DNA from: an uncultured Methanomicrobiales archaeon
Lineage (GTDB): Archaea; Halobacteriota; Methanomicrobia; Methanomicrobiales; Methanospirillaceae
Direction of reading: 5' to 3'
DNA: 64,000 nucleotides
Assembly: GCA_963758915.1 (NCBI GenBank)
Contig: CAVWXH010000010.1
Location: 96,001 to 160,000 of the forward strand
In this document: one piece after another, positions 1 to 64,000 of the stretch
Position numbering within the stretch: position 1 is the stretch's first letter
Layout of the letters: every line of letters starts with the position of its first letter
Program-made: the position numbers and the translations under genes
The notes under the pieces: model-generated
What the model saw: the letters and a program-made list of their open reading frames with translations, nothing else
Databases searched by the model: none
Told to the model about the DNA's origin: nothing

Positions 1-69
1 GTAGCTCAGTCCGGTTAGAGCGCCCGGCTCATAACCGGGCGGTCATGCGTTCGAATCGCATCGGGCCCA
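1..69 (+). tRNA. tRNA with CAU anticodon, most likely tRNA-Ile2 (5' end truncated by window)
   Basis: GTAGCTCAG D-arm, CCCGG-CTCATAA-CCGGG anticodon arm, GTTCGAATC T-loop. The 3' end CGGGCCCA is typical of Ile acceptors, and initiator features are absent. Confidence 0.85.
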
Positions 70-125
70 TTCTGGATGATTTTGTTTTTCAAAAACTATC
101 TATGGTTAACGGTTAACAGAACCGT

Positions 126-1151
126 ATGAAATGCCCCGTATGTGGCGGTGACTGTGTTGACACAGCTCATGATATCCTTCTGACAACAGGGCAGGTATTC
201 TCCCCCTGCCCTGATTGCCATGGCAGGGTCCTGGATAAGAGGGCCCCGTTAAAAAACCGCTTTTACGAGCCGCCATGTTCATGCGGGAAGCGGTTTATTG
301 ACGAAGTTTTTGCGCATAGTTACGTGGTCATGATCGAGGAGGGCCTTTTTTCGGGTTCAGAACCCCTTGCCAGGGTGGGTATGCCGCTCATCCACCCTGG
401 CTTTGTTATGCGTGAGCCCCCGTACCTCCCTGCACGCTCACTGGTGCTTGTATCCGCCGATGTGACCCGGGAAGTGGCGGTACGTCTTGTCAACGAGGTC
501 CCGGAAATCAGGGGGGTGGTCAGGAGCGGGGACTTTGTCCCCGGGATTGCAGGCCCGGGACCTGGCGGGGTGCCCAGGACCTATGACCTCCTTGCCGGGT
601 GTGATGTGCGGGCGAGTATTTTCCCGACCTCCGCCGGGTCACTGGTGTTGTACCAGCAGCAGTCGCAGATCCATATTGAGTTCCCCCGCAATTATAACCC
701 GAAAATCGAGTCAGTCGAGCGAAAAATTACCCTGAATACACAGTGGTTTGTTGACGCTGCATGTGGTGTTGGTACGCTCGGGCTGACCGCTGCACGGCTC
801 GGTGTGCCACATGTCGTAATGAATGATGCCTGGTTTTCTGCCGCGTTCTGGTCCGCATTCAATATTTCTGTGAACAGTGAATTTCTGGCCATTGACGAGG
901 TGGTCATGCTCAGGTCCTACGAGGAGATGCAAGTCCGGCCGGTCGGCCGGATGCCCGAAAAAATAGCGGAAACCCATGGCAGGCAGAGCATCGAGGTGTA
1001 CCAGGGGGACCTCGCGGATCTTTACCGGGTACTTCCCGGCATCCCGGTCCTTACTGCCCTCGATCTCTTTAATAAAGAGGATGCCGGGCTTATACAGCAT
1101 ATCACCACGCTGTACCGGGAGCATGTCAGCGGCGAGGTATTTATCCCCTGA
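126..1151 (+). CDS. Conserved archaeal protein with N-terminal Cys (Zn) motifs and a SAM-methyltransferase-like C-terminal domain
   Basis: CPVC/CPDC/CSC motifs; VDAACGVGTLG SAM-binding motif I. Confidence 0.65.
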   Translation: MKCPVCGGDCVDTAHDILLTTGQVFSPCPDCHGRVLDKRAPLKNRFYEPPCSCGKRFIDEVFAHSYVVMIEEGLFSGSEPLARVGMPLIHPGFVMREPPYLPARSLVLVSADVTREVAVRLVNEVPEIRGVVRSGDFVPGIAGPGPGGVPRTYDLLAGCDVRASIFPTSAGSLVLYQQQSQIHIEFPRNYNPKIESVERKITLNTQWFVDAACGVGTLGLTAARLGVPHVVMNDAWFSAAFWSAFNISVNSEFLAIDEVVMLRSYEEMQVRPVGRMPEKIAETHGRQSIEVYQGDLADLYRVLPGIPVLTALDLFNKEDAGLIQHITTLYREHVSGEVFIP

Positions 1152-1167
1152 AGTGTGCATTAAATAT

Positions 1168-1475
1168 GGGGACTAGCCCGGGTGGCCCGGCGTCACTTGT
1201 AACCCGAAACCGTCGGTATGCGGGGGGCGAAGTTTGAGGAAGGCAACAGCGGGCTGCTGGAGCTGTTAGTATCCTGACGTAGAAGCCTCGTCCTGTGAGG
1301 TCGGTGGACAGGTATCAAGACTCCGGAGGGAGTGGCGACCTGCAGCCGCAGAGACCGGTCCAGGCCCGGAAGGGAGCAGACTTACTGTGGACATTCGGCG
1401 CCCACAGGGTCGCGGGGTGGAGAAAGGGTTCTTTAGTGAAGGCAGCAGCGTATTGTCGACCGATAACGTGTCCCT
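1168..1475 (+). ncRNA. ffs: Archaeal signal recognition particle (7S) RNA
   Basis: Helix-8 motif CAGGCCCGGAAGGGAGCAG (~1361-1379), 5' GGGGAC pairing with 3' GTCCCT, TGTAACC Alu-like motif, ~310 nt. Confidence 0.9.
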
Positions 1476-1492
1476 AATTTTGTGCTACAACC

Positions 1493-2485
1493 ATGTCCAA
1501 AGTCACAATCATCGGTGCAACCGGCAATGTCGGAATGTTCGCTGCACACGCAATATCGGAAATACCCTATGTCAGTGAGATCCTGCTCTATGGCAGGCCG
1601 GGAAGGGAAGAACTCCTTGACGGTATTGCCCATGACCTGATGGACTCTTTTGCTGCCTGTGGAAATTATACTAAAATCGACTGGACGACCGATATTGAAG
1701 AAGTCAAAGGGTCCGAAATCGTAGTATTTACCGCTGGAAACGCACGGCTCCCTGGCCAGACCAGGCTTGATCTCGCACTCCAGAATGCGCACATCGTATC
1801 CGGGCTTGCGGAATCTATTGCGAAGGTCGCGCCCGACACGAAGATCTTTATGATCACCAATCCCGTTGACGTGATGACATCCGTCGCGTTGAAATATTCA
1901 GGACTGCAGCCCCAGCAGGTGTTCGGCCTTGGTACGCACCTTGACTCCATGCGGCTGAAATCGTTGATAGCATCGTATTTCCGGGTACACCCAAGCGAAG
2001 TGCATACACGAATTATCGGGGAGCACGGGGACAGCATGGTCCCGCTCTGGTCGGCGACAACAATCGGGGGCATCCAGGTCAGTAACCTGCCTGCATTTTC
2101 ACGTATTCCCATCCGAGAGATGGTGGAATCGGTTAAAAACAGCGGCGAACTGATTATCCGGGGCAAAGGCTCGACAGTATACGGTCCGGGTGAAGCGATC
2201 GCGACACTTGTTAAGACAATCCTTGGAGACGAGAACCGGATCCTGACGGTATCTGCGTATATACGAAGGGAAGTCCACGATATCGGGGATGTCTGCATCA
2301 GTGTCCCGGCGCGGGTGAACCGCAGCGGCGTATTCCCGGTCACCATTAAAATTGATGAGTCTGAAGTGGTCCAGTTCCGGGAGTCGGTGGAAAAGATCAG
2401 GACAATAACCCAGCAGGTACTCCAGGCACTTGAAAATGAGAAATCCGATCAGAAATCCAGAAATAACGAAAAATCTGTTTCTTAA
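1493..2485 (+). CDS. mdh: Malate/lactate dehydrogenase family protein
   Basis: IIGATGNVG Rossmann motif, ITNPVD, LDSMR, GEHGDS. Confidence 0.9.
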   Translation: MSKVTIIGATGNVGMFAAHAISEIPYVSEILLYGRPGREELLDGIAHDLMDSFAACGNYTKIDWTTDIEEVKGSEIVVFTAGNARLPGQTRLDLALQNAHIVSGLAESIAKVAPDTKIFMITNPVDVMTSVALKYSGLQPQQVFGLGTHLDSMRLKSLIASYFRVHPSEVHTRIIGEHGDSMVPLWSATTIGGIQVSNLPAFSRIPIREMVESVKNSGELIIRGKGSTVYGPGEAIATLVKTILGDENRILTVSAYIRREVHDIGDVCISVPARVNRSGVFPVTIKIDESEVVQFRESVEKIRTITQQVLQALENEKSDQKSRNNEKSVS

Positions 2486-2534
2486 CCAACCAATCGAAAA
2501 AAGATAAGAATCCTGTTCCTGGAATTCTTACAGG

Positions 2535-2792
2535 TTACATCAGGGTAAGTTCAATGATCTCTGCCCGCTCGACGCCTTTCAGGCCGCTGAGTTTCGCCTC
2601 AACGGCATCTGTCTCGCCGCCCTGATCGCCGACCACTACGACAAGTTTCAAGGACTTTAAACCAAAACCGATCGGTTCTTCCACAATCTGTTGTACGCGG
2701 GGGAGGACCCGTTTTATCTCCGCTTTGAGTGCCTCGAGGTCAACCTCCGGGGATTCCGGCATTACCCTGAGAATCAGCGCGACGTCTCCCAT
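2535..2792 (-). CDS. ef1b: Elongation factor 1-beta
   Basis: VMPESPEVDLE, EEPIGFGLKSL. Confidence 0.95.
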   Translation of the reverse strand: MGDVALILRVMPESPEVDLEALKAEIKRVLPRVQQIVEEPIGFGLKSLKLVVVVGDQGGETDAVEAKLSGLKGVERAEIIELTLM

Positions 2793-2795
2793 CGC

Positions 2796-2957
2796 TTATG
2801 GGCCCCCGAAACCGCATTTTGGACATGTATAGGGGATACTCTGTTCTCTACACCGGTAGCATCTCTTGATGCCGTAACCACATGAAGGGCATCCGAATTC
2901 TGTAGCGCCTTCTTCTGCGAGTGGAGCACAGCATGATGTGCATTTCTTGTCTGACAT
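2796..2957 (-). CDS. Small Zn-ribbon protein (DUF1610/COG2888 type), 53 aa, below ORF-track cutoff
   Basis: Manual translation MSDKKCTSCCAPLAEEGATEFGCPSCGYGIKRCYRCREQSIPYTCPKCGFGGP; four CxxC motifs; conserved archaeal position upstream of EF-1b. Confidence 0.9.
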   Translation of the reverse strand: MSDKKCTSCCAPLAEEGATEFGCPSCGYGIKRCYRCREQSIPYTCPKCGFGGP

Positions 2958-2998
2958 GGTAACTCCTGAGATTCCTTATAACTTCTCTTTTTAAACAA

Positions 2999-3589
2999 TT
3001 AAAAGGTTGTACCGATCCTCGTACCCTCTACCCGTTCCCCCCGGAGTAATGCCTGGACCCGTTCGGTCCTTCTCCCGTTTATGATCAGCGTCCTGACGCC
3101 GTGATCGAGGACAAACCGGATGAAACCCGGGTCCAGTTCCCCGGATGTCATGGGCATGGTAACCTGTTCCATGTGTTCACCCCCCTTCATGATACCATCA
3201 ACTGATTTCAGGACCACGAGGTCGAGCCCGAGGCGGTACGCGACCCACGCGGCGATGGTGTCTGAGGTGATATCCCAGTTGTGTGGAAGCGGGTCTTCTT
3301 TCTTCATCAGGGCATACGGGAGTAACACCGTGGGGTGCCCCGGTACCTGCAGGCCGGGACTGGTACTGATCCCGAACGATGCGATATACCAGCCATATTG
3401 TTCCATCCCGAGAACTGCCATCCAGTGGCTCTCATTATCCGGGGCGTGTAATGTCCTTACGAGATTTGTGAACGGCCCCCCGCCGGGAATGATAAGCACG
3501 GGGCAGGGTGATGAAAGGAGGGCGCGGGTGATCCCGGGTACCTGATCGATCAGGCTCCCGCCTATTTTCATCACACAAGGCCCCTTCAT
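2999..3589 (-). CDS. Amino-acid-kinase-fold protein, MfnE-like (methanofuran biosynthesis kinase)
   Basis: KIGGS, PGGGPF, HWMA, WDITSDTIA, KSVDG. Confidence 0.75.
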   Translation of the reverse strand: MKGPCVMKIGGSLIDQVPGITRALLSSPCPVLIIPGGGPFTNLVRTLHAPDNESHWMAVLGMEQYGWYIASFGISTSPGLQVPGHPTVLLPYALMKKEDPLPHNWDITSDTIAAWVAYRLGLDLVVLKSVDGIMKGGEHMEQVTMPMTSGELDPGFIRFVLDHGVRTLIINGRRTERVQALLRGERVEGTRIGTTF

Positions 3590-3641
3590 GGGTAAAGATC
3601 TATATCGTCAGCTTATTAAAACCGGACTGTGACCAGAAATA

Positions 3642-5312
3642 GTGAGGTTCCTCCCGGTATTCCTTCTTTTCTGCCTTCTTATTCCCGGTGTTACGGCCAT
3701 CGCCATTACCGCGTTCTGCCCTGATACGTACCAGAAGGACGACCCCGATGAATATGTGGTCCTTTCAGGAACGGGGGGCCTGGATGGTATTCTGGTGTCA
3801 GATGGTGAGGGGGGTTTCCGGTTCCCGCCGGGATCACGGATAGACGGCCTTATCACCGTTGCGTATAATGGCAGGGCGTATGCCTCTGTGCATGATGAGC
3901 TGCCTGATTTTGAGTTCTACAATTACTCCCCTTATGTTCCGGACGTCATCCCGGCCGGGGCTTTCCGGCTTGCCAATACAGGGGACGAGCTGATGCTCTA
4001 TGACCATGACACGTTGATACAAAAGGTGTCGTGGCCCGCCGATGTCAAACCACGCGAGGGGCAGGTCCATTTCGTGGAGAACGGGGTATGGGATACCCGT
4101 GTCCTTATGCTTGGCCAGTCCCGCATTGCTCCTGCAAACTTTACCGGCGTTTCCGGTGTCTGTTTTGTATCACCTGACTGTTCGCTTGAACTCTATCTGA
4201 ATTGTATTGACCAGGCGAAGTACGAAATCCTCGTGAATGTATACGAATTTTCAAGTCCCGGAATGGCAGATGCGCTTATCGAAGCCCGGAAAAGGGGTGT
4301 CAATGTTACCGTCCTTATCGAGGGCGGACCTGTCGGGGGGATATCGCCGGAAGGAAATGCCGTCTGTGACCTGCTCACCAGGAATGATATTGTCGTCCGG
4401 CAGATGGGCACCACCGGTGACAGCCATGTCCCCTACCGCTATGACCATGCCAAGTACATCGTGGTCGATTCGTTGTACCTTTTTATCACCAGCGAAAACT
4501 TCAAAGGAAACGGGTTTCCTGCTGAAGGCAAATCCGGAAACCGGGGTTGGGGTGTATGCATAATCGACCCCGGGGTTGCGACCTGGTTCAGGGGAGTATT
4601 CCTGACCGACCTGAACGGGAAGGGTATCAGCCCCATGACCGGGAAGACCGGGGCGCCGGAACCTGGTGGAACCCTGCCTCATACCCGGGAATTTTCACCA
4701 ATGCGCTTTGAGGGTGCGAAGGTCACACCGGTACTTTCCCCAGATACCAGTTATCTCATCCCGGAGCTCCTTCGTTCTGCAACAGGTGAGATCGATATCG
4801 AGCAGGCCTATATCAGCAACGAATCGAAAGGTGTTCCAAACCGTTACCTCGCCGAAGCGATCAACGCGTCACGCCGCGGTGTCCATGTAAGGGTCCTGCT
4901 TGACTCCTACTGGTTTAACACGGAAGGAGAGGACGATAACGATGAAATGATGGCCTATATCAACCAGGTGGCAGCATCCGAACACCTCCCGCTTGAAGCA
5001 CGGTGTGCAGAACTGGAACGGAATGAACTGGAGAAAATTCACAACAAGGGTGTTATTGTTGACCGGAAGAAAGTCCTGGTCAGCAGCGTCAACTGGAATT
5101 ACAATTCCCCGACGTTCAACCGGGAGGCCGGGGTCATTATCGAGCAGCCGGAAGCGGCCCGGTACTATACGGCGGTGTTTGAGGATGACTGGGGCCAGTC
5201 CACAACATCCGGTAGGAACCAGGGTGATACCACTGAATACCTGAAAATCGGGATAGCAGTTATGGTGGTTGCGCTGCTATTGATCCTGTACTGGCGAAGG
5301 AAAGATCAGTGA
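3642..5312 (+). CDS. Secreted/membrane-anchored phospholipase D family protein with N-terminal lamin-tail-like domain
   Basis: Signal peptide, two HKD motifs (HAKYIVVD, HNKGVIVD), C-terminal TM helix plus basic tail. Confidence 0.85.
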   Translation: MRFLPVFLLFCLLIPGVTAIAITAFCPDTYQKDDPDEYVVLSGTGGLDGILVSDGEGGFRFPPGSRIDGLITVAYNGRAYASVHDELPDFEFYNYSPYVPDVIPAGAFRLANTGDELMLYDHDTLIQKVSWPADVKPREGQVHFVENGVWDTRVLMLGQSRIAPANFTGVSGVCFVSPDCSLELYLNCIDQAKYEILVNVYEFSSPGMADALIEARKRGVNVTVLIEGGPVGGISPEGNAVCDLLTRNDIVVRQMGTTGDSHVPYRYDHAKYIVVDSLYLFITSENFKGNGFPAEGKSGNRGWGVCIIDPGVATWFRGVFLTDLNGKGISPMTGKTGAPEPGGTLPHTREFSPMRFEGAKVTPVLSPDTSYLIPELLRSATGEIDIEQAYISNESKGVPNRYLAEAINASRRGVHVRVLLDSYWFNTEGEDDNDEMMAYINQVAASEHLPLEARCAELERNELEKIHNKGVIVDRKKVLVSSVNWNYNSPTFNREAGVIIEQPEAARYYTAVFEDDWGQSTTSGRNQGDTTEYLKIGIAVMVVALLLILYWRRKDQ

Positions 5313-5725
5313 ACTGTTGCCTGTCTGGGAGGAAATACATATTGAGAATTGTCCGTTCTGTCCAGTCCAAAGTCTGCGTGGATGGCTCGATGTTGAAAGA
5401 GTACCTGCTTGATGAACCGCTGACCGAGGAATTTTTGTCATTCCTGAAACATTTCGGGGCAGTCCGACTCCTCCCCCTGATGAAAAAGCCTTATTTTTCC
5501 TTCGAACAGGAAGATTTCATATCAATTAAGGGCTTTATAGGTGACCCCGATGTAGAGGTACGGTACCGGAAGGAGTTTCCGGACCTTACCGGGGACTATT
5601 TTCATCTCCTCCTGTTTTACTTTCGCGAAGGAGAGGGTGGGGTTGAAAAATTGCAGGGTATCGGGATGACGATACGGAAAAAAATGGATGTACGCCAAAG
5701 TCGCGATCGTGATATATCAGGTTAG
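5309..5725 (+). CDS. Hypothetical protein (start uncertain)
   Basis: 138-aa ORF overlapping the upstream stop (GTGA), protein-like composition. Confidence 0.55.
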   Translation: MNCCLSGRKYILRIVRSVQSKVCVDGSMLKEYLLDEPLTEEFLSFLKHFGAVRLLPLMKKPYFSFEQEDFISIKGFIGDPDVEVRYRKEFPDLTGDYFHLLLFYFREGEGGVEKLQGIGMTIRKKMDVRQSRDRDISG

Positions 5726-5747
5726 TCAATCAGGAAATGGGTAAATC

Positions 5748-6095
5748 GGCTTTGTAGAACCCCTGTACATTTAAAAAGAAGTGAAATACGGAGACAGGAG
5801 GGGGTCCACCCCCTCCCTGTCCCACCCCCATTAAGATATTCTTCGGGCAGGGTTTCCCGAAGGCTCATTAAATTCAGTGTATTGGGGGATAGTCTCTATC
5901 CCAACCGGGGTCGCCAAAGCGGCGGGGCGGAGCCCCGGGAGCGTGACGAAATTTTGGAATTACCAATCTGCAAGATAGATTTGAGAGGATTTCCCATGAA
6001 AATGCCCGAATGGCCACCAAAATGAAGAGATTTTGAACGTGGCATTTTCATGGTTTGGGTGTGAACTTCCCGTTCATGCATGTTTCTACAGAGCC
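5748..6095. mobile_element. MITE-like element, copy 1 (IS5/IS903-like TIRs)
   Basis: TIRs GGCTTTGTAGAA ... TTCTACAGAGCC; internal ~170 bp homologous to 21257-21513; no transposase. Confidence 0.7.
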
Positions 6096-6208
6096 GAAAA
6101 TACGAATTCTAATCCCATTTCAGCGTCGAAATAACAGAAAAAATCAGGGGTGGTGAAAATGAACTGGTATCCGGTCAGGAATTGCTGTCACAGCCATACC
6201 GGCTATGG

Positions 6209-6511
6209 TTACTTTTTCATTGCACATCTGCAGACATCACACAGCGTGATATGGTCATCTTCTCCGGCCACCGCCATCGCCCAGCGGTCTATCAGGCCGT
6301 CAATGTCCCCGCAGAGCTGAACCTCCGCACCACGCTTTTTGCTCATATATTGAGAGATTGCAGCGCGCGTAACTCCCAGCCGCTTCGCTGCATCGCTCTG
6401 GCTCATTCCCTTGTTGTTTACCAGCCGGTACACCATCTCGGCCCGGATACCCGGGAGGTACTTACGGGCGAGTGAATCGCATTTCATGATGTTGCATGGG
6501 CTTTCGCTCAT
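6209..6511 (-). CDS. HTH transcriptional regulator (archaeal, Cys-containing C-terminus)
   Basis: MSQSDAAKRLGVTRAAISQYMSKKRG HTH; CDVC tail. Confidence 0.8.
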   Translation of the reverse strand: MSESPCNIMKCDSLARKYLPGIRAEMVYRLVNNKGMSQSDAAKRLGVTRAAISQYMSKKRGAEVQLCGDIDGLIDRWAMAVAGEDDHITLCDVCRCAMKK

Positions 6512-6738
6512 GCACACACCATCGTTTGCGCCCGGCCCTGGTAGATGATCTGGCGTGCGTCCCTGAAGTTGAATTTCTCAATGATGAGGTGGTTCTCCTT
6601 CAGCTTCTTCAAGGCATAGCGGACTGTCCTCGGGGCCAGGTTACTCTTCTTTACAATCTCCTTATGGGTCATTGCCCCGCTCTCGTCCAGGAGGGAAAGG
6701 ACGGTTTTCGATGAGGGGGGCAGGTTTGTTCCTGACAT
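6508..6738 (-). CDS. Winged-helix DNA-binding protein
   Basis: LPPSSKTVL...LAPRTVRYALKKL...DARQIIY. Confidence 0.8.
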   Translation of the reverse strand: MSGTNLPPSSKTVLSLLDESGAMTHKEIVKKSNLAPRTVRYALKKLKENHLIIEKFNFRDARQIIYQGRAQTMVCA

Positions 6739-6808
6739 GCATTATATGTTAACACTGTTAACGATTAAAGCTACCGGTTATTACAATGTACGACAATAAT
6801 CTGGATCT

Positions 6809-7171
6809 ATGCTTACCCGGCAGGAACGAAATGCGTTCATCCTTCTCGCAATCGTTACGCTTGCCGTTGTTGCCGGATCCATAATTATTGAATCAGCTGG
6901 GAAATCCGCCTTTTCAACCCGGTATACCAGTACATCGGCCGATGGCTCCCTTGTCCTGCTCGAAGGAAATGTTGACCGCGTGATTGTCACCAAAAACGGG
7001 GCAGACCTGATCCTCGACCTGAATGGGACGTCTGTTTTTATTCCAGCCTCTTCTGCCAGCAGGGTTTCATTGAAAATGGGAGATACGGTCCGGATTTACG
7101 GGGTTGTCCAGACATACCGTGGCGCGAAAGAGATAGTTGTCCAGCAACCCGGGGATATCAGCCTGATATAA
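6809..7171 (+). CDS. Membrane-anchored OB-fold protein
   Basis: N-terminal TM helix; GDTVRIYGVVQTYRGAKEI OB-fold signature. Confidence 0.7.
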   Translation: MLTRQERNAFILLAIVTLAVVAGSIIIESAGKSAFSTRYTSTSADGSLVLLEGNVDRVIVTKNGADLILDLNGTSVFIPASSASRVSLKMGDTVRIYGVVQTYRGAKEIVVQQPGDISLI

Positions 7172-7467
7172 CGGGCCTGCACTGGCACCCAGGTGTAAAT
7201 GAATACCCGCTCCCTGCCATACAAAAAAAGGTGCAAGCACATTCGGGAATAGTGGCGATCAACAGTTGGGATTTTACCTCTATAAGGGAAGAATCGATCA
7301 ACCGAGTTACAGATGCCCTTGACCGCTCAAGGCCGGGTAGTATGAGAACCGGCAGTTAACCCGGCATAACCGGGGGTCGGGGGATTAATATGACGACTTC
7401 GCTGGTTTTCGGAATGAAAAAAAGGGTTTGATCCCTTATTAATTACAATAGTCCCTTGTCCCTGATA

Positions 7468-7923
7468 TTACCAGGACTCAGGGAAGGCCATATTAGTGTA
7501 CATATCTTCAAGTCTTGCCTTGTGTCCCCGTTCCATGTTTGCCAGCTGGGAAAAGAGCAGCTTTGTCTCGGTATCACTGGCAAGGTTTGCGAGCTGGGTG
7601 TAACTCTGCATGGCTTCAAGTTCTTTCTTGATAGCGATAACAATACCATCGATTGGTTTCAGGTCCATGGTAAGGGGTGGTGACGCTACCGCATCGGCGA
7701 TCTTGTAGTCATGTGACGGATCAAATTTCATCTTCGATACATCCTTCGTGAGCATTCCCTGAAGGAATTCGCGGTGCTGCTTTTCCTCCCCGGCAAGTTC
7801 TGCAAACAGTTTCTTGAGGTTAGCATCCTTTACTTTATCGGCAATACCATGATAAAATGTGTATGCCTCGACCTCTCTGTCAATTGCTGTTGAAATAATC
7901 TTCTTCGCATCTTCTGGCTTCAT
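7468..7923 (-). CDS. Ferritin-like/rubrerythrin family protein
   Basis: Duplicated AIxxExxA...ExxH diiron motifs (EEKQH, MERGH). Confidence 0.9.
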   Translation of the reverse strand: MKPEDAKKIISTAIDREVEAYTFYHGIADKVKDANLKKLFAELAGEEKQHREFLQGMLTKDVSKMKFDPSHDYKIADAVASPPLTMDLKPIDGIVIAIKKELEAMQSYTQLANLASDTETKLLFSQLANMERGHKARLEDMYTNMAFPESW

Positions 7924-8320
7924 AGCTCTTCGTTCCTTTCTGTTTAGTAAAGTTATAGATAATTACCATATATAAGTCATTGGTTTTGACCACATTGATG
8001 GCTGATATACCCGACAGGGCGAAGAATGAACCGTTTTTCGCCATTTCTACTACGCTTGGCATGACCCTTGAAAAAGAGGTAATTCCGGAAGAAAACCAGA
8101 CCTACCGGATGTAAAGGGAACACCCTGTCAACCTTGTGTGAGTATCTGGAAATGGAATAAGACTGCCTGACCGGAAGGGGAAGAAAAAACCGGTGTAGTA
8201 CGTGCCAGGCATCAGCGAACAGGCTGATATAGGCCGGCTGGATAATTGTGTAAGGAATAGCGCCTCTATCGCAGACGGAGAGACAATCAAACGAGAACTA
8301 AAAAAAAGACGATTATCAGG

Positions 8321-8488
8321 TTAGTACCTGGGCTGCCTGTGTTTCGGGAGGCATTCCTGGCAATATACAGGTCTGCCTTCGGTCGGCTTGAACGGTACTT
8401 CACAATCTTTTCCACAATCTGAACAGACAACTTTTGTCATTTCACGGGGGCCGTAATTACTCGATCCACCAAAATTTGATTTATACAT
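8321..8488 (-). CDS. CxxC-x17-CxxC domain small protein, 55 aa, below ORF-track cutoff
   Basis: Manual translation ...PREMTKVVCSDCGKDCEVPFKPTEGRPVYCQECLPKHRQPRY. Confidence 0.9.
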   Translation of the reverse strand: MYKSNFGGSSNYGPREMTKVVCSDCGKDCEVPFKPTEGRPVYCQECLPKHRQPRY

Positions 8489-8808
8489 GATATTTCTCAA
8501 ACAGCTCTATTAAAACTGCATACTATACATGCTCCACTAGGATAAGAAGCTCTGTATCAGTACAGATGGTTAACCGCTGGATGAAAAATGAGTATTCAGG
8601 GTTATTATAAAAATTCACTTATTTTACCTGCATTATTTTACAGGGTTAGCAAAGAGACCGCCCTGCTGATGGAAGTTACCTGTGACCAGGGGGCAGTGGC
8701 CCTGATAATCCGTTTGTTAATCCAACGAGACAATACACAGCATGGGGGGGTCAGACCGTACCGGGGAGGCATCATCCCCATGTACCTGGCACGGTTGGAC
8801 CATTGGGA

Positions 8809-10134
8809 TTATTTCTTAATGGCCTCTTTTAACTGGTTGTATTCCTCAAGGCTGATCTCACCCTTTGCCAGCCTGGTATTGAGGATGGCCATCGGCGTTC
8901 CTGTCTCATTCTGGCTTGTCTTTTTCGGCCTGAGGTTCCCTTTCAGACGCTGGAATAAATCCGACAACGAGGAGACCCAGTCGCTCCCGAGATCGTCCCG
9001 GAGTGTATGGTCCTGCCATAATGCGAGCAGTGCTGTGACCAGGGCTGCAATAATGGCAACAACCATCACAACCGTCTGTGACTGCTGGATCCCCGGGGCC
9101 GTCCCGAGTGTGACGATGGTAACGGGTGCAAGAATAAGGACTGCGATCCCGGCAATACTATGGGCTTTGAGCGTCCAGCGGAATGCCTTTGAGAGCAGCG
9201 AGCCAATTGCGAGGGCAAATGCAGACAGCGTGAGATATGATACTAACAGGAGCACCAGTAACACAAAAACCGGCCACGGGCCGCTCTCTGCCACTACAAG
9301 GTTTGTGTAGATAGCCTGGAGCGTAAAGAGGACGAAAAGGAGGCCGATACCGCATAGCACCTGGACGATGGCAATTGCCGCACGCAGACGAAACGGCTGC
9401 GGGATTGAAAGTTTTCCAAGACCGAAATAATCATGGAATACCAGGAGTCCGAGTGGTATGAACGAGATTAAAAGGAAGATGATGGTAATGATGCCGACGG
9501 GTATTACAAGGGCGGAAGAAGGAAGGGCGGATGTTGCAGGCACCTGGGTGCTGCTCACTGGCGTGGTGGCCGTTACCTTCGGTGTCTGGCCCGGGGACTG
9601 CTGAACTGTAGGTGCGGCCGATGATACTGCCTGACTGCCGGGCAGGATGACATTCGCCTCTCGTATTACAGCAGTACCGGGATATACCTCGTTTCCTCCG
9701 TTATAGACGCCTACCTTAACCAGGGTCTTTTTCCCGGTTGCTGATACCACAGGGACCTCCCCTGTCAGGTTGACCAGTACCGCGAGGTCCCGTCTTGACG
9801 GGTACGAGAGTACCCAGCCATTAATATCAACACTATTGCCGTTATCAGTCAGCGGGGGATTTGCATTACCGTCTAACACTGTCGAATATGACCAGCGGGC
9901 GTTTTCAAGGTCGGTAAACATATCGAGCGTGTTGCCGCTCGAAAATGTCATTCCCCCTTCGGGTACGAAATTGACCGCAAATGAAACGGAGACCTGTTTA
10001 GGCGGGACCTGCCCGGAAACGAGATCCCCGGATGGAGAAACTACCATATTTCTGACATTGATTGCTCCTGACACCGACGGGGTAACGAGGATCAGGAGTA
10101 TTAACATACAAAGGTACCATGTAAGTCTGGCCAT
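8809..10134 (-). CDS. Surface/membrane protein: signal peptide, beta-rich ectodomain, S/T/P linker, ~5 TM helices, C-terminal SHOCT domain
   Basis: ILNTRLAKGEISLEEYNQLKEAI SHOCT motif; hydrophobic segments. Confidence 0.7.
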   Translation of the reverse strand: MARLTWYLCMLILLILVTPSVSGAINVRNMVVSPSGDLVSGQVPPKQVSVSFAVNFVPEGGMTFSSGNTLDMFTDLENARWSYSTVLDGNANPPLTDNGNSVDINGWVLSYPSRRDLAVLVNLTGEVPVVSATGKKTLVKVGVYNGGNEVYPGTAVIREANVILPGSQAVSSAAPTVQQSPGQTPKVTATTPVSSTQVPATSALPSSALVIPVGIITIIFLLISFIPLGLLVFHDYFGLGKLSIPQPFRLRAAIAIVQVLCGIGLLFVLFTLQAIYTNLVVAESGPWPVFVLLVLLLVSYLTLSAFALAIGSLLSKAFRWTLKAHSIAGIAVLILAPVTIVTLGTAPGIQQSQTVVMVVAIIAALVTALLALWQDHTLRDDLGSDWVSSLSDLFQRLKGNLRPKKTSQNETGTPMAILNTRLAKGEISLEEYNQLKEAIKK

Positions 10135-10210
10135 AGGTTTCCACTCTTACGCATTCTTTGTATGAGGTGAGAATTTAGTCTTTTCCAGTGATGACAAAAT
10201 GTGTAACGAA

Positions 10211-10295
10211 TGCGAGGGAGGTGATTCGAACACCTGAACCCCTTCGAGAATGGACCCTAAACCCATCGCCTTTGACCAGGCTCGGCAACCCTCGC
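10211..10295 (-). tRNA. tRNA-Leu(UAG)
   Basis: Reverse complement GCGAGGGTTGCCGAGCCTGGTCAAAGGCG-ATGGG-TTTAGGG-TCCAT, long variable arm, GTTCGAATC. Confidence 0.93.
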
Positions 10296-10474
10296 AACAC
10301 TAGATATCTGATCGGGCTTTATTTATTGTATTCTCACTTCCCGTTGTCGTTGTCCCTCATGGCAACACCCCCGGGTATTTGCCAGTTCGTCCATTTCCCG
10401 TCGAAGGTGTTCAGTGCATGAGGCTGCCATGGGGACCAGAAGCGCTGGTACGCATTTTTCCGCAATACCCGGGG

Positions 10475-11518
10475 CTAATGCGCCTCTGTCCCGGTATTAC
10501 CGCCAGCCCGGCAGGCTTCATGGTCCCCTTTAAGGATATGGTACCCCGTGATCAGCAGGACAAGGATTAGCGGGCCCAGGACGAACCCAACGAGTCCGAG
10601 GGTATAAAGACCCCCGACAAACCCAATCCACATGATAACAGGATGAATGCAGGTACGCCGCCCCATCAGCACCGGACGGATGAATAGATCGGGAAAGGCG
10701 CAGACAACCGGGTAACCGATAAAAAGAATGAGCAACAGGGCCGTCATATCTGATATTGATACCGCGTACACGGCGAGAAATGCCATCAGAATTGATGGTC
10801 CGAGTATGGGGACTATTTTCAGGAGACCTGCAAGAGCGCTGAAAAAGAGGACATGCTCAAAACCAAGGAAATAAAAAAATGGTAAGGCGAGAAGGAAGGT
10901 AATTATCACGATAATCAGCTGGACCACGTAAACGGCATAGAGGGTATCGACTGCCGCGTGAGTCAGGTGCCTTACCGGTTCTTTTACGTTTACCGGGAGC
11001 ATTGCGAACGATGAATGGTACAGTTCCTCTCCCTTGTAAAGGAACACGGAAAAGCTCAGGAAAAAAACCAGGAGCTGGAACCCGAGTGCCGGTATCTGCC
11101 CGATGAGCGAATCTGCCCACTGGTTAATCGTCTGGTTGCTGTTGCCAATTAGTCCGTCCAGCGCTGTCTGGTTGATGTGGAGCATCGTTGTGATGGGATT
11201 GTTCTGCCCGGGTCCTGCCCAGCTGATAATTGTCGATACGAGACTGTTGAGGAACTCCTGGTTCTGGAGTAATAATCCCACGGCAAACGCGATGACTGCA
11301 ACAAAAATTAAAAACATTATTATGGTGACAAGGGCTGCCGAAGCCTCCGCACCAATCTTCCCGGTGAACCGTTTGTGGAGTGGCAGGGCAATAACGGCAA
11401 TTGAGCCTGCGAATATAAGTGCCACCATGAGCTGCCAGAATATAATTATCGCGACAACCGCAATTGCTGCGACAAGGTACAGGGTGTAGCGGTTTCCTTC
11501 TTCTAACACACCGGGCAT
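10475..11518 (-). CDS. AI-2E family transporter (PerM/UPF0118)
   Basis: Multi-TM protein; DLFIRPVLMG, HPVIMWIGFVGG, GFVLGP. Confidence 0.9.
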   Translation of the reverse strand: MPGVLEEGNRYTLYLVAAIAVVAIIIFWQLMVALIFAGSIAVIALPLHKRFTGKIGAEASAALVTIIMFLIFVAVIAFAVGLLLQNQEFLNSLVSTIISWAGPGQNNPITTMLHINQTALDGLIGNSNQTINQWADSLIGQIPALGFQLLVFFLSFSVFLYKGEELYHSSFAMLPVNVKEPVRHLTHAAVDTLYAVYVVQLIIVIITFLLALPFFYFLGFEHVLFFSALAGLLKIVPILGPSILMAFLAVYAVSISDMTALLLILFIGYPVVCAFPDLFIRPVLMGRRTCIHPVIMWIGFVGGLYTLGLVGFVLGPLILVLLITGYHILKGDHEACRAGGNTGTEAH

Positions 11519-11741
11519 CAGGTAGTACTCTCTCCGGGATTTTTATTAAATTGTCCTCTCTAAAATCACCCGGTATGTTGTTACAATCATGGCGCAGCCA
11601 ACCCGTTTGCCGGTTGGCTGCAACCCCGGAAAAACCAATCTGTTCTTAAAATAAGCCACTGAATAGTTCAGAAGAGGGATCATTACGGAATCACAGGAGT
11701 GCAGGCTCACGGTAATCGCATTAGGGGCAATCACAATCGTC

Positions 11742-12551
11742 TTGTTTATTGGTATGGTCGTACTTGCGACCATTGCAACCGGTGAACCGGCACCAGGTCA
11801 GGCCACTGAACACTATGAAATGCAGGGGGCGCTGTTAGAGGCAGCGGCGTCCGTTGGCCAGGACCTTGCTGCGATGGACACAGCGGTTACAGACGGTGCA
11901 ACGAGGATAGGGTCAGTCGGGCTCAACGGGACTGGAACAAAGGCTGCGCTTGCGAGGATGGGCCGGTTTCCCTGGGCCGTTGACACAATAACGGTCAATG
12001 AATCAGGGTTCATTTCCATGGCCGAGCCGGAAATCTACGAGTCCGTTATCGGGGAATACCTGGGTGATCAGAAACACCTGCAGCGGCTTTACTCCGAGAA
12101 AGTGCCGGTAATGAGTGATGTTTTTCTGTCAGTCGAGGGGATACCTGCCGTTGATATCGCGTCACCAGTGTTTTCACCCGAGGGGAGATTCATCGGGGCG
12201 ACCACCCTGCTTTTCAGACCAGAACCGTTTTTTGCACAAAACACCCCAAAAAAGTCAGATGGGACCCCCTGGCATCTCATGGTAATGCAGAAAAACGGAC
12301 TTATCGTGTATGATCCTGATCAGGGACAGATCGGGAAGAATACCTTATCAGACCCGCTTTTTGAGCCGTTCCCGGAACTTACTGCACTTGCAGGGGTCAT
12401 GTCCCGGGAAAGGATGGGAAATGGTACCTATAACTTTCATGATGCAGAAGGGATGAATGTTACAAAGGAAGCGATGTGGACTACCGTTGGTATCAGGGGC
12501 ACTGAATGGCGTCTTGTCCTTATCCGAATTATCGAGCCCGCAAATTCATAA
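11742..12551 (+). CDS. Extracytoplasmic Cache-domain protein (start codon uncertain)
   Basis: PVMSDVFLSVEG...ASPVF...G...IVYDPDQGQIGKNTLSDPLF...WRL dCache pattern. Confidence 0.7.
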   Translation: MFIGMVVLATIATGEPAPGQATEHYEMQGALLEAAASVGQDLAAMDTAVTDGATRIGSVGLNGTGTKAALARMGRFPWAVDTITVNESGFISMAEPEIYESVIGEYLGDQKHLQRLYSEKVPVMSDVFLSVEGIPAVDIASPVFSPEGRFIGATTLLFRPEPFFAQNTPKKSDGTPWHLMVMQKNGLIVYDPDQGQIGKNTLSDPLFEPFPELTALAGVMSRERMGNGTYNFHDAEGMNVTKEAMWTTVGIRGTEWRLVLIRIIEPANS

Positions 12552-12738
12552 ACAGGGGAAATTGAATTACCCCAGTTATTTACCGTTCAGTAAAGCCCCG
12601 GACATGCACGTTTACCCAATCTGGATCCGGTATTCTCTCTCTTTTATGGAAAATCAGGATATTATTTATTATTTTACCTGGTGACCCAGTTATTCGTCAG
12701 GCTTTGATCCTGTTAAGATGATCCCGTCCTGCCAAGCT

Positions 12739-14322
12739 TTACAGGAACAAAAAGAGGATCAGGAGCGCTGACGTTAAGAATGCCAGCAATATGACAACCA
12801 CGGCGGACTTCCTGATTACCGCCCCCTCTATCCCGGGCTGGTCGATTACCGCCGCAGCGTTGATAATTTTGGCTGGTGCGATACCCGAAGCGATCCCGCC
12901 TGCAACCATGTGGGCCGCGTAGACGCTGGTGAAATCCAGGTTAAGGACCTGGGTGGCCTTTTGCAGGATCCCGTAAAACATCACGTTTGACGAGGTCTCG
13001 CTCCCGGAAACAAAGGACCCGAATAACCCAAGCAGGGGGCTGACAACGGGAAAGGCAATCCCGAATACCAGGGCAAGGGTATACCCGATCACGGCGTTCA
13101 TGTTGAGGTCATACGACCCCGAAACGAAAGTGAGGGTATTGTTAATAACAGTCTGGCCTGACCAGTCCATCACGTAGGCGATTGCAAAAAAGATCGCAGC
13201 GGCGAGCGTAGGGCTCCATGCCCGTTTTAACCAGAGTTTTGTGATCTCCAGGCCTTCATTCCGTGACCTGATGAGGAATGGTGCAGCGATCAGCGTGCTG
13301 ACGACCACCCAGAAATAAGCCTGGTTCATGATTTTCAGGTCAACCGCCTTGTTGGCAACCACGGTAATCTTCTGGGCATTTCCAAGAATATTATAGAGTC
13401 CTGCCTGTAGTTGAGGGAGACTGATGAAAATTACCAGTACCACAAGGAGGGCCCATGGCAGCACAGCCTTCCAGAGTGGCATAAGCGTGGGATCCCTGGC
13501 TATCGCAACATTATGCTGTGTTACTGTTCGTGCAGGAACCTTTCTGACCCTGAATGCCCGGTACAGGAAAAGGACTGCAATGGTGACAAGTCCTGCAAAT
13601 ACCCCGACAAGGCCGATTGCAGATGCAGGGAGGATATTGACAAAGACAATGGCGAAAATCCCCAGTGTGAGCCCTGCAAGGACTGCGGGGACAAAGCCTT
13701 TCCGCACACCGTCCATGCCATCCGCTACCCATAACATTCCTAATGAAAGGCCGGTGGAAATAACCGGCAGGAACAATGCGACGTTACTGCCCATAATGAC
13801 GGCATCAAACCCGAATACTGCTGCCGGAAGGGTGATGGGGACCGCGAGGAGCGAAAATGACGTGAGCGGGTCATACCCTAGGCATGGCAGGGCAACGGAT
13901 GCAACCGGGGAGAAGCCCAGCGCTATCATGATCGGCGGGAGCATGGTAACGGGGGTTGCCCCGATTGAAACGAGGAACGAACCGAACCCCACGTTCAGGA
14001 TCATGATCTGTTCGTACCGTTCTGCTGCAATTGACCTGATATATTCAGAAATACTCCGGATCGCACCCGTCAGGTCCATCATCGTGACCTGGAGGATGGT
14101 AAAGAGGACCATCAGGGATATACCAAACGAAGCCAGGATCCCACTTGCAGAGGCATAAAGGGCAATTGCAGGTGAGGTATTGAAGAACATAACCGCGACG
14201 AGCATCGTGAGGAGCCAGCCAATCACTGCCATCAGGGTACCTGACTGTTTCAGAACTACAATACCCACAAAAATAATAATAATGGGTAAAATCGCAAGGA
14301 AAAAAAGGATTATCGAATTCAA
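12739..14322 (-). CDS. lctP: L-lactate permease family transporter
   Basis: SPLLGLFGSFVSGSETSSNVMFYGILQ, IAPAKI; ~14 TM helices. Confidence 0.85.
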   Translation of the reverse strand: MNSIILFFLAILPIIIIFVGIVVLKQSGTLMAVIGWLLTMLVAVMFFNTSPAIALYASASGILASFGISLMVLFTILQVTMMDLTGAIRSISEYIRSIAAERYEQIMILNVGFGSFLVSIGATPVTMLPPIMIALGFSPVASVALPCLGYDPLTSFSLLAVPITLPAAVFGFDAVIMGSNVALFLPVISTGLSLGMLWVADGMDGVRKGFVPAVLAGLTLGIFAIVFVNILPASAIGLVGVFAGLVTIAVLFLYRAFRVRKVPARTVTQHNVAIARDPTLMPLWKAVLPWALLVVLVIFISLPQLQAGLYNILGNAQKITVVANKAVDLKIMNQAYFWVVVSTLIAAPFLIRSRNEGLEITKLWLKRAWSPTLAAAIFFAIAYVMDWSGQTVINNTLTFVSGSYDLNMNAVIGYTLALVFGIAFPVVSPLLGLFGSFVSGSETSSNVMFYGILQKATQVLNLDFTSVYAAHMVAGGIASGIAPAKIINAAAVIDQPGIEGAVIRKSAVVVILLAFLTSALLILFLFL

Positions 14323-14954
14323 CAGTATGCCAGTCCTTCTACTAATTTCCTATGCAGTCACATAACTATTTTGGAATGTTCCACGAACCCGGGGTTTATT
14401 CATCCTGGGGCGCCCTTGAAAGAGTCCTGTTATAGTATCGGCGCACAGAGAGGTGCCGGGTATATGCCGGGATGAAAAAATTATGAAATGTCGTATGGTC
14501 CCCCTGCGTTTCGGATGGATCTCTGCATACTGCATCATGCTGGCTGGTTCTCGCTGCCTCCGGTTCCGGAATGCCGTTCATATTTACGCGGCAGGATTAT
14601 TCTGCCGGGGTGCTTACCAGCGGTTGTTCCTGATTGCATCATGCCAGGCCTTCCGGGCACGGGCAAAGGTACCCCGCAATGATGGTCTTTCCAGGTACCG
14701 CATGAACAGGTGGAGTCTCCGGTCGTCTTGTTGTTTCATTTCAGTTCATCCCACGGGTTATTTTTCGCCTGTTACCGTCTCCCGGTACTTCCGGCTCCTG
14801 AGGGAGAATCTTCTCTGTATATTTTTTCGGCGGTTTCATATCAGCCTGGAGGCTCCAATCTTTCTGTTACCCCGCGGTGAAATAAAAACATCCAAATATC
14901 TGCCCACTTACTTCTTACCTGAGGGGTGAACCCGGGAATTATCCGGTCTCCATT

Positions 14955-16424
14955 ATGTTTGAGCTGTATAACCTCAACGCAACCGTTGATGAAAAAACTA
15001 TTGATAAGACCCTTCCCGGAATTAAGGAGCATCTGGGGGAACTCCAACGTGCCTGCCGCGATAATGGCATACCGGTCGTGATCCTGATTGAAGGGTGGAA
15101 CGCATCCGGCATCACATCGGTTTCCGGTGAAATTGTCCAGGCGATTGATCCCCGTGGCTATAACCTCTATTCGATCGGTACGCCAACTGACGAGGAAAAA
15201 GCGCATAACCTGATCTGGCGTTTTTTTATTAAAACCCCTGCAAAAGGCAGAATTGCAATTTTTGCCAGGAGCTGGTACAGCCGTACCCTTGCAGAACAGC
15301 TGAGCGGCCTCAACTGGAATGAACGGCTGAAGGAATCCACCTCGGCAATACGTAACTTTGAGCGCCAGCTCGTTGATGACGGGACACTGGTCCTCAAGTT
15401 TTTCCTCCATATCAGCAAGGAGGAGCAGCGGAAGCGGATGATCGAACGGGAGAGGGATACCCTTACCGGGTGGATGATCACAAGGGGGGACTGGGATTTT
15501 CACCACCATTATGACCTTTACCTTCCCGTGATCGAGCAGATCATTGAAGAGACCGATACCCCGTTTGCACCGTGGACAATCGTTGAGGCGACCAACCCGG
15601 CATATGCGGGTTTCAAAGTTATTTCAAGGATCACAAAGGTCCTGGAAAGACGGGTTTCCGGGAAAGAGCCAGCTGGTAAAAATTACAGGGACGGATCCCC
15701 GAAACATAAAAAGCGCCTTGATGTTGATAAGGCCGACCTGACAAAAACCACTGTAAAACAGGACTACTCCGGGCAGCTCAAAGAGTACCAGGACCAGGTC
15801 AGGGAGGCCCAGTACCTGCTCTATAAGCGGAAGGTACCCCTGATTATCGTATATGAGGGGTGGGACGCCGCCGGGAAGGGGGGAAATATCCTCCGCCTTA
15901 CCGCGAGTATGAACCCACGGGGGTACGAAGTCGTCCCGGTTTCCAGGCCGAATGACTACGAACTGTCGCACCATTACCTCTGGAGATTTTATTCCCGCTT
16001 CCCAAAAGCAGGTCATATTACCCTGTTTGACCGTAGCTGGTACGGGAGGGTGCTTGTTGAGCGGGTCGAAGGGTTTTGTTCCGAACCTGAATGGAAACGG
16101 GCCTTCAATGAGATCAACGAGATGGAACGGAATTTCGTATATGAAGGTGGTGGGATAGTAAAGTTCTGGCTTGAAATTGACCGGGACGAACAGCTTGCAA
16201 GGTTCCGCCAGCGGGAAACGGACTCGAAGAAGCAATGGAAGATCACGGATGAGGACTGGAGGAACAGGGAGAAGTGGGGTGAATACCGGGATGCTGTCAA
16301 TGAAATGTTTGCAAAAACAGATACCCCTGTTGCACCATGGACACTCGTTGAGTCGAATGATAAATTTTATGCACGGTTAAAGACCCTGCAGACCACCATC
16401 GATTACGTGGGGGCACTCCTGTAG
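14955..16424 (+). CDS. Polyphosphate:AMP phosphotransferase (tandem PPK2)
   Basis: Two PPK2 domains; EGWDAAGKGG, FDRSWYGRVLVERVEG, WKITDEDWRNR. Confidence 0.9.
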   Translation: MFELYNLNATVDEKTIDKTLPGIKEHLGELQRACRDNGIPVVILIEGWNASGITSVSGEIVQAIDPRGYNLYSIGTPTDEEKAHNLIWRFFIKTPAKGRIAIFARSWYSRTLAEQLSGLNWNERLKESTSAIRNFERQLVDDGTLVLKFFLHISKEEQRKRMIERERDTLTGWMITRGDWDFHHHYDLYLPVIEQIIEETDTPFAPWTIVEATNPAYAGFKVISRITKVLERRVSGKEPAGKNYRDGSPKHKKRLDVDKADLTKTTVKQDYSGQLKEYQDQVREAQYLLYKRKVPLIIVYEGWDAAGKGGNILRLTASMNPRGYEVVPVSRPNDYELSHHYLWRFYSRFPKAGHITLFDRSWYGRVLVERVEGFCSEPEWKRAFNEINEMERNFVYEGGGIVKFWLEIDRDEQLARFRQRETDSKKQWKITDEDWRNREKWGEYRDAVNEMFAKTDTPVAPWTLVESNDKFYARLKTLQTTIDYVGALL

Positions 16425-16492
16425 CCGCAGGTAGTTGCACAAGCGTAGTCCCTGCCGGGGCGGTGCTCACCAGCAACCCGGTGTGCAGGTTG

Positions 16493-16702
16493 CTAATCGA
16501 ATAGTTCAGCCTTGAAACGGGGCTTTCTCCCGGTTTCGCCACGTTCTGTGTCCCTGGACTGTTTTGGTTTAGCCTCCGGTACAGGCAGGATAGCGGGTGA
16601 ACAGAGGAGCACGAGACCGCAGACCTCTTTTTTTGGAGAAAACAGCATGCAGGGCTCTCCAACGCATTCCAGTTTGTCAAAAGGACAGAGTTTTCTTTTC
16701 AT
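16493..16702 (-). CDS. Small Cys-rich hypothetical protein
   Basis: CPF...C...CM....C pattern, 69 aa. Confidence 0.55.
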   Translation of the reverse strand: MKRKLCPFDKLECVGEPCMLFSPKKEVCGLVLLCSPAILPVPEAKPKQSRDTERGETGRKPRFKAELFD

Positions 16703-16910
16703 CAGGTAATCAGACTCCGCTGAATCGTTATGGTACTCTCATTTTTACCGCTATTCAAGTACGTGTTAAATACCTGTACAGGATACATTCTTGATATAAC
16801 CCCCGGGAAAACAGGAAAATGGCCCGTGCAAATTATTATGACCCTGCATAAGGGGCTGCACGGGAGATGAAAATTCCCATGATCCGGAAAGAAAAAATCC
16901 CTGTTATGGA

Positions 16911-17573
16911 GTGATCTACATTTCGAATGAGAACGAAACCGTAAAGCAAATCGGATTTGGGAAGAACAGGATTGAATCCCTGAGTGACTGTATATTCGCC
17001 TTCGCGATGACATTACTGGCCATCGGGATTGAAGTCCCCGCGGATGTCAACGGGTTCACTCCTGCTCTTGTCCAGTCAACGCTGATGGAACTGTTCCCGG
17101 ATTTTGTTCATTTTATCATTGCATTCCTCCTGATAGCTGCGTTATGGGTTATGCACCATATGCAGTTTCACAAGATCCATTATGTGGACCATAACCTTCT
17201 CTGGATGACCATCGGATCACTCCTCTTTGTAGTGGTTATCCCGTTTTCTACAGATCTGATTGGAGATTTCCCTGCCAATCCCCTTTGCGCGTTCATTTTT
17301 GAACTGAACCTGCTGATAACCAGCTCTCTCTTCTACCTGCAATGGAGGTATGCTACTGCCAACCGCCACCTTATTGACCCCTCAATAAGTGACCAGACGA
17401 TCAGGGCCGGGAAACAACGTGCCGCCGTGATACCTGCCCTTTCAGCCGTGGGAATTATACTAGCTTTTGCAGGCGTCCCGTGGAGTACCCTGGTATACGT
17501 GTTCGCACCCATGGTATTCCTCGTAATACATCTGTATGGCCCGAAATTACCTGGTGGGAGCTGGGGGTTCTGA
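16911..17573 (+). CDS. TMEM175/DUF1211 family K+ channel
   Basis: RIESLSDCIFAFAMTLL, WVMHH, IPFST. Confidence 0.9.
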   Translation: MIYISNENETVKQIGFGKNRIESLSDCIFAFAMTLLAIGIEVPADVNGFTPALVQSTLMELFPDFVHFIIAFLLIAALWVMHHMQFHKIHYVDHNLLWMTIGSLLFVVVIPFSTDLIGDFPANPLCAFIFELNLLITSSLFYLQWRYATANRHLIDPSISDQTIRAGKQRAAVIPALSAVGIILAFAGVPWSTLVYVFAPMVFLVIHLYGPKLPGGSWGF

Positions 17574-17649
17574 CGTCACTACTTCTTAGTGCCTGTGAAA
17601 AATAGTTATGTCCCTTCATTTTTCAGGGGTCTCCCCCTTTTGCAGTGGC

Positions 17650-18117
17650 CTACCGCTTTGCAAACCGCAGGGAAGCGGAATTCATGCAATACCGTTTATG
17701 CGTCGGTGGCGGACCATCATCAAATACATGCCCGAGATGGGCTGCACATCGTGTGCAGAGTACCTCGGTCCGCACCATCCCGCCTGTCTTGTCGACCGTG
17801 GTCTTCACGTTCAGGTCTGATATCGGGGCATAAAAACTCGGCCACCCGGTACCTGAGCGGAATTTTGCATCTGAAGAGAAGAGATCCGTGCCACAGCAGA
17901 CACAATGGTAGGTCCCCTTTTCGTGGAAATCATCGTACTTGTTCGAAAACGGGGGTTCGGTCCCTGCTTTCCGCGCAATTCCGAACTGGTCCCTGGTAAG
18001 GATGGCACTCCATTCCTCGTCTGTCTTCTCCATCCGGTCAAGGAGCTCAACACGTCCTGTTTTCTCCACGAATATTGGTACTTTATTATCCATAGCTCCG
18101 GCCTGGTTAGATGACAT
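17650..18117 (-). CDS. msrB: Peptide-methionine (R)-S-oxide reductase
   Basis: GTEPPF, GTGWPSF, RTEVLC, HLGHVFDDGP, RYCMNS. Confidence 0.97.
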   Translation of the reverse strand: MSSNQAGAMDNKVPIFVEKTGRVELLDRMEKTDEEWSAILTRDQFGIARKAGTEPPFSNKYDDFHEKGTYHCVCCGTDLFSSDAKFRSGTGWPSFYAPISDLNVKTTVDKTGGMVRTEVLCTRCAAHLGHVFDDGPPPTHKRYCMNSASLRFAKR

Positions 18118-18311
18118 CCGGTCCTCCGGTTATGAGCAGTGGTCTATCGCATTATTAATATCTTTTTATCTGGCTATATCACCAGCCTGTAACGGGATAA
18201 TTACCCGTCAGGCTGCACCTTAAAAGGGAGTACATAATTGGCATGACGGTAAAGGATGAAGAAGAGCGCGGGGATAAGCCTGGTACTTGTTACGTGTGAA
18301 GGGGTTTGTGA

Positions 18312-18812
18312 ATGCCATTATTGCAGGGATTACCGTTTGAATCCGGTGGTAATCCACGTGTACTGATCCTTGGTAGTTTTCCAAGTCCGCTCTCGCTTGA
18401 GGCAGGAGAGTATTACGCAAATCCAAGGAACCAGTTCTGGAACATCATAGAGGTACACCTCGGTATTTCAAAGGGGTTACCATATACGGAAAAGCTCGCG
18501 GGCCTGAAGATGAACGATATCGCGATCTGGGACGTGATTTTCTCCTGTGAGCGTCGTGGGGCAATGGACACGGCCATCAGGAATGCCACCCTGAACGATA
18601 TCCCACTCTTTCTTGATGACAATCCGACGGTCAGGATGGTGATTGCCAATGGTGCCACGGCAGGAAGGTATCTTGGGAAATTCAGGCAGGTCTGGCGCTC
18701 CCAGGCGGATATTCATATCCTCCCCTCGACGAGCCCGGCCAATGCCCGGACCCCGTTTGCTGAAAAATTAAGCGCCTGGAAAGTTATGCTGGGGGTGATA
18801 CATAGTTCATAA
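18312..18812 (+). CDS. Uracil-DNA glycosylase superfamily, DNA-deoxyinosine glycosylase type
   Basis: LILGSFPS, YYANPRNQFW, LPSTSPANA. Confidence 0.88.
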   Translation: MPLLQGLPFESGGNPRVLILGSFPSPLSLEAGEYYANPRNQFWNIIEVHLGISKGLPYTEKLAGLKMNDIAIWDVIFSCERRGAMDTAIRNATLNDIPLFLDDNPTVRMVIANGATAGRYLGKFRQVWRSQADIHILPSTSPANARTPFAEKLSAWKVMLGVIHSS

Positions 18813-18925
18813 AAAAGAGCCTGAATAATGATCCCCTGGAATGTTTTCAACCGGAACGACCAGGACCAGAACCTATTAATGGGTGGCAGTAAACCGGATT
18901 AAATGAACAGGTTGGGAGAGTGAAT

Positions 18926-19594
18926 ATGAAGATTATAGGTCTAAACGGAAGCCCACACGGGAAAAACAGCCAGACGCTGCGCCTTGTGATGAAGGTACTC
19001 GAAGGGGCGAAGGACTCAGGTGCGGATATCGAATATACTGACCTCTGCGAACTTGAGATCAATTTCTGTACCGGATGTGGTGTATGCTATGCAAAAGGGG
19101 ATTGCATCAGTGCTGATGACTATCAGGAACTGCTTGAAAAGATCCTTGTTGCAGATGGGATCGTTCTCGGCTCACCGAATTACATCAATAACGTGACGGC
19201 CCAGGTCAAGGTAGTCCTTGACCGGATGGCAGACGTGATCCACTGCCAGATGCTTTCAGGGAAGTACGGTTGCTCAGTGTCGACGGCAGGCGGGTCCGGT
19301 GCAGAAGAAGTGGCAGCGTATCTCAACCGCTCACTTCAGCAGATGGGTGCTACGACCGTTGGCCTTGTCGGGGTGAATATCCTTGGCAATCCGGCAGCTA
19401 TTTCCAACCGGGAGAACGAGGCCTATAACCTTGGAACCGTGCTCGCAGATGCGATCATTAACCACGAGGAATACCCTGAGCAGGAGAAACTTCACCGGGA
19501 GCGGGCTGAATATATGAAAAACCTTGTCCTCATGAACAAGGACACCTGGACCCACGAGTACGAGTTCTGGAAAGAAACCGGGAAAATCAACTAA
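18926..19594 (+). CDS. Iron-sulfur flavoprotein / flavodoxin family
   Basis: GLNGSP, CxxCxxCx5C (CTGCGVCYAKGDC), GSPNY. Confidence 0.9.
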   Translation: MKIIGLNGSPHGKNSQTLRLVMKVLEGAKDSGADIEYTDLCELEINFCTGCGVCYAKGDCISADDYQELLEKILVADGIVLGSPNYINNVTAQVKVVLDRMADVIHCQMLSGKYGCSVSTAGGSGAEEVAAYLNRSLQQMGATTVGLVGVNILGNPAAISNRENEAYNLGTVLADAIINHEEYPEQEKLHRERAEYMKNLVLMNKDTWTHEYEFWKETGKIN

Positions 19595-19757
19595 ACCCCG
19601 GGATTTTTTCTTCGTATCCGGGGTTTGTAGACTCCTGTTTCCGGTAGTCTCCCTGTTGTGATACAGCGTGGTGGGTTGCTGGTAAAACAGCCGGCGTTTC
19701 GGTAACCCGGTAATCCTGAAACTATAAACCCGTACGGAGGAGATAGTATACCGTCAA

Positions 19758-21188
19758 ATGTCCCTCCCTGCCAGTCATACTCCGGCGGATACAAAAAACC
19801 CCCGGTTCATGGCATTTATCGTTTTTGCCGCTATTTTTATGGCAGTCCTCGACGGCAATGTGGTGAATATCGCACTACCCACAATTACCTCCTATTTCGG
19901 GGTGGATGTGACCTACTCCCAGTGGGTCGTCACCGCGTACCTCGTGACACTGACAAGTCTTCTCCTCATATTCGGGAGGGTGTCGGAGTATGTCGGGAGG
20001 GGGCGGATGTTTATTCTCGGGTTTGTAGTTTTTACCCTCGGATCGCTTGCCTGCGGCCTTGCGCCTGACCTCCCCGTCCTGATTATGTTCCGGGTTGTCC
20101 AGGCAACGGGTGCTGCAATGCTGTTCTCCATCTCGAGTGCGATCATTTACCAGCTGTATCCCCGCGGAGAGCAGGGAAAATCCATGGGGTATGTCGGCGC
20201 CACCGTCGCCATTGGCAGCATCGCCGGGCCGGTACTTGGGGGTTTCCTTGTTGATACGCTTGGATGGCAGTATATCTTCCTGATCAATGTCCCGATCGGT
20301 GCGGTGCTCATACCGGTCGCAATGAAATATTTCGGTTCGGGTGGCCCTGTCAAAAAAGATATCAGGATGGACTGGACCGGGGCCGTCACGATGGTCATCT
20401 TCATGGTATCCTTAATGCTCGCCCTGTCATCCCTTGCAGCGGACCTCGCGGTTACCCCGCCTGTAGCGTTCTATACCGCTATTTTCCTGGCCTCGTTTAC
20501 CCTCTTCCTTCTCACGGAGCGGAGGGTGTCAAATCCCCTTCTGGACCTCTCAATTTTCCGCGTACCTGCATTCTGCCTGCCAGTCCTTGCCACCGCATTA
20601 TATTTCATCGCTCTCTTCATGGTGAATATCCTCGGCCCGTTCTATTTTGAGGGGGTCCTCAATCTCCTGCCCTCGCAGGTCGGCCTGGTGTTCCTCATAA
20701 TCCCCGTGATCATGGTAGTGGGCTCCCCCGTGGCGGGATGGCTCTATGACAACCATTATTCCCCGTATTATGCGGCAGTTGGTATGGCCGTTACGACAGG
20801 CTCTTTGCTCCTGCTGGCCGTCCTTTCCACGAGGATGGACCTGTTCCTGATTGTGCTGGCATTTATCCCCATGACCATCGGGATGGTCCTGTTCCAGAGT
20901 CCCAATAATACCGAGATCATGAGTTCCCTTCCGGCTGAAAAAATCGGTATTGCATCAAGTGTCAGTGCGACGGTAAGGAATCTCGGTATGGCGCTTGGTG
21001 TTTCGCTGGCAAGTATCCTGTTATCGATCAGTACCAGCCATGCAGGATACTCAGGGCCGGTACTCCTGGCCGGACCGGTAATCCTCTCTTCGGCATTTTC
21101 CCTGATCATGGTGGTTTCTGCGGTGCTTACCCTCCTTGCCGCCGGGGTATCATTGCTCCGGGCGGGAATAGCAAAAAAAGAGGCCTGA
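19758..21188 (+). CDS. MFS drug-resistance transporter (EmrB/QacA, DHA2)
   Basis: LDGNVVNIALP, GPVLGGFL, WQYIFLINVPIG, FQSPNN. Confidence 0.92.
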   Translation: MSLPASHTPADTKNPRFMAFIVFAAIFMAVLDGNVVNIALPTITSYFGVDVTYSQWVVTAYLVTLTSLLLIFGRVSEYVGRGRMFILGFVVFTLGSLACGLAPDLPVLIMFRVVQATGAAMLFSISSAIIYQLYPRGEQGKSMGYVGATVAIGSIAGPVLGGFLVDTLGWQYIFLINVPIGAVLIPVAMKYFGSGGPVKKDIRMDWTGAVTMVIFMVSLMLALSSLAADLAVTPPVAFYTAIFLASFTLFLLTERRVSNPLLDLSIFRVPAFCLPVLATALYFIALFMVNILGPFYFEGVLNLLPSQVGLVFLIIPVIMVVGSPVAGWLYDNHYSPYYAAVGMAVTTGSLLLLAVLSTRMDLFLIVLAFIPMTIGMVLFQSPNNTEIMSSLPAEKIGIASSVSATVRNLGMALGVSLASILLSISTSHAGYSGPVLLAGPVILSSAFSLIMVVSAVLTLLAAGVSLLRAGIAKKEA

Positions 21189-21256
21189 TATGACCTGTAG
21201 CGGCGGGGGATAAAAAAAATCCGGTTCGATTTTTATGGTAACAGATTAACTATTTG

Positions 21257-21513
21257 TGCTTTGTTGAAACCCTTCGGTGTCATAATATAAGAGGGAACTA
21301 CGAAGACAAGGGGGGGTTTCACCCCCCTGCCCCACACCTATTAAGATATTCTTCGGGCAGGGTTTCGGCGCAGGCTCATTAAATTCAGAGTATTGGGGGA
21401 TAGTCTCTATCCCGACCGGTGCGCCACAGCGGCGGGCCATGAGCCCCGGGAGCGTAGATAAATTTCAGAATAATCAGGATTCCGGGTGCCTATTATAGCT
21501 TTTCAACAGAGCG
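21257..21513. mobile_element. MITE-like element, copy 2
   Basis: TIRs GCTTTGTTGAAA ... TTTCAACAGAGC; shares ATTAAGATATTCTTCGGGCAGGGTTTC and GGGGGATAGTCTCTATCCC core with 5748-6095. Confidence 0.7.
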
Positions 21514-21919
21514 GTTTTAAGAAATCTTTTCCTGGTTTACCTGTTCTGATTGAGTAGTAATGGTTGCAGGGTTGAACGGGGGCCCCCTCGCGTGTGGGCT
21601 TCGTCTTATTACCTATGGTACCTACCTGCTCTGTGCCCTGCTCCTCCATGCGTACGAGGCAATGGATGTCGTGGAAATCAGGGCGCGAGCCACAAAACGC
21701 GTCATTACTACTGCATTTTTTGTTGCAGCGCTCTGTATCTTCGGACCTCCCGCTCTCGCCGGGAGTCATGCAGCACCGTTCTGATCCGGGACTACTTGAG
21801 CGATTGTTTTTCCGGGCTACGGTAACCCGGGCAATACCCCCTGGAAGGCCTTGGCGGCAGGGCTCAAAATACTGTGAATTCAAGCGGATAATGAAAAAAA
21901 GGCCATAATTAGTAATAAA

Positions 21920-21992
21920 GGCCAGGGCCGAGACTCGAACCCGGGTCGGGGGATCCACAGTCCCCTAGGATAACCAACTACCCCACCCTGGC
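21920..21992 (-). tRNA. tRNA-His(GUG)
   Basis: Reverse complement GCCAGGGTGGGGTAGTTGGTTATCCTA-GGGGA-CTGTGGA-TCCCC...GGTTCGAGT...CCCTGGCC. Confidence 0.93.
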
Positions 21993-22366
21993 AAAATATC
22001 CCTCTTACTTTTATGATTGAATATACTTAAGCTAACTGCTTGAGACTCAGGCTTCCCGGATCCAAAAGCTTGTGAATTGCCGGTAATCGCAAGTAGCGGA
22101 TGCCCGGTGACGCTGCACCTGATCTGTTTTCTGCTCCTTGTCCTTTCAATAGTGTCCCTGACATGGCAATAAACGCAACAACCGCCCGGATGCGATAAAA
22201 GAGACTATTTAATAATCACTATGCGCTATTACATAGCAGTGAGTGATGAATTGTTGTCTACCTGATGAATAGGCCGGGAGATCGCGGAAATCCGCGGATT
22301 TTTCCCGGATAGTTATCAGGGCCCTGCTCTCAACACTTCCATATCCTCCTGGCAATTGCTTCAGGG

Positions 22367-24154
22367 GTGGTGAATACGGCAACACATCAGAAGATCCGGA
22401 CGCCTATTGTTTGCGTGCTCGGGCATGTCGACCACGGGAAAACGTCCCTGCTCGACAGGATACGGGGCTCATCAGTAGTGAAATCAGAAGTGGGTGCGAT
22501 TACCCAGCATATTGGTGCAACGATGGTCCCGATAGATGCCATCAGGCTGATGAGCGGAGCAATGGGTAAGCTCTCAACCAATGTCCCGGGCCTCCTCTTT
22601 ATCGATACGCCCGGGCACCAGGCATTTACCACCCTGCGCGCCAGGGGCGGGGCACTGGCTGATATGGCAATCGTCGTCGTCGATATCAACCAGGGTTTCC
22701 AGCCACAGACAATCGAGGCGTTGCAGATCCTCCGTGCCTGCAAGACCCCGTTTGTCCTTGCGGCTACCAAGATGGACAAACTGCATGGCTGGAGACCAAA
22801 CCCGGGTGATCCATTTTCCACTACCTTCTCAAAACAGAATGACCGTGTGAAGGAGTTCCTCGAGAAAAAGATCTACGAAATTGTCGGCGAGTTATCTGAT
22901 CTCGATTTCTCCGCTGAGCGGTTTGACCGGGTGAATGATTTCCAGAGGAACCTGGCAATTGTCCCTGTCAGTGCACATACCGGTGAGGGGATCGCCGAAC
23001 TGCTGATGGTGATGATCGGGCTTGCCCAGCGGTACATGGAAGACTCCCTTGCACTGCTTGTAGATGGTCCTGGGAAAGGCACCGTGCTTGAAGTCAAGGA
23101 AGAGCGGGGCCTTGGGACAACCCTTGATGTAATCCTGTATGATGGCACGTTATCGGTAGGTGACGAGATTGCCGCTGCCACGCAGGACGGCCCGATCATC
23201 ACAAAAGTACGTTCGCTCCTTAAGCCGCGGCCGATGAAGGAGATCCTTGTAGAAGACCGCTTTGAACGTGTCAAGTCAGTCACTGCTGCGGTAGGGATCA
23301 AGCTGACGGCGCCTGACCTCGAGGAAGTAATAGCCGGCTCACCAATCCGTGTCATCCGGGGAGACCCTGCAGAAGCGATGGAAGAGATCCGGCGTGAGAT
23401 GGAGGATATCCACGTAGAGCTCAGCCCGGAAGGACTCGTTATCAAGGCAGATACCATCGGGGCCCTCGAGGCGATCTGCAAAGAGCTGACCGAGAAGAAT
23501 ATCGACGTAATGAAGGCCAGTGTCGGCCCGGTCAGCCGTCACGACATCATCGAGACCGGCACGATAAAAAACCCCTATTATCGTGTTTTATTAAGTTTCA
23601 ATACTGCAATCCTTCCCGATGCGGGAGAGATGATAAAGGATCCCGTGTATGCCCATATACGGGTTTTTTCCGGGCGCGTGATTTACCAGCTCGTGGACGA
23701 TTACGTTGCATGGCGCGATGATGTAAAACGGAAAATGGAAAAACAGCGGTTCGAACAGATCGTGATGCCGGCGAAGATCCGGGTCCTCCCGAATTGTATC
23801 TTCCGCCAGAGTAACCCGGCCGTGGTGGGTGTCCGGGTCCTTGGCGGCGCACTCCGGACTGATGTGAACCTTGTCCAGCGTGACGGCAGGAAGGTTGGTC
23901 ATCTCAAGTCCATCCAGTATAACCAGGAGGCGATCAGGGAAGCCGAAGCAGGAAAGGAGGTCGCGATCTCGATTGAAGGTGCGACGGTCGGGCGACAACT
24001 GGATGTCGATGACGACCTGTATGTCGATATCCCGGAACGCCACGTAAAAGTCCTGGAGCGCGAAATGCTTTCCCATCTCCCGATCCCGACACAGGAAGTG
24101 CTCGGGGAGTTCACCTCGATGAAACGACGGGCAGAACCCTTCTGGGGAAAGTAG
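22367..24154 (+). CDS. infB: Translation initiation factor aIF5B (IF-2)
   Basis: IRTPIVCVLGHVDHGKTSLLD, DTPGH, KADTIGALEA. Confidence 0.97.
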   Translation: MVNTATHQKIRTPIVCVLGHVDHGKTSLLDRIRGSSVVKSEVGAITQHIGATMVPIDAIRLMSGAMGKLSTNVPGLLFIDTPGHQAFTTLRARGGALADMAIVVVDINQGFQPQTIEALQILRACKTPFVLAATKMDKLHGWRPNPGDPFSTTFSKQNDRVKEFLEKKIYEIVGELSDLDFSAERFDRVNDFQRNLAIVPVSAHTGEGIAELLMVMIGLAQRYMEDSLALLVDGPGKGTVLEVKEERGLGTTLDVILYDGTLSVGDEIAAATQDGPIITKVRSLLKPRPMKEILVEDRFERVKSVTAAVGIKLTAPDLEEVIAGSPIRVIRGDPAEAMEEIRREMEDIHVELSPEGLVIKADTIGALEAICKELTEKNIDVMKASVGPVSRHDIIETGTIKNPYYRVLLSFNTAILPDAGEMIKDPVYAHIRVFSGRVIYQLVDDYVAWRDDVKRKMEKQRFEQIVMPAKIRVLPNCIFRQSNPAVVGVRVLGGALRTDVNLVQRDGRKVGHLKSIQYNQEAIREAEAGKEVAISIEGATVGRQLDVDDDLYVDIPERHVKVLEREMLSHLPIPTQEVLGEFTSMKRRAEPFWGK

Positions 24155-24330
24155 TATTTAATAGCACATTCGCCCAATGTAATTGGTACTTCCCGGATGG
24201 TTCCGCACGGGCGGGCCGTCACAGAATTCAGGATTTTCACCCCTGGTGTGGTCCTGTATCCATCTACAGGGCAGCAAACGGGATTGCGGTATCCCCCTGA
24301 TCAGGATAAAAATAACCGGAGAATGAGATA

Positions 24331-24735
24331 ATGGTTGAATTTAAAATAGTCTTATCAGACCCTAAAAACGGACAGTCCCACAAAGTCGATGTAAGCGGCG
24401 GCGCGGCAGCATTCCTAATGGGCAAACATGTCGGTGACGAAGTTGATGCCACATCCCTCGGCATTGCCGGGTACAGGATCAAGATCACCGGTGCATCCGA
24501 CAGGAACGGTACTCCTGCAAAGCAGAACCTCCCGTTTGCGGGACGCAGGAAACTGCTGCTTTCAGGCGGTGTAGGTTTCCACCCGGTCATGGATGGCGAA
24601 CGCCGCCGGAAACCAGTCCGCGGGAATGAAATTACCGCAGATTTTGTCCAGATAAATGCAAAGGTCACCACATACGGTGAAAAAGCCCTTGAGGAGCTCT
24701 TCCCGAAGGCCGCGCCCGCCGAAAAGGCAGCATAA
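24331..24735 (+). CDS. rps6e: 30S ribosomal protein S6e
   Basis: FKIVLSDP, ITGASDRNGTP, GERRRKPVRGN. Confidence 0.97.
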   Translation: MVEFKIVLSDPKNGQSHKVDVSGGAAAFLMGKHVGDEVDATSLGIAGYRIKITGASDRNGTPAKQNLPFAGRRKLLLSGGVGFHPVMDGERRRKPVRGNEITADFVQINAKVTTYGEKALEELFPKAAPAEKAA

Positions 24736-24736
24736 A

Positions 24737-25201
24737 TCAATACTTTTTTAACAGGTTTTCTTTCAGGGCAACAATATGTTCCCCAACAGGGACGCCGTAG
24801 CGCTTTGCAAGAATGATTACGGCAGCTTCAGGCCTGAGAAGGTCGTCAAAATCCTTGGATTTCATGCGGTTCATCTCTGCAACAATCTCGGTCTCCTGCC
24901 TGCCGCTTGATTTTACCACTATGTCGATCAGCGACTGTACGGGATCATTTAATTCAAAAACCGACTGGGACGGTTTGAAGCCAATAGGGACTTCCACAGA
25001 ACTGATATCAAATTTCGGTGCGAGCATTTCCCCGTCATATCCGATGAGCCCCTCGTCCAGCGCACGTTTCAGGATGACATTGGCCTGCTCTATACTCATC
25101 CATTTTCTGTCAAATGCGAGGTAGTATACGACCTCATTTTTCTTAAGCCGGTCTTTCCTCGTATGGCGGAATGGTGCAGCTATCGTTGTGATCAGGCTCA
25201 A
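24737..25201 (-). CDS. DUF2240 family protein
   Basis: IAAPF...LAFDRKWMS...PIGFKP. Confidence 0.85.
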   Translation of the reverse strand: MSLITTIAAPFRHTRKDRLKKNEVVYYLAFDRKWMSIEQANVILKRALDEGLIGYDGEMLAPKFDISSVEVPIGFKPSQSVFELNDPVQSLIDIVVKSSGRQETEIVAEMNRMKSKDFDDLLRPEAAVIILAKRYGVPVGEHIVALKENLLKKY

Positions 25202-25471
25202 TACCCGGTCCCCCTTGTGAGGATTTCATCCCTTCGTATCAATACGTGCCAGACTGCCATGTTGTCCCTTGTAGTATTCTGCGAAGGGCTGCTATCAATT
25301 CATTGGTGCCTGTGTGCCTTCCGGAGTACCTGCCGTTACCAGACAACTGGCATTTCCCCATCCATGACGTACCGTAACATGGTACCAGAAAAATTGCCAT
25401 GGCCGGATATGCAGTAGGATCCTAACACCAACCCGGCACGCCGGGATTTCGTAAAAACCGGAAAAATAGAT

Positions 25472-25849
25472 TTATTCGATCAGAATGGCGTTTATTACAC
25501 CGTTCTGGCCGGGGCGGCTTATAATCCGTGCGCTACCGAGTTCGGTATGAATAATTGCGCCCTTGGTAAGGAGATTTCGCCGTACATAGTTGGGGTTTGC
25601 CCCGTTCTTCTCTACCTTTTCGATCTTGACTTTCTGTGCCTTTCCGGTTGAACGAGTGGATACGGTTGCAAAGGTTGCTTTTAATGCACGAATCTTCTGG
25701 TTCCCGCCAAATGTGCGGACCAGCCTGATCCTGTCTATGCCAATATGGGTATCTGCGGGTCCTGAACCGATCTCTGCTCTTCGTTTTCCCTGTGCAGGCC
25801 GGTATCTTCCACCGGTTGCCTGCCTGACTGATCTACCTTGCCAAAGCAT
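25472..25849 (-). CDS. rps8e: 30S ribosomal protein S8e
   Basis: WQGRS..TGGR, NPNYVRRNLLTKGAII, SRPGQNG. Confidence 0.97.
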   Translation of the reverse strand: MLWQGRSVRQATGGRYRPAQGKRRAEIGSGPADTHIGIDRIRLVRTFGGNQKIRALKATFATVSTRSTGKAQKVKIEKVEKNGANPNYVRRNLLTKGAIIHTELGSARIISRPGQNGVINAILIE

Positions 25850-25940
25850 TGTAATTGCCCCTTTTATGATATCATCGCCGGAATCCTTCCCTGCGATAGT
25901 GCTCTAAATATTGCCTCCTGTTCTATATATGTTGAACGGA

Positions 25941-26588
25941 TCACCGGAGTATGGCATCGAGGAGGGGTGCGACACCGTCCCCGGTCTTTAAATTAGTACG
26001 GAACACCTGCATCCCGGGGTTGTACCGGTGCATGTCCCGCTCCATCCGGTCGAGATCCGCCCCTACCAGTGGCGCAAGGTCTACCTTGTTGATCACACCG
26101 ATCTGGCAGCCGCGGAACATCATCGGGTGCTTGTTGACCACGTCGTCACCTTCTGTTGAACTCACGACCACGATGCGTTTCTCGGCACCAAGCCGGAAAT
26201 CCGTGGGGCAGACCATGTTTCCCACGTTTTCGATAAAGAGCACGTCGATCTGCCCGAGGGGCAGGTGGTCAATGGCGTGCTCGACGATGTGGGCATCCAG
26301 GTGGCATTCCTTGCCGGTGTTCGCGTTCACCGCCGGGATCCCCAGGGCCACGATTCTCTTGAAATCATCGTCACCGTAGACATCGCCCGCAATAGCGCCT
26401 GCTTTTAACCCCTTTTCCGACAGGAGGGGGGCCATCCGTTCGATCAGGGCCGTCTTGCCGGACCCGATCGCCCCGAGCAGGTCAAAGGCCCGGACCCCGT
26501 GCTCCCTGAGATGGGATGAGTTAGCGTCGGCAATACTATTATTGACGTCGTATACATCTTTTTCAATTCTGACGTCGATATGGTGCAT
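25941..26588 (-). CDS. hypB: Hydrogenase nickel-incorporation GTPase HypB
   Basis: GAIGSGKT, CHLDA, ENVGNMVCP, TEGDD, NKVDLA. Confidence 0.96.
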   Translation of the reverse strand: MHHIDVRIEKDVYDVNNSIADANSSHLREHGVRAFDLLGAIGSGKTALIERMAPLLSEKGLKAGAIAGDVYGDDDFKRIVALGIPAVNANTGKECHLDAHIVEHAIDHLPLGQIDVLFIENVGNMVCPTDFRLGAEKRIVVVSSTEGDDVVNKHPMMFRGCQIGVINKVDLAPLVGADLDRMERDMHRYNPGMQVFRTNLKTGDGVAPLLDAILR

Positions 26589-26644
26589 GAGTAGTATGTT
26601 TCCCCCGACATTGTTTATAGGTTCACTCCCAAACATATGAAATC

Positions 26645-26917
26645 ATGAAAGGAGTGTGCATTCTCTATCCCTGCTATTTCAACGCAAGCCTGAAGCGCGA
26701 ACAGGGGAGGAAAGTGCCTCTGTCAAAGGCGGTAAAAAACCCCACACTGGCTGACATCGAGAACTCACTGAAAAAAAGCGGTGTGAAATATCTTGCCGAA
26801 CAGAAGCATCACCCCTGTCACTGGGCCAAGCGGGAAGGGCGTATTGTGGTCACGTGGGATAAATCAAAACCGGAACTGCTGAAGCGTGTATGTGCAAAAC
26901 TTGAGGCCAGAAAATGA
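26645..26917 (+). CDS. srp19: Signal recognition particle protein SRP19
   Basis: ILYPCYFNASLKREQGRKVP...AVKNP. Confidence 0.93.
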   Translation: MKGVCILYPCYFNASLKREQGRKVPLSKAVKNPTLADIENSLKKSGVKYLAEQKHHPCHWAKREGRIVVTWDKSKPELLKRVCAKLEARK

Positions 26918-27567
26918 CCGGTCTCTACGACCTCCACACGCACACGCTTGTGAGCGACGGAGAGATGCTGCCGGTTGAACTGATACGCCGGATGTCAGTC
27001 ATCGGGTATACGACGGTTGCAATTACTGATCATGTCGATGCTACCAATACCAGATCAGTCGTTGAAAACCTGCAGGTATTACGTACCTCTGCCGGGCATT
27101 TCGGAGTCCACCTCCTGGTCGGGGTGGAGATCACCCATGTACCCCCTGTTGAAATCCCGTCACTCGCAGAACTTGCCAAAAATTCCGGTGCAGATATCGT
27201 GCTGGTTCATGGGGAGACCCTTGTTGAACCGGTCGCACCCGGCACCAACCATGCTGCCTGTGCCTGCCCCCTGGTTGATGTGCTTGCCCATCCCGGGCTG
27301 ATCAGCGCGTCCGATGTGAAACTGGCAGTTGAAAACGGGCTTGCGCTGGAGCTGACTTCCCGGGGCGGACACAACCGTGCGAACGGTCATGTGGCAAAAC
27401 TGGCCAGGGAACACGGGTGCATGCTTGTTGTGGACTCGGATGCCCATGCCCCGCACGATCTCCTTGACGAGCGCGCACGGATTTCGATTGCAAGGGGTGC
27501 AGGACTCGATGAGCAGGAATGCAGGCAGGTAATGTCTTTAAATATCAAACAATGGTTGTCCCGGTGA
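26914..27567 (+). CDS. PHP-family phosphoesterase (histidinol-phosphatase-like)
   Basis: DLHTHT, ITDH, HGET, SDAH. Confidence 0.9.
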   Translation: MTGLYDLHTHTLVSDGEMLPVELIRRMSVIGYTTVAITDHVDATNTRSVVENLQVLRTSAGHFGVHLLVGVEITHVPPVEIPSLAELAKNSGADIVLVHGETLVEPVAPGTNHAACACPLVDVLAHPGLISASDVKLAVENGLALELTSRGGHNRANGHVAKLAREHGCMLVVDSDAHAPHDLLDERARISIARGAGLDEQECRQVMSLNIKQWLSR

Positions 27568-27692
27568 ATTTCTCAATATCCATATTTAAAATTTCACAAC
27601 AGCCTTTTATACTACGACTATCAATATATATAGATTGCTAAATCATTCAGCTGTACAAGTCAGCTGCCCGGCATTCTATCGAGGTAACTTCT

Positions 27693-27917
27693 GTGAGAGC
27701 AATTGGTCGCGCTCTGAATAGATATGGCAGGCGTATGCTGATCGTGCAATGTGATGCTGCACAACTCCCCCGTTTATACAGCGAGGTTATTGACAGGCGG
27801 ATGAAACCCGTAGGGAAGATTATGGACGTCTTTGGAAAGGTCTCGTCCCCTTACGCGGTTGTCCTCTGTCGTAACCCGTGTGAGACGGTGGCTGGTGAGA
27901 AGTTATATTCGAAGTAG
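27693..27917 (+). CDS. gar1: H/ACA RNP protein Gar1
   Basis: VGKIMDVFGKVSSPY; conserved position upstream of tfb. Confidence 0.85.
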   Translation: MRAIGRALNRYGRRMLIVQCDAAQLPRLYSEVIDRRMKPVGKIMDVFGKVSSPYAVVLCRNPCETVAGEKLYSK

Positions 27918-27932
27918 AACAGGTGAGGCAGT

Positions 27933-28943
27933 ATGCAGGAAGTAGAAAAATTAAAAATTCTCCAGAACGAGAGGGAAGCCCTCAAAAATCGTGTCAAGGA
28001 ACGTGTGAAAGAGCACGAAAAGAAGGCTGAGGACCACACCGAGACGGTATGTCCCGAATGTGGCAGCCGGCAGCTGGTACACGACTATGAACGTGCCGAA
28101 CTGGTATGCCAGAACTGCGGTCTTGTAATCGATGATGATTTCATTGACCGTGGACCTGAATGGCGTGCATTCGACCACGACCAGCGGATGAAGAGGTCCA
28201 GGGTAGGTGCACCGATGACCTTTACGATCCACGACAAGGGCCTCTCAACGATGATTGACTGGAGGAACCGTGACAGTTACGGGCGTGCGATCTCATCCAA
28301 GAACCGTGCCCAGCTGTACCGCCTCCGGAAGTGGCAGCGCCGGATACGTGTATCAAATGCAACCGAAAGAAACCTCGCCTTTGCACTATCAGAACTTGAC
28401 CGGATGGCTTCGGCACTCGGTCTTCCGAGAAACGTGCGTGAGACCGCAGCAGTCGTATACCGTGACGCGGTAGACAAGAACCTTATCCGCGGAAGAAGTA
28501 TCGAAGGTGTGGCAGCAGCAGCCCTCTATGCGGCATGCAGGCAGTGCAATGTCCCAAGGACGCTGGATGAGATCGCCGAAGTGTCCCGTGTGTCAAGGAA
28601 AGAGATCGGTCGTACCTACCGGTTCATCTCCCGTGAACTCGGGTTGAAACTTCTCCCCACCTCACCGATTGATTACGTTCCCAGGTTCTGCTCAGGTCTC
28701 TCCCTGAAAGGTGAAGTGCAGAGCCGTGCGGTCGAGATCCTGAGGCAGGCAGGCGAACGCGAACTTACAAGCGGGCGCGGCCCGACCGGGGTTGCGGCAG
28801 CTGCAATCTACATTTCATCAATTCTCGGTGGAGAGCGGCGGACCCAGCGGGAAGTCGCAGAGGTCGCAGGCGTGACTGAGGTCACAATCAGGAACAGATA
28901 TAAGGAACTGGCAGAAAAGTTAGATATCGAAATTATTCTTTAA
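27933..28943 (+). CDS. tfb: Transcription initiation factor TFB
   Basis: Zn ribbon CPECG...CQNCG, GPEWRAF, two cyclin repeats. Confidence 0.98.
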
Positions 28944-28963
28944 TAACCATTTTTTTAAAGGGT

Positions 28964-29035
28964 GGGCTTGTAGATCAGGGGTAGATCGTTACGTTCGCAA
29001 CGTAAAGGCCGCGGGTTCAAATCCCGCCAAGTCCA
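28964..29035 (+). tRNA. tRNA-Ala(CGC)
   Basis: GGGCTTG acceptor with G3:U70, TTACG-TTCGCAA-CGTAA anticodon arm. Confidence 0.93.
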
Positions 29036-29107
29036 TGTTCCGTTCACATCAACAAAGATATCTGGTTTTTTGGAGTGGGGCAGTAAACCGCCCGGATAGA
29101 AATAATA

Positions 29108-29293
29108 TTATTTTTTCTTTGACATCTCGCTGACTTCATTTTCGAGCGTTTCTTTGAGCCGTGAAAGGGCCTCCCCCGCATCACTGGTGGTCGTGACCAT
29201 GAACTGGTTGTCAGTTTTGATGTCCTGGTAGGTCACTACATAATCAATCTGCCCGTCCTGTCCGCGTTTTGGCTCAATAATTATTTTTGCCAT
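29108..29293 (-). CDS. Small hypothetical protein
   Basis: 61-aa ORF between the tRNAs, protein-like composition. Confidence 0.55.
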   Translation of the reverse strand: MAKIIIEPKRGQDGQIDYVVTYQDIKTDNQFMVTTTSDAGEALSRLKETLENEVSEMSKKK

Positions 29294-29610
29294 TGTCTGT
29301 CACTTCCTATTCAGAACTATATTCTGGATGTTTATCATTAAGTTTTAGCTGCTGGTTCTATATGGCCTGTCCCTGCGTATGGATTGATTCCATTATCTGG
29401 TTATTTCCTGAACGTTTCGTACGTGAGCCATTTCTTTTTATAACCCGGAATTCATTCGTTCTGGATTTTATCAATTCTGATTTTTTTAGAAAATCCGGAT
29501 CTCTGGTTTTCAACCGTGTGTGCCTTTATACCAACCCGGACATTGAACCAACATGACATTCAGCAAGAGATATATGCGAACACATGGAACTAATATAGCG
29601 CAATCTGTGC

Positions 29611-29682
29611 GGGCTCGTAGATCAGGGGTAGATCGTCACGTTTGCAACGTGAAGGCCACGGGTTCAAATCCCGTCGAGTCCA
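29611..29682 (+). tRNA. tRNA-Ala(UGC)
   Basis: GGGCTCG acceptor, TCACG-TTTGCAA-CGTGA anticodon arm, GGTTCAAATCC. Confidence 0.93.
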
Positions 29683-29871
29683 TTTTTCATTTTTCAGACT
29701 CTTTTTCAGGACCGAGAGGTCATGCCGGGATCGAAGGGCAGAGCCCTCGCGTTGGTACGGGTTCAAATCCCGTCGAGTCCATTTTTCATTTTTCAGACTC
29801 TTTTTCAGGACCGAGAGGTCATGCCGGGATCGAAGGGCAGAGCCCTCGCGTTGGTACGGGTTCAAATCCCG
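29658..29871 (+). repeat. Tandem repeat, 99-bp unit x2 plus 16 bp, each unit starting with the tRNA-Ala 3' end
   Basis: ACGGGTTCAAATCCCG at 29658, 29757 and 29856; the two full units are identical. Confidence 0.95.
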
Positions 29872-29938
29872 CTCACCTGCAAACCAATTTTTCTGAATAT
29901 TCATCAGGGAGTGGGGATCCCCCTGGGTAATGACCTGT

Positions 29939-30628
29939 TTATTTTCTTTCCTCGGGCGGGGAATCTCTGGAACTATAGGTTGCCACTGTAGCATCCCCTC
30001 CCTCCTGCTGGCCTGGAAGTGCCCCTTTCGGGAACAGTTTTGCACCAATAAAAGCCCCCTGGCTCAATCCCATAAGGACAACCAGTGTAGGATCAATATC
30101 GGGAAGGTCAAGAAGCTGGGGATCTGCAATCGTTGCCGGGCTGAAAACCGTGGAAAACAGGATCACGATATAGAGGCCGATCCCAATCCACGTCCAGAGA
30201 AACATCTGGTATCGTGCCAGTGATGCCCTGCCGTTTTCCAGCAGCATCGAAGACCATTTATGCTTGTTCGGGATTTCATGGGTGGACCTGTCCTCGTGGT
30301 AGATCATACCGTTTACACCCGCGCTGACAATGGGGACGGCGGTGCTGATACCGAGCAATATCAGGATATTTGTGCTGATCGTGGACGGGGGATCATAGAG
30401 CCCTGAATAGATCCTGAGATAATATATCATCAGGTACGAAAATGCAACCACCACTGTCCATAGCAGGAACTGGAATATAGCGAGGCTCGGATAACCGGCC
30501 TCGTTTAAAATGATACTCCTGAACTTCTTATCGTTCCTGTGGAGAAGGGCCCGCACCACAAAACTGATAACGCAAACCGTGATCACCGCGTACAGCGCAG
30601 CCACCCAGATGTAACTCAACCCAGCCAT
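29939..30628 (-). CDS. Membrane protein with two internal repeats
   Basis: SLAIFQFLLWT...ILLGIS and SLARYQMFLWT...LMGLS. Confidence 0.7.
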   Translation of the reverse strand: MAGLSYIWVAALYAVITVCVISFVVRALLHRNDKKFRSIILNEAGYPSLAIFQFLLWTVVVAFSYLMIYYLRIYSGLYDPPSTISTNILILLGISTAVPIVSAGVNGMIYHEDRSTHEIPNKHKWSSMLLENGRASLARYQMFLWTWIGIGLYIVILFSTVFSPATIADPQLLDLPDIDPTLVVLMGLSQGAFIGAKLFPKGALPGQQEGGDATVATYSSRDSPPEERK

Positions 30629-30811
30629 ATACCAGCATAAAATGATGATTATATAAAATAGTTGCTATAATATGGGCCGGGTTGACAATTAAATAATCCA
30701 ACCCTCTGACTGTCCTCAACCGATATGAAATTCAACAGTTTTCGCGGGATTGTACCGGAGTTCCACCCGGTACTCAGGCCGGTCTGATAAAAAGCAACTA
30801 AAATCTGGGGA

Positions 30812-31156
30812 TCAATTAATCCAGTCAAGCAACTTGCCAGGTTCTTTTTCAACCCTGTGGGGAATGACTATCCTCTTTTCAGGCTCCCTGGGTTTCCCGA
30901 TAGTCCCCGGCCCACCATATTCCGGATAGTCCGGAAGGATATCCTGTTCCATACGGCCTGCCACAGGGCGTTCCTCTGCAAAGATCACGGGTGAGGGTTG
31001 TTTCATATCTTCCCGGATCCCGGAAAAATTCTCACTGCTCTCGTGATTACCGGTATTATAAGGGAAATTGGAATCCCTGGTAATGAGAAAGTCAATAAAA
31101 TCTTCGACCTCACGTTGCTGTTCGGGGGTCAGGCGTGATATTTTATCCTCAATCAT
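30812..31156 (-). CDS. DUF2281-like domain protein
   Basis: IEDKISRLTPEQQREVEDFIDFL. Confidence 0.7.
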   Translation of the reverse strand: MIEDKISRLTPEQQREVEDFIDFLITRDSNFPYNTGNHESSENFSGIREDMKQPSPVIFAEERPVAGRMEQDILPDYPEYGGPGTIGKPREPEKRIVIPHRVEKEPGKLLDWIN

Positions 31157-31303
31157 TTCCTTCTGGCTCCTTTCTCACTTACTCACTACAATATCTCCAC
31201 ATTTTTGCATATTAACCTGCATGGTCCAGCCTGGTCCCGATCCGTCATATATCGTGTGTATTGTGAATTACCCGGATCAGTTTGGATCGCCTGAAAAAAA
31301 GGT

Positions 31304-31975
31304 TCAGTCCTTTTTCCCCCACCTGAAAATATCCGTGATTTTAAATGACCGGAACATGTTGAGAATTATGGATGCAACTCCGATCAATGAGATTCCTATA
31401 ATGAGCATGATTACCAGGCTGAAATTGTCCTGCACGATCGCAAGGTTCCCGAACAAATAACCTGCTATTACAAATGCACATACCCACCCAACACCACCAA
31501 TTATGTTATAGGCAAGGAAGTGGCCATAATTCATACGACCAATACCCGCAAAAAATGGCGCAAAGGTCCTGACAAACGGGATAAAACGTGCAATAACGAT
31601 TGTTAACCCCCCATACTTTTCAAAGAAGAAATGGGTCTTATCAATATGTTCCTGCCTGATAATGGACAGGTTCATATCTAGAATTTTCTGTCCAAAATAA
31701 CGGCCAATCCAGTAATTCAACGTATCCCCAAGTATTCCGGCGAGAGATAGTGTAATCAGGAGTATTTCAATGTTCAGCAGATCTTTTCCTGCTAAAGCCC
31801 CTGCAACGAAGAGGAGTGAATCCCCGGGCAGGAAGGGGAAAATTACAATGCCTGTTTCAAGGAATATTATCGCAAAAAGGATCGCATATGTCCAGAACCC
31901 GTATGCGGCAATAAGGACCGGGAGGTACTGGTCGAAATTGAGGGCCAGATCTATAATAGTTGTAAGCTGATCCAT
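31304..31975 (-). CDS. DedA/VTT family membrane protein
   Basis: FLETG...FLPGDSLLF, ARFIPFVRT. Confidence 0.93.
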   Translation of the reverse strand: MDQLTTIIDLALNFDQYLPVLIAAYGFWTYAILFAIIFLETGIVIFPFLPGDSLLFVAGALAGKDLLNIEILLITLSLAGILGDTLNYWIGRYFGQKILDMNLSIIRQEHIDKTHFFFEKYGGLTIVIARFIPFVRTFAPFFAGIGRMNYGHFLAYNIIGGVGWVCAFVIAGYLFGNLAIVQDNFSLVIMLIIGISLIGVASIILNMFRSFKITDIFRWGKKD

Positions 31976-32087
31976 GTATCTGTAGATATTGGATGTTAAG
32001 TTATAAAGCGTTCAACCTCGCGGTTCCATTGAAAAAGAATTGAATAGGTGCGAATGATTGTTTTCAAACAGACAGGAGATATCTTCG

Positions 32088-32621
32088 TCATTCACATCTC
32101 CTGATCAGGGTAAGCACCCGGCATGCATGCTCCCCGAGCGATGTGAAGAGATATGCCTCGTCGAGGGTTTTTCCGGCTGCAAATGTCCCGTGACCTGAAG
32201 CGATAGTAAGTTTAGAAAGGCAGAGCGAGTCTGAAACATTCATTGCAAGTTCATCAGACCCCGGAGTGCCATGCACAACAGGGATGACCGGGCAGAGCAT
32301 CTCTCCTTCACTGTCCCTTGGGATTATCTCCCCGGTAATAATTGAAAGAGCGACCGCATGGGCCGGATGTGCATGGACAATTGCGTTATGGCGGGTTTTC
32401 TGGTATACTTCGCGGTGGACCCGGTACTCGCTTGATGCCTCCTTCGGGACCGGCCCGTTAAGGGGGACAAATACGGGCTCCCCCGGGTCGTCCAGGTAGG
32501 AGCCGGTGCAGGTGATAAAAAACCCGTCACCGGAACGGGCACTCATGTTGCCAAAATTCCCGCCAACGAGCCCCTCTGAAAATAATCTCCTGCCTATTCG
32601 TTTGAATTCATCAGTATACAT
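32088..32621 (-). CDS. Class II aldolase (fuculose-phosphate aldolase-like)
   Basis: GNMS, ASSEYRVH, IVHAHP, GHG. Confidence 0.9.
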   Translation of the reverse strand: MYTDEFKRIGRRLFSEGLVGGNFGNMSARSGDGFFITCTGSYLDDPGEPVFVPLNGPVPKEASSEYRVHREVYQKTRHNAIVHAHPAHAVALSIITGEIIPRDSEGEMLCPVIPVVHGTPGSDELAMNVSDSLCLSKLTIASGHGTFAAGKTLDEAYLFTSLGEHACRVLTLIRRCE

Positions 32622-33229
32622 GTCTCACACCTCTTTCTCCCACAATATTCCTTTGCATATTCAACGATATGTGCATGGGTCTGCCGGTATACCTCCGGGT
32701 CAGCTGGCAGGACCTCTTCAAAGAGTGCTTTCAGACGGGACTTCTGTTCCGGGATCCCGGCACACCCGCAAATACGGTGTGTATAGGCATCAATAACGAA
32801 ACTCGCCCTGTGAAAACCGTAGCATAAGATACTGTCTGCGGTCTCTTCACCGATCCCGGATACCCGGAGGAGTCCCTCCCTCAGCAACGCTGTCGGGGAC
32901 TCTGCCATCACCCCGGGCCCGCCGTACTCTCTCATGACGAATGTCGCGAGGGCTTTCAGGCGTCTTGTCTTGACCCTGTAAAACCCGGTACAGCGTATTG
33001 CACGTTCGATCTCTGCAGGGCCCGCTTCATAGAGGGCGGCGACAGAGCAGAGTGACCCCTCCTTCAGCAGGGCCAATGCACGGACGACATTTTCCCAGCG
33101 GGTCTGCTGGGTGAGGACTGCCCCGATCAACACTTCGTCTGTGTCACCCGGCCACCATGGGATGTGCCCATAATGACCGTTCAGGACACGCACGATACGG
33201 GCACATTCAGACGAACTTGATCCCGACAT
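32594..33229 (-). CDS. Endonuclease III-related HhH-GPD protein
   Basis: GAVLTQQTRWENV, GIGEETADSILCY, C-terminal Cys cluster. Confidence 0.9.
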   Translation of the reverse strand: MSGSSSSECARIVRVLNGHYGHIPWWPGDTDEVLIGAVLTQQTRWENVVRALALLKEGSLCSVAALYEAGPAEIERAIRCTGFYRVKTRRLKALATFVMREYGGPGVMAESPTALLREGLLRVSGIGEETADSILCYGFHRASFVIDAYTHRICGCAGIPEQKSRLKALFEEVLPADPEVYRQTHAHIVEYAKEYCGRKRCETCILMNSNE

Positions 33230-33863
33230 CGCGCATCTTGTTATACCGGGCGATATTGAGGAGGAGCGGGGTAAGACTTTCGATCATTTCCGAGACGGCA
33301 AGCGGTCCCGCATCATAGGCCTTCAGCATCGAGGTCCCGTTCACTATACCCATGACAACAGATTTCGCGTCCGTATCATCGCTGCATACCGGAACGGCAA
33401 CATCGATTTCAGCATCGAGGTCTTTCCAGCGGTTTGCTGCAATCGTGTTGAATGCGGTCACGACCCGTGCACCAGGGAGGAGTTTTTTCACAAGGAGGGC
33501 TGCCGAGCCTTCAGGAGGTGGAACGGGGGTAAAAAAATCCTTCTTTTCCATCGGGTTTACCGGTGAGACCACAATTTTCCCTTCGAACCCTGAAAGGCCC
33601 GAGAGGGTACTTTCAAGGTGCAGGAATGGGACTGCGAGGATAATCACGCCTGCGGCATTAACGGCTTCCTGGTTTGAGACACCTGTACAGCTGCTTTTCA
33701 GCCCGCGTTGTTTCAGGAGATCGATTGTACATTCACTCGTAGTATGGGCCTTTTCGGCCTCGCGAGACCCGAGGACCACATCATAGCGTGAAGAGAGCCG
33801 CCTGGCCATACCCTCCCCGATATCCCCGGTACCGCCAACAATTCCAATCTTCACAAAACCCAC
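33207..33863 (-). CDS. npdG: NADPH-dependent F420 reductase
   Basis: IGIVGGTGDIG, GSR, ESLTPLL. Confidence 0.92.
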   Translation of the reverse strand: MGFVKIGIVGGTGDIGEGMARRLSSRYDVVLGSREAEKAHTTSECTIDLLKQRGLKSSCTGVSNQEAVNAAGVIILAVPFLHLESTLSGLSGFEGKIVVSPVNPMEKKDFFTPVPPPEGSAALLVKKLLPGARVVTAFNTIAANRWKDLDAEIDVAVPVCSDDTDAKSVVMGIVNGTSMLKAYDAGPLAVSEMIESLTPLLLNIARYNKMRDVGIKFV

Positions 33864-33876
33864 CTGTCCAGATCCA

Positions 33877-34146
33877 TCAGAGAAGAGGTTTTAAGTAACC
33901 CTCAAGGGTCTCCGCACCGGTCACGCCTTCAAGCTGATGGATGACCTTTCCATCCTTTTCGATAATCAGTGTTGGCACGACCTGGATGCCGTATTTCTGG
34001 GCGAGGTCCATGTTCTGGTCGACATCAATCTTTTTTAGTTCGAACGAGTCGCCCATTTTCTTTTTGAGGTCATCAAGGATTGGTCCCTGTCGTTTGCACG
34101 GTCCGCACCATTCTGCATGAAAGTCCATCAAAACTGGTTTCGTCAT
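33877..34146 (-). CDS. Thioredoxin
   Basis: WCGPC, VPTL. Confidence 0.95.
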   Translation of the reverse strand: MTKPVLMDFHAEWCGPCKRQGPILDDLKKKMGDSFELKKIDVDQNMDLAQKYGIQVVPTLIIEKDGKVIHQLEGVTGAETLEGYLKPLL

Positions 34147-34436
34147 ATTACAATTACCTTCCTCAGTTGTTGCAGGAAAAAGCAGATAAAGATTGTTATG
34201 AGACAGCTCAGCTGATAGTTGAATTATCTTTATACTGTGAATCTACGCAAAAACCGTTCAATATACAGATATTTTACCTGTTATCATATTCATACTAACC
34301 CATACCGGATCGCCTGCCTATGGCCTGATGTGGTGGTCTGATCTGGCTTGCAATGCTGAAAAAGAGAATGGGACTATTCCGAAGCAATCGATGAGCATGT
34401 TAGGTTTTATCTTCTCTTCCAATAGAATCCTAAATC

Positions 34437-34892
34437 ATGAAGATCACATTGGCTATTCTTATCGTCATCATTCTTGCAGTGCTTGCATGCGGATGCACAA
34501 CCCAGGCCCCTACTATAACTCAGGTGACAGCATCACCAACCGTGTCAACGAATGTGAACATCCCCAATATGACGGGTGTATGGCAGGGAACCGGCGATGG
34601 CTATACAACGAATGACGGGTTCGCTCATTATTCTACAACAACGTTCAACATCACTGCACAAAAAGGGCAGATATTTATTGGGAAGAAGGAGTATCCAAGA
34701 ATAGATGGAAAAACATATTACGAGAACTTCTCTGGAGTAATCACAACGAACGGGGAGTTCTATGAAGCCGATAGCATCGGTGGCTTTTCATTTGGAAAGT
34801 TGATAACTCCCAACTCCCTGGAACTAAATTATCTCGAGGAAGGTAACGATACAAAAGCCCTTGTCATTCACCTCACTCGGCAAACCAATTGA
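34437..34892 (+). CDS. Putative lipoprotein
   Basis: Signal peptide ending LACGC; PNMTGVWQG. Confidence 0.7.
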   Translation: MKITLAILIVIILAVLACGCTTQAPTITQVTASPTVSTNVNIPNMTGVWQGTGDGYTTNDGFAHYSTTTFNITAQKGQIFIGKKEYPRIDGKTYYENFSGVITTNGEFYEADSIGGFSFGKLITPNSLELNYLEEGNDTKALVIHLTRQTN

Positions 34893-35073
34893 TTTCTCTT
34901 TTTTTAATAAGATGTATTTTAAATAAAACAGATAATTAGGTTGAAACCCACATAATAACCCTTAATTCCCAATAACCACAATCACAGGACTATGGCGCCA
35001 AAAACAGAGAAGGGCAAACTTAGAAAGATTGTTATCCGGGTATTCACCTAAAAAAGTTCAAAAAATTATTGGA

Positions 35074-36525
35074 TTATTTTGAAAGGATAACCATAATGAT
35101 CCGCCCATATGCCGGACGGGTGATGGTCACCCCGATAAGCACACCGAGGATCGTGATAATGGCGAATCCCCTGAGTGATGAAAGGTCCATCAGGGCAAGT
35201 GGCAGCATTGCGATGACCACGGTAGCGGCCGATGCGACGATGATACCAAGGGCCCTTGTAAGCCTTTTCTGGTAGATATTCGGTGAAGGGACTTTTCCCT
35301 CGTGGAGGATCTCATCCGTGATAATAATGAGCTGGTCAATCCCTGTCCCGAGGACCGCGATAAGACCGGCGATTGTTGCCAGGTCCAGCTGGATTGTGAA
35401 TACACAAATCCCGAGCAGGATGATGATCTCGGACGCGTTGATACAGACCATCGGGAGGACAATTGCCGGTTCCCTGTACCGGTAATAAACGACCAGCCCG
35501 ACCGTAATGAGTGCCAGGACCCCGGCAAGAAGACACATCAGTTTGAAATGATCACCGAGTGTTGCGGAAACCGAACCTGAACCGGCTACGGTTACATCAA
35601 CCGGGAGCGCCCCGTTACGAAGGTGTATCTCGAGGTTCTGTGCGGCCTGCTGTCCTGTTGCACCTGCACCTGTCGATGCGAGCAACTGCCTGACAACTTC
35701 ATGCTGGAGGTTTGCTGCAAGTTCTCTGGATAATGGTGCCGAATAGATGACCTTTCCATCAAGGAGCATCTGGAGCTCGTGGTTTTCAGGGTCTGATACC
35801 GCACCGTACTGAATTGCTGCAGCCTGCAACGCCTTTGCGCCGTCTTCACTCATCGTGAAGGAAACGCCCCATTTTCCGCTTCCCGGGGGCTCCTGGGTTG
35901 GATTCCCGACACCGGTGATCGAGTCCCCGAAGACCACGTGTTCGGACTGGTTTCCTGTGGTGACGACCCTGATCTCAAATTTACCCTGCTTGCCGACGAC
36001 CTGCTGGGCCTCGCTCATGGTGACCCCTGCAAGCTCGACACGGATATACCGGGTGACCCCGTCAAGACCGGTCAGTGTATTAATCCGGGCATCGCGGGTA
36101 CCGAGGCTGTTGATCTTGCTTTCAAGGATCCGTTTCACATCATCAGCGGTCGCCTTCGAGACTCCCTGCTGGTATGACGTGATCTTTCCACCCGCTTTTT
36201 CAAATATCGGCGTCAGTTCCGCCTGCGAGTAGAGTTTCCGGATCTCCAGTTTATCACCGACCAGGAATATTTCGGCATCAGTCTGGTTCTTTAACGATGC
36301 GATGAACTCGTCAACGGGTTTGTCTGTCTGGAACCCTACGACCTCTGATTTAAATTCAAGTTGTAACCACGCGCCTTTCTGAAGGTCAAGCCCGTACTGG
36401 AGGTTCGTGGTGAACTCTCCGTCTTCAAAATGCGGGTATATTGCGATGAGGGACGCTACAACGAGGATAATAAGGAGTGCAACTCTCCAGTCTTTTAAGA
36501 GAGTGATTATCTCATCCTTGTTCAT
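35074..36525 (-). CDS. secD: Protein-export membrane protein SecD
   Basis: LQYGLDLQKG, GALPV, AVLGTGIDQLIIITDE. Confidence 0.95.
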   Translation of the reverse strand: MNKDEIITLLKDWRVALLIILVVASLIAIYPHFEDGEFTTNLQYGLDLQKGAWLQLEFKSEVVGFQTDKPVDEFIASLKNQTDAEIFLVGDKLEIRKLYSQAELTPIFEKAGGKITSYQQGVSKATADDVKRILESKINSLGTRDARINTLTGLDGVTRYIRVELAGVTMSEAQQVVGKQGKFEIRVVTTGNQSEHVVFGDSITGVGNPTQEPPGSGKWGVSFTMSEDGAKALQAAAIQYGAVSDPENHELQMLLDGKVIYSAPLSRELAANLQHEVVRQLLASTGAGATGQQAAQNLEIHLRNGALPVDVTVAGSGSVSATLGDHFKLMCLLAGVLALITVGLVVYYRYREPAIVLPMVCINASEIIILLGICVFTIQLDLATIAGLIAVLGTGIDQLIIITDEILHEGKVPSPNIYQKRLTRALGIIVASAATVVIAMLPLALMDLSSLRGFAIITILGVLIGVTITRPAYGRIIMVILSK

Positions 36526-37427
36526 TTGCCACCCCTCTTTTTCGTGTCCTGCCGGGGGGTCGTGGTGCCCGTTAACCCGGGGCCACCCTTTTTAGTGACG
36601 TACCACTTGATGATCCCGGCGTTGGTGAGCCATGTGTTCAGGATATCAAACGCAAGTCCGATCAGGAGCACGCTCGCGATCAGGTTAATGACCAGGACCT
36701 GCCCGTACCACGACACTACCCACATCGCTGCGACAGCCGCGATTGCGGTAGTTGTCATGATAATACCGGTGTGGAATGCGCCGGCAAGTTTCTCTTCGAG
36801 TTTCCCCTGCCGTTTGAGGACCCGCATGGTGAGCAGGATATCACTGTCCACCGAATACCCGATAAGCATCAGGAGCGCTGCCGTGGTTGGCAGGGTGAGT
36901 GGAATTCCAAGCACATTCATCGCTCCTGCAGTCATTACGATATCCGCAAATGCAGAGAGGACAACCGCGACTGATGGCACAAATATCCGGAACGTGATGA
37001 AGACCACGATGGCCATGCCAATAAATGAAAAGATCAGTGCCAGTACTGCCTGACTTTGCAGCGTTTTACCAAATGCCTCGCCGATCTGGTCGACCTTGGC
37101 GTCAGGGTATTTCGCCATTATCAGTTCTGATAGTGAGCGGAACTGCGCATCCGGCATATTGGAAAACGTCAGGTATTTTCCATCATTAATCCCCTCCTCA
37201 ATCCCTTCAAGCGGATATCCTGCAAAATATGCGGATATCTGCTCGGAAGAATCAGTGGTGAATACCGTGACCGCGGTCCCCCCCGAGAAATCAATTCCCG
37301 GCTTCACTGGTAACCCAGTCTGGGCCATCGTGATTCCGATGGAAATGAGTGCCAATATGAGGAGGATCAACGGGATGATCACCATCTGTTTCGGGGTATA
37401 ACGATTTACATCGTAGGTGAATCCCAT
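36522..37427 (-). CDS. secF: Protein-export membrane protein SecF
   Basis: GIDFSGG, LMLIGYSVDSDILLT, NTWLTNAG. Confidence 0.95.
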   Translation of the reverse strand: MGFTYDVNRYTPKQMVIIPLILLILALISIGITMAQTGLPVKPGIDFSGGTAVTVFTTDSSEQISAYFAGYPLEGIEEGINDGKYLTFSNMPDAQFRSLSELIMAKYPDAKVDQIGEAFGKTLQSQAVLALIFSFIGMAIVVFITFRIFVPSVAVVLSAFADIVMTAGAMNVLGIPLTLPTTAALLMLIGYSVDSDILLTMRVLKRQGKLEEKLAGAFHTGIIMTTTAIAAVAAMWVVSWYGQVLVINLIASVLLIGLAFDILNTWLTNAGIIKWYVTKKGGPGLTGTTTPRQDTKKRGGK

Positions 37428-37604
37428 GTCATAATAGTTGCACCCTGGTGAATAAATAGTTCCTGTCGCCCAGGCCATGCAATCCTCTAAAAATCTTCAA
37501 TCCAACCATTTTTTCCAGATATAGCACCAAATATTAGTTTATCGCGCAATACCCCCCGGAAAAAATGAAAAGACATATATTACCCGGGGCGATAGTGATC
37601 ACGT

Positions 37605-37919
37605 ATGAGGGCCACGGCTGAGATCAAAAAGGTCATAGAATCCCGCCTCAAAAACTATGTTTCAAGAGACAAGACCGGAATACGGCGTGAAATGCTGAAA
37701 CTGTTCCTTAAAATCAGATCTATTACAATCCCCCGGATGTTCGAATATCTTAACCGGAAATTTTCTATCAGCTACCATTCTGTAGCCGCGATGGTAGGGA
37801 TTGTCGCGTCCCGGCTGGGGATTCTCCATGTTAACCGGACGAAAGAAGGGACTACAAGCGTATATGTACTAAAGGAACAATATTTCGACCTTGTTACACG
37901 GATCATCGGGCCGGTATAA
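37605..37919 (+). CDS. DUF2551 family protein
   Basis: RLKNYVSRDKTGIR...AAMVG...SRLGIL. Confidence 0.8.
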   Translation: MRATAEIKKVIESRLKNYVSRDKTGIRREMLKLFLKIRSITIPRMFEYLNRKFSISYHSVAAMVGIVASRLGILHVNRTKEGTTSVYVLKEQYFDLVTRIIGPV

Positions 37920-37992
37920 GAACAACTGTGAAGGGTGCCCGATACCACCATTCTTTTTACCCTGGGTGTCCTATCTTAGGAGACAGGTTTTT

Positions 37993-38283
37993 ATGCACTC
38001 CAATTTTTATAATGCGCCGTCACATGACCAGATACAGGTATCAGAAGAAGTGCTTGCATATATCAATAAGCGCAAATGTGATTTCCGCATCTGCACATCC
38101 TGCGGGGGCCCGATACTCCTGCCAATTTCAATGAAATCACCAAAACCAAACGATTTTCAGGTCAGGGCCGGGGATTACACGATTTTTATCTCAGTCCATC
38201 AGGTACGCTACCTCCATTCGATAGATATGGGCATGGTACCTTTTTTCTATGAACAGGACGAGGGGTCCGGCAGCTGCCTATGA
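37993..38283 (+). CDS. Hypothetical protein
   Basis: DFRICTSCGGPILLP; overlaps the archease start. Confidence 0.6.
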   Translation: MHSNFYNAPSHDQIQVSEEVLAYINKRKCDFRICTSCGGPILLPISMKSPKPNDFQVRAGDYTIFISVHQVRYLHSIDMGMVPFFYEQDEGSGSCL

Positions 38284-38687
38284 GTTATGAAGAACTCGAC
38301 CACACCGCCGACATCCGGTTGAGGGTGAGATCTCCCTCCCCTGACTTGCTATTCGCGGAAACTGCGTTAGCGATGATGAAAATTGTGTACGGGGAATCGC
38401 GCCCCGGGGAGGTCAGGAGGACCATCGAGCTCAGTGCAGGGAATACTGAAAATCTTTTATTGGACTTTCTTTCAGAGGTCCTTTTCTTATCAGAGGTTGA
38501 ATATATCGTATTTTCGTCAGCAACAGTCCATATCACGGGGAACTCCCTCAGGGCACTGGTAACCGGAGAACCGTTCGACCCGGAACGACACCGGGGTGGG
38601 ACCGAGATCAAGGGAATATCGTACTCGGGGCTCAGAATTGTTAAAGAGGATGAGGGGTATGTATTGGACATACTCTTTGATGTGTGA
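38280..38687 (+). CDS. Archease
   Basis: YEELDHTAD, EIKGISY, FDV; adjacent to rtcB. Confidence 0.95.
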   Translation: MSYEELDHTADIRLRVRSPSPDLLFAETALAMMKIVYGESRPGEVRRTIELSAGNTENLLLDFLSEVLFLSEVEYIVFSSATVHITGNSLRALVTGEPFDPERHRGGTEIKGISYSGLRIVKEDEGYVLDILFDV

Positions 38688-40133
38688 ATGGTTGATACGA
38701 TGCTTGAGCGTGTAACACGGCTGAGTGAGTACGAATGGGAGGTTCCTGCAGGGACGGTCCCCGGAATGAGGGTTCCCGGTCGGTTTTTCCTTTCCGATTC
38801 ATTATATAAAAGCCTTGAAGCAGGGGCAGTGCAGCAGCTGGCAAATGTTGCAACATTACCCGGGATTATCAGGTACTCTATGGGAATGCCTGATATTCAC
38901 TGGGGCTACGGGTTTCCGATTGGCGGTGTGGCTGCATTCGAACGTGACACCGGGGTGATATCCCCGGGCGGAGTCGGATTTGACATTAATTGCGGGGTGA
39001 GGCTTCTCTCTACACCCCTTACCACCGGTGACCTTGACCACCGGCGGGAGCTTATCGAGACCCTGTACAATGCAGTGCCAACCGGCGTTGGAGCAAAGGG
39101 GCCCTTAAAGTTATCCACTGGCGACCTCGAGGATATGATGGCAAAGGGAGCTGCATGGCCGGTTAACCAGGGATACGGACTCCAGGCAGACCTTGAACAT
39201 TGCGAGGAACGGGGTTGCATGGCCCGGGCCGACTGCCAGGCGGTCTCTGCAAAAGCGAAGCAGCGGGGGATGCCGCAGAGCGGGACACTTGGCGCGGGCA
39301 ACCATTTTCTCGAGATCCAGGTGGTCAGGGAGATTTACGACCCTGATGCGGCAAAGGCGTATGGTATCCACCAGGGCCAGATCTGTGTAATGATCCACTG
39401 TGGCTCACGCGGGCTCGGGCACCAGACCTGCACCGACCACTTAAAAGTGCTCGAAGGTGCAACAAAGCGTTACAAGATCGTGCTCCCCGATCGCCAGCTT
39501 GCCTGTGCCCCGTTGTCTTCTCCCGAAGGAACGGCATACTTTGGGGCGATGGCTGCCTCTGCAAACTATGCATGGGCTAACCGGCAGATGATCATGCATA
39601 CCACCCGTACCGTATTTGAGAAGATGTACGGTATCGACTACGAGTCGATGCATCTCGTCTACGATGTTGCACACAATGTTGCAAAAATGGAGGAACATTC
39701 CTACGAAGGAAAAAGGATTGCGGTCTGTGTCCATCGGAAAGGGGCTACCCGGGCATTTGGTCCCGGAAGCCCGGACCTGCCTTCAGGGTATGCGAAGACC
39801 GGACAGCCTGTTATCATCCCCGGGAGCATGGGGGCCTCTTCCTACCTGCTCCGTGGTACCACAACTGCCATGGAACGCACATTCGGGTCGACCTGTCACG
39901 GGGCAGGGCGAATCCTCTCCAGATCGGCTGCAAAAAAGACAATTAACGGCGCGAAGGTGAAAACCTCCCTGTCAAGAGAAGGGATCATTGTCAGGGCGCC
40001 AAACGACTCGGCAATTGCTGAAGAGGCACCCGGGGCGTACAAACCAAGTGCCGAGGTAGTCCGGATTGTTGACGCCCTTGGGATCTCAAACCTCGTGGCC
40101 AGGCTTGAACCGCTGGGAGTGATCAAGGGTTGA
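38688..40133 (+). CDS. rtcB: tRNA-splicing ligase RtcB
   Basis: PDIHWGYGFPIG, DINCG, GNHF, HCGSRG, HRKGAT, HGAGR. Confidence 0.97.
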   Translation: MVDTMLERVTRLSEYEWEVPAGTVPGMRVPGRFFLSDSLYKSLEAGAVQQLANVATLPGIIRYSMGMPDIHWGYGFPIGGVAAFERDTGVISPGGVGFDINCGVRLLSTPLTTGDLDHRRELIETLYNAVPTGVGAKGPLKLSTGDLEDMMAKGAAWPVNQGYGLQADLEHCEERGCMARADCQAVSAKAKQRGMPQSGTLGAGNHFLEIQVVREIYDPDAAKAYGIHQGQICVMIHCGSRGLGHQTCTDHLKVLEGATKRYKIVLPDRQLACAPLSSPEGTAYFGAMAASANYAWANRQMIMHTTRTVFEKMYGIDYESMHLVYDVAHNVAKMEEHSYEGKRIAVCVHRKGATRAFGPGSPDLPSGYAKTGQPVIIPGSMGASSYLLRGTTTAMERTFGSTCHGAGRILSRSAAKKTINGAKVKTSLSREGIIVRAPNDSAIAEEAPGAYKPSAEVVRIVDALGISNLVARLEPLGVIKG

Positions 40134-40705
40134 AACCCCGTGTCGGGCTGGTATGGGACCAGCCCCTTGTCTTTGGCCGTTTTCTCGAAGAGTGCGGTGT
40201 GACGTCAATACCTGTTACACCACACCTCCTTGCGGCGCCTTTTTTCAGGGGGCAGTACAGCGTTCTTATCATACCGACGGGGTTTGCCAACCCTGCCTAC
40301 TCACAGGTGCTCCCCGCACTCAAGGCATCTTCAGGAAGAATACGCCGTTTTGTAGAGAATGGTGGGATACTCGTCGTATATGGTGCGGCGGCCCCCCTCC
40401 CTGACCGGTACAGCTGGCTACCCTTCAGGGTGGACTACCACTACGATCCCGGAAACGGCCGGATCGAGGTAGTGCCGGGTCACCCTCTCTCCCCGATCAT
40501 CAGCGACTACGACCCCGATCATATCGAATACGATGGATATTTCTCCTCTTTTGAAGGTGATAATGTTGGAATAATCGATGGAAAAACGGTATTATTAGAA
40601 AAAACCCTTGGCAAAGGGGTTATCGTGGTGACGAGCATCCATGAGTACCCCTCGAGGTCATTTGTAACGTCTCTCTGCATGAAGGCAGGGGAAACCTTTT
40701 TTTAG
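40130..40705 (+). CDS. Hypothetical protein (glutamine-amidotransferase-like fold possible)
   Basis: LIIPTGF...FVENGG...HEYP. Confidence 0.6.
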   Translation: MKPRVGLVWDQPLVFGRFLEECGVTSIPVTPHLLAAPFFRGQYSVLIIPTGFANPAYSQVLPALKASSGRIRRFVENGGILVVYGAAAPLPDRYSWLPFRVDYHYDPGNGRIEVVPGHPLSPIISDYDPDHIEYDGYFSSFEGDNVGIIDGKTVLLEKTLGKGVIVVTSIHEYPSRSFVTSLCMKAGETFF

Positions 40706-40736
40706 ATAAAAACGAGGGAATTATGAGGTACGTCCG

Positions 40737-41159
40737 ATGAACCGCTATATCATTTCTTCGAGCTCTGCCCCGGGAGATATTGTACCGGTCGGACTTGCAA
40801 TTCACGAAATTCTCAATCACCTGCCGGTCACCGCAAGGTCCAGGGACAATCGGGGTATCAGGATTGAGGACGGCAGGGTAGTTGATTCCGATTATTCCGG
40901 GCCCGTCCTGGAAGAAGCACTGGCAACAAACAGGAAAATCCAGAGGACTCCCGAAAATGGACCATATCGTGGAGTCCCCGTTATCGTGGCCCCGGTCAGG
41001 GATGAAAGCGGTGCCGCAATTGCTGCGATTGGTGTGGTGGATATTACAGGAATTTTTGACCTCGCCACGCTGATGGAGCACCAGTCTGCCATCCTGAAGC
41101 AGGTCTGCGGAAAAGATCCCTGTCCCCTGCCGGGTGAGCAGATCGGGGCGAAAAGGTAA
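40737..41159 (+). CDS. DUF2111 family protein
   Basis: LPVTARS, YSGPVLEE, GPYRGVPVIVAP, AAIGVVD. Confidence 0.85.
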   Translation: MNRYIISSSSAPGDIVPVGLAIHEILNHLPVTARSRDNRGIRIEDGRVVDSDYSGPVLEEALATNRKIQRTPENGPYRGVPVIVAPVRDESGAAIAAIGVVDITGIFDLATLMEHQSAILKQVCGKDPCPLPGEQIGAKR

Positions 41160-41166
41160 GATAATC

Positions 41167-42144
41167 ATGGAAGCTGCTTTTCGTGTACTAGAGGTCCTGG
41201 AGAATGCAGACGGGCCGCTATCAGGGGAATACATAAGTAACGAGCTATCGATCTCCCGCTCTGCCGTATGGAAACATGTCAAGGAACTTCAGGCGATCGG
41301 GTACGATATCTCTGCCTCCCAGTCTGAAGGGTACCGCCTGACCAAGAAAAGCAACCGGCTCCTCCCCTACGAAGTCCATAAAAATCTCAGGACGACGGTA
41401 TTCGGGAAAAAAATGCGGTATTTCGAGAGTACGCCGTCCACGATAGCTGTTGCAAAGGAGATGTGCGGATCGGAAGACCCTGCGAAGCTTCACGGTATGG
41501 TGATCATCGCCGAGGAACAGACCGGGGGTGTCGGCCGGATGGGCCGTGTCTGGGTGTCCCCCACCGGCGGTATCTGGATCACTATCATTCTCAAGCCCCG
41601 GATCCCTGTTGACCACGTCTTTATGGTCACCATGGCTGGCGCCGTTGCGGTTGCGCGGGCCATACGAAAGGAATTTGACCTCGGTGCCCTGATCAAGTGG
41701 CCGAATGACATCTACATCGGGGATAAAAAGGTCGCGGGCCTGTTACTCGAACTATCAGCTGAGGCCGATAACATCCATTACTGTATCCTCGGTATCGGGG
41801 TCGATGCCAACATTTCGGCCCACGAACTCACGTCATCGGTGACCGGGAGTGTGACCTCGATCAGTGCAGAAGTGGGACACGACGTTGACCGTGCATCCCT
41901 TCTCGCCCGGCTCCTGAAGGAGTTTGAAAGCCGTTATAACCTTATCGAGAGCCAGGAATACGACACGGTCATCCGTGAATGGAAAAGCCTCTCCTGCACA
42001 ATCGACCAGCATGTCAGGATCAGCACGCTGAAAAATACATTTGAAGGTGTGGCGATCGATATCGATGAATTCGGGGCGCTCATCATCAGGAAAGATGATG
42101 GAAGGGTCGAGCGAGTGATCGCCGGCGATTGCGCACATACATAA
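41167..42144 (+). CDS. birA: Bifunctional biotin ligase/repressor BirA
   Basis: N-terminal HTH (SRSAVWKHV), QTGGVGRMGRVW, KWPND, KVAGLL. Confidence 0.95.
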   Translation: MEAAFRVLEVLENADGPLSGEYISNELSISRSAVWKHVKELQAIGYDISASQSEGYRLTKKSNRLLPYEVHKNLRTTVFGKKMRYFESTPSTIAVAKEMCGSEDPAKLHGMVIIAEEQTGGVGRMGRVWVSPTGGIWITIILKPRIPVDHVFMVTMAGAVAVARAIRKEFDLGALIKWPNDIYIGDKKVAGLLLELSAEADNIHYCILGIGVDANISAHELTSSVTGSVTSISAEVGHDVDRASLLARLLKEFESRYNLIESQEYDTVIREWKSLSCTIDQHVRISTLKNTFEGVAIDIDEFGALIIRKDDGRVERVIAGDCAHT

Positions 42145-42154
42145 CACTATTTTC

Positions 42155-42188
42155 TTCGTCAACCTAAAAATAAAAGAAGGTTGACGAA
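42155..42188. promoter_or_regulatory. BirA operator upstream of bioY
   Basis: Perfect 11-bp inverted repeat TTCGTCAACCT-N12-AGGTTGACGAA, i.e. GTCAAC-N16-GTTGAC, matching the known BirA box geometry. Confidence 0.8.
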
Positions 42189-42751
42189 TGCAGGGAGACC
42201 GCCAGCGAGCCCTGATTATAGCAGAAACGGCAGCATTTATAGGTCTTATCGCTATCGGGAGCTGGATTTCGATACCGTTCCTGCCTGTGCCTCTCACACT
42301 CCAGACGATGTTTGTCCTCCTGGCCGCAATGGTCATGAAGCGGTACGCGGTGATCCCGGCAACACTGTTCATCCTTTTTGGCGCCCTGAACCTCCCTGTG
42401 TTCCATAACGGGACCTCAGGGATAGGGGTGCTTCTCGGGCCAACCGGCGGGTACCTGATTGGGTTTATTCCTGCGGCATTCTTTGCAGGACTGGCCTATG
42501 AGAAACAATCCCTCGCATGGAATATTGCCGGGATATGCGTAGCAGAGGCGTTTATCTATGCTATCGGGGCTGGCTGGCTCGCGTTCTCGACAGGGATGTC
42601 CCTGCTCCAGGCGACTATTATCGGTGTACTACCCTTTTTACCCGGAGATGCGGTCAAGGCTTACGCCGCACATGCAATCGCAAAGCGGATCCCCTCACGC
42701 GATATGATACAGCCCGGGGATGAAAAAACCGGGGGCGAAAATACGCCATGA
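42188..42751 (+). CDS. bioY: Biotin transporter S component BioY
   Basis: PVPLTLQT, LPVF, GPTGGYLIGF, PFLPGD. Confidence 0.95.
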   Translation: MQGDRQRALIIAETAAFIGLIAIGSWISIPFLPVPLTLQTMFVLLAAMVMKRYAVIPATLFILFGALNLPVFHNGTSGIGVLLGPTGGYLIGFIPAAFFAGLAYEKQSLAWNIAGICVAEAFIYAIGAGWLAFSTGMSLLQATIIGVLPFLPGDAVKAYAAHAIAKRIPSRDMIQPGDEKTGGENTP

Positions 42752-43419
42752 TAGCTCTTTCCGCGATTAACCATGGGGTCCTCAATATTCCATCCCTCCA
42801 GATCCCTCCGGGTTCTACCGCGATAATCGGACCGAACGGGAGTGGAAAAACCACGCTGTTACAGATCATTGCAGGTATAACTTCCCCGCACCGGGGTTCC
42901 GTTTCAATTGATGGAAAAAGCCCTGCGGCGGTCAATACCGGGTGGCTGAACGAATACCCTGACCGGAACCTCCTGTTCGGGACTGTTTCGGACGAGATCG
43001 CGTCCCCGCTCCGGTTCAGGCATGACCCATGCCCGGATGTAGGGGGGCGGGTGGAAAGCGTTGCGCAGGATGCCGGCATCAGCCACCTTCTGGGCAGGCT
43101 GACACGTGACCTGTCCGGCGGGGAGAAGGTCCTGGTCTCCCTGGCTACGGCGATGGTGACGAGACCTCTCGTCCTGGTACTTGATGAGTCTGACTCTCAC
43201 CTTGACGAGGAGAGTACCAGCACCCTGTCCCGGCTGACCAGGGACTCGCAGGCGTTGTACGTCGTGTGGTGTACACAGAACATGGAACTGGCAACGCGTG
43301 CCGATCATGTCATTCTCCTTGAAGGGGGTTTTGTTACCCGAAGCGGCACACCCCTGGAAGTTTTTTCCCATTTATCAGGGGACTGCCTGTACCCCCTCTC
43401 CTGGAGGCTTTCCCATTGA
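42748..43419 (+). CDS. ECF transporter ATPase A
   Basis: GPNGSGKTT, LSGGE, LDE. Confidence 0.88.
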   Translation: MIALSAINHGVLNIPSLQIPPGSTAIIGPNGSGKTTLLQIIAGITSPHRGSVSIDGKSPAAVNTGWLNEYPDRNLLFGTVSDEIASPLRFRHDPCPDVGGRVESVAQDAGISHLLGRLTRDLSGGEKVLVSLATAMVTRPLVLVLDESDSHLDEESTSTLSRLTRDSQALYVVWCTQNMELATRADHVILLEGGFVTRSGTPLEVFSHLSGDCLYPLSWRLSH

Positions 43420-44114
43420 CTCTCACCTTTGAAGAGGTCAGTTATCAGCGGGGCCAGTTCCGGTTCACCGCGAACGGAATATTCGATGAGGGGGTCCACC
43501 TCGTCAGCGGGTTGGTGGGGAGCGGAAAATCTACGCTGGCGTTTATCGCATCAGGCCTGGTACCACCTGGAACGGGTTCTGTTCATCGGACTGGAATTCG
43601 GAAATCTCTCCTGTCCATGCAGTTCCCCGAGTACCACACGACCGGGATCAGTGTAAACGATGAGATCCGATCGTGGGGCCTTGACCCGGATTCAATCCTT
43701 GCGTCCACCCGGCTTTCTGCCCGCGGGGAGCAGGACGTGAATGTACTCTCACGCGGGGAACTGAAACGTCTGCACCTCGGGTGTGTACTCTCTGCTGATT
43801 CGGACCTCCTCATACTTGATGAACCGTTCAGTGCCCTTGACTGTCGTGAAAAAAGGGTGATCTGCAGGAGTATAACGGAGCGCGGGCATGGGACGGTAAT
43901 AATCTGCACGCATGAACAGACCTGGCTCCCCCCGGTGGACTGTATCTGGGAGATGAAGGAAGGGACCCTTGTTTCATGCGGACGTGTACCGGCGGCTATC
44001 ACCCGGTGGAGCCTTGTACCACGTCATATCCGGGACCTCCTGGAACGGGGTCTGGTGCCGGGGAATATCTCTCCGGAAGCGGTCAAGGAGGCCACATGCA
44101 GGACCCGAGAATAA
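43416..44114 (+). CDS. ECF transporter ATPase A'
   Basis: GLVGSGKST, QFPE, LSRGE, LDEPF. Confidence 0.88.
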   Translation: MTLTFEEVSYQRGQFRFTANGIFDEGVHLVSGLVGSGKSTLAFIASGLVPPGTGSVHRTGIRKSLLSMQFPEYHTTGISVNDEIRSWGLDPDSILASTRLSARGEQDVNVLSRGELKRLHLGCVLSADSDLLILDEPFSALDCREKRVICRSITERGHGTVIICTHEQTWLPPVDCIWEMKEGTLVSCGRVPAAITRWSLVPRHIRDLLERGLVPGNISPEAVKEATCRTRE

Positions 44115-44743
44115 GGATACTTGTCATTATCGTGCTCTCGGTGGCGGCGTTTATCAGCATTGCCGGGGCCGCGCTTGCTTTCCTGTACTGGATCTGCCTT
44201 CCCGGGAGGTTCCGGTGTATAAAAAGACCAGCGGCCATCCTTTTTCTCTCCATGATCATAGTGGTCTCGGTAATTACCGAGTTCACAACCGGGAACGGCC
44301 TGTCATATTTCATCCGTATGGCGGTCATTCTTCTGCTCGCACTCTACGCCTATACCGCGTATGTCCCGGGAGAATTCTTCAGGGTATCAGTATGGCTCTT
44401 TGGGCCGCGTGGTTTTGATCCGGGTTTAATTGCAGAGATGAGCATGGAGGCCCTGAATGACCTTGAAGATGACAGTTCGAAAATACGGATCGCACTCCGC
44501 CAGAAGGGAGTACCTCTGGGTTTTCACACCCTTGTACCGGTAATCGGGATGTTTGTACTGAACCAGATCCGGCGTGCACATGACCAGGCAGACCTCCTCA
44601 CCGTGCGGGGATACAGGAACGGAGGTACCCTCTGCCCACGGTTCCATCCTGAGATCCTGGATTATGTCAGCGGGATCGTGGCGATCTGTATGTTATTCAT
44701 TGCAATCCTCCCGGTTCGTGATATTTTTATACTTCTACATTGA
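44096..44743 (+). CDS. ECF transporter T component
   Basis: TM helices; ALRQKG and LTVRGY EcfT motifs. Confidence 0.8.
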   Translation: MQDPRIRILVIIVLSVAAFISIAGAALAFLYWICLPGRFRCIKRPAAILFLSMIIVVSVITEFTTGNGLSYFIRMAVILLLALYAYTAYVPGEFFRVSVWLFGPRGFDPGLIAEMSMEALNDLEDDSSKIRIALRQKGVPLGFHTLVPVIGMFVLNQIRRAHDQADLLTVRGYRNGGTLCPRFHPEILDYVSGIVAICMLFIAILPVRDIFILLH

Positions 44744-44806
44744 ACTTTTGTGAGGCTTTAGCTTGTCAATATGCGGCAAGTTCCCGCATTCCATCTGAGG
44801 TGCAGA

Positions 44807-46543
44807 ATGAGTGTTGCCGGTCCACAAAAATTACTAATCACGGATACTACGCTGAGAGACGCACACCAGTCTCTTATTGCGACCAGGATGCGGACTGATG
44901 ATATGCTCTCCTTAGCAAAGGAGATCGATAATATCGGCTTTTTTTCAGTGGAAGCATGGGGTGGCGCGACGTTTGATACCGCGATCCGGTTCCTCGCGGA
45001 AGACCCGTGGGAACGGCTCAGCCTCTTAAAGGCCGAGCTGAAAAGGACCCCGATCCAGATGCTGCTCCGCGGCCAGAACCTTGTCGGGTACCGCCATTAC
45101 TCTGACGATGTGGTTGATAAATTCGTAGAACTCTCATGGAAAAACGGTGTGGATGTCTTCCGGGTATTTGACGCACTGAACGATATCCGGAACATGGAAC
45201 GGTCCATTGCGAAGGTAAAGGACGTCGGGGCCCATCTCCAGTGCGCTATCAGCTATACAACAAGCCCGGTCCATACCACGAAGACATTTATCGAAATGTC
45301 CAAGGAGCTCTATGCAAAAGATTGTGATTCGATCTGTATCAAGGACATGGCCGGGCTCATCATGCCGAAGTCCGCCCGCGAGCTGATCTCGGGTATAAAA
45401 GATGAGATTGATATCAAGGTGTGCCTCCACAGCCATTCAACGAGTGGCATTGCACCCATGAGTTACCAGGCAGCGATCGATGCCGGCGTTGATATCCTGG
45501 ATACGGCGATGTCCCCGTTTTCGCTCGGGACTTCACAGCCCCCGACCGAAAGTATTGTTGCCTCGCTGGAGGGCACCCGGAGGGATACGGGAATAGACCT
45601 TATTGCCCTTCGTAAATTGAGAAATGCCTGCCTGAAGATAAGGGGGCGCTACGAGGGACTTATCAACCCGATATCAGAGCGTGTGGATAGTGACGTCCTG
45701 ATTTACCAGCTGCCCGGGGGCATGATCTCGAACCTCGTTTCACAGTTACAGGAACAAAACGCCCTCGACCGGATGGACGATGTCTTCTCCGAGATACCGA
45801 AGGTACGAGAGGACCTGGGGTACCCGCCTCTTGTTACGCCGACCTCGCAGATTGTCGGTACGCAGGCCGTTATGAATGTACTGATGGGCGGACGGTACAA
45901 GAACGTGACAAACGAGGTGAAAGATTACGTACGGGGCCTGTACGGGCGTTCTCCAGCCCCGATTAGTGACGGGATCCGTCGAGAGATCATCGGGGATGAA
46001 ACGGTTATTACGGTCCGCCCGGCAGATCTGCTCCCTCCCTCCTATGCGAAAATGAAAGAAGAGGCGATCAAAGCGGGCCTTGTGAAAAAGGAAGAAGACG
46101 TGCTCACCTATATCCTGTACCCGGCCATCGCCCCCTCGTTTTTGAAGGGGGAGCGGATCGCCGAGGTAATCCCCTCGAAGAAGGCACCGGTTGCAGGGAT
46201 TCCCGAGATGCCAAGCTCCATGGAAGTGGAAGTTGACGGGGAGATCTTCTCCGTGCGCATTGTCTCGGTTGAAGGGAGCACGGTGGAAAAGTCGGGTTCC
46301 CCGGTGCCGAAGATCCCCCGCGGGGATATCCGGGGCGGTATCAAGAGTAACATGCAGGGGATGGTCCTTGAAGTAGCGGTCAGCCAGGGTGCAGAAGTCA
46401 AAAAAGGAGACCTTCTCGTTGTGCTCGAGGCAATGAAAATGGAAAACCCGATCCACTCCCCTGTTGACGGACACGTTACTGAAATCTTTGTTGATGCCGG
46501 AGACGTCGTCCAGAACGGCGATGTCCTCCTGGTGGTGGAATGA
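44807..46543 (+). CDS. pycB: Pyruvate carboxylase subunit B (carboxyltransferase + biotin carrier)
   Basis: TLRDAHQSL, WGGATFD, KDMAG, EAMKME. Confidence 0.95.
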   Translation: MSVAGPQKLLITDTTLRDAHQSLIATRMRTDDMLSLAKEIDNIGFFSVEAWGGATFDTAIRFLAEDPWERLSLLKAELKRTPIQMLLRGQNLVGYRHYSDDVVDKFVELSWKNGVDVFRVFDALNDIRNMERSIAKVKDVGAHLQCAISYTTSPVHTTKTFIEMSKELYAKDCDSICIKDMAGLIMPKSARELISGIKDEIDIKVCLHSHSTSGIAPMSYQAAIDAGVDILDTAMSPFSLGTSQPPTESIVASLEGTRRDTGIDLIALRKLRNACLKIRGRYEGLINPISERVDSDVLIYQLPGGMISNLVSQLQEQNALDRMDDVFSEIPKVREDLGYPPLVTPTSQIVGTQAVMNVLMGGRYKNVTNEVKDYVRGLYGRSPAPISDGIRREIIGDETVITVRPADLLPPSYAKMKEEAIKAGLVKKEEDVLTYILYPAIAPSFLKGERIAEVIPSKKAPVAGIPEMPSSMEVEVDGEIFSVRIVSVEGSTVEKSGSPVPKIPRGDIRGGIKSNMQGMVLEVAVSQGAEVKKGDLLVVLEAMKMENPIHSPVDGHVTEIFVDAGDVVQNGDVLLVVE

Positions 46544-48021
46544 AATTTTTTGAGAAGATACTGGTCGCAAACCGGGGCGAGATTGCGATACGGGTGATGC
46601 GGGCCTGCCGTGAGCTGGGAGTGGAAACCGTCGCGATCTATTCTGATGCCGATATAAACTCCCTCCATGTAAAATATGCAGATGAGGCATTCCCTGTTGG
46701 CGAAGCCCCGCCATCCAAGAGTTATTTAAATATTGACCGGATCCTCGAGGTCGCAAAAAAATCAGGAGCTGAAGCGGTACATCCTGGATATGGGTTCCTC
46801 GCTGAAAATTATCGGTTTGCCCACCGTTGCCAGGAAGAGGGTGTGATCTTCATCGGGCCGTCATGGCAGACGATCGAGATGATGGGTTCGAAGATCGGGT
46901 CAAAGAAAACAATGCGGGATGTCGGTGTACCGGTGGTCCCCGGAACAGAGGGCGGAGTCCGGGATGCTGACGAAGCCCGGAAAATTTCGGCGGAAATCGG
47001 GTACCCGGTCCTTGTAAAGGCAAGTGCAGGTGGCGGCGGCATTGGCATGCAGATTGTCGAGGACGAGGCAGGCCTTGAAGATGCAATCAATGCAGGGATG
47101 CGGATCGCCGGGTCTGCCTTCGGGGACTCCACCGTATTTATCGAGAAGTACCTGGTGAAGCCCCGCCATATTGAGTTCCAGATCCTCGCAGATGAACACG
47201 GTCACACGGTCCACCTCTTTGAAAGGGAGTGTTCCATCCAGCGCCGGCACCAGAAACTGGTGGAAGAGTCCCCCTGCCCGATCATGACCGACGAACTGAG
47301 GGAACGGATGGCGGCCTCTGCCATCGCGGTTGCAAAGGCATCAGATTATACCAATGCCGGTACTGTTGAGTTCCTTTACAGCAACGGTAACTACTATTTC
47401 ATGGAGATGAACACAAGGCTGCAGGTTGAGCATACCATTACCGAGCTGGTGACCGGGATCGATATCGTCAAACAACAACTGGCAATCGCTGCAGGTGAAC
47501 AGATCCCCTTCGGGCAGGACAACATCTCGATCCGGGGCCATGCAATCGAATGCCGTATCAACGCAGAAGATCCGCTCAACAATTTTGCGGCTGACCCCGG
47601 AAAGATTGTCAGGTACAGGTCCCCCGGAGGTCCGGGTGTCCGCCTTGACTCTGGAATTCACGTTGGCTATGCGATCCCGACGAACTATGACTCGATGATC
47701 TCGAAGCTCTGTACGTACGGGTGCAACCGGATGGAAGCGATCGAACGGATGAGGCGGGCGATTTACGAGTACGTGATTATCGGGGTGAAAACAACGCTCC
47801 CCCTCCACCATGCGATTATGCATAACAAGCAGTTCGTCGAAGGGAACACGCATACCGGGTTCCTCCTTGAGGAACACATCGCAAAAACCCTGAACCGGTA
47901 TGTCCGCGAGGAAGAGACCCGTATCCAGACTCTTGGGGCCTCCCTCAGGCAGGGAAAGGAAGTTGCAGCAATCTCCGCAGCGGTCAATGTCTACCTGCAC
48001 CATAAAAAAAATGCGGGGTAA
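46540..48021 (+). CDS. pycA: Pyruvate carboxylase subunit A (biotin carboxylase)
   Basis: ANRGEIA, HPGYGFLAEN, RECSIQRRHQK, EMNTRLQVEH. Confidence 0.95.
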   Translation: MKFFEKILVANRGEIAIRVMRACRELGVETVAIYSDADINSLHVKYADEAFPVGEAPPSKSYLNIDRILEVAKKSGAEAVHPGYGFLAENYRFAHRCQEEGVIFIGPSWQTIEMMGSKIGSKKTMRDVGVPVVPGTEGGVRDADEARKISAEIGYPVLVKASAGGGGIGMQIVEDEAGLEDAINAGMRIAGSAFGDSTVFIEKYLVKPRHIEFQILADEHGHTVHLFERECSIQRRHQKLVEESPCPIMTDELRERMAASAIAVAKASDYTNAGTVEFLYSNGNYYFMEMNTRLQVEHTITELVTGIDIVKQQLAIAAGEQIPFGQDNISIRGHAIECRINAEDPLNNFAADPGKIVRYRSPGGPGVRLDSGIHVGYAIPTNYDSMISKLCTYGCNRMEAIERMRRAIYEYVIIGVKTTLPLHHAIMHNKQFVEGNTHTGFLLEEHIAKTLNRYVREEETRIQTLGASLRQGKEVAAISAAVNVYLHHKKNAG

Positions 48022-48151
48022 CCCCCGGAAATCTTAAAATTCCTGTTTTTTGATGTTTCAATACGAATACCTATAGTCACACGCCCTGTTTCTCCTCCTG
48101 TATCAGAACCTTTAATAGCGCAAAAATCCTTCTTGTTATGCACTTTTGTGC

Positions 48152-48264
48152 GCTGCGGTGGCCTAGCTGGTTAGGGCGCCAGACTCATAGGGTTTTCGAG
48201 CAAATTCATTGGCGCCGTCATCTGAGACATCTGGAGGTCGCGGGTTCGGATCCCGTCCGCAGCA
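48152..48264 (+). tRNA. Elongator tRNA-Met(CAU) with ~39-nt intron at 37/38 (48190-48228)
   Basis: GCTGCGG/CCGCAGC acceptor, CCAGA-CTCATA | intron | A-TCTGG, GTTCGGATC. Confidence 0.92.
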
Positions 48265-48609
48265 TATACACGGCAAGTACGGAGCCCCCATTTTTTTACT
48301 GATTTTTGCAACCTTTTTTGCATGTCTGAAGTATTTCGGATAAAATCTGTGGCTGATATTGCATCGGCGCTGTTTTCATGGTGTCCAATATCGCTGATGT
48401 GGAAGCATTGGCGTTTTTATTTACGGGTGTTGTGCTTCTCGGAGGGGTCGCGGACCCCCCGGCCGCACGGGCCGCCGCCCCGATGTTGTCCCAGGATTAT
48501 GATCGCAAAAATAAATCTGGATATGAAAGATCGTTCGCACCACTGCCGAGGCCATCGGGCCTCGTCTCCGAGGTGCTCCCTGGTTTAGTGGTTGACCAGA
48601 TATAGGAGA

Positions 48610-49180
48610 CGGGCATCATGTTCGCTCCCTCGTTTCCTCACTCCACTTCGTTCCGTTCCGGGCCTCCTCCGCTCACTTCATGCCCTGGTTCTTCTGAATA
48701 TACCGGGGTGATACTGACGGCCAAGACTTCGTCGCGATGCTCCTCGTCATCGCCTGTTTCCTTCACGCTCCGGGACACATGGCTGATGCCATCGGTCCCG
48801 TTCGCTGTGTTCTGTTGAAGTGTAGACGCTCCGTGACTCCCTCGCTTCGCTCGGTCGGGCCGCTTGGCCCTTGATTATCTAAAATTAATATCGGCTGCTT
48901 ACCGTTAGCACTTGCAGCCTGTACGGAAAGGAGGGAGCACAGACCCGGTTGATACCGTGTCACCTCCGAGTGCTCCCACCGCCCTCTGATGAATCAGGAT
49001 ATGGTCTGGACAGGAAATGCAGACAGGGCGGGAAGGCAGCCCGGTTACGGACTGCATCAGCAGGCCGTCGGAGCTGTCGGGTGGGCGTGGTCAGGCAAAT
49101 GAGATCCCGGAACTACCACCCGTAGGGGTGGCGCTCGATGGCCGGGCCATCAGGACCGGACCGTGCGACGCCCCGCAGGG
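48610..49180. repeat. Long structured non-coding element, copy A (inverted relative to copy B)
   Basis: 48610-48839 is roughly 85-90% identical (by eye) to the reverse complement of 51788-52016; colinear motif blocks continue to 49180. Confidence 0.9.
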
Positions 49181-49281
49181 AAAAATTTGTCCTGGTCGAT
49201 AATCTGATAAGAAAAGGGAAGCAATAGATTAACCGACCGTAGCCGGTTAATATGCGTTTGTGGCACTTCGACCGGCTGCGG

Positions 49282-49476
49282 TTACTTGTTCCTGTTCTCC
49301 CTGATAAATTCCATAAAGTCCTCTTCACTGACCCGCCACTCGATGCCGATTTTTATCGCTCCCAGCCGCTTTTTTAAAATCAGTGTCCTGACTGTCTGGA
49401 CATGGAGATGCAGCATCGCAGCCACTTCCTCTGTCGTATAAAATTTATGAGGTGGGGGTTGAGCCACGTTAGCCAT
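49282..49476 (-). CDS. Excisionase-family (HTH_17) DNA-binding protein
   Basis: FYTTEEVAAMLHLHVQTVRTLI...AIKIGIEWRV. Confidence 0.88.
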   Translation of the reverse strand: MANVAQPPPHKFYTTEEVAAMLHLHVQTVRTLILKKRLGAIKIGIEWRVSEEDFMEFIRENRNK

Positions 49477-49482
49477 TAGTAC

Positions 49483-49923
49483 TCAGTCCTCCCCAGGAAG
49501 CATAACAGTTATGACCGGCTCGTAGTCATCGCCGGGTCCGCAGATTGCTTTGAGTTCTACGGTCTCGCTGCTCCTGTGGTGTATGATACCGGTTGCCCTG
49601 GCTCTCTTCTGCAGTAGTTCGAAGGCCACACGGAATATGATAACACTGCTGCCTCGTGATTTATTCGCCGCCATTCGCAACATCCAGAGCAGGTCCCAAA
49701 GTCTGCCGGTCAGGTCCTGGTCGGGCATCTCGGGAAGATACGAGGGTTCGATGTACTGATACCAGGCTGCCCGGGTGAGTGCGACCGGTACCGAGATCCC
49801 GGCCTGCCTGGTGAGGTCCCGGGGTGCTGCGATTAATTCGCCATCGTTCAGGGCATCGTCCCGGGTGTATCTGCTGATGATGTCCTCCTCGGTCCAGAAT
49901 GGAGAAGGGGTTGAGGTGGTCAT
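49483..49923 (-). CDS. DUF6573-like mobile-element protein
   Basis: ISRYTRDDALNDG, PVALTRAAW, GRLWDLL, GPGDD.EPVITVMLPGED. Confidence 0.75.
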   Translation of the reverse strand: MTTSTPSPFWTEEDIISRYTRDDALNDGELIAAPRDLTRQAGISVPVALTRAAWYQYIEPSYLPEMPDQDLTGRLWDLLWMLRMAANKSRGSSVIIFRVAFELLQKRARATGIIHHRSSETVELKAICGPGDDYEPVITVMLPGED

Positions 49924-50129
49924 ACCCGACCACCCCGGAGACGTGGTTTCCCGTTAGTAAAACCAGGCCGGATAATAATATCGTGAGGGGACACTTTCGA
50001 CCACATCCAGCCCATATTATGATTATGTGCATACACAGCAGCGAAATCAACCGCAGCACTATGATCGATGCACTCGGCGATGAGCTGAGGACCAACACCA
50101 CGATTGACAAAAATTTTGTATTCCATCAT
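49920..50129 (-). CDS. Hypothetical protein (69 aa)
   Basis: MMEYKIFVNRG...; starts in a TAATG overlap and ends in an ATGA overlap. Confidence 0.55.
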   Translation of the reverse strand: MMEYKIFVNRGVGPQLIAECIDHSAAVDFAAVYAHNHNMGWMWSKVSPHDIIIRPGFTNGKPRLRGGRV

Positions 50130-50462
50130 TACACCTCGGCGTGATGGCCACAGGCTCGGACAGTTGTATCCTGCGAGATAGTACACGGACCCAATCCGCT
50201 CAGTTTCACCCTGGTATTCGATGCCGATCATATGATGTTCAGGAGGGACTATTTCACCGCAGCTTTCGCACCGCTCCTCGTCATCGGGAATATCCCCTAA
50301 TACCTTTGAAATATTCCTGTTTTTCTGGGTGCAAAACTGGCAGATACCTTGTCCTTCTGAGTATATCCACGGGCAACGGGGGCATTCCTGATGTTCCCGC
50401 CGAAGTCGCAATGATGAAATATTCTTTTTAATCCGGGCAACCAGAAGGGAGAGGGAGGTCAT
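50129..50462 (-). pseudogene. Cys-rich Zn-finger protein with +1 frameshift at ~50153
   Basis: CPRC, CQFC, CESC; removing one base restores YNCPSCGHHAEV* with TAATG coupling. Confidence 0.6.
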
Positions 50463-50816
50463 ACCCTCGCCTCCTCTGCATGGTCCCGGTCCCATTGTTT
50501 AGAAAACTCTGCAATTGCCTGAGCCCTTGAACGGTTGGCCTCGACCACTTTCAGGAGATCTTCGAATTCTCCTGCACTCCTGCTACCGCATATCCGGCAG
50601 CGGAAACAGTGTTCGTAATATTCGTCCTCGATGATTTCGAGGTCCTCCAGCCTGCAGCACATTTCAGGCCACCCCGTATACTTTCGCGATTTCTTCGGCC
50701 TGACACCGCAGGTCCTGAGCTTCATAGCTCAGGAGATCGGATTGTTTCTGAAGATTGGCCGCTTCATCACGGAGGGAGGAGATCATTAATCCGGCGAATA
50801 CCGGGACCTTCTTCAT
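50459..50816 (-). pseudogene. Coiled-coil/Cys protein with +1 frameshift at ~50668
   Basis: MKKVPVF...KVYG joins PEMCCR...CRICG; 358 nt = 3n+1; ATGA overlaps at both ends. Confidence 0.55.
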
Positions 50817-51202
50817 GCTGACACCGCCAGAGGTGCTGCCTGTTCGGATACCTGGGTGATAGGTTCCCATGTGATTGTGGAAATGTTCGCAAACTTCCGT
50901 GAGCCTGCGATCGCTGCCCGGATATGTGAGAGCGGGGAGATATATCGCCTGCCGTGTATGTCGTACATGACCGCCCGGCCGGACGCGTTGATCCATGCCT
51001 GCCCTGCTTCTGTTGGTTCGCCGGACCCGGACCAGACCGGGGTCATGTCCCAGACGGTAACCCGTGCCAGGTCCCCGGTGAGCCGGGAAACATCGGAGCG
51101 GGCTATCGCTGCCTGTATGATTTTCACATCTATTCTCAACATGCCGCCGGACAGTTTCACGGTCCCGACGTGCTGAATTTTGGCAAAAAGCGTTTGTGGC
51201 AC
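50813..51202 (-). CDS. Hypothetical mobile-element protein
   Basis: 129 aa; first gene of the coupled operon; GQAWINASGRAV. Confidence 0.6.
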   Translation of the reverse strand: MPQTLFAKIQHVGTVKLSGGMLRIDVKIIQAAIARSDVSRLTGDLARVTVWDMTPVWSGSGEPTEAGQAWINASGRAVMYDIHGRRYISPLSHIRAAIAGSRKFANISTITWEPITQVSEQAAPLAVSA

Positions 51203-51320
51203 TTCATTTCACCACGTATAATATTAGGCGGGTGATGTTATAAGACAGCGCCATGCACGGTGTGAAAGTGAATCGCATTATATCGCAGCGTATAGTGTTG
51301 TGATATAAAACATGCGGTCG

Positions 51321-52016
51321 CCCTTCGGGAAGGCCCACTGCCGGCCTCCGGCCGTCTCCGAGGGCCTTCCCTCCGGGTATGTTGTCCTGGGATCTCTGTC
51401 GCTCCTCAACACCGCGACGGTCTGCCGACCGTAACCGGGTGTTGTCGTCGCTGGTTGTTGTTGTCCTGGTGCCGGGTGAAATATTACAGGACCAAAACAC
51501 GCTGTCGCTCCTCGGCACCTCGACCTCGCTCCGCTCGGTAACCGGGTGCCTCGTCGCTGGGTCTGGTGCTCCCCAACCCAACCCTATCATGTTTTGTCGG
51601 GCCGTCGAAGGTGGCACGGTCTCAGCCGGGCCTCGGCCTCCACAAGTAGCTCGCAAGCGTTAGCGGAAAGCGGGCGATTTTATATTCAATCCAGGCCAAG
51701 CGGCCCGAGTGAACGCCGCTAATGGGGTGCGAAGGTAACGAGACGTTCTCAAACGGCTCGTCCGAGCCCCACATGCGTCGCGTGAACGAGTCACCGAGCG
51801 TCTGCACTTGCACGGTAATCAGCGAACGGGACCGATGGCATCAGCCATGTGTCCCGGAGCGTGAGTTTCAGGCGATGACGAGGAGCACCGCGAGGAAGTC
51901 TTTGCCGTCAGTGTCACCCCGGAACAATCATGAAAAACCAGGGCATGAAGTGAGCGGAGGAGGCCCGGAACGGAACGCAGTGGAGTGAGGACACGAGGGA
52001 GCGAATATTATGCCCG
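51321..52016. repeat. Long structured non-coding element, copy B
   Basis: Inverted homolog of 48610-49180; contains an internal 106-bp duplication (51396/51502). Confidence 0.9.
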
Positions 52017-52061
52017 GTAAAATAAGGAGTATATTGTGAATTAGTTCAACTCATTTGTAAA

Positions 52062-52400
52062 TCAGAGCAGTTTTGTTTCTTCCGTGGGTTTAGGTACCTT
52101 GACCACCAGCACCCGGAACACGACCTCACTCTCATTCAGCCACCGGTGTGGGATCCGTGCAGGACTCTCCACCAGCATATCTTTGCCAACGGTATTTCGT
52201 TCGTCACCGATCTCAACAATCCCTGTGCCTTCGAGCACATAGAAGAAGACATCAACCGGAGTAGAATGCTTTTTCAGCGATTCCCCGGGCTGAAGTGTAA
52301 TTACCACGGCTATTGCATGTGTTGAGTCGTATATCTTTCGTGCGTCTACATGGTGGGGATTGGGTCCCGATACCACCTTTGCAACTTCAGTAATTTTCAT
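52062..52400 (-). CDS. Cupin domain protein
   Basis: LQPGESLKKH, FYVLEGTG, PARIPH. Confidence 0.9.
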   Translation of the reverse strand: MKITEVAKVVSGPNPHHVDARKIYDSTHAIAVVITLQPGESLKKHSTPVDVFFYVLEGTGIVEIGDERNTVGKDMLVESPARIPHRWLNESEVVFRVLVVKVPKPTEETKLL

Positions 52401-52402
52401 AG

Positions 52403-53092
52403 TTAATTCACCTTTTCTATTGGAATATACGGAATTAATGTAAGTAATTCCGATTTCAGCGTATCGATACCAATTCGTTCCATGAACCGGGCGGTCCGTT
52501 CATGCTTGTTTGCATGGCTCCGGTAGTATTCTGAAAGACGTTGTGCACAATCCACCGCCTCACTGGCAGTAAGGTCCCACGCAATAAGATCTCCAAAACG
52601 TGGTCGTGTGCCACCGTTACCACCAAAGAATACCATCCAGCCTCTTGTAGTGCCGATGATCCCGATATCCCGGGTATGACTTTCACTGCAACAGCGGGGA
52701 CAGCCGGAAACACCGATCTTGATCTTGGCCGGGAAGGACTGGTCTTTGAACTGGTTTTCAATAGTCCTGGCAAGTCCGATTGAGTCTTGTTTCCCGTATT
52801 TGCACATATCGGTCCCGATACAGGCATGGACAAACTTGACACATGGAGAGGTCTCTGGTTTTGCGAGCGGGCCAAGGTCAGCAAATACCCTTGAAACATC
52901 TTCGGGCTGAATCCCGGCAAGTAGCACCCTCAGGCCGGATGTGACCTTCAGGACGGGCACATGGTACTTTCGCCCGACTCTGGCAATTGTTTCGAGCTGT
53001 TCTGGAGTTATAATACCGGCAGGTATCCGGGTCGTGACCGCATAGGTCTTCCCGTCCCGCTGAAGAATTGCTCCTTCTGTAGAATTTGTCAT
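52403..53092 (-). CDS. Small siroheme-[4Fe-4S] sulfite/nitrite reductase-like protein
   Basis: CIGTDMC...KIKIGVSGCPRCC (Cx5C...Cx3C), RDIG, FGGNGG. Confidence 0.88.
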   Translation of the reverse strand: MTNSTEGAILQRDGKTYAVTTRIPAGIITPEQLETIARVGRKYHVPVLKVTSGLRVLLAGIQPEDVSRVFADLGPLAKPETSPCVKFVHACIGTDMCKYGKQDSIGLARTIENQFKDQSFPAKIKIGVSGCPRCCSESHTRDIGIIGTTRGWMVFFGGNGGTRPRFGDLIAWDLTASEAVDCAQRLSEYYRSHANKHERTARFMERIGIDTLKSELLTLIPYIPIEKVN

Positions 53093-53184
53093 TCTTTTTC
53101 ACGACTCCGTTGATTTACTCTTTTTCATATCTTTTTCGGGTCATGTTCCTCGCTACACTGATATTCTCCCCTTCCTGTGTTATT

Positions 53185-53964
53185 TCATGTCGCATGTCCG
53201 ATCATCTCTGAAAACAACCTGCTTTGAACACAAGTGATAAAAGGCAACGTAATAATGACTGCCATGCGGTTCCCGTCCTGATTGTAGATGAGCATCGATT
53301 CCTGGTCATCGGCTATGAGGATACACTCAAGTCTGAAGATAGCACCCTCGCGATTGATAGGCACGGAAAATACTTTTTCGAAAATATTCTCCCCGAAAAA
53401 GTCCCTGACTTGCCCGGCTTCAAAATACCTGATGCTGTCATGTATGAAAACCCCTTCTGCACCACCTTTAGGGAAAAGGATTCTTATCTCCCGGTCATTT
53501 GCGATTGAGAGGATCGGACCCTGGAATTTTTCAAGGGTCTCCGCATCGAAACAGAGAACAATGAGTGAACTGGTAACTCCTTCAACCAGCCTCTCAATGT
53601 TCCGCTGGATAGTCCAGTCACTATGAACGTACCAGATCGGAGAATAATTCTGCCGGGCATCTACCGACAACGCCTCAAGAGCCTTTACACTTTCAAACGC
53701 CGCTGTTTCGAGATCTTTTTTTAAGAAGGCTACAACTATGTCCGGGCGGACTGCCTGGTACATCAGCGGGCTTCCCTGTCGTATCTCAATGAATCCCTTC
53801 GCATCAAGTGCATTAAGGACATCATATACCCGTGGACGTGGGACTCCGCTGACTTCATGGATACTGCGGACATTTGCTTCACCGAGTCCGACAAGGGCCA
53901 CGTAAATTTTTGCCTCGTATTCTTTGAGTCCGAGCTGGACAAGGTTTTCAATTGCTTTATCCAT
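53185..53964 (-). CDS. TrmB family transcriptional regulator
   Basis: LGLKEYEAKIYVAL, SGVPRPRVYDVLNALDAKGFI. Confidence 0.92.
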   Translation of the reverse strand: MDKAIENLVQLGLKEYEAKIYVALVGLGEANVRSIHEVSGVPRPRVYDVLNALDAKGFIEIRQGSPLMYQAVRPDIVVAFLKKDLETAAFESVKALEALSVDARQNYSPIWYVHSDWTIQRNIERLVEGVTSSLIVLCFDAETLEKFQGPILSIANDREIRILFPKGGAEGVFIHDSIRYFEAGQVRDFFGENIFEKVFSVPINREGAIFRLECILIADDQESMLIYNQDGNRMAVIITLPFITCVQSRLFSEMIGHAT

Positions 53965-54018
53965 TTGTTACTCTGTAAGGGACAACATAATTAAATAGTT
54001 ATCTGTCAAGCATAGTGT

Positions 54019-54454
54019 ATGACACAACTATCCAGCGAACCTGAGAATATCGCAGTTGTCCGCAAATTTTTTGAGGTTGGCCCATCGAAAGGTGACCTTG
54101 CCGCAGCCGACGCAATTCTGGCACCCTGAATTTTCCCTGCATACCCCGTTGCCGACCCCGGGACCCGGGATCGAGGCGATGAATAACGTCATTATCACCT
54201 GCCGGGCTGCATTTCACGATCTTCATGTGACTATTGATGACATTATGGCTGATGGGGATAAGGTTACAGCCCGTTTCACGGCACGTGGCATGCACAAAGG
54301 GGAATTTATGGGCCTTCCTCCCACGGGAAAGGCAATCGCCATGACTGGCATTGAAATTTTCCGGGTGAAGGACGGGAAGATTACGGAGCTGTGGGGTGAA
54401 GCGAATGTAATGGGACTGATGCAGCAGCTGGGTATTTTACCGGTCCCGGCATAA
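54019..54454 (+). pseudogene. SnoaL-like ester cyclase with +1 frameshift at ~54120
   Basis: ENIAVVRKFF...ADAIL joins HPEF...AFHDL...GDKVTAR...GEFMGLPPTGK. Confidence 0.8.
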
Positions 54455-54481
54455 AGCGGAATAAACGAAGGGTGAAATTTC

Positions 54482-55252
54482 ATGGTTTTTTCACAGATTC
54501 CAAAAGCAATAGGGTTCATCTACGCCCTGGTAATAATTGGGGTTATTGCCTACCTCTGGTATTCCGGACGATGGCGAAAGAAGATCGCCTGGCTGCTTCT
54601 TGTTATTTCAGTTGCCCTGGGTTTTCTCATATTTTCACCGGTATTACCCTGGCAGTTCCAGCAGCTTGTATTAGGTGATGTGCAGGGACTGGGAGGGCCC
54701 CTGATTGTCGGTGTTATCGGGCTCGCTATTTTTTTATTGCTGACCTTCATTTTTGGAAGGTTCATCTGTGGATATATCTGCCCGGTCGGCACCATACAGG
54801 AGATCGCCTCCCATGCACCGGTCCCCAAAGTCAGCCTGCGTCCGAAGAAGATGTTCATGGGAATAAGAGCGGTGTTCTTTGTTCTGTTTCTCGTGATGGC
54901 ATTCGTATTTTCAGCCTCACTGCTGGCCTTGTTTGGCATACAGGATTTCTTTTACCTGTCAGTTACTGCAGGGACACTCGTGTTTATTATCATATTGTTG
55001 CTGTCTATGACCCTGTATCGCCCGTTTTGCCGCCTTATTTGTCCGTATGGGGTGCTATTATCGCTCGGTGCGTGGAAGTCAGCGTTCAAAATACACCGGT
55101 CCAGTGCATGTATCGAATGTAAAAAATGTGAAAAAGCATGCCCCACAGATGAAGCAAAACGTGATGATGGAAAAGCGGAATGTTATCTCTGTGGAAGATG
55201 CACGGATGTCTGTCCGGTTACCGGGGCCCTGGAATATAAGCGTGGATGGTGA
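54482..55252 (+). CDS. Membrane 4Fe-4S protein (NapH/CcoG-like polyferredoxin)
   Basis: GRFICGYICPVG, RPFCRLICPYG, two CxxCxxCxxxCP motifs. Confidence 0.9.
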   Translation: MVFSQIPKAIGFIYALVIIGVIAYLWYSGRWRKKIAWLLLVISVALGFLIFSPVLPWQFQQLVLGDVQGLGGPLIVGVIGLAIFLLLTFIFGRFICGYICPVGTIQEIASHAPVPKVSLRPKKMFMGIRAVFFVLFLVMAFVFSASLLALFGIQDFFYLSVTAGTLVFIIILLLSMTLYRPFCRLICPYGVLLSLGAWKSAFKIHRSSACIECKKCEKACPTDEAKRDDGKAECYLCGRCTDVCPVTGALEYKRGW

Positions 55253-55301
55253 ATGAAGCAAATGAGAGATGAATTAAAAATATTCTCGCATGGAGGATTG
55301 C

Positions 55302-55667
55302 ATGGTAGAATTTAAACTGGAAAACCCGGATAAGCACGACAAAAAACGGGAGGAACTCGGTGCAAAAGTCCTCGATCTCAAAGAACTGGTCTCCTACCAG
55401 GACGGGACCGTTGCGAGCCGGATGATCGTCAACAACAAGGCCGGGAGTATCACGATCTTTTCATTTGACGAGAACGAGGGACTTTCCGAGCATACAGCAC
55501 CCTATGACGCTGTGGTTACGATCCTTGATGGTGAGTGTGAAGTATGGGTTGCCGGCCAGACCCTCCAGATGAAAGCGGGGCAGACTATTATCTTTCCGGC
55601 AAACGCACCTCACGCACTCAGTGCCATCACAAAATTCAAGATGACACTGACTATGATCCGGGGGTAA
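55302..55667 (+). CDS. Cupin domain protein
   Basis: FSFDENEGLSEHTAP, PANAPHAL. Confidence 0.9.
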   Translation: MVEFKLENPDKHDKKREELGAKVLDLKELVSYQDGTVASRMIVNNKAGSITIFSFDENEGLSEHTAPYDAVVTILDGECEVWVAGQTLQMKAGQTIIFPANAPHALSAITKFKMTLTMIRG

Positions 55668-55671
55668 CCAG

Positions 55672-55963
55672 ATGGGCGGGAATGAGCAGGACGGCTACTA
55701 TTGCACAATCTGTGGAGGTATCCCTCCGGATAAAATTAACATCAGGCAGATTCTTGTTGACGGTAAAGAGACCGGGATCGATAAACTGGATTGGATTATC
55801 GCAGAGGTCAGGAAACTGAACCTTTCCGATGACACAGTTATCACCGAAGAGCTCTTAAAACGAACGAAGGCGCTCAACTACGTTCCCACCAAAAAGACAA
55901 ATGATTACGGCGATGGCATTGCTGATGGAATATAAAAAATCCGGGGTTGAAACCGGTGCTTGA
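55672..55963 (+). pseudogene. Small CxxC protein with probable +1 frameshift at ~55909
   Basis: YYCTICGG...NYVP; removing one G gives ...YAMALLMEYKK. Confidence 0.6.
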
Positions 55964-56192
55964 CCATTGTCCCGGTTCTGCGAACCTCAGGACCCCAACA
56001 CTTTCAATAAAAAAGTGCCCGGAATGCGGAGAGGAAATTGAAATTTTCTCAAATGACATCAAGGTGGCATGCAGCAACTGCGGCTTTGTTATCTATAACG
56101 ATATTGTATCGTGTGTCCAGTGGTGCAAGTATGCGAAAGAATGCGTAGGTGAGGAGATGTACCGGAAACTGGTTGAGAAGAAAGAGGGATGA
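55956..56192 (+). CDS. Small Cys-rich Zn-ribbon/Fe-S protein
   Basis: HCPG, CPECG, CSNCG, CVQWCKYAKECVG. Confidence 0.8.
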   Translation: MLDHCPGSANLRTPTLSIKKCPECGEEIEIFSNDIKVACSNCGFVIYNDIVSCVQWCKYAKECVGEEMYRKLVEKKEG

Positions 56193-56306
56193 TGGGAAGC
56201 TCCCGTATCGGGCATCAGTTCCCTGACCATATTTCAACACCGCCCAATTAATGACCAGACGCTCTGCACAGAAATTTGAATGAGATAAAATGAAACGTGA
56301 AAAGCC

Positions 56307-56859
56307 ATGCCACCCCATTGCGATACGAGAGATGGCCCCGTTGTTAAGGCAGCGATTAAAGCACTCGAAACGGGGAATTTGAATTATGTACCTGATCTGG
56401 ATCCCGAAAGAGTCCGAGGAAGAACTCGAAGGGATCTTCGAGAAAACACAGCGGGCCAGAAAATCCGGAAAGGATGCACAGGAAGTTGCCGATGACTGGT
56501 TCTTCGAGAATACCATCCGGCTCCACCGGGCCGGTGAGGGAGCCGCGTATACCGGAATGAAACCCGCTGGCCTCAGCGAAGGTCCAGTTGTGCCGAAAGC
56601 AGAGAACGCAATTGAGATCGAAGATCCCAAAGAATCGATTGATTTTATCTTAAAGACTGTTGAAGATGATCTGACCCATCGCTTCCATCATGTTATGGCA
56701 AAGAAAAAGTATGACGTGAACGATGTTGCTGCCGGCAGGGAATACATAGAGGCGTTTATCGGCTGGGTCGTCTATTCCCATCATCTCTGGCAGTCGGTGA
56801 CAACTGCAGCCGGGCATGGCGAGAAGCATGAGGAGAAAGCCGGGTGCGGTCACCACTGA
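56307..56859 (+). pseudogene. DUF6448-like protein with +1 frameshift at ~56390
   Basis: HCDTRDGPVV...NYV joins LIWIP...FFENTIRLHRAGEGA; His-rich tail. Confidence 0.75.
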
Positions 56860-57061
56860 TCACTACCTGCCCTCGCTCTTTTTCATAGGGACGCGATGGA
56901 GTATCAGGAAGAATGATGTCTCACATGGATTTCATTGTCAGAATAGTGATTTCTGAACACAACTGTTTTAGGTCATTGGACTCGAAGAAACGGTGAAACA
57001 CCGGTGATTTTTAACAACCAAATTCTCCCCGGTATGCTTTGCCATTATCAGGATTTGCAAT

Positions 57062-57421
57062 TTACAGCACGCAAACCTTGCAGTCCTGTTTACCACAGGG
57101 AATATTGTCAATCTTCCATTTCAACGCCCACTGCTTGATAATCCGGATCACGTCCACAATTTCAAGACCGCTTTCCGTCAGGGTGTATTCTGTCCTTACC
57201 GGGAATGCGGTTGCGTCCACATTCCTGGTGAGAATTCCTTCTTCTTCAAGTTCTTTGAGCCGTTCCGAGAGAATTTTTGGTGTAATACCGTCAAGAGCAT
57301 CCCGGAGCTCGGAAAACCTGCGGGTATACCCCTTGCCTTTGTAGAGCTCAAGGATGATCAGCAATGTCCATTTCTTTGTCAGATATTTCACGGTCTGGTT
57401 GACCGTGCACGCATCCTGCAT
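57062..57421 (-). CDS. HxlR family winged-helix regulator with Cys residues
   Basis: KKWTLLII, RFSEL, ITPKILSERLKELEEEG, EYTLT; Cys5 and C-terminal CxxxxCxxC. Confidence 0.92.
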   Translation of the reverse strand: MQDACTVNQTVKYLTKKWTLLIILELYKGKGYTRRFSELRDALDGITPKILSERLKELEEEGILTRNVDATAFPVRTEYTLTESGLEIVDVIRIIKQWALKWKIDNIPCGKQDCKVCVL

Positions 57422-57499
57422 GATATGTATCTGGATACTCTCGGTTATTTATACCTTGTAAATTTTGATATCTAATATAAAAAAGAAATCAATGGAGTT
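57365..57499. promoter_or_regulatory. Divergent promoter region, copy 1, with TATA and imperfect TTGATA-N5-TATCAA operator (57465-57481)
   Basis: Homologous to 58304-58439; TATTTATA at ~57446. Confidence 0.65.
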
Positions 57500-57509
57500 A
57501 GTGAAACAC

Positions 57510-58169
57510 ATGACTAAAACAAACATTCCCGAAAAAGGAGCGATTGTCCAGCGCGACATGGAGACGTACCTGATTCATCCCCACATCCCCGGCGGTTTTG
57601 TCGAACCGAAATTGCTGAGGAAGATTGCGGACGTAGCTGAGAAGTATGGGGCGAAATACCTGAAGCTGACCGGGGCGCAGCGGATCGCGATCATCGGCCT
57701 GCAGGAAAAGGACCTTGACAATGTCTGGGCTGAGTTCGATGACCGGAAAAAGGCCATCGGCCTCACTATCCGATCCATCCAGATGTGCCCCGGCACACGG
57801 TCGTGCAAGAAAGCCAAGCAGGACAGCCCGGGCCTCGGATTTGCGTTGGACACTGAATACTACGGGAAGCCGGCACCTGCAAAGTTCAAGATTGGCATCT
57901 CGGGTTGCGACAACTGCTGCGCCGATTCGTGGATGAAGGATCTCGGCTTTTTCGGCACCGAGCAGGGATTCACCGCAGTTGCCGGCGGTAAGGGCGGCGG
58001 CACGGCACGGGTAGGTCAGGTCATCGCGACCGGCCTGACCGAGGCCCAGGCAATTGCCCTAGCCGACCGGGTGATCACGTTCTACCGTACAAACGGGAAA
58101 GGACCGGAACGCCTGGGTGGCACCATCGACAGGGTCGGGTTCGACACATTTATGAAAGCAGTGAAGTAA
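57510..58169 (+). CDS. Small siroheme-[4Fe-4S] sulfite/nitrite reductase-like protein (second paralog)
   Basis: CPGTRSC...KFKIGISGCDNCC, KDLG, AGGKGG. Confidence 0.88.
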   Translation: MTKTNIPEKGAIVQRDMETYLIHPHIPGGFVEPKLLRKIADVAEKYGAKYLKLTGAQRIAIIGLQEKDLDNVWAEFDDRKKAIGLTIRSIQMCPGTRSCKKAKQDSPGLGFALDTEYYGKPAPAKFKIGISGCDNCCADSWMKDLGFFGTEQGFTAVAGGKGGGTARVGQVIATGLTEAQAIALADRVITFYRTNGKGPERLGGTIDRVGFDTFMKAVK

Positions 58170-58303
58170 TACGATTGCCGGGTGACCCGGCAACCATATC
58201 TGAAAATTGTTTGACGATTGGTGAACAGGATTCTATAATAGGAATCCTTTTACTGACAATTTAGCGCAAGTAACCATACTTGTTATTTTTTGAGGAGAAT
58301 GTG

Positions 58304-58439
58304 TGTCCATTTCTTTGTCAGATATTTCACGGTCTGGTCAACCATGCACGCATCCTGCACGGTATGTATTTGGAAACTCCCGAGTATTTATAATCAGGTA
58401 TACAATTGATATTTTGTATCAAAAAGAAATAATGGAGTT
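58304..58439. promoter_or_regulatory. Duplicated promoter region, copy 2 (hxlR 5' remnant plus perfect palindrome TTGATA-N5-TATCAA at 58406-58422), upstream of hcp
   Basis: Direct repeat of 57365-57499. Confidence 0.7.
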
Positions 58440-58441
58440 CG

Positions 58442-60064
58442 ATGATGTTCTGCTACCAATGCGAAGAGACCGTTAAGGGGACGGGATGTACGGTTAAAGG
58501 TGTCTGCGGTAAGGAAGACGAGATCGCTGCATACCAGGATGTGCTTATCTACGTCTGCAAGGGGATCTCGGTCAGGAACCTTGCGGCAATGGATAAGGGT
58601 AAAGGAGATCCTACGGTGGGATTGTTCATCGCTGACGCCCTTTTTTCCACGCTGACCAATGTAAATTTTGATAAAGCACGATTCTTTGACATGATTAACC
58701 ATGCTGTTGCGCTCAGGGATACCCTCCCGTCAACTGGTAATGCTGAACCGGATGCCTGTACCTGGAAACCGAAAAGTGACAGCGATATCCTGGAGAAGGC
58801 AAAAACCGTAGGGATTCTGGCAACATCCAATGAAGATGTCCGCTCGCTTCGCTCTACCCTGCTCTTCGGGCTTAAGGGTATTGCAGCCTATTACACCCAC
58901 GCTGCGGTGCTGGGTAAAACAGATGATTCTATCACAGCATTTCTCCAGAAAGGGCTTACATCCACCCTGAACGATCTGACGGTCCCCGACATGATTGCTC
59001 TCGTAATGGAATGCGGGGAAAACGGGGTAAAGGTCCTTGCCCTTCTCGATTCAGCCAATACCTCCGCATATGGAAATCCGCAGATCACGAGCGTTAAAAC
59101 AACAGCAGGATCACGCCCGGGGATCCTGATCACCGGTCATGACTTAAAAGACCTTGAGATGCTGCTTGAACAGTCAAAAGACGCAGGTGTTGACGTATAC
59201 ACCCATGGCGAGATGCTTCCGGCACATGCGTATCCTGCGTTCAAAAAATACACTCACCTGTATGGCAATTACGGAAGTTCGTGGTGGCACCAGAAGGAGG
59301 AGTTCGAGCAGTTCAACGGCCCGGTCCTGTTCACGACCAACTGCCTTGTTCCACCGAAGGATACCTACAAGGACCGTGTCTTTACAACCGGACTTGTCGG
59401 GTTTTCAGACACCAAACACATCACCGCGTCCAAAGATGGGAACAAGGACTTCTCATCGATTATTACGTACGCAAAGACCTGCCAGCCACCCAAAGCCCTC
59501 CCGGGAAGCGGGAATGACCTCATCACCGGTTGTGCCCATGGTGCGGTACTTGCGATTGCAGACAAGGTTGTTGCTGCGGTAAAGAGCGGGGATATCAAAC
59601 GGTTCATCGTCATGGCCGGATGCGATGGCAGGCAAAAAGAACGGGAATATTACACGAATTTTGCCCAGGCCCTACCAAAGGATACGGTGATTCTCACAGC
59701 AGGGTGCGCTAAATACCGGTACAACTCTCTCAATCTCGGTACTATTGGCGGGATTCCAAGAGTACTAGATGCAGGCCAGTGCAATGACTGCTACTCCCTG
59801 GTCGTGATTGCACAGGCTCTTGCCAAGGCATTCGGTGTCGGTATCAACGAGCTGCCGGTCTCGTACAATATCGCGTGGTACGAACAGAAGGCGGTCCTGG
59901 TCCTGCTTTCATTGTTGTCACTCGGCGTAAAAGATATCACGCTTGGTCCAAAACTTCCGGCGTTTGTCTCCCCCACGGTGCTCGATGTGCTCGTGAAAAA
60001 TTTCGATCTCAAACCCAACACGACTGTCGAGGCAGACCTTGCCCGGATGGTACCAGCCAAGTAA
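58442..60064 (+). CDS. hcp: Hybrid cluster protein (hydroxylamine/NO reductase)
   Basis: [44 protein letters not shown]. Confidence 0.97.
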
Positions 60065-60100
60065 ATTAAAACGAATGGTCCTCATACTAAAGGAAGAGCA

Positions 60101-60736
60101 ATGAACGGTAAACAGATCGCAGGTGAATGCTCAGCACTCCGGTCAAAGAAGACCAAAGGTGAGCTTGGCGAAGCCATTGCGGCCATCGTCCTGCAGTATT
60201 CACCCCGCGACCTTCAGCAGATGCAATGGAATTTTTCGGGTGCAGTCCAGGACTATAACCCTGAATACCGGAAAAGACTGGAGGAGGCCACCACCGGTCA
60301 CCTTAACGGGACGTACCAGGCACTCCGGCGAATGCATGAGTTGAAGAATTTTAGTACGATGAGGGAACACCTTGCAACGGATGCCGGCGATTACTGGAAG
60401 ATGGTCTCGGTGCAGTGTTCATCAGGAGAGGAGGAACAGGTCCGGCTGAGGTTCTTAAAACTCCTGCTTGCAGGCTTCTGCATGTTTGTGCAGGGACTTC
60501 CCGGCCACCCGGTAGGGATGCCGTTTCCCGGGGGGAACACGGTTGAGCTCATAGACGGGGTGTATTACTGCCCGGTCCGGGAGAAGGCAAACGATGTCGA
60601 TTCCGCCCTCTGCCCGTTCTGCCCGGCCCTGCAGACCCTGGAGATCGGGTATCTCAAACCGCCGGTGAATGCAAGCAAGCACCGGAAGCAGGAGTTTATC
60701 AATAACTGCTACGACCACCATAATTTCAACGGGTAA
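60101..60736 (+). CDS. DUF2115 (UPF0305) family protein
   Basis: HPVGMPFPGG...YYCPVR...LCPFCPA. Confidence 0.88.
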   Translation: MNGKQIAGECSALRSKKTKGELGEAIAAIVLQYSPRDLQQMQWNFSGAVQDYNPEYRKRLEEATTGHLNGTYQALRRMHELKNFSTMREHLATDAGDYWKMVSVQCSSGEEEQVRLRFLKLLLAGFCMFVQGLPGHPVGMPFPGGNTVELIDGVYYCPVREKANDVDSALCPFCPALQTLEIGYLKPPVNASKHRKQEFINNCYDHHNFNG

Positions 60737-60832
60737 CATGTTCCGCTTTTTTTCTTATTTTTCCCTGGCTGGGCACCGAAATAATTGCAGCAAATTGATA
60801 TTGGGATTATCGGGCCAGATTTATGATAATCA

Positions 60833-60943
60833 TCCTGCCCACGGCTCCATGATTTCGCCTGGCGAAATTCTTTCTCTTGACAGGAATGTGAGCGATAGAA
60901 GACCGGAACGGGATGAAGTGGAGCGAGGACACGAGGGAGCGAA
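60833..60943 (+). repeat. Composite repeat: 42-bp hairpin repeat (shared with 61638-61679) plus 56-bp copy of the outer end of the long element (cf. 51950-52005)
   Basis: GCTCCATGATTTCGCCNGGCGAAATTCTTTC; GTGGAGNGAGGACACGAGGGAGCGAA. Confidence 0.85.
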
Positions 60944-61031
60944 CTTGAAGCCGGACTGATATATCCACTCACTTTCATCCCGCACGCCCCTTGCACTTAT
61001 CAACCTGAACCGGTAACCCATAGCACCTATC

Positions 61032-61631
61032 ATGGATCTTGAATGGCCAGGCGATATCTGCATCCCGGAACGGACAATAACCGTAATCATTGGCCCCTCC
61101 AGTATCCTCGAAGCGGGACTTAACAGTTGTAGCGGCACAATGCGACGTTATCCATTCCTCTATGTTTGCAGCAATTATTCCGGCGTACTCCCGAACCTGC
61201 ACAGGACATCGTTTGAGTTTTCTGTCCGACGAGGATTCACATCCGACCAGATGGCCACAATCATCAACGAATGTGATGCAACCTACCTCATTATCGAGCA
61301 CGACCCTTCGCTCTATGAAGCTGATACGAAATTGATTCCGAGTGTCATTAACCGGTTGAAAACGTTTGCCCGTAACGAAGGCACGGTGGTTGTGTATTCC
61401 CGGTATCTCGACAGATTTATGCGATCTCTTCTCCGGGCATCAGGCAGGGCATATCTCTATGCAGACTGGGCAAATGTAATCAGAAATAGCCAGTTAAGGA
61501 AACAGCAAAAAAATGGGTCGGCCAAGAGAATTGTATCCAGGCAGGTCCGACTTGATCAGGTTAGTAGACCCGAAGTATCACAGAGGGATCTTGAGAGTGG
61601 ACTAGCCGACCTCGTAGTAACAGATGAATGA
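61032..61631 (+). CDS. Degenerate RecA/RadA-like protein (no Walker A), similar to proteins of archaeal PolB2 operons
   Basis: VRRGFTSDQMATII...IIEHDPSLY motif, recalled from this family and not search-verified. Confidence 0.5.
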   Translation: MDLEWPGDICIPERTITVIIGPSSILEAGLNSCSGTMRRYPFLYVCSNYSGVLPNLHRTSFEFSVRRGFTSDQMATIINECDATYLIIEHDPSLYEADTKLIPSVINRLKTFARNEGTVVVYSRYLDRFMRSLLRASGRAYLYADWANVIRNSQLRKQQKNGSAKRIVSRQVRLDQVSRPEVSQRDLESGLADLVVTDE

Positions 61632-61637
61632 TGGTCC

Positions 61638-61679
61638 TCCTGCCCTCCGCTCCATGATTTCGCCGGGCGAAATTCTTTC
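61638..61679 (+). repeat. Second copy of the 42-bp hairpin repeat
   Basis: TCCTGCCCTCCGCTCCATGATTTCGCCGGGCGAAATTCTTTC. Confidence 0.85.
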
Positions 61680-61806
61680 GCGAAGCCGAAAGGGAGCGGA
61701 CAGGAGGCACCGGTGGTGTGGCCCCGCCCTTTAGGCTTGGTAGGGCGGGGAGTTGGGGGTGGGTCGGTCGCAGGGGCGAAGGGCTTCCTGAATAAAAGGG
61801 CGACAG

Positions 61807-61890
61807 CTCCCGTACATTTGGATAGAAGCTCCGTACATTTGATGGATAGACTCCGTACATTAGGATGAGAACTCCGAACGTTTGAGAAAA
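61807..61890 (+). repeat. Four iteron-like direct repeats (CTCCGTACATT core, 21-22 bp period)
   Basis: Starts at 61807, 61829, 61851 and 61872, followed by an AT-rich tract. Confidence 0.8.
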
Positions 61891-62106
61891 CCCAGAGCAG
61901 TCCGATAGTATATTCGGGTCTAATGAGGAATCAACCGTATAAGGCCCAGATTACTTCCAGATTTACTTATACAACCAAACCCATTCTAAATATACTAATA
62001 GCATACATACAGCGCTTTTTCGTAAATGCGTAAACTACAGTTAACTTAAGAACGCGGTTATATTGTAGATAAACCAACAGTATATCTGAAAGAGTTGTGG
62101 TGAATT

Positions 62107-63249
62107 ATGGGACGGAAAGCTGGAGAATTTGTGCGACAGGATCGGGGGTATGATGCCTTCATCCCCAATCCTTTACCGCCGGATATTGAATATGATGATG
62201 AATTGCGTCTTCTTCTCTCGAAGGCCGATGCAGCCCTGGCCCGCCTTGACGGGGTAACTGAAGTCCTCCCGAATCCCGATATCTTTGTTGCAATGTACGT
62301 GAAGAAAGAAGCGTTGCTATCCGCCCAGATTGAAGGGACGCAGGTCTCGCTTCAGGGGGTGCTGGAATTCGAAGCAAATCTCAAACCAAAGGAGGATATC
62401 CGGGATATCAGGGAAGTTATCAATTACATACGAGCCATGAATTATGGCGTCGAGCATCTTCGGAATGGTGACCTGGACCTTGCGTTAATCAACGAGTCCC
62501 ATAAGACGCTGATTACCGGGACGAGGGGTTCTGATAAAAATCCCGGCAGATACAAGGACAAACAGAATTTTCTTGGAACCCCGGGAGGATCTATCTTCCA
62601 GGCATCATTTATCCCGCCGCCACCGGCAAAAATTGAACAGCTGATGGGGGAACTTGAAAAATTCATCAAAGAAAAAGACAAGTTGCCGGTACTCATCAAA
62701 ATTGCACTGATTCATGCACAGTTTGAAACGATCCACCCCTACCTTGATGGTAACGGGAGGATGGGACGGCTTCTTATCACGTACTATCTCTATTGGACGA
62801 AATCGCTATCGAGGCCCCTGCTCTACCTGAGTTTCTATCTCAAGAAATACAAACCGGAATATGCTGAACACCTTAACAGAATACGGTTTCATGATGACTG
62901 GGAGGCCTGGTTGAAATTTTTCTTAAAGGGCGTTATTGAAGTATCAGAGAACGCCATTCAATCGGCAAGGGAAATTATCGCGTTGAAGGATAGTTCGATT
63001 AAGAAACTGATCGAAAATAAGGTAGGTGGAATGAATGCGATCAGGTTACTTGATCTCTTATTCGACAATCCGACTGTTTCAATCAGAGAAGTGGCGGATG
63101 AACTGAAGATCAGCCCGGTCGCTGCAAACAAACTGGTCAACAAAATGGTGGGCCTGGGTATCCTGCAGGAAATTACCGGAAAAGAACGATACCAGATGTT
63201 TGCATTTGTTGATTTTATCAGGATTATTGAAAAGGGGACACGGGTGTAA
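62107..63249 (+). CDS. Fic family protein (class II, C-terminal HTH)
   Basis: HPYLDGNGRMGR catalytic motif; N-terminal SAQIEG inhibitory motif. Confidence 0.95.
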   Translation: MGRKAGEFVRQDRGYDAFIPNPLPPDIEYDDELRLLLSKADAALARLDGVTEVLPNPDIFVAMYVKKEALLSAQIEGTQVSLQGVLEFEANLKPKEDIRDIREVINYIRAMNYGVEHLRNGDLDLALINESHKTLITGTRGSDKNPGRYKDKQNFLGTPGGSIFQASFIPPPPAKIEQLMGELEKFIKEKDKLPVLIKIALIHAQFETIHPYLDGNGRMGRLLITYYLYWTKSLSRPLLYLSFYLKKYKPEYAEHLNRIRFHDDWEAWLKFFLKGVIEVSENAIQSAREIIALKDSSIKKLIENKVGGMNAIRLLDLLFDNPTVSIREVADELKISPVAANKLVNKMVGLGILQEITGKERYQMFAFVDFIRIIEKGTRV

Positions 63250-63402
63250 TTACCCGCGGTTTTTAACGGAACGAAAAATTGGGAGGTGGCTAAACCTCCC
63301 GGCTCCCTCTATGCCCCGAAGGGCAACTACTACTCTGTCGCAAATCAGTATCAACCTCTGCGAAATTGTAGCCCCGGAAAAATTAGGTACGGGAAAAAAG
63401 AT

Positions 63403-63763
63403 CTATTGATTTACATTTGGTGGATTTTTCCTGCCTGCTACCTTTAAGGCATATATCAGGCCAATTGCAACTAGAAATGCCAGAATCGTCCCTCCCACAA
63501 TTGCAAGAATTCCACCCGTAGAACCCAATCCCTTCACCAAGTGAATAATCCGGCATCGGGGCTGAATACGCAAACTTTCCTTCCAGATTCTCCTGAATTT
63601 CTGCATCAGGTGGAGTTGGCCCGATGAGTGATTTCTGTCCCTGGATAATCAGGGCTGTGCTTTCCATGCCATCCGGATCGCTTGATGCAAGGAATACTGC
63701 CACCACCCCGATAAGTATTGCGATGACAAGACCCCCAATTATCAGAGTTTTATTGTCGATCAT
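63403..63763 (-). pseudogene. PDGLE-domain Co/Ni ECF transporter accessory protein with +1 frameshift at ~63530
   Basis: ASSDPDGME...APMPDY joins LGSTGGILAIVGGT. Confidence 0.8.
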
Positions 63764-64000
63764 GCAACTGCACCCGCCTTTGCTGGTAATACACCTTGAT
63801 CCACCATATCAGGCCTCACGTTCATAATCAGGTAAATCGCACCTACCGTGATAACCCCCTCAACAACTCCGATGACTGCATGGTACAATCCCATCGCAAT
63901 CATACCCATTTCGAGCGGGAATGTTCCGGCGAGCCAGAGTTCAACTGATGCACAGATTGCCGGAATAAAGCAGGCAAGCCATGCGGCGATGAATGCAGAG
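63760..64000 (-). CDS. cbiM: CbiM/NikM ECF S component, C-terminal part (runs out of window)
   Basis: Manual translation AFIAAWLA...CASVELWLAG...MGLYHAVIGVVEGVIT...RPD. Confidence 0.85.
   Translation of the reverse strand, partial: SAFIAAWLACFIPAICASVELWLAGTFPLEMGMIAMGLYHAVIGVVEGVITVGAIYLIMNVRPDMVDQGVLPAKAGAVA

Follow-up and report, generated by a model that had tools for sequence, protein, structure and literature searches.

The tRNA-proximal module and its genes

At 48152–48264 on the forward strand of the window (the whole 64,000-nt stretch of methanogen DNA analysed here) lies an intron-containing tRNA gene that is missed by ARAGORN and is recognized by the Rfam tRNA model (55.1 bits); its anticodon, read by eye, is CAT. 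Downstream come a flanking segment that we designate class 1 (48393–48609, forward strand), with a hairpin GAGGCC-ATCG-GGCCTC at about 48545–48580, and a pair of long inverted repeats, here called the left arm (48610–49180) and the right arm (51321–52016, reverse strand), which enclose an operon of small genes. A variable 12–18 nt lies between the class 1 flank and the arm terminus. The flank is about 81% identical to positions 52481–52693 of contig C1, next to the second copy, it borders arm termini in other genomes too, and as read from the alignments it shares homology with the innermost block of the right arm (51337–51372), the two lying in direct orientation.

All of the enclosed genes are on the reverse strand. 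Nearest the left arm is an excisionase-type HTH gene (49282–49476; 64 aa) with matches to Pfam HTH_17 (4.7e-15), to TIGR01764 'excise' (1.1e-11) and to PHROG excisionase families, followed by a DUF6573 gene (49483–49923; 146 aa; Pfam 2.4e-23), and both are kept in 15 of the 15 elements compared. In bacteria, DUF6573 is found in 238 plasmid records, 137 of them typed as conjugative, and in 0 phage records. The variable part of the operon is a gene for a 191 aa zinc-ribbon protein (49920–50495; weak DZR match), with homologues in close relatives only; beyond it are two small variable ORFs (50459–50996), one of 88 aa and the other of up to 110 aa and probably shorter, which have no family match in Pfam, PHROGs, NCBIfam or PADLOC. 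The hallmark core gene of the family is gp1 (50813–51202; 129 aa), whose homologues are 40–74% identical in 13 of the 15 compared elements and which is present in 62 of 151 genomes of the family. An AF2 model of gp1 (pLDDT 84.6) has weak best fold matches (Z 4.3–6.2): the top one, 6jjs (Z 6.2), is unrelated, and it and the VIA matches of Whirly type (3cm1, Z 5.7; 2gia, 5.5; 1l3a, 4.6; 3n1h, 4.3) are below the tool's background best of Z 7–8, while Foldseek found nothing at E≤0.001. The same four databases gave no transposase or recombinase family among the six ORFs and no Rep, relaxase or primase in the core module.

Organization of the arms

The initial annotation had described the arms as homologous, with an outer repeat of about 230 bp at 85–90% identity and colinear blocks further in, and this description holds. 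By BLAST, 48610–48839 matches the reverse complement of 51788–52016 with 88.7% identity over 231 columns (E about 4e-79 to 4e-81), in three adjoining inverted segments: 48610–48694/51932–52016 (85 nt, 94%), 48695–48756/51869–51930 (62 nt, 89%) and 48763–48839/51788–51864 (77 nt, 90%). The inner arms taken whole are weakly similar (69% for 48855–48969 against 51708–51605, E 4.6e-4); the colinear blocks listed earlier are present in the pairwise alignment of both arms, and once further copies are compared they prove to be homologous modules. The aligned arms differ by indels of 1, 2, 5, 6, 12 and 64 nt, some of them frame-breaking, and no reading frame is conserved across ten arm copies, in agreement with the earlier remark that the copies have no ORF in common. 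The two arms represent one cis-element in inverted orientation, which is modular, rich in hairpins and non-coding.

The terminal module A of the left arm (48610–48756, forward strand; 147 nt) has a sharp outer end, CGGGCATCATGTTCGCTCCCTCG, and is pyrimidine-rich on this strand, with a purine fraction of 0.24–0.36 over the first 100 nt. The termini of 25 or more arm copies begin within 1–3 nt of the same base, and many copies stop near position 147, the end of the module. Module B (48757–48839, forward strand) is a GGGAC-ac-ATGGC-TGAT-GCCAT-cg-GTCCC hairpin, predicted in foldings of both strands for ten copies, with a conserved TGAT loop that elsewhere caps other stems (GGCAAC../..GTTGCC, GAAC/GTTC, GTCC/GGAC and TGTC/GACA). 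In the alignment, module C (48855–48895, forward strand) consists of the conserved CGGGCCGCTTGGCC and then an AT-rich, TATA-like patch. The remainder of the left arm (48896–49180, forward strand) is a purine-rich series of hairpins in the MFE fold (GGGAGCAC../..GTGCTCCC; GGCAGC-CCGGTTACGG..-GCTGTC; CACCC-GTAG-GGGTG; GATGGCC-G-GGCCATC), with a purine fraction of 0.56–0.66, and is orthologous to blocks in C1, L012 and L013 (82–92%).

On the reverse strand, modules A and B of the right arm (51788–52016) are the inverted copy of 48610–48839. Inward of them is a hairpin-bearing insertion of 64 nt, present in the right arm only (51716–51779, coordinates taken from the alignment gap and accurate to within a few nt) and found also in the arms of C1R, L028, L038 and L029. 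The inner part of the right arm (51321–51715, reverse strand) contains two tandem units of an R1-type module (51397–51451 and 51503–51557), which show as a 106-nt direct repeat and are laid out as GCGACGA-[stem, CCGGTTAC.. loop, stem]-GAGGAGCGACA; a hairpin GGGAAGGCCC../..GGGCCTTCCC lies at the inner end. A solo remnant of module A (60888–60952, reverse strand) comprises the terminal 65 nt and is 83% identical to the arm terminus.

The arms are also strongly asymmetric in strand composition. The purine fraction is 0.22–0.36 at the outer end and 0.56–0.70 at the inner end, divergent elements included, so that the purine-rich strand changes over in mid-arm. In type-1 arms an AT-rich box precedes this switch by 45–110 nt, whereas type-2 arms lack it; TATA-like boxes of this kind near the switch are seen in both arms of the window and in those of C1R, L199, L216 and L224.

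Conservation of pairing in the arm hairpins

Covariation is strong in 25 distinct copies of the module GCGACGA-hairpin-GAGGAGCG, which is described by model R1. Within their alignment 95% of 200 cells are paired, against 14–44% in controls slid along the sequence, and double changes occur at six of the eight pairs; the covariation score is 0.663, compared with 0.272 for shuffles, and 0 of 500 shuffles reach 0.663. The two tandem units of the right arm themselves have different stems (CAACACC/GGTGTTG and GGCACC/GGTGCC), with six more versions in relatives. What selection maintains in the hairpins is their pairing and not their sequence, and the initial annotation had already inferred selection on structure from stems preserved between the copies; stems of altered sequence are seen both between repeat units within the window and across relatives. 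A central mismatch is always like-with-like or wobble (T.T 12, G.G 12, T.G 1), GA/GA flanks are present in 21 of the 25 copies, and GNA triloops in 17. Strand preference is weak: G.U pairs number 7 and A.C pairs 3, and GNA hairpins with perfect stems, enriched about 3.5-fold in the arms, are as common on one strand as on the other (13 and 11). Whether the R1 module points inward or outward differs between subfamilies. Folding energies are only modestly lower than those of shuffles (z −2.0, −2.0, −2.1 and −1.0 for the two strands of the inner arms; z −1.0 for the whole right arm).

Rfam 15 at the gathering score has no match to the arms, either in the window or in three loci with other copies, which bears out the annotation's failure to recognize an RNA family in them; a scan of 48300–52300 at E≤10 returned four unrelated matches (E 0.14–9.6), far below threshold. 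The suggestion of an RNA of 600–700 nt as a fixed unit fared less well, because the arms are modular and range from about 150 to more than 700 nt.

Island context

The window contains the attL end of a tRNA-integrating tyrosine-integrase island, of which attR and a broken integrase gene are on contig C5. The attL sequence (48251–48265) comprises the last 14 nt of the tRNA gene plus one, and the genome has exactly two copies of this 15-mer, at the tRNA gene and at C5:19574. An integrase fragment of 177 aa (PF00589, 34.5 bits; cut-off 27.1) lies 534 nt away from the latter. In this genome attL (contig C10) and attR (C5) sit on separate, unjoined contigs. An empty site is present in genome G070, where homology stops at 48265 and resumes about 870 bp on with C5:20468–21078, beyond attR; this genome, which is 83% complete, has no arm match.

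Whole islands of 31–46 kb, with a third arm next to the integrase gene, are seen in two complete relatives, G130 and G146. In both, the core module is about 290 nt from a tRNA-Arg gene, and the tRNA end is repeated at a distance (16 nt, 46 kb away, E 3e-4 in G130; 15 nt, 31 kb away, E 1e-3 in G146). The G130 integrase gene (411 aa; PF00589, 1.7e-28) starts 64 nt from attR, and the third arm copy, 93% identical, is 334 nt past its stop codon. The core unit occupies a fixed place in the integrase island in these two genomes and in G139. The arm pair with its core operon is the tRNA-proximal module of the island and not a free-standing transposon; the initial annotation was right to assign the arms to a mobile element, but its isolated new system with ends of its own gives way to repeated cis-elements within a larger island. 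A casposon was also considered, and no Cas1 was found inside the element with Pfam; Cas1 genes elsewhere are uninformative, since they are present in 13 of 13 genomes of the genus with or without arms.

Distribution and rearrangement

R1 matches 57 of the 151 genomes sampled from the family. In nine examples that we read, it occurs as inverted pairs 2.7–4 kb apart that enclose gp1, and the pairs enclose the same core genes (gp1, DUF6573 and the excisionase-like HTH gene). Of the 32 non-g1 genomes in which gp1 is matched at E≤1e-20, 31 also have R1, as counted from the tables. Among archaeal-labelled loci of DUF6573, 29 of 43 have long inverted repeats on either side of the gene, as against 0 of 6 bacterial-labelled ones; so do 10 of 10 further loci of relatives. 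The arms bracket a conserved core operon at the attL end of an island family in Methanoregulaceae-type methanogens, and the counts for R1 and gp1 place this family in a large share of such genomes. Little is known about mobile elements in methanogens, and these islands carry defence and metabolic cargo; the three-gene core together with a new, covarying, structured non-coding element provides a handle for annotating them.

The arms are also sites of DNA rearrangement, at which the core module is found either way round and cargo is gained or lost between copies. Beyond the right arm, 8.9 kb of cargo (52017–60887; cupins, sulfite-reductase-like proteins, TrmB, ferredoxin, prismane and DUF2115 by Pfam) lies between two arm copies in direct orientation, and in a relative, the genome that contains L187, the right arm directly borders the sequence that here follows 60954. 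Paralogous copies have the core module in opposite orientations, as in the window and C1, or in L189 and L202 between the same two flanks. The proposal that the enclosed segment could invert is consistent with these different copies, but at a single locus it finds no counterpart, as three orthologous tRNA-Arg loci share one orientation; nor is an invertase gene present among the ORFs of the segment or those of the roughly 10 kb to its right. As markers of rearrangement breakpoints, the arms should be useful in reading fragmented metagenome assemblies.

Possible roles of the arms

The explanation that we favour overall, with roughly an even chance of being correct, combines this island context with a further step in which the arm hairpins act as folded single-stranded DNA. 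For that step itself, which we prefer to an action as RNA, we would claim somewhat less than an even chance. The region would be unwound or single-stranded during excision, replication or transfer of the island, and each strand would then expose one arm in its 'sense' fold. Such folds could offer strand-specific points of entry to a recombinase or for priming, and small proteins encoded by the island, gp1 and the HTH protein, might bind them; on this view the retention of the element in the form of an inverted pair would be explained. GNA triloops typify DNA mini-hairpins of high stability, which are reported at the single-stranded priming sites of phage G4 and RSF1010 ssiA (PMC13037366; PMC3201870), and their presence in 17 of 25 R1 copies would count for folded DNA. 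So does the status of DUF6573 as otherwise a plasmid gene, often conjugative, and the four Whirly-type (ssDNA/RNA-binder) matches of the gp1 model, below a meaningful level, may add weak support. Against it stand the lack of a Rep, relaxase or primase in the module, the modest folding scores (z −1 to −2), the equal numbers of GNA hairpins on the two strands and the variable facing of R1; moreover, the mid-arm purine switch near the AT-rich box of type-1 arms fits divergent transcription at least as well. The explanation as a whole is also weakened by the restriction of the two orientations to paralogous copies and by the lack of a join between C10 and C5 in the assembly.

Such transcription is central to a different account, possible though on balance unlikely, in which the arms encode structured non-coding RNAs that regulate or scaffold island proteins. 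An internal AT-rich promoter would fire both ways and give two purine-rich RNAs: an outward one, the reverse complement of modules B and A, that would end at the sharp terminus, and one directed inward that would form the hairpin array. The purine switch within each arm, divergent elements included, and the TATA-like boxes beside it suit this account, as do the excess of G.U over A.C and the U.U/G.G mismatches and tandem GA flanks, which are common RNA motifs. In four loci, of this genome or of relatives, the arm follows a tRNA gene and has the same orientation, and contigs with arm relatives occur in one metatranscriptome library, where presence is no proof of transcription. It is, however, hard to reconcile with the type-2 arms that have no AT-rich box, with the lack of a conserved promoter at a fixed distance beyond the termini and of an oligo-T terminator at the arm ends, with a length and module content too variable for what is usual in one RNA family and with the empty Rfam search; GNA triloops, too, are more typical of DNA hairpins (PMC3201870). 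If the arms were instead duplex arrays for an integrase, an excisionase or another DNA binder, with hairpins as a by-product of palindromic sites, then the excisionase-type HTH gene of the module, the arm copy next to an integrase gene near att sites, and the conserved linear motifs that flank or cap the stems (GCGACGA, GAGGAGCG, CCGGTTAC and TGAT) would be readily explained. We consider this improbable, since the sites of one protein family would keep their sequence, whereas at least eight versions of one stem are known, with pairing kept although six of eight pairs are doubly changed. At the central mismatch, 24 of 25 copies have identical bases facing each other within one strand, which makes the half-sites unequal in duplex DNA, and the strong asymmetry in strand composition also speaks against duplex sites.

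A transposon of 3.4 kb with long terminal inverted repeats, inserting in either orientation at a preferred target beside the conserved flanks, would account for the sharp termini, the multiple copies within genomes, the solo ends and the two orientations between the same flanks in L189 and L202. It is nonetheless a distinctly improbable reading: there is no transposase in the six ORFs or among the core genes, the unit has a fixed place within the integrase islands, and no consistent target duplication is found, with only C1 among 14 elements having an alignment score of its own flanks that beats 95% of mismatched flank pairs and no duplication in L228, the youngest pair, whose repeats are 100% identical. 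That the arms are decayed coding sequence we regard as most improbable. A purine-rich outward frame is open for about 38 codons in 7–8 of 10 copies, and one copy, C1R, has an 88-codon ORF. Yet a scarcity of stop codons is expected of purine-rich strands from their composition. Indels of 1, 2 and 64 nt between copies break the frames, the N-terminal part of the ORF is in the insertion missing from half of the arms, and the arms of distant elements have hairpin modules, not ORFs, in common.

To return to the folded-DNA reading, the arms may, more speculatively, represent a new class of folded signal, in which arrays of covarying hairpins with fixed mismatches and GNA loops would be read as single strands, mark the borders of the backbone in a widespread family of archaeal islands, and be used to flip the core module and swap cargo segments; or else they may be a new family of large structured RNAs, present in about 40% of the genomes sampled from this methanogen family. 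The machinery that flips the module and swaps cargo could include gp1 and DUF6573, there being no recognizable recombinase in the module. Folded-nucleic-acid signals in DNA mobility have so far been documented mainly in bacteria, and the arms are a concrete candidate for such a signal, as DNA or RNA, in archaea.

Comparison with known systems

Islands that integrate at tRNA genes with a tyrosine integrase and an excisionase follow a lambda-type logic, and integrase-less elements accrete at the same att site. The present islands resemble them in having the tRNA 3′ end directly repeated at the two borders, an integrase next to one of these, an Xis-like HTH gene and variable cargo that includes a BREX-like defence set. 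They differ in their repeat-bounded core module and in three copies of a long hairpin-rich element; we know of no other island family with both, and a literature search gave no description of one with such a core. The invertible G segment of phage Mu and C segment of phage P1, the latter with repeats of about 0.6 kb and crossover sites at their outer ends, are similar in that a 2.5–4-kb segment with long, sharp-ended inverted repeats occurs in both orientations relative to conserved flanks (here in paralogous copies); unlike them, the present segment has no serine invertase in or beside it, and its repeats are non-coding and structured.

In RSF1010, ssiA and ssiB are on opposite strands, and the arm hairpins are likewise on both strands, as an inverted pair. 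With the G4 origin, these ssi sites, plasmid sso and Frpo, the arms have in common GNA-type mini-hairpins whose shape matters (PMC13037366). The arms differ from these signals in being 4–15 times longer, with many hairpins, in being archaeal and in having no linked primase, Rep or relaxase. Integron attC sites are recombination sites in folded single strands, conserved in structure and not in sequence, with unpaired bases that set the strand. The arms show similar conservation of structure, a fixed mismatch in the stem and a position delimiting cargo, whereas they are far longer, have hairpins with conserved linear flanks and are not accompanied by an integron integrase. Unlike the GOLLD, ROOL and HEARO/omega RNAs, the arms have not even a weak score with an Rfam family, but they do resemble these RNAs in size range and in their association with mobile DNA.

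Structure and coding status of the inverted pair

The outer parts of the two arms that bracket the core operon (left arm, window 48610-49180; right arm, 51321-52016) are homologous in inverted orientation, as the initial annotation proposed; a repeat finder pairs 48610-48839 with 51788-52016 in three adjoining segments of 89-94 % identity, and by BLAST the repeat spans 231 columns at 88.7 % identity (E-value about 1e-80). The inner arms are weakly alike as wholes (48855-48969 with 51708-51605, 69 %, E-value 4.6e-4), and pairwise alignment of both arms recovers the colinear blocks that had been described within them, with indels of 1, 2, 5, 6, 12 and 64 nt. The arms are also non-coding, as had been claimed: translation of the three outward frames gives no intact frame common to ten copies. 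A purine-rich frame of about 38 codons is open in most of the ten, which is expected of a T-poor strand, and its upstream part falls in the 64-nt insertion, which half of the arms lack. A 16-nt direct repeat (GCGTTTGTGGCACTTC) flanking the operon was considered and set aside, being absent as a conserved feature from the other copies.

The anatomy of the arms was drawn from 23 copies in this genome (G000) and its relatives, with further copies added later. Outermost is module A (147 nt), which has a sharp outer end (CGGGCATCATGTTCGCTCCCTCG...) and is pyrimidine-rich on the outer-to-inner strand; next inward come module B, a hairpin whose loop is a conserved TGAT, then in some arms a 64-nt insertion with a hairpin of its own, and module C, in which a conserved CGGGCCGCTTGGCC block precedes an AT-rich patch. 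The innermost part, inward of C, is made up of purine-rich hairpin arrays, and the window right arm contains tandem units of the form GCGACGA, stem-loop, GAGGAGCGACA at 51397-51451 and 51503-51557. In type 2 arms C is absent, as is most of B, and A is joined almost directly to the arrays. The purine fraction of the outer-to-inner strand is 0.22-0.36 at the terminus and reaches 0.56-0.70 farther in, a gradient that extends to arms from elements with only 40-50 % protein identity to the window.

The arm termini are sharp to within a few nucleotides in more than 25 copies. Between the terminus and one of two conserved flank types there is often a variable spacer of 12-18 nt, which differs even at the orthologous site in the related locus L187. 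The class 2 flank is a separate, non-coding short repeat family that is often abutted by arm termini; its interpretation as a gene start was rejected, as a stop codon follows after 8 codons. Window 61631-61779 is 99 % identical to a class 2 flank region on another contig of the genome (C4:5302-5449), with an 87 % identical copy at C9:187501-187611.

Covariation in the arm hairpins

Selection on arm structure, which the initial annotation had proposed, is real. The short-form hairpin module was aligned in 25 distinct instances from 20 loci, chosen from 37 regular-expression matches after 12 were dropped because they had no stem or were overlapping second hairpins. In these instances, which were selected with a one-strand folding-energy filter that favours pairing and cannot create double changes, 95 % of the 200 cells of an 8-pair helix are paired and double-sided changes occur in six of the eight pairs (52 cells). 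The covariation score is 0.663 versus 0.272 +/- 0.027 in shuffled alignments, none of 500 shuffles reaching the observed value, and pairing falls to 14-44 % when the 3′ partner is slid by 1-3 columns. The helix contains a fixed internal mismatch (T.T 12 times, G.G 12 times and T.G once), with GA to either side of it in 21 of the 25 instances, and the helix has seven G.U versus three A.C pairs.

The stems of the long form, which is the form in the window's own arm, were read by eye, the MAFFT alignment being out of register for a formal pair count; in this reading the outer stem occurs in at least eight versions (GGCACC, CAACACC, GACACC, GACGCC, GGCGCC, AACGCC, GTTCCTGGT and GCCCCC), each with its complement, and three of them have a G.T wobble on the same strand. 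The TGAT loop of the B hairpin is likewise kept on five different inner stems (by direct extraction, also by eye). Thermodynamic z-scores of the arms are modest (-1 to -2), and the case for structure thus rests on covariation and not on stability. In whole-arm minimum free energy folds the pyrimidine-rich terminus pairs over long range with the purine-rich linkers, with a z-score of only -1.0.

A tRNA-integrating island

The left arm begins 345 nt downstream of an intron-containing tRNA gene (48152-48264) that is detected by Rfam (55.1 bits), was missed by ARAGORN, and has the anticodon CAT as read by eye. Other copies also lie downstream of tRNA genes, namely the complete copy on contig C1 (tRNA-Leu), a solo module on C4 (tRNA-Thr) and locus L015 (another tRNA). 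Homology of the window to relatives G070 and G084 ends exactly at the tRNA 3′ end. The last 15 nt at this end (TCCCGTCCGCAGCAT) are present at two sites in the genome only, this tRNA and, in the same orientation, C5:19574; a broken tyrosine-integrase gene has its 5′ end 534 nt from the second site. G070 has no arm match; its tRNA is separated by about 870 bp from a homologue of C5:20468-21078, which lies just beyond the repeat, and this locus is the empty site. The repeat is short, and it derives its weight from its uniqueness to these two sites in the genome, the adjoining integrase and its match with the G070 synteny break.

The island ends of G000 sit on different contigs (C10 and C5), and two near-complete genomes, G130 and G146, carry the whole arrangement on one. 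The order there is tRNA-Arg, about 290 nt, an arm, the core operon, an inverted arm, 25-38 kb of cargo, a third arm (93 % identical, oriented like the first), 334 nt, a gene for a 411-aa integrase on the other strand, 64 nt, and an exact repeat of the tRNA 3′ end of 16 or 15 nt. Taken with the att and synteny data of G000, these maps identify the window pair as the core module next to attL in a tRNA-integrating island. Projected onto an excised circle, the map would place the integrase-attP region between the first and third arms and the cargo between the second and third.

The cargo of G130 includes MFS and FtsX transporters, prismane, and a BREX-like set of PglZ, methylase and DUF6079. We note that loci L287/L288 (G130:C1:1763939-1779350) contain PglZ, a DNA methylase, DUF6079 (1250 aa) and a large AAA protein, a BREX-like defence cargo. 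On C5, the remains of the integrase end at 14524-19040 comprise two ORFs, of 540 and 293 aa, and an integrase split into 177 and 123 aa; a solo arm module at 23228-23374, 3.6 kb outside the att repeat, is perhaps the trace of an earlier tandem insertion.

Arms as rearrangement joints

Comparison of copies identifies the arms as REARRANGEMENT joints. With the common tRNA-side flank as reference, the window copy and the C1 copy have their interiors in opposite orientations, and the core modules of G130, G146 and G139 have that of C1. Loci L189 and L202, from two assemblies, share both outer flanks (85 % and 71 % identical), between which the whole repeat-bounded unit is flipped; both comparisons (window with C1, L189 with L202) are between paralogous copies. 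No consistent target-site duplication was found at the repeat-bounded unit.

The L187 genome, 91 % identical to the window over 7.2 kb, is missing the 8.9 kb at 52017-60887, and its right arm abuts the sequence that follows a 65-nt solo remnant at window 60888-60952. In the window, 52017-60887 sits between two arm copies in direct orientation. This block encodes two cupins, two sulfite-reductase-like proteins, a TrmB regulator, a ferredoxin, prismane, DUF6448 and DUF2115, and its redox genes are probably island cargo. The cupin/sulfite-reductase end has a second copy on C6 (2953-3455, 96-98 % identical) and a 73 % identical one on C2; prismane is cargo in the G130 island too.

Core proteins

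Among 15 compared elements the core genes are those for gp1 (50813-51202 in the window; 13 of 15), DUF6573 (15 of 15) and an excisionase-type HTH protein (15 of 15), and the middle of the operon is variable across the family. In larger modules, at L234:4622-5896 and L228:5861-7132, the HTH gene is followed by one more gene, for a 424-aa AAA_23/SMC_N-type ATPase. The bacterial relatives of DUF6573 are plasmid-borne (238 records, 137 of them typed as conjugative), within runs of small genes, and none was found in phage records; its predicted model (pLDDT 84.1) has no Foldseek match at E ≤ 0.001. The predicted fold of gp1 is confident (pLDDT 84.6), and its weak matches include, among the top 15, four Whirly-type single-strand nucleic-acid binders or look-alikes (3cm1, Z 5.7; 2gia, 5.5; 1l3a, 4.6; 3n1h, 4.3; tool background Z 7-8). 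The top-ranking structure (6jjs, Z 6.2) is unrelated and falls below that background too, and the Whirly-type resemblance of the model may serve as a lead only. No PDB match to gp1 was found by sequence, and the ESM Atlas gave no usable lead for gp1 or for a 191-aa protein. None of the proteins of the module was recognised as a transposase, invertase, Rep, relaxase or primase. A casposon was also considered; Cas1 is present in all 13 genus genomes, and is therefore uninformative on this idea.

Distribution and relation to known systems

Besides the window copy, BLAST finds a second complete element on C1, and solo terminal modules on two further contigs (C4 and C5) and in the window itself (60888-60952). 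The left arm matches 17 of 201 family genomes, and 10 of 12 of the same genus. DUF6573 used as bait among species-representative genomes recovered loci titled Methanomicrobiales, Methanoregula, Methanolinea, Methanoregulaceae and one Methanospirillum bin, often several in one genome. Of 43 archaeal-labelled loci, 29 have the gene between inverted repeats of 50-540 bp (72-100 % identical), and contig ends cut many of the remaining 14; none of six bacterial-labelled loci has such repeats around the gene. Locus L214, on a contig binned as bacterial (labelled Syntrophorhabdus), has a DUF6573 gene and two copies of the archaeal-type hairpin module; this contig may be archaeal and mis-binned.

A covariance model of the short-form module (R1) matches 57 of 151 sampled family genomes in 11 of 19 genera, typically twice, on opposite strands and 2.7-4 kb apart, and gp1 is present in 62 of the 151; these counts cover related, non-independent genomes, mostly metagenome bins. 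The gp1 gene lies between the R1 pair in nine coordinate-checked cases (G033, G050, G139, G133, G119, G146, G130, G015 and G118). As counted from the tables, gp1 reaches E ≤ 1e-20 in 32 genomes that belong to other genera than the window's, 31 of which are also R1-positive, and another 25 genomes have R1 without strong gp1. Ten of ten further loci from R1- or gp1-bearing genomes have inverted repeats of about 200-500 bp. A 17-mer pattern scan of metagenomes gave at least 119 loci, with three real relatives by BLAST among the matches listed. In one metatranscriptome run 5 % of the sampled words matched, and its contigs, relatives at 85-99 % identity, cover parts of the arms and operon; contigs as such do not indicate strand, ends or true transcription. 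No gp1 relatives were found in IMG/VR viral contigs.

The description of the pair as a candidate new system stands in part. The island as such is of a known kind, with a tRNA target, a tyrosine integrase and a Xis-like gene. Neither the structured arms nor the core of three genes has an Rfam entry or a functional name in protein-family libraries, and, as had been predicted, neither arm has an Rfam match at curated gathering thresholds or at E ≤ 10. A literature search, which does not by itself prove novelty, found no description of the arms or core, no paper on DUF6573 and nothing relevant on integrated elements, proviruses or plasmids of Methanoregulaceae, and the available text of a general insertion-sequence survey holds nothing on the element. 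The nearest functional analogies are single-strand initiation signals, integron attC sites and invertible segments with long repeats, such as the P1 C segment; each has some features in common with the arms and fails in others.

Form in which the hairpins may act

The hairpins of the island-backbone borders are demonstrably under selection, and the arms demonstrably take part in rearrangements. That the hairpins act as folded single-stranded DNA is the reading that we tentatively favour. The element is kept as an inverted pair, so that each strand would carry one 'sense' arm copy, and the linked genes suggest a plasmid-like biology. The unpaired bases of integron attC sites mark the strand, and the fixed mismatch of the short-form helix resembles them. 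GNA triloops, moreover, form 17 of the 25 short-form loops. In the available text of two papers the GNA motif is described as giving unusually stable DNA mini-hairpins (PMC13037366; PMC3201870), and that of the first, a 2026 review, lists phages G4, St-1 and alpha3, at their sites of ssDNA priming, and RSF1010 ssiA as carrying it (PMC13037366). Against folded single-stranded DNA, however, no enzyme that makes ssDNA is linked to the arms, the R1 hairpin module points inward in some subfamilies and outward in others, and the enrichment of perfect-stem GNA hairpins in the arms (about 3.5-fold; about 1.1 versus 0.32 per kb per strand) is equal on both strands.

Action of the hairpins as RNA seems to us somewhat less likely. 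The switch of the purine-rich strand in mid-arm and, in type 1 arms, an AT-rich TATA-like box near this switch support it; it is weakened in that type 2 arms have no such box and the arm architecture is variable. That the arms are plain duplex binding sites is improbable, given that the stem sequences change freely and that a same-base mismatch is held within the helix.

Neighbouring genes

Just past the solo arm remnant of the window, 62107-63249 encodes a Fic/DOC family protein with a C-terminal HTH, and an archaeal SRP RNA (184 bits) lies at 1166-1477. The tRNA-Leu preceding the second element copy lies just downstream of a gene for the DNA polymerase II large subunit, DP2 (L009:3650-7516; C1:47649-51515), which has a weak intein-domain match of 30.1 bits, below the 35.8-bit cut-off.

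Follow-up and report, generated by a model that had tools for sequence, protein, structure and literature searches.

The purine-rich 56-nt motif repeated in the window (the whole 64,000-nt stretch of DNA analyzed here) forms the outer (3') end of a structured arm of 0.3–0.45 kb. A 3.4-kb accessory cassette (48591–52050) is enclosed by an inverted pair of these arms, and such cassettes recur in the tRNA-integrating genomic islands of one uncultured Methanomicrobiales genus. The third copy of the motif appears to be the leftover stub of an arm. The combination of arm-tip motif, cassette arms, and leftover stub is the best explanation of the locus as a whole, to which we assign a probability of roughly 55%. 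A dedicated capture of cargo by the motif, as proposed in an initial annotation of this DNA, is not supported.

Motif copies, arms, and the cassette

The initial annotation listed two direct copies and one inverted copy of the motif, all of which were confirmed (51950–52005 and 60888–60943 on the plus strand, 48621–48676 on the minus strand). The pattern CCGGAACGGNANGNAGTGGAGNGAGGANACGAGGGAGCGAA had matches without mismatch at 48621–48661 (minus), 51965–52005 (plus), and 60903–60943 (plus), with a chance expectation of 0.00 matches (100 shuffles). The direct copies are 83.9% identical over 56 nt (80% over 65 nt for 51950–52014 and 60888–60952), and the similarity of the third copy extends to 60965, giving 78 nt with 81% identity to the inverted copy. 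The motif does not stand alone but makes up the last ~56–78 nt of the arms, of which the initial annotation had picked up the tip. The arms and the cassette are borne out by inverted repeats I1–I4 and by blast. The inverted pair 48610–48839/51788–52016 (229–231 nt) shows 88.7% identity. Inward of it lie the beta and alpha segments, which are diverged but homologous and structured, and outward of it a stretch of about 25–30 weakly conserved nt reaches about 48591 on the left and about 52050 on the right; conservation within the arm is lowest at its extreme tip. Covariance model R1 detected both the left arm (C10:144876–144995, minus strand, E-value = 1.8e-39) and the right arm (C10:147580–147692, plus strand, E-value = 3.7e-47). 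Features of the region are listed in table 1.

Table 1. Features of the cassette, the cargo, and their flanks (window positions)
Feature	Position	Strand	Remark
tRNA-Met (CAT), with intron	48152–48264	+	Rfam tRNA, 55.1 bits
LF module	48393–48590	+	GC-rich core hairpin at about 48536–48583
Left arm	48591–48995	-	Read outward; inverted repeats I1, I2, I4
Left-arm terminal spacer	to about 48591	-	Weakly conserved
Left-arm outer	48610–48760	-	Holds motif 48621–48676
Left-arm mid	48761–48850	-	
Left-arm beta structured segment	48851–48995	-	
HTH_17/excisionase-family DNA-binding protein, 64 aa	49282–49476	-	PF12728, 4.7e-15; TIGR01764, 1.1e-11
DUF6573 protein, 146 aa	49483–49923	-	PF20213, 2.4e-23
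Double zinc-ribbon protein, 191 aa	49920–50495	-	Weak DZR match; coding phase signal
ORF, 88 aa	50459–50725	-	Variable cassette middle; phase signal
Conserved protein, 129 aa	50813–51202	-	First operon gene; third-position bias 0.63–0.68
Conserved non-coding stretch	51203–51560		Between operon and right arm
Right arm	51561–52050	+	Read outward
Right-arm alpha structured segment	51561–51692	+	
Right-arm insert c	51691–51787	+	
Right-arm mid	51788–51868	+	
Right-arm outer	51869–52020	+	Holds motif 51950–52005
Right-arm spacer	to GTTCAAC at 52044–52050	+	
Cargo	52057–60752		Pfam gene assignments
Broken B repeat and filler	60816–60887	+	60816–60874, first 59 nt of B; 60875–60887, 13-nt filler
Third motif copy (arm stub, last 78 nt, 5'-truncated)	60888–60965	+	nhmmer profile positions 85–163 only
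199-aa gene, archaeal hypothetical-protein family	61032–61631	+	No Pfam match; neighbors arm tips
Complete B repeat (long hairpin and GC hairpin)	61621–61790	+	Very abundant in genus
Iteron-like tandem repeat	61805–61884	+	21-nt unit, 3.7 copies

Codon-phase bias in the cassette is confined to 49282–51202. The cassette operon lies on the minus strand and ends at 49282, ahead of the beta arm. Homologs of its 129-aa protein were detected in all 11 other cassettes compared (69–93% identity in alignment A3), and searches of Pfam, PHROG, NCBIfam, PDB, and Atlas gave no match to this protein. The 191-aa zinc-ribbon protein also has homologs in 11 of 11 and varies between copies, and the 88-aa ORF is found in three. 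DUF6573 occurs elsewhere on bacterial plasmids (238 plasmid records, 0 phage records). Substitutions in the excisionase-family gene, the last of the operon, show codon-phase bias. The conserved non-coding stretch is covered by 10–11 of the 11 other copies with a codon-phase value of 0.38–0.44, i.e., no bias.

A genome-wide search extended to relatives bore out the existence of a family. Arms were found at seven places in this genome (G000, 18 contigs; labels in the style of G001–G012 denote the other genomes compared) and in 13 of 41 genomes counting G000, including 10 of the 12 other members of the genus and two other (sister) genera. The layout of the cassette was mapped at 20 loci, and 32 of the 41 unique arm sequences have the full outer part. 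Of 151 genomes sampled from the class, four (again counting G000) had a match to the inner-arm model R1. The LF module (79–81% identity with C1:52481–52690) adjoins an arm in 10 copies, just outside one arm, and both cassette orientations relative to this flank were seen (6 and 4 of 10). Six copies are located within 100–350 nt of a tRNA gene.

The locus itself is part of an integrase island that spans 68 kb or more, a lower bound for an island that crosses contig ends. The 3' end of tRNA-Met is the left attachment point: synteny stops at 48265 in G006 (92% identity) and G001 and at 48295 in G004, and it resumes with G006 at C5:20468. The tRNA 3' end recurs as a 15-nt repeat at C5:19574–19588, and a split integrase is located at C5:18521–19007. 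The intron-bearing tRNA-Met was missed by ARAGORN.

It could be argued that the arms are terminal inverted repeats of a non-autonomous, cargo-carrying MITE-like transposon moved in trans, with the motif as the transposase-binding end and the stubs as decayed solo ends. Long inverted terminal repeats in many copies, the two orientations relative to LF, the differing flanks of the copies, and the location of many copies on short contigs typical of repeats are all consistent with this idea, and an IS630-type transposase gene (DDE_3 and HTH_32) adjoins one stub on a metagenome contig. However, no inverted partner of that stub flanks the gene, and no transposase was found in any cassette examined. 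For the 3.4-kb cassette, neither a recognizable target-site duplication nor an empty site was found, and the extreme tip of its arms is poorly conserved. A link to Cas1 or PolB is also absent. In addition, the copies are tied to tRNA-proximal island ends, so copy number may reflect island copy number, and the intrastrand covariation with G-U bias described below is unexpected for double-stranded transposase-binding ends. We consider such a transposon rather unlikely.

Folding of the arms

For the inner arm, covariation supports folding of the outward-reading strand. The 21 pairs are formed in 96.7% of 672 cells (25–46% in slid controls), and 13 of them show double changes; none of 500 shuffles came as high. 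The alignment contains 34 G-U cells versus 7 A-C cells, indicating that the outward-reading strand is the folding strand. Within the motif, CC/GG pairs are 98% paired, and the adjacent pairs at columns 113/138 and 114/137 are double-changed in nine and seven sequences, respectively. The outer arm including the motif has a weak consensus fold (-3.36 kcal/mol), with a closing stem that is 85% paired and shows few double changes. The single whole-arm sequence folded no better than shuffles (z = -0.51 and +0.27). The motif had been proposed to work as single-stranded DNA; the pairing of the arm does favor a folded single strand. An autonomous capture or excision site resembling attC or pdif is not supported.

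Based on strand bias and gene order, a tentative hypothesis is that the arms act as folded, outward-read single strands, most likely RNA. Each arm would be sense-downstream of an outward-reading gene: the cassette operon for beta and, for alpha in two copies, an RNase III-like gene carried by the element. An RNase III-like ORF immediately precedes alpha in these copies (L037 and L053); the two ORFs share 73% identity with each other and about 35% with the host copy. RNA contigs of run X12 cover only the cargo (52062–60752, from relatives), with zero depth on 48000–51735. Because they are long, dispersed repeats, the arms may also act as substrates both for inversion and for rearrangements by which neighboring modules are shuffled.

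The cargo and the third motif copy

Between the direct motif copies lie about 12 genes, some in each orientation. Cargo genes encode a cupin, two small NIR_SIR proteins, TrmB, a 4Fe-4S protein, a cupin, DUF6448, HxlR, a hybrid-cluster protein (Prismane), and DUF2115. A compact paralog of the cargo with 94–96% identity is present at C6:1–3455 and the end of C5, and similarity to the C6 part begins at 52057. In this paralog, a DUF2115 paralog (81%) precedes the cupin gene. In G011:C190 and G003:C134, hcp-DUF2115 likewise occurs, with an intact B repeat after it. The partial B in the window (repeat D3, 86% identity to 61621–61679) breaks at the hairpin apex. The right cargo junction, with 59 nt of B and 13 nt of filler, looks like illegitimate joining, and the join of broken B and stub was absent from all other genomes among the 13 searched.

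The third motif copy is one of three tail-only stubs among the unique arms, which begin at different profile positions (67, 85, and 102). A full arm is located directly before the 199-aa gene in three places, one of them the orthologous locus in a relative (G009:C16, G010:C111, and G009:C102), and a shorter stub occupies the same place in G006:C3. The 199-aa protein falls with archaeal hypothetical clusters in Atlas (0.95–0.96), and the unit 60963–61750 is kept in at least eight places in the genus. The order in G009:C16 is tRNA-Met, LF, cassette (90–98% identity), arm, and then directly the 199-aa gene. By comparison with this locus, the third copy is quite probably the stub of an arm that once abutted the 199-aa gene and not a second site. 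In this lineage, roughly 125 nt of that arm would have given way to ~9.2 kb (51691–60887). The incoming DNA would consist of a long-form arm segment (c, mid, and outer), the hcp cargo, the broken B, and the filler; its left junction would be at the divergence point of short and long arm forms, its right junction would be an illegitimate join, and the direct repeat of the motif would be a by-product of the replacement. The direction of this event is read from comparison with three other copies and with a single orthologous locus, which runs into a contig end, and neither reads nor contigs of other data sets bridge the junctions at 52050 and 60887.

On the other hand, the initial annotation proposed that the motif may be a site-specific recombination or processing site, folded as single-stranded DNA, by which modules with two copies are captured or excised as circles in the manner of attC or pdif. 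Copies lose similarity sharply ~25–30 nt from the motif, where at least five flank classes are joined; gene content likewise switches close to the motif, within ~25–30 nt beyond ATGCCCG. A second direct arrangement, of arm, one gene (a methyltransferase), and tail, is present in G005:C279. Solo tails of ~40–95 nt are kept in other contexts (G006:C3, L227, and L230), and this repeated retention of the tip alone could mean that it has its own function, as first proposed. Pairs preserved by double changes within the motif also agree with a site, as does the cargo order, which appears circularly permuted relative to the C6 paralog (DUF2115 first, not last).

However, several observations argue against capture or excision by the motif. 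The tails start at varied arm positions that differ between genomes, the right junction contains half a B and filler with no clean site, and the flanking copies are just 80–84% identical. The DUF2115 paralog on C6 is 81% identical versus 94–96% for the rest, suggesting that the "permutation" involves two different genes. Cargo genes occur without the motif in the C6/C5 paralog, G009:C12, G011:C190, and G003:C134. No recombinase gene was found in or adjoining the cassette, and Phage_integrase matches in the genome are confined to C3, C18, and C5. No joint of a circle was seen either, in data that had no power to reveal one. Finally, the motif is the terminal segment of a far longer arm of a repeated cassette, and its third copy is 5'-truncated where three other copies have an intact arm. 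We regard a capture or excision site as improbable.

The layout might instead be an assembly artifact in which strains or loci were joined via the repeated arm. The record titles of the relatives denote metagenome-assembled genomes, the arm is a dispersed repeat at which many of the relatives' contigs break, and no contig of runs X1, X2, or X12 bridges the junctions at 52050 and 60887. However, arm copies diverge from each other by 10–20% and are thus distinguishable in assembly, the right junction (half B, filler, and stub) is not a repeat-mediated join, the contig (193 kb) continues on both sides, and related mosaics are present in other genomes, e.g., G012:C368 and G005:C279. An artifact is very improbable, and the stub of a former arm remains our preferred explanation for the third copy.

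Comparison with known systems

MITE-like passenger-carrying elements share with the cassette the inverted conserved ends, a short interior without transposase, multiple copies both in one genome and across related ones, the occurrence of solo or truncated ends, and variable flanks. The arms described here are far longer (0.3–0.45 kb) and have a G-U-biased intrastrand fold with covariation, a poorly conserved tip, no target duplication or matching transposase found, and tRNA-proximal clustering.

Hin/Gin-type switches and shufflons are invertible segments with inverted repeats of about 26–30 bp. In the cassette family, inverted repeats likewise enclose an interior that occurs in either orientation with respect to the outside flank, whereas the repeats are hundreds of nt long, no invertase gene is present, and the orientations vary between copies and genomes and not within one population.

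The resemblance to attC and pdif (Xer) modules lies in a short sequence recurring at gene-module borders with some evidence of single-strand folding. In contrast to these modules, the motif is neither an imperfect palindrome nor an 11-6-11 site but a purine-rich tract, and it makes up just the end of a larger repeat; the interval spans ~12 genes, stub boundaries vary, and no IntI or Xer-type recombinase is linked to it.

Casposons are archaeal self-synthesizing transposons that carry terminal inverted repeats and in many cases lie close to tRNA genes (PMC4046053, PMC9939771). The archaeal host, terminal inverted repeats, and proximity to tRNA 3' ends are shared. The element here lacks both a family B polymerase and a Cas1 casposase. 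The genome has a single Cas1 (312 aa, on C3), which is conserved in 13 of 13 genus genomes and is never on an arm-bearing contig, and the 15-nt repeat of the tRNA end is part of the integrase island (at least 68 kb) rather than of the cassette.

Islands integrated at tRNA genes by a tyrosine integrase match the context of the motif, not the motif itself. As in such islands, this one starts exactly at the tRNA-Met 3' end, has the 15-nt end repeat beside the integrase, is absent from the 92%-identical relative, and carries an excisionase-family gene about 1 kb from its tRNA-proximal end. It differs from them in that its integrase is split and that repeated modules (arms, LF, B, and the 199-aa unit) give it a mosaic structure.

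Arms and genes of the cassette

A purine-rich motif of 56 nt had been noted at three places in the window, one copy being inverted. All three were confirmed: a 41-nt core is present in each with 0 mismatches, and 0.00 chance matches to the core pattern are expected (100 shuffles). The direct copies share 80% identity across 65 nt and 83.9% across 56 nt, and the third one reaches 60965, giving a total of 78 nt. The motif is merely the tip of a larger structure. Its inverted pair covers 229–231 nt (48610-48839 and 51788-52016) at 88.7% identity, and the inverted repeat extends to about 400 nt, the inner parts being diverged. By this reading, the cassette unit is 48591-52050, bounded by two outward-read arms whose parts are listed in the table. 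Comparison of the window with 11 other copies revealed a third-codon-position substitution bias confined to 49282-51202 on the minus strand; the segments on either side (48610-49281 and 51203-52050) are conserved and non-coding.

Coordinates of arms, repeats and associated genes (plain positions, window; C, contigs of this genome unless a related genome, G, is named; L, loci compared)
Feature	Position	Length	Remarks
Arm pair of the window	48591-48995 (-); 51561-52050 (+)
Motif core	48621-48661 (-); 51965-52005 (+); 60903-60943 (+)	41 nt
Other arm copies	C1:52481-56149; C4; C5; 60888		full cassette on C1 (82-88% identity); solo arms on C4 and C5; stub at 60888
Inner structured segment, left (beta)	48851-48995
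Inner structured segment, right (alpha)	51561-51692
Optional middle part of arm (mid)		~80 nt	on the right, a 97-nt insert (c) stands before mid
Outer part of arm		150 nt	purine-rich motif is the last third
Terminal spacer of arm		about 25-30 nt	weakly conserved, often closing with a GTYRAC-like hexamer
Hairpin repeat B	61621-61790; 60816-60874; C4:5302-5449; C5:23399-23552; C9:187501-187621
tRNA-Met gene	48152-48264		intron of ~40 nt; Rfam 55.1 bits; overlooked by ARAGORN
Short repeat families near islands	C1:56343-56534; C1:58021-58194; C10:160542-160734; 63277-63382
RNase III-like gene	L037:6454-6963 (+); L053:1916-2428 (-)		L037 = G010:C132; L053 = G020:C137

Two other identities of the motif were rejected. 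It is not protein-coding, as indels and stops between copies break the frames. A C/D-box sRNA or guide-RNA-like tip plus spacer, judged by eye, has an unsuitable box order, and spacers within one flank class are mutually homologous, not hypervariable.

The cassette genes encode a 129-aa protein of no known family (orf129, the first gene of the operon), small variable ORFs, a 191-aa zinc-ribbon protein, a DUF6573 protein and a 64-aa protein of the HTH_17/excisionase family. Transposase, integrase, Cas1 and Rep-like families are absent from every cassette examined. Most cassette proteins have no Pfam counterpart, and searches of ten ORFs against PHROGs and NCBIfam recognized the HTH protein alone. 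For orf129, the ESM Atlas gave no usable match and a PDB profile search 0 hits; its AlphaFold2 model, based on 15 sequences, has a mean pLDDT of 50.8, too low for a fold search. Outside cassettes, DUF6573 is a plasmid family (238 PLSDB records, many of them conjugative plasmids, and 0 phage records); it went unmentioned in the literature search.

Arm copies occupy seven places in the genome. Arm matches were detected in 13 of 41 related genomes, counting this one: 10 of the 12 other members of the genus and one genome each in two other genera. Many of these matches are inverted pairs spaced 2.5–3.7 kb apart, and the loci compared yielded 41 unique arm sequences, 32 of which have the outer part in full. 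The inner arm, searched with a covariance model, was detected in 4 of the 151 genomes sampled from the class, again counting this one. The family has no plasmid or phage-collection counterpart (arm, blastn) and none in Rfam, where a search of 48300-52100 against release 15, at the gathering score and at E up to 10, returned nothing apart from the tRNA. An exact 20-mer of the arm gave one match in viral contigs, a false one, and unspecific matches in genome contigs. A 21-mer of the motif retrieved seven metagenome contigs, which yield a complete cassette, two fragments that bear arms, and short stubs in three cases. In one metagenome contig, a 1.55-kb insertion (L228:707-2258) interrupts beta of an otherwise typical left arm. 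These distributions refer to an assembly of 18 contigs and to metagenome-assembled relatives (uncultured Methanomicrobiales and Methanoregulaceae), many of which are broken up precisely at repeats of this family; the public-run contigs matching the window are fragments of relatives, the best run having 0.29 of the sampled words.

The locus represents a lineage-specific cassette family with long inverted arms whose fold is supported by compensatory changes. We rate the element as a mobile cassette bounded by repeats, its arms being unusually long and structured. In the accessible portions of the literature on Methanomicrobiales and on archaeal inverted-repeat and mobile elements, PMC13343696 included, neither cassette nor arms are described.

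Fold and possible role of the arms

To our knowledge, mobile elements of methanogens beyond the cultured model genera have barely been charted. Alpha and beta are diverged forms of one design. The consensus fold of the inner arm, derived from 32 sequences, comprises 21 pairs in four helices, with 96.7% of 672 cells paired and 13 pairs kept through two-sided changes; 0 of 500 shuffles match these values, and pairing falls to 25–46% if partners are slid by 1–3 columns. By our count, G-U cells exceed A-C cells by 34 to 7, and the folding strand is therefore the outward-reading one (plus for the right arm, minus for the left). The outer arm is far less clearly structured (consensus energy -3.36 kcal/mol). 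Within the motif, two adjacent pairs switch complementarily among AC/GU, GC/GC and GU/AC (9 and 7 sequences), the CC/GG pair beside them is kept in 98%, and an enclosing GGGCAU/AUGCCC stem of 6–7 bp in 85%. When whole arms were folded as single sequences, shuffles folded equally well on both strands.

Such a compensatory-change-supported fold is unexpected for ordinary transposon ends. Intrastrand covariation together with the G-U bias points to a single strand that folds, be it RNA or single-stranded DNA. The cassette operon, on the minus strand, reads into beta, mid and the outer part of the left arm. Because of the covariation with its G-U bias, and because both arms lie sense-downstream of outward-reading genes, we favor a role at the RNA level, in which the arms may act as a 3'-untranslated or processed RNA module (probability about 0.45). 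Second comes a single-stranded-DNA cis element, which we consider rather unlikely, and third the plain double-stranded ends bound by a transposase, a still less probable reading.

An RNase III-like gene (PF14622/PF00636, 169–170 aa) is located immediately before alpha, reading outward, in two cassettes of two genera. Both belong to the most distant cassette copies, one from the genus (G010) and one from another genus (G020); the window's cassette lacks the gene. The two proteins share 73% identity with each other and about 35% with a host mini-III-like protein (C3:218137-218556), whose gene family has a member in 37 of the 41 related genomes, this one counted. If the arms do act as RNA with an element-borne RNase III-like enzyme, regulation by such a device would be unusual in a mobile element of archaea.

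A broader proposal, which we regard as speculative and improbable as a whole, is that the arms form an undescribed class of structured modules of 300–450 nt defining both ends of a new archaeal mobile cassette. The minimal cis-acting unit would be the terminal, purine-rich hairpin, in which two small helices resemble a kink-turn, with the pairs 107/142, 108/141, 113/138 and 114/137 of alignment A1; it would serve as a point of module exchange and possibly be processed by the RNase III-like enzyme of the element. If the tip is that minimal unit, this would account for its survival on its own, both in solo stubs of several genomes and ahead of the gene of a 199-aa protein (61032-61631 in the window).

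The tRNA-Met island, arm flanks and third motif copy

The cassette is located near a tRNA-Met gene. In a relative that is 92% identical upstream and lacks a full arm (G006), similarity stops at 48265 and restarts at C5:20468. On contig C5, a 15-nt copy of the tRNA 3' end is found at 19574-19588, about 570 nt from a split tyrosine-integrase gene (18521-19007, minus strand; profile positions 5-74 and 102-169), which is probably inactivated. Taken together, the similarity break, the tRNA-end repeat and the split integrase identify 48265 to the end of C10, plus C5:1-19588, as an island of 68 kb or more, which contig ends (of C10 at its end and C5 at its start) interrupt. Its genes include ion transporters, P-type ATPases, universal stress proteins and glycosyltransferases. 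The only other PF00589 matches in the genome are at C3:81648 and C18:38978, and the two island ends have no common word of more than 10 nt that might represent arm-type integrase sites. Six arm copies are situated 100–350 nt from a tRNA 3' end (Met, two Leu and Thr three times). Of the genomes lacking the island at tRNA-Thr, 5 of 5 switch to a different downstream sequence directly at the end of the tRNA. The cassette seems to be a regular component of integrase islands of one family, at their tRNA-proximal end, its excisionase-like gene being about 1 kb from the attachment site.

Several other repeats were observed in and around the island. An iteron-like array at 61805-61884 repeats a 21-nt unit (AGCTCCGTACATTTGGATAGA) 3.7 times in tandem, has AT-rich sequence after it and is situated upstream of a Fic/DOC gene (62107-63249); it is possibly a replication origin or a regulator-binding array of an integrated element. 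Comparison of a relative's flank with the whole genome revealed a dispersed repeat of ~200–270 nt with 72–91% identity, probably a MITE-like element, at 5753-5993, 21299-21455 and about 90 further places. Two more short repeat families (~190 nt and ~105 nt) occur around cassette-bearing islands in 8 of the 12 other genomes of the genus.

Beyond the tips, at least five flank classes were distinguished, three of which recur. The conserved module LF contains a hairpin, followed by a T-run in three of five copies; B contains a long hairpin and a GC-rich hairpin and is matched as many as about 13 times in single genomes of the genus; the third is the unit with the 199-aa gene, whose protein finds only archaeal hypothetical clusters in the ESM Atlas. 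The remaining flanks are unique sequences. Relative to LF, the cassette interior occurs in both orientations, the HTH_17 end facing LF in 6 of 10 copies and the orf129 end in 4, which reflects either inversion or insertion both ways. A metagenome contig from a relative (run X2) connects 49170 with 51333, the two lying on opposite strands, and possibly represents a variant copy. Since arms, LF, B and the 199-aa unit combine differently among genomes, they may serve as breakpoints for shuffling accessory clusters between islands. Whatever the role of the arms, such long dispersed repeats (80–95% identity) are obvious substrates for inversions and module swaps.

The last ~14 nt of B (GGTCGCAGGGGCGA) are also present at the empty site in G006 opposite a 2.46-kb insertion (C5:21079-23538) that terminates in an arm plus B; judging from sequence, this end resembles an attachment core. 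In a metagenome contig (L227), an IS630-type transposase gene (298-1435; HTH_32 and DDE_3 in two overlapping frames) is separated by 45 nt from the 40-nt tip stub that follows it; no matching inverted repeat was found for it. A short repeat near this gene (TTGGGAGGTGGCTAAC) recurs beyond the right arm of the C1 cassette.

The third motif copy stands at the far end of the cargo (52057-60752), which the direct repeat brackets. Orthologous to this locus is a contig of another genome (G009:C16), which carries the tRNA-Met, LF, a cassette with 90–98% identity and an arm directly abutting the 199-aa gene, where the contig ends. An arm followed by the 199-aa gene was likewise found in G010:C111, where B comes next, and in G009:C102. 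The window departs from G009 right after alpha and goes on as c, mid and outer part, a long-form arm like that on C1. Beyond it come the cargo, including the hybrid-cluster-protein gene (hcp) and a DUF2115 gene, the first 59 nt of B, 13 nt of filler, the 78-nt arm end and the 199-aa gene. Two other genomes (G011:C190 and G003:C134) have the same hcp-DUF2115 pair followed by an intact B, with neither stub nor 199-aa gene, and the half-B/stub join was seen in no other genome among 13 searched.

The arm of G009 is a short form without c and mid, and it therefore cannot derive from the window layout through recombination inside the 78-nt repeat. The simplest history of the third copy, as read from one orthologous locus cut by a contig end and two paralogous copies, would be the exchange of roughly 125 nt of a resident arm for ~9.2 kb (51691-60887), with the directly repeated tip remaining as a by-product.

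The initial annotation had instead proposed that the motif is a dedicated site through which cargo is captured or excised. A direct repeat on both sides of genes does not, taken alone, constitute evidence of such a site. Some arrangements would suit this idea, such as a second arm, one methyltransferase gene and a tail in succession (G005:C279), or solo tips of ~40–95 nt before the 199-aa gene in G006:C3 and in two metagenome contigs (L227 and L230). However, the tail-only stubs, three among the 41 unique arm sequences, begin at profile positions 67, 85 and 102, the right cargo junction of the window is untidy, the bracketing copies are merely 80–84% alike, and no recombinase is linked to the motif. 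The proposal is not borne out by these data, and we consider it quite improbable; the replacement of part of an arm would explain the third copy more simply. The window-matching contigs of the public runs X1, X2 and X12 contain no circle joint and span neither cargo junction, and the raw-read run X21 yielded 0 reads for the window, a sample too thin to speak against circles or against either junction.

The cargo genes also occur elsewhere without the motif. A compact paralogue of the hcp cluster (C6:1-4127 plus C5:132646-132935) is 94–96% identical to the cargo and lacks 52559-55138, most of 56193-57061, and 57500-58303. It has a different DUF2115 gene (81%) before the cupin gene, 32 nt away, not after hcp; similar layouts were found in G009:C12 and G012:C368. 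Based on its protein families, we infer that the hcp cluster is possibly linked to redox or nitrosative stress. A duplicated region (57365-57453 and 58304-58392, 89 nt, 89%; 57465-57489 and 58406-58430, 25 nt, 84%) precedes both a small NIR_SIR gene (57465-58169) and the Prismane gene (58442-60064), and an HxlR gene (57062-57421, minus strand) adjoins it. This region is probably a shared promoter or operator.

Comparison with known systems

The motif had also been likened to attC sites and pdif modules, a likeness that the sequence features do not uphold. An integron attC site is expected to be accompanied by an IntI-type tyrosine recombinase, with attI plus a promoter close to the array, whereas 0 of the 28 ORFs of 43976-63763 match a recombinase family. 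Whereas attC is an imperfect palindrome forming one hairpin, the motif is a purine-rich tract in which only a closing stem of 6–7 bp and four inner pairs are possible. Integrons carry arrays of mostly single-gene cassettes with co-oriented sites; here there are three copies, one of them inverted, and the two intervals comprise about 6 and about 12 genes, which are located on either strand. The 28-bp pdif/Xer site is composed of two 11-bp arms and a 6-bp spacer, and no such palindrome is present in the motif. Furthermore, pdif modules are flanked by sites in opposite orientation, unlike the direct repeats that bracket the cargo.

Terminal inverted repeats, a multicopy distribution and solo ends are features that the cassette has in common with TIR transposons and MITE-like non-autonomous elements. 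Such elements depend on a transposase, acting in cis or in trans, with matching ends, but the cassettes contain none, and the IS630-type gene beside the tip stub has no matching ends. The cassette also differs from MITE-like elements in having no conserved tip. No target-site duplication is recognizable at the fuzzy tips, and a GTYRAC-like hexamer stands at both ends. Empty sites were found for the tRNA-Met island, the tRNA-Thr island and the 2.46-kb insertion on C5, and none for the 3.4-kb cassette itself.

Casposons carry within the element genes for a Cas1 casposase and for a DNA polymerase of family B. Cas1 (PF01867) is on no arm-bearing contig of this genome or the genus, and the cassette ORFs match no Pfam polymerase family; a link to casposons was rejected. 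Invertible segments of the Hin/Gin or shufflon type have an adjacent invertase; the cassette ORFs include no recombinase family. The surrounding island has a boundary at a tRNA 3' end, an end repeat, an integrase gene and no counterpart in a close relative, and it fits the ordinary type of tRNA-integrating integrase island.
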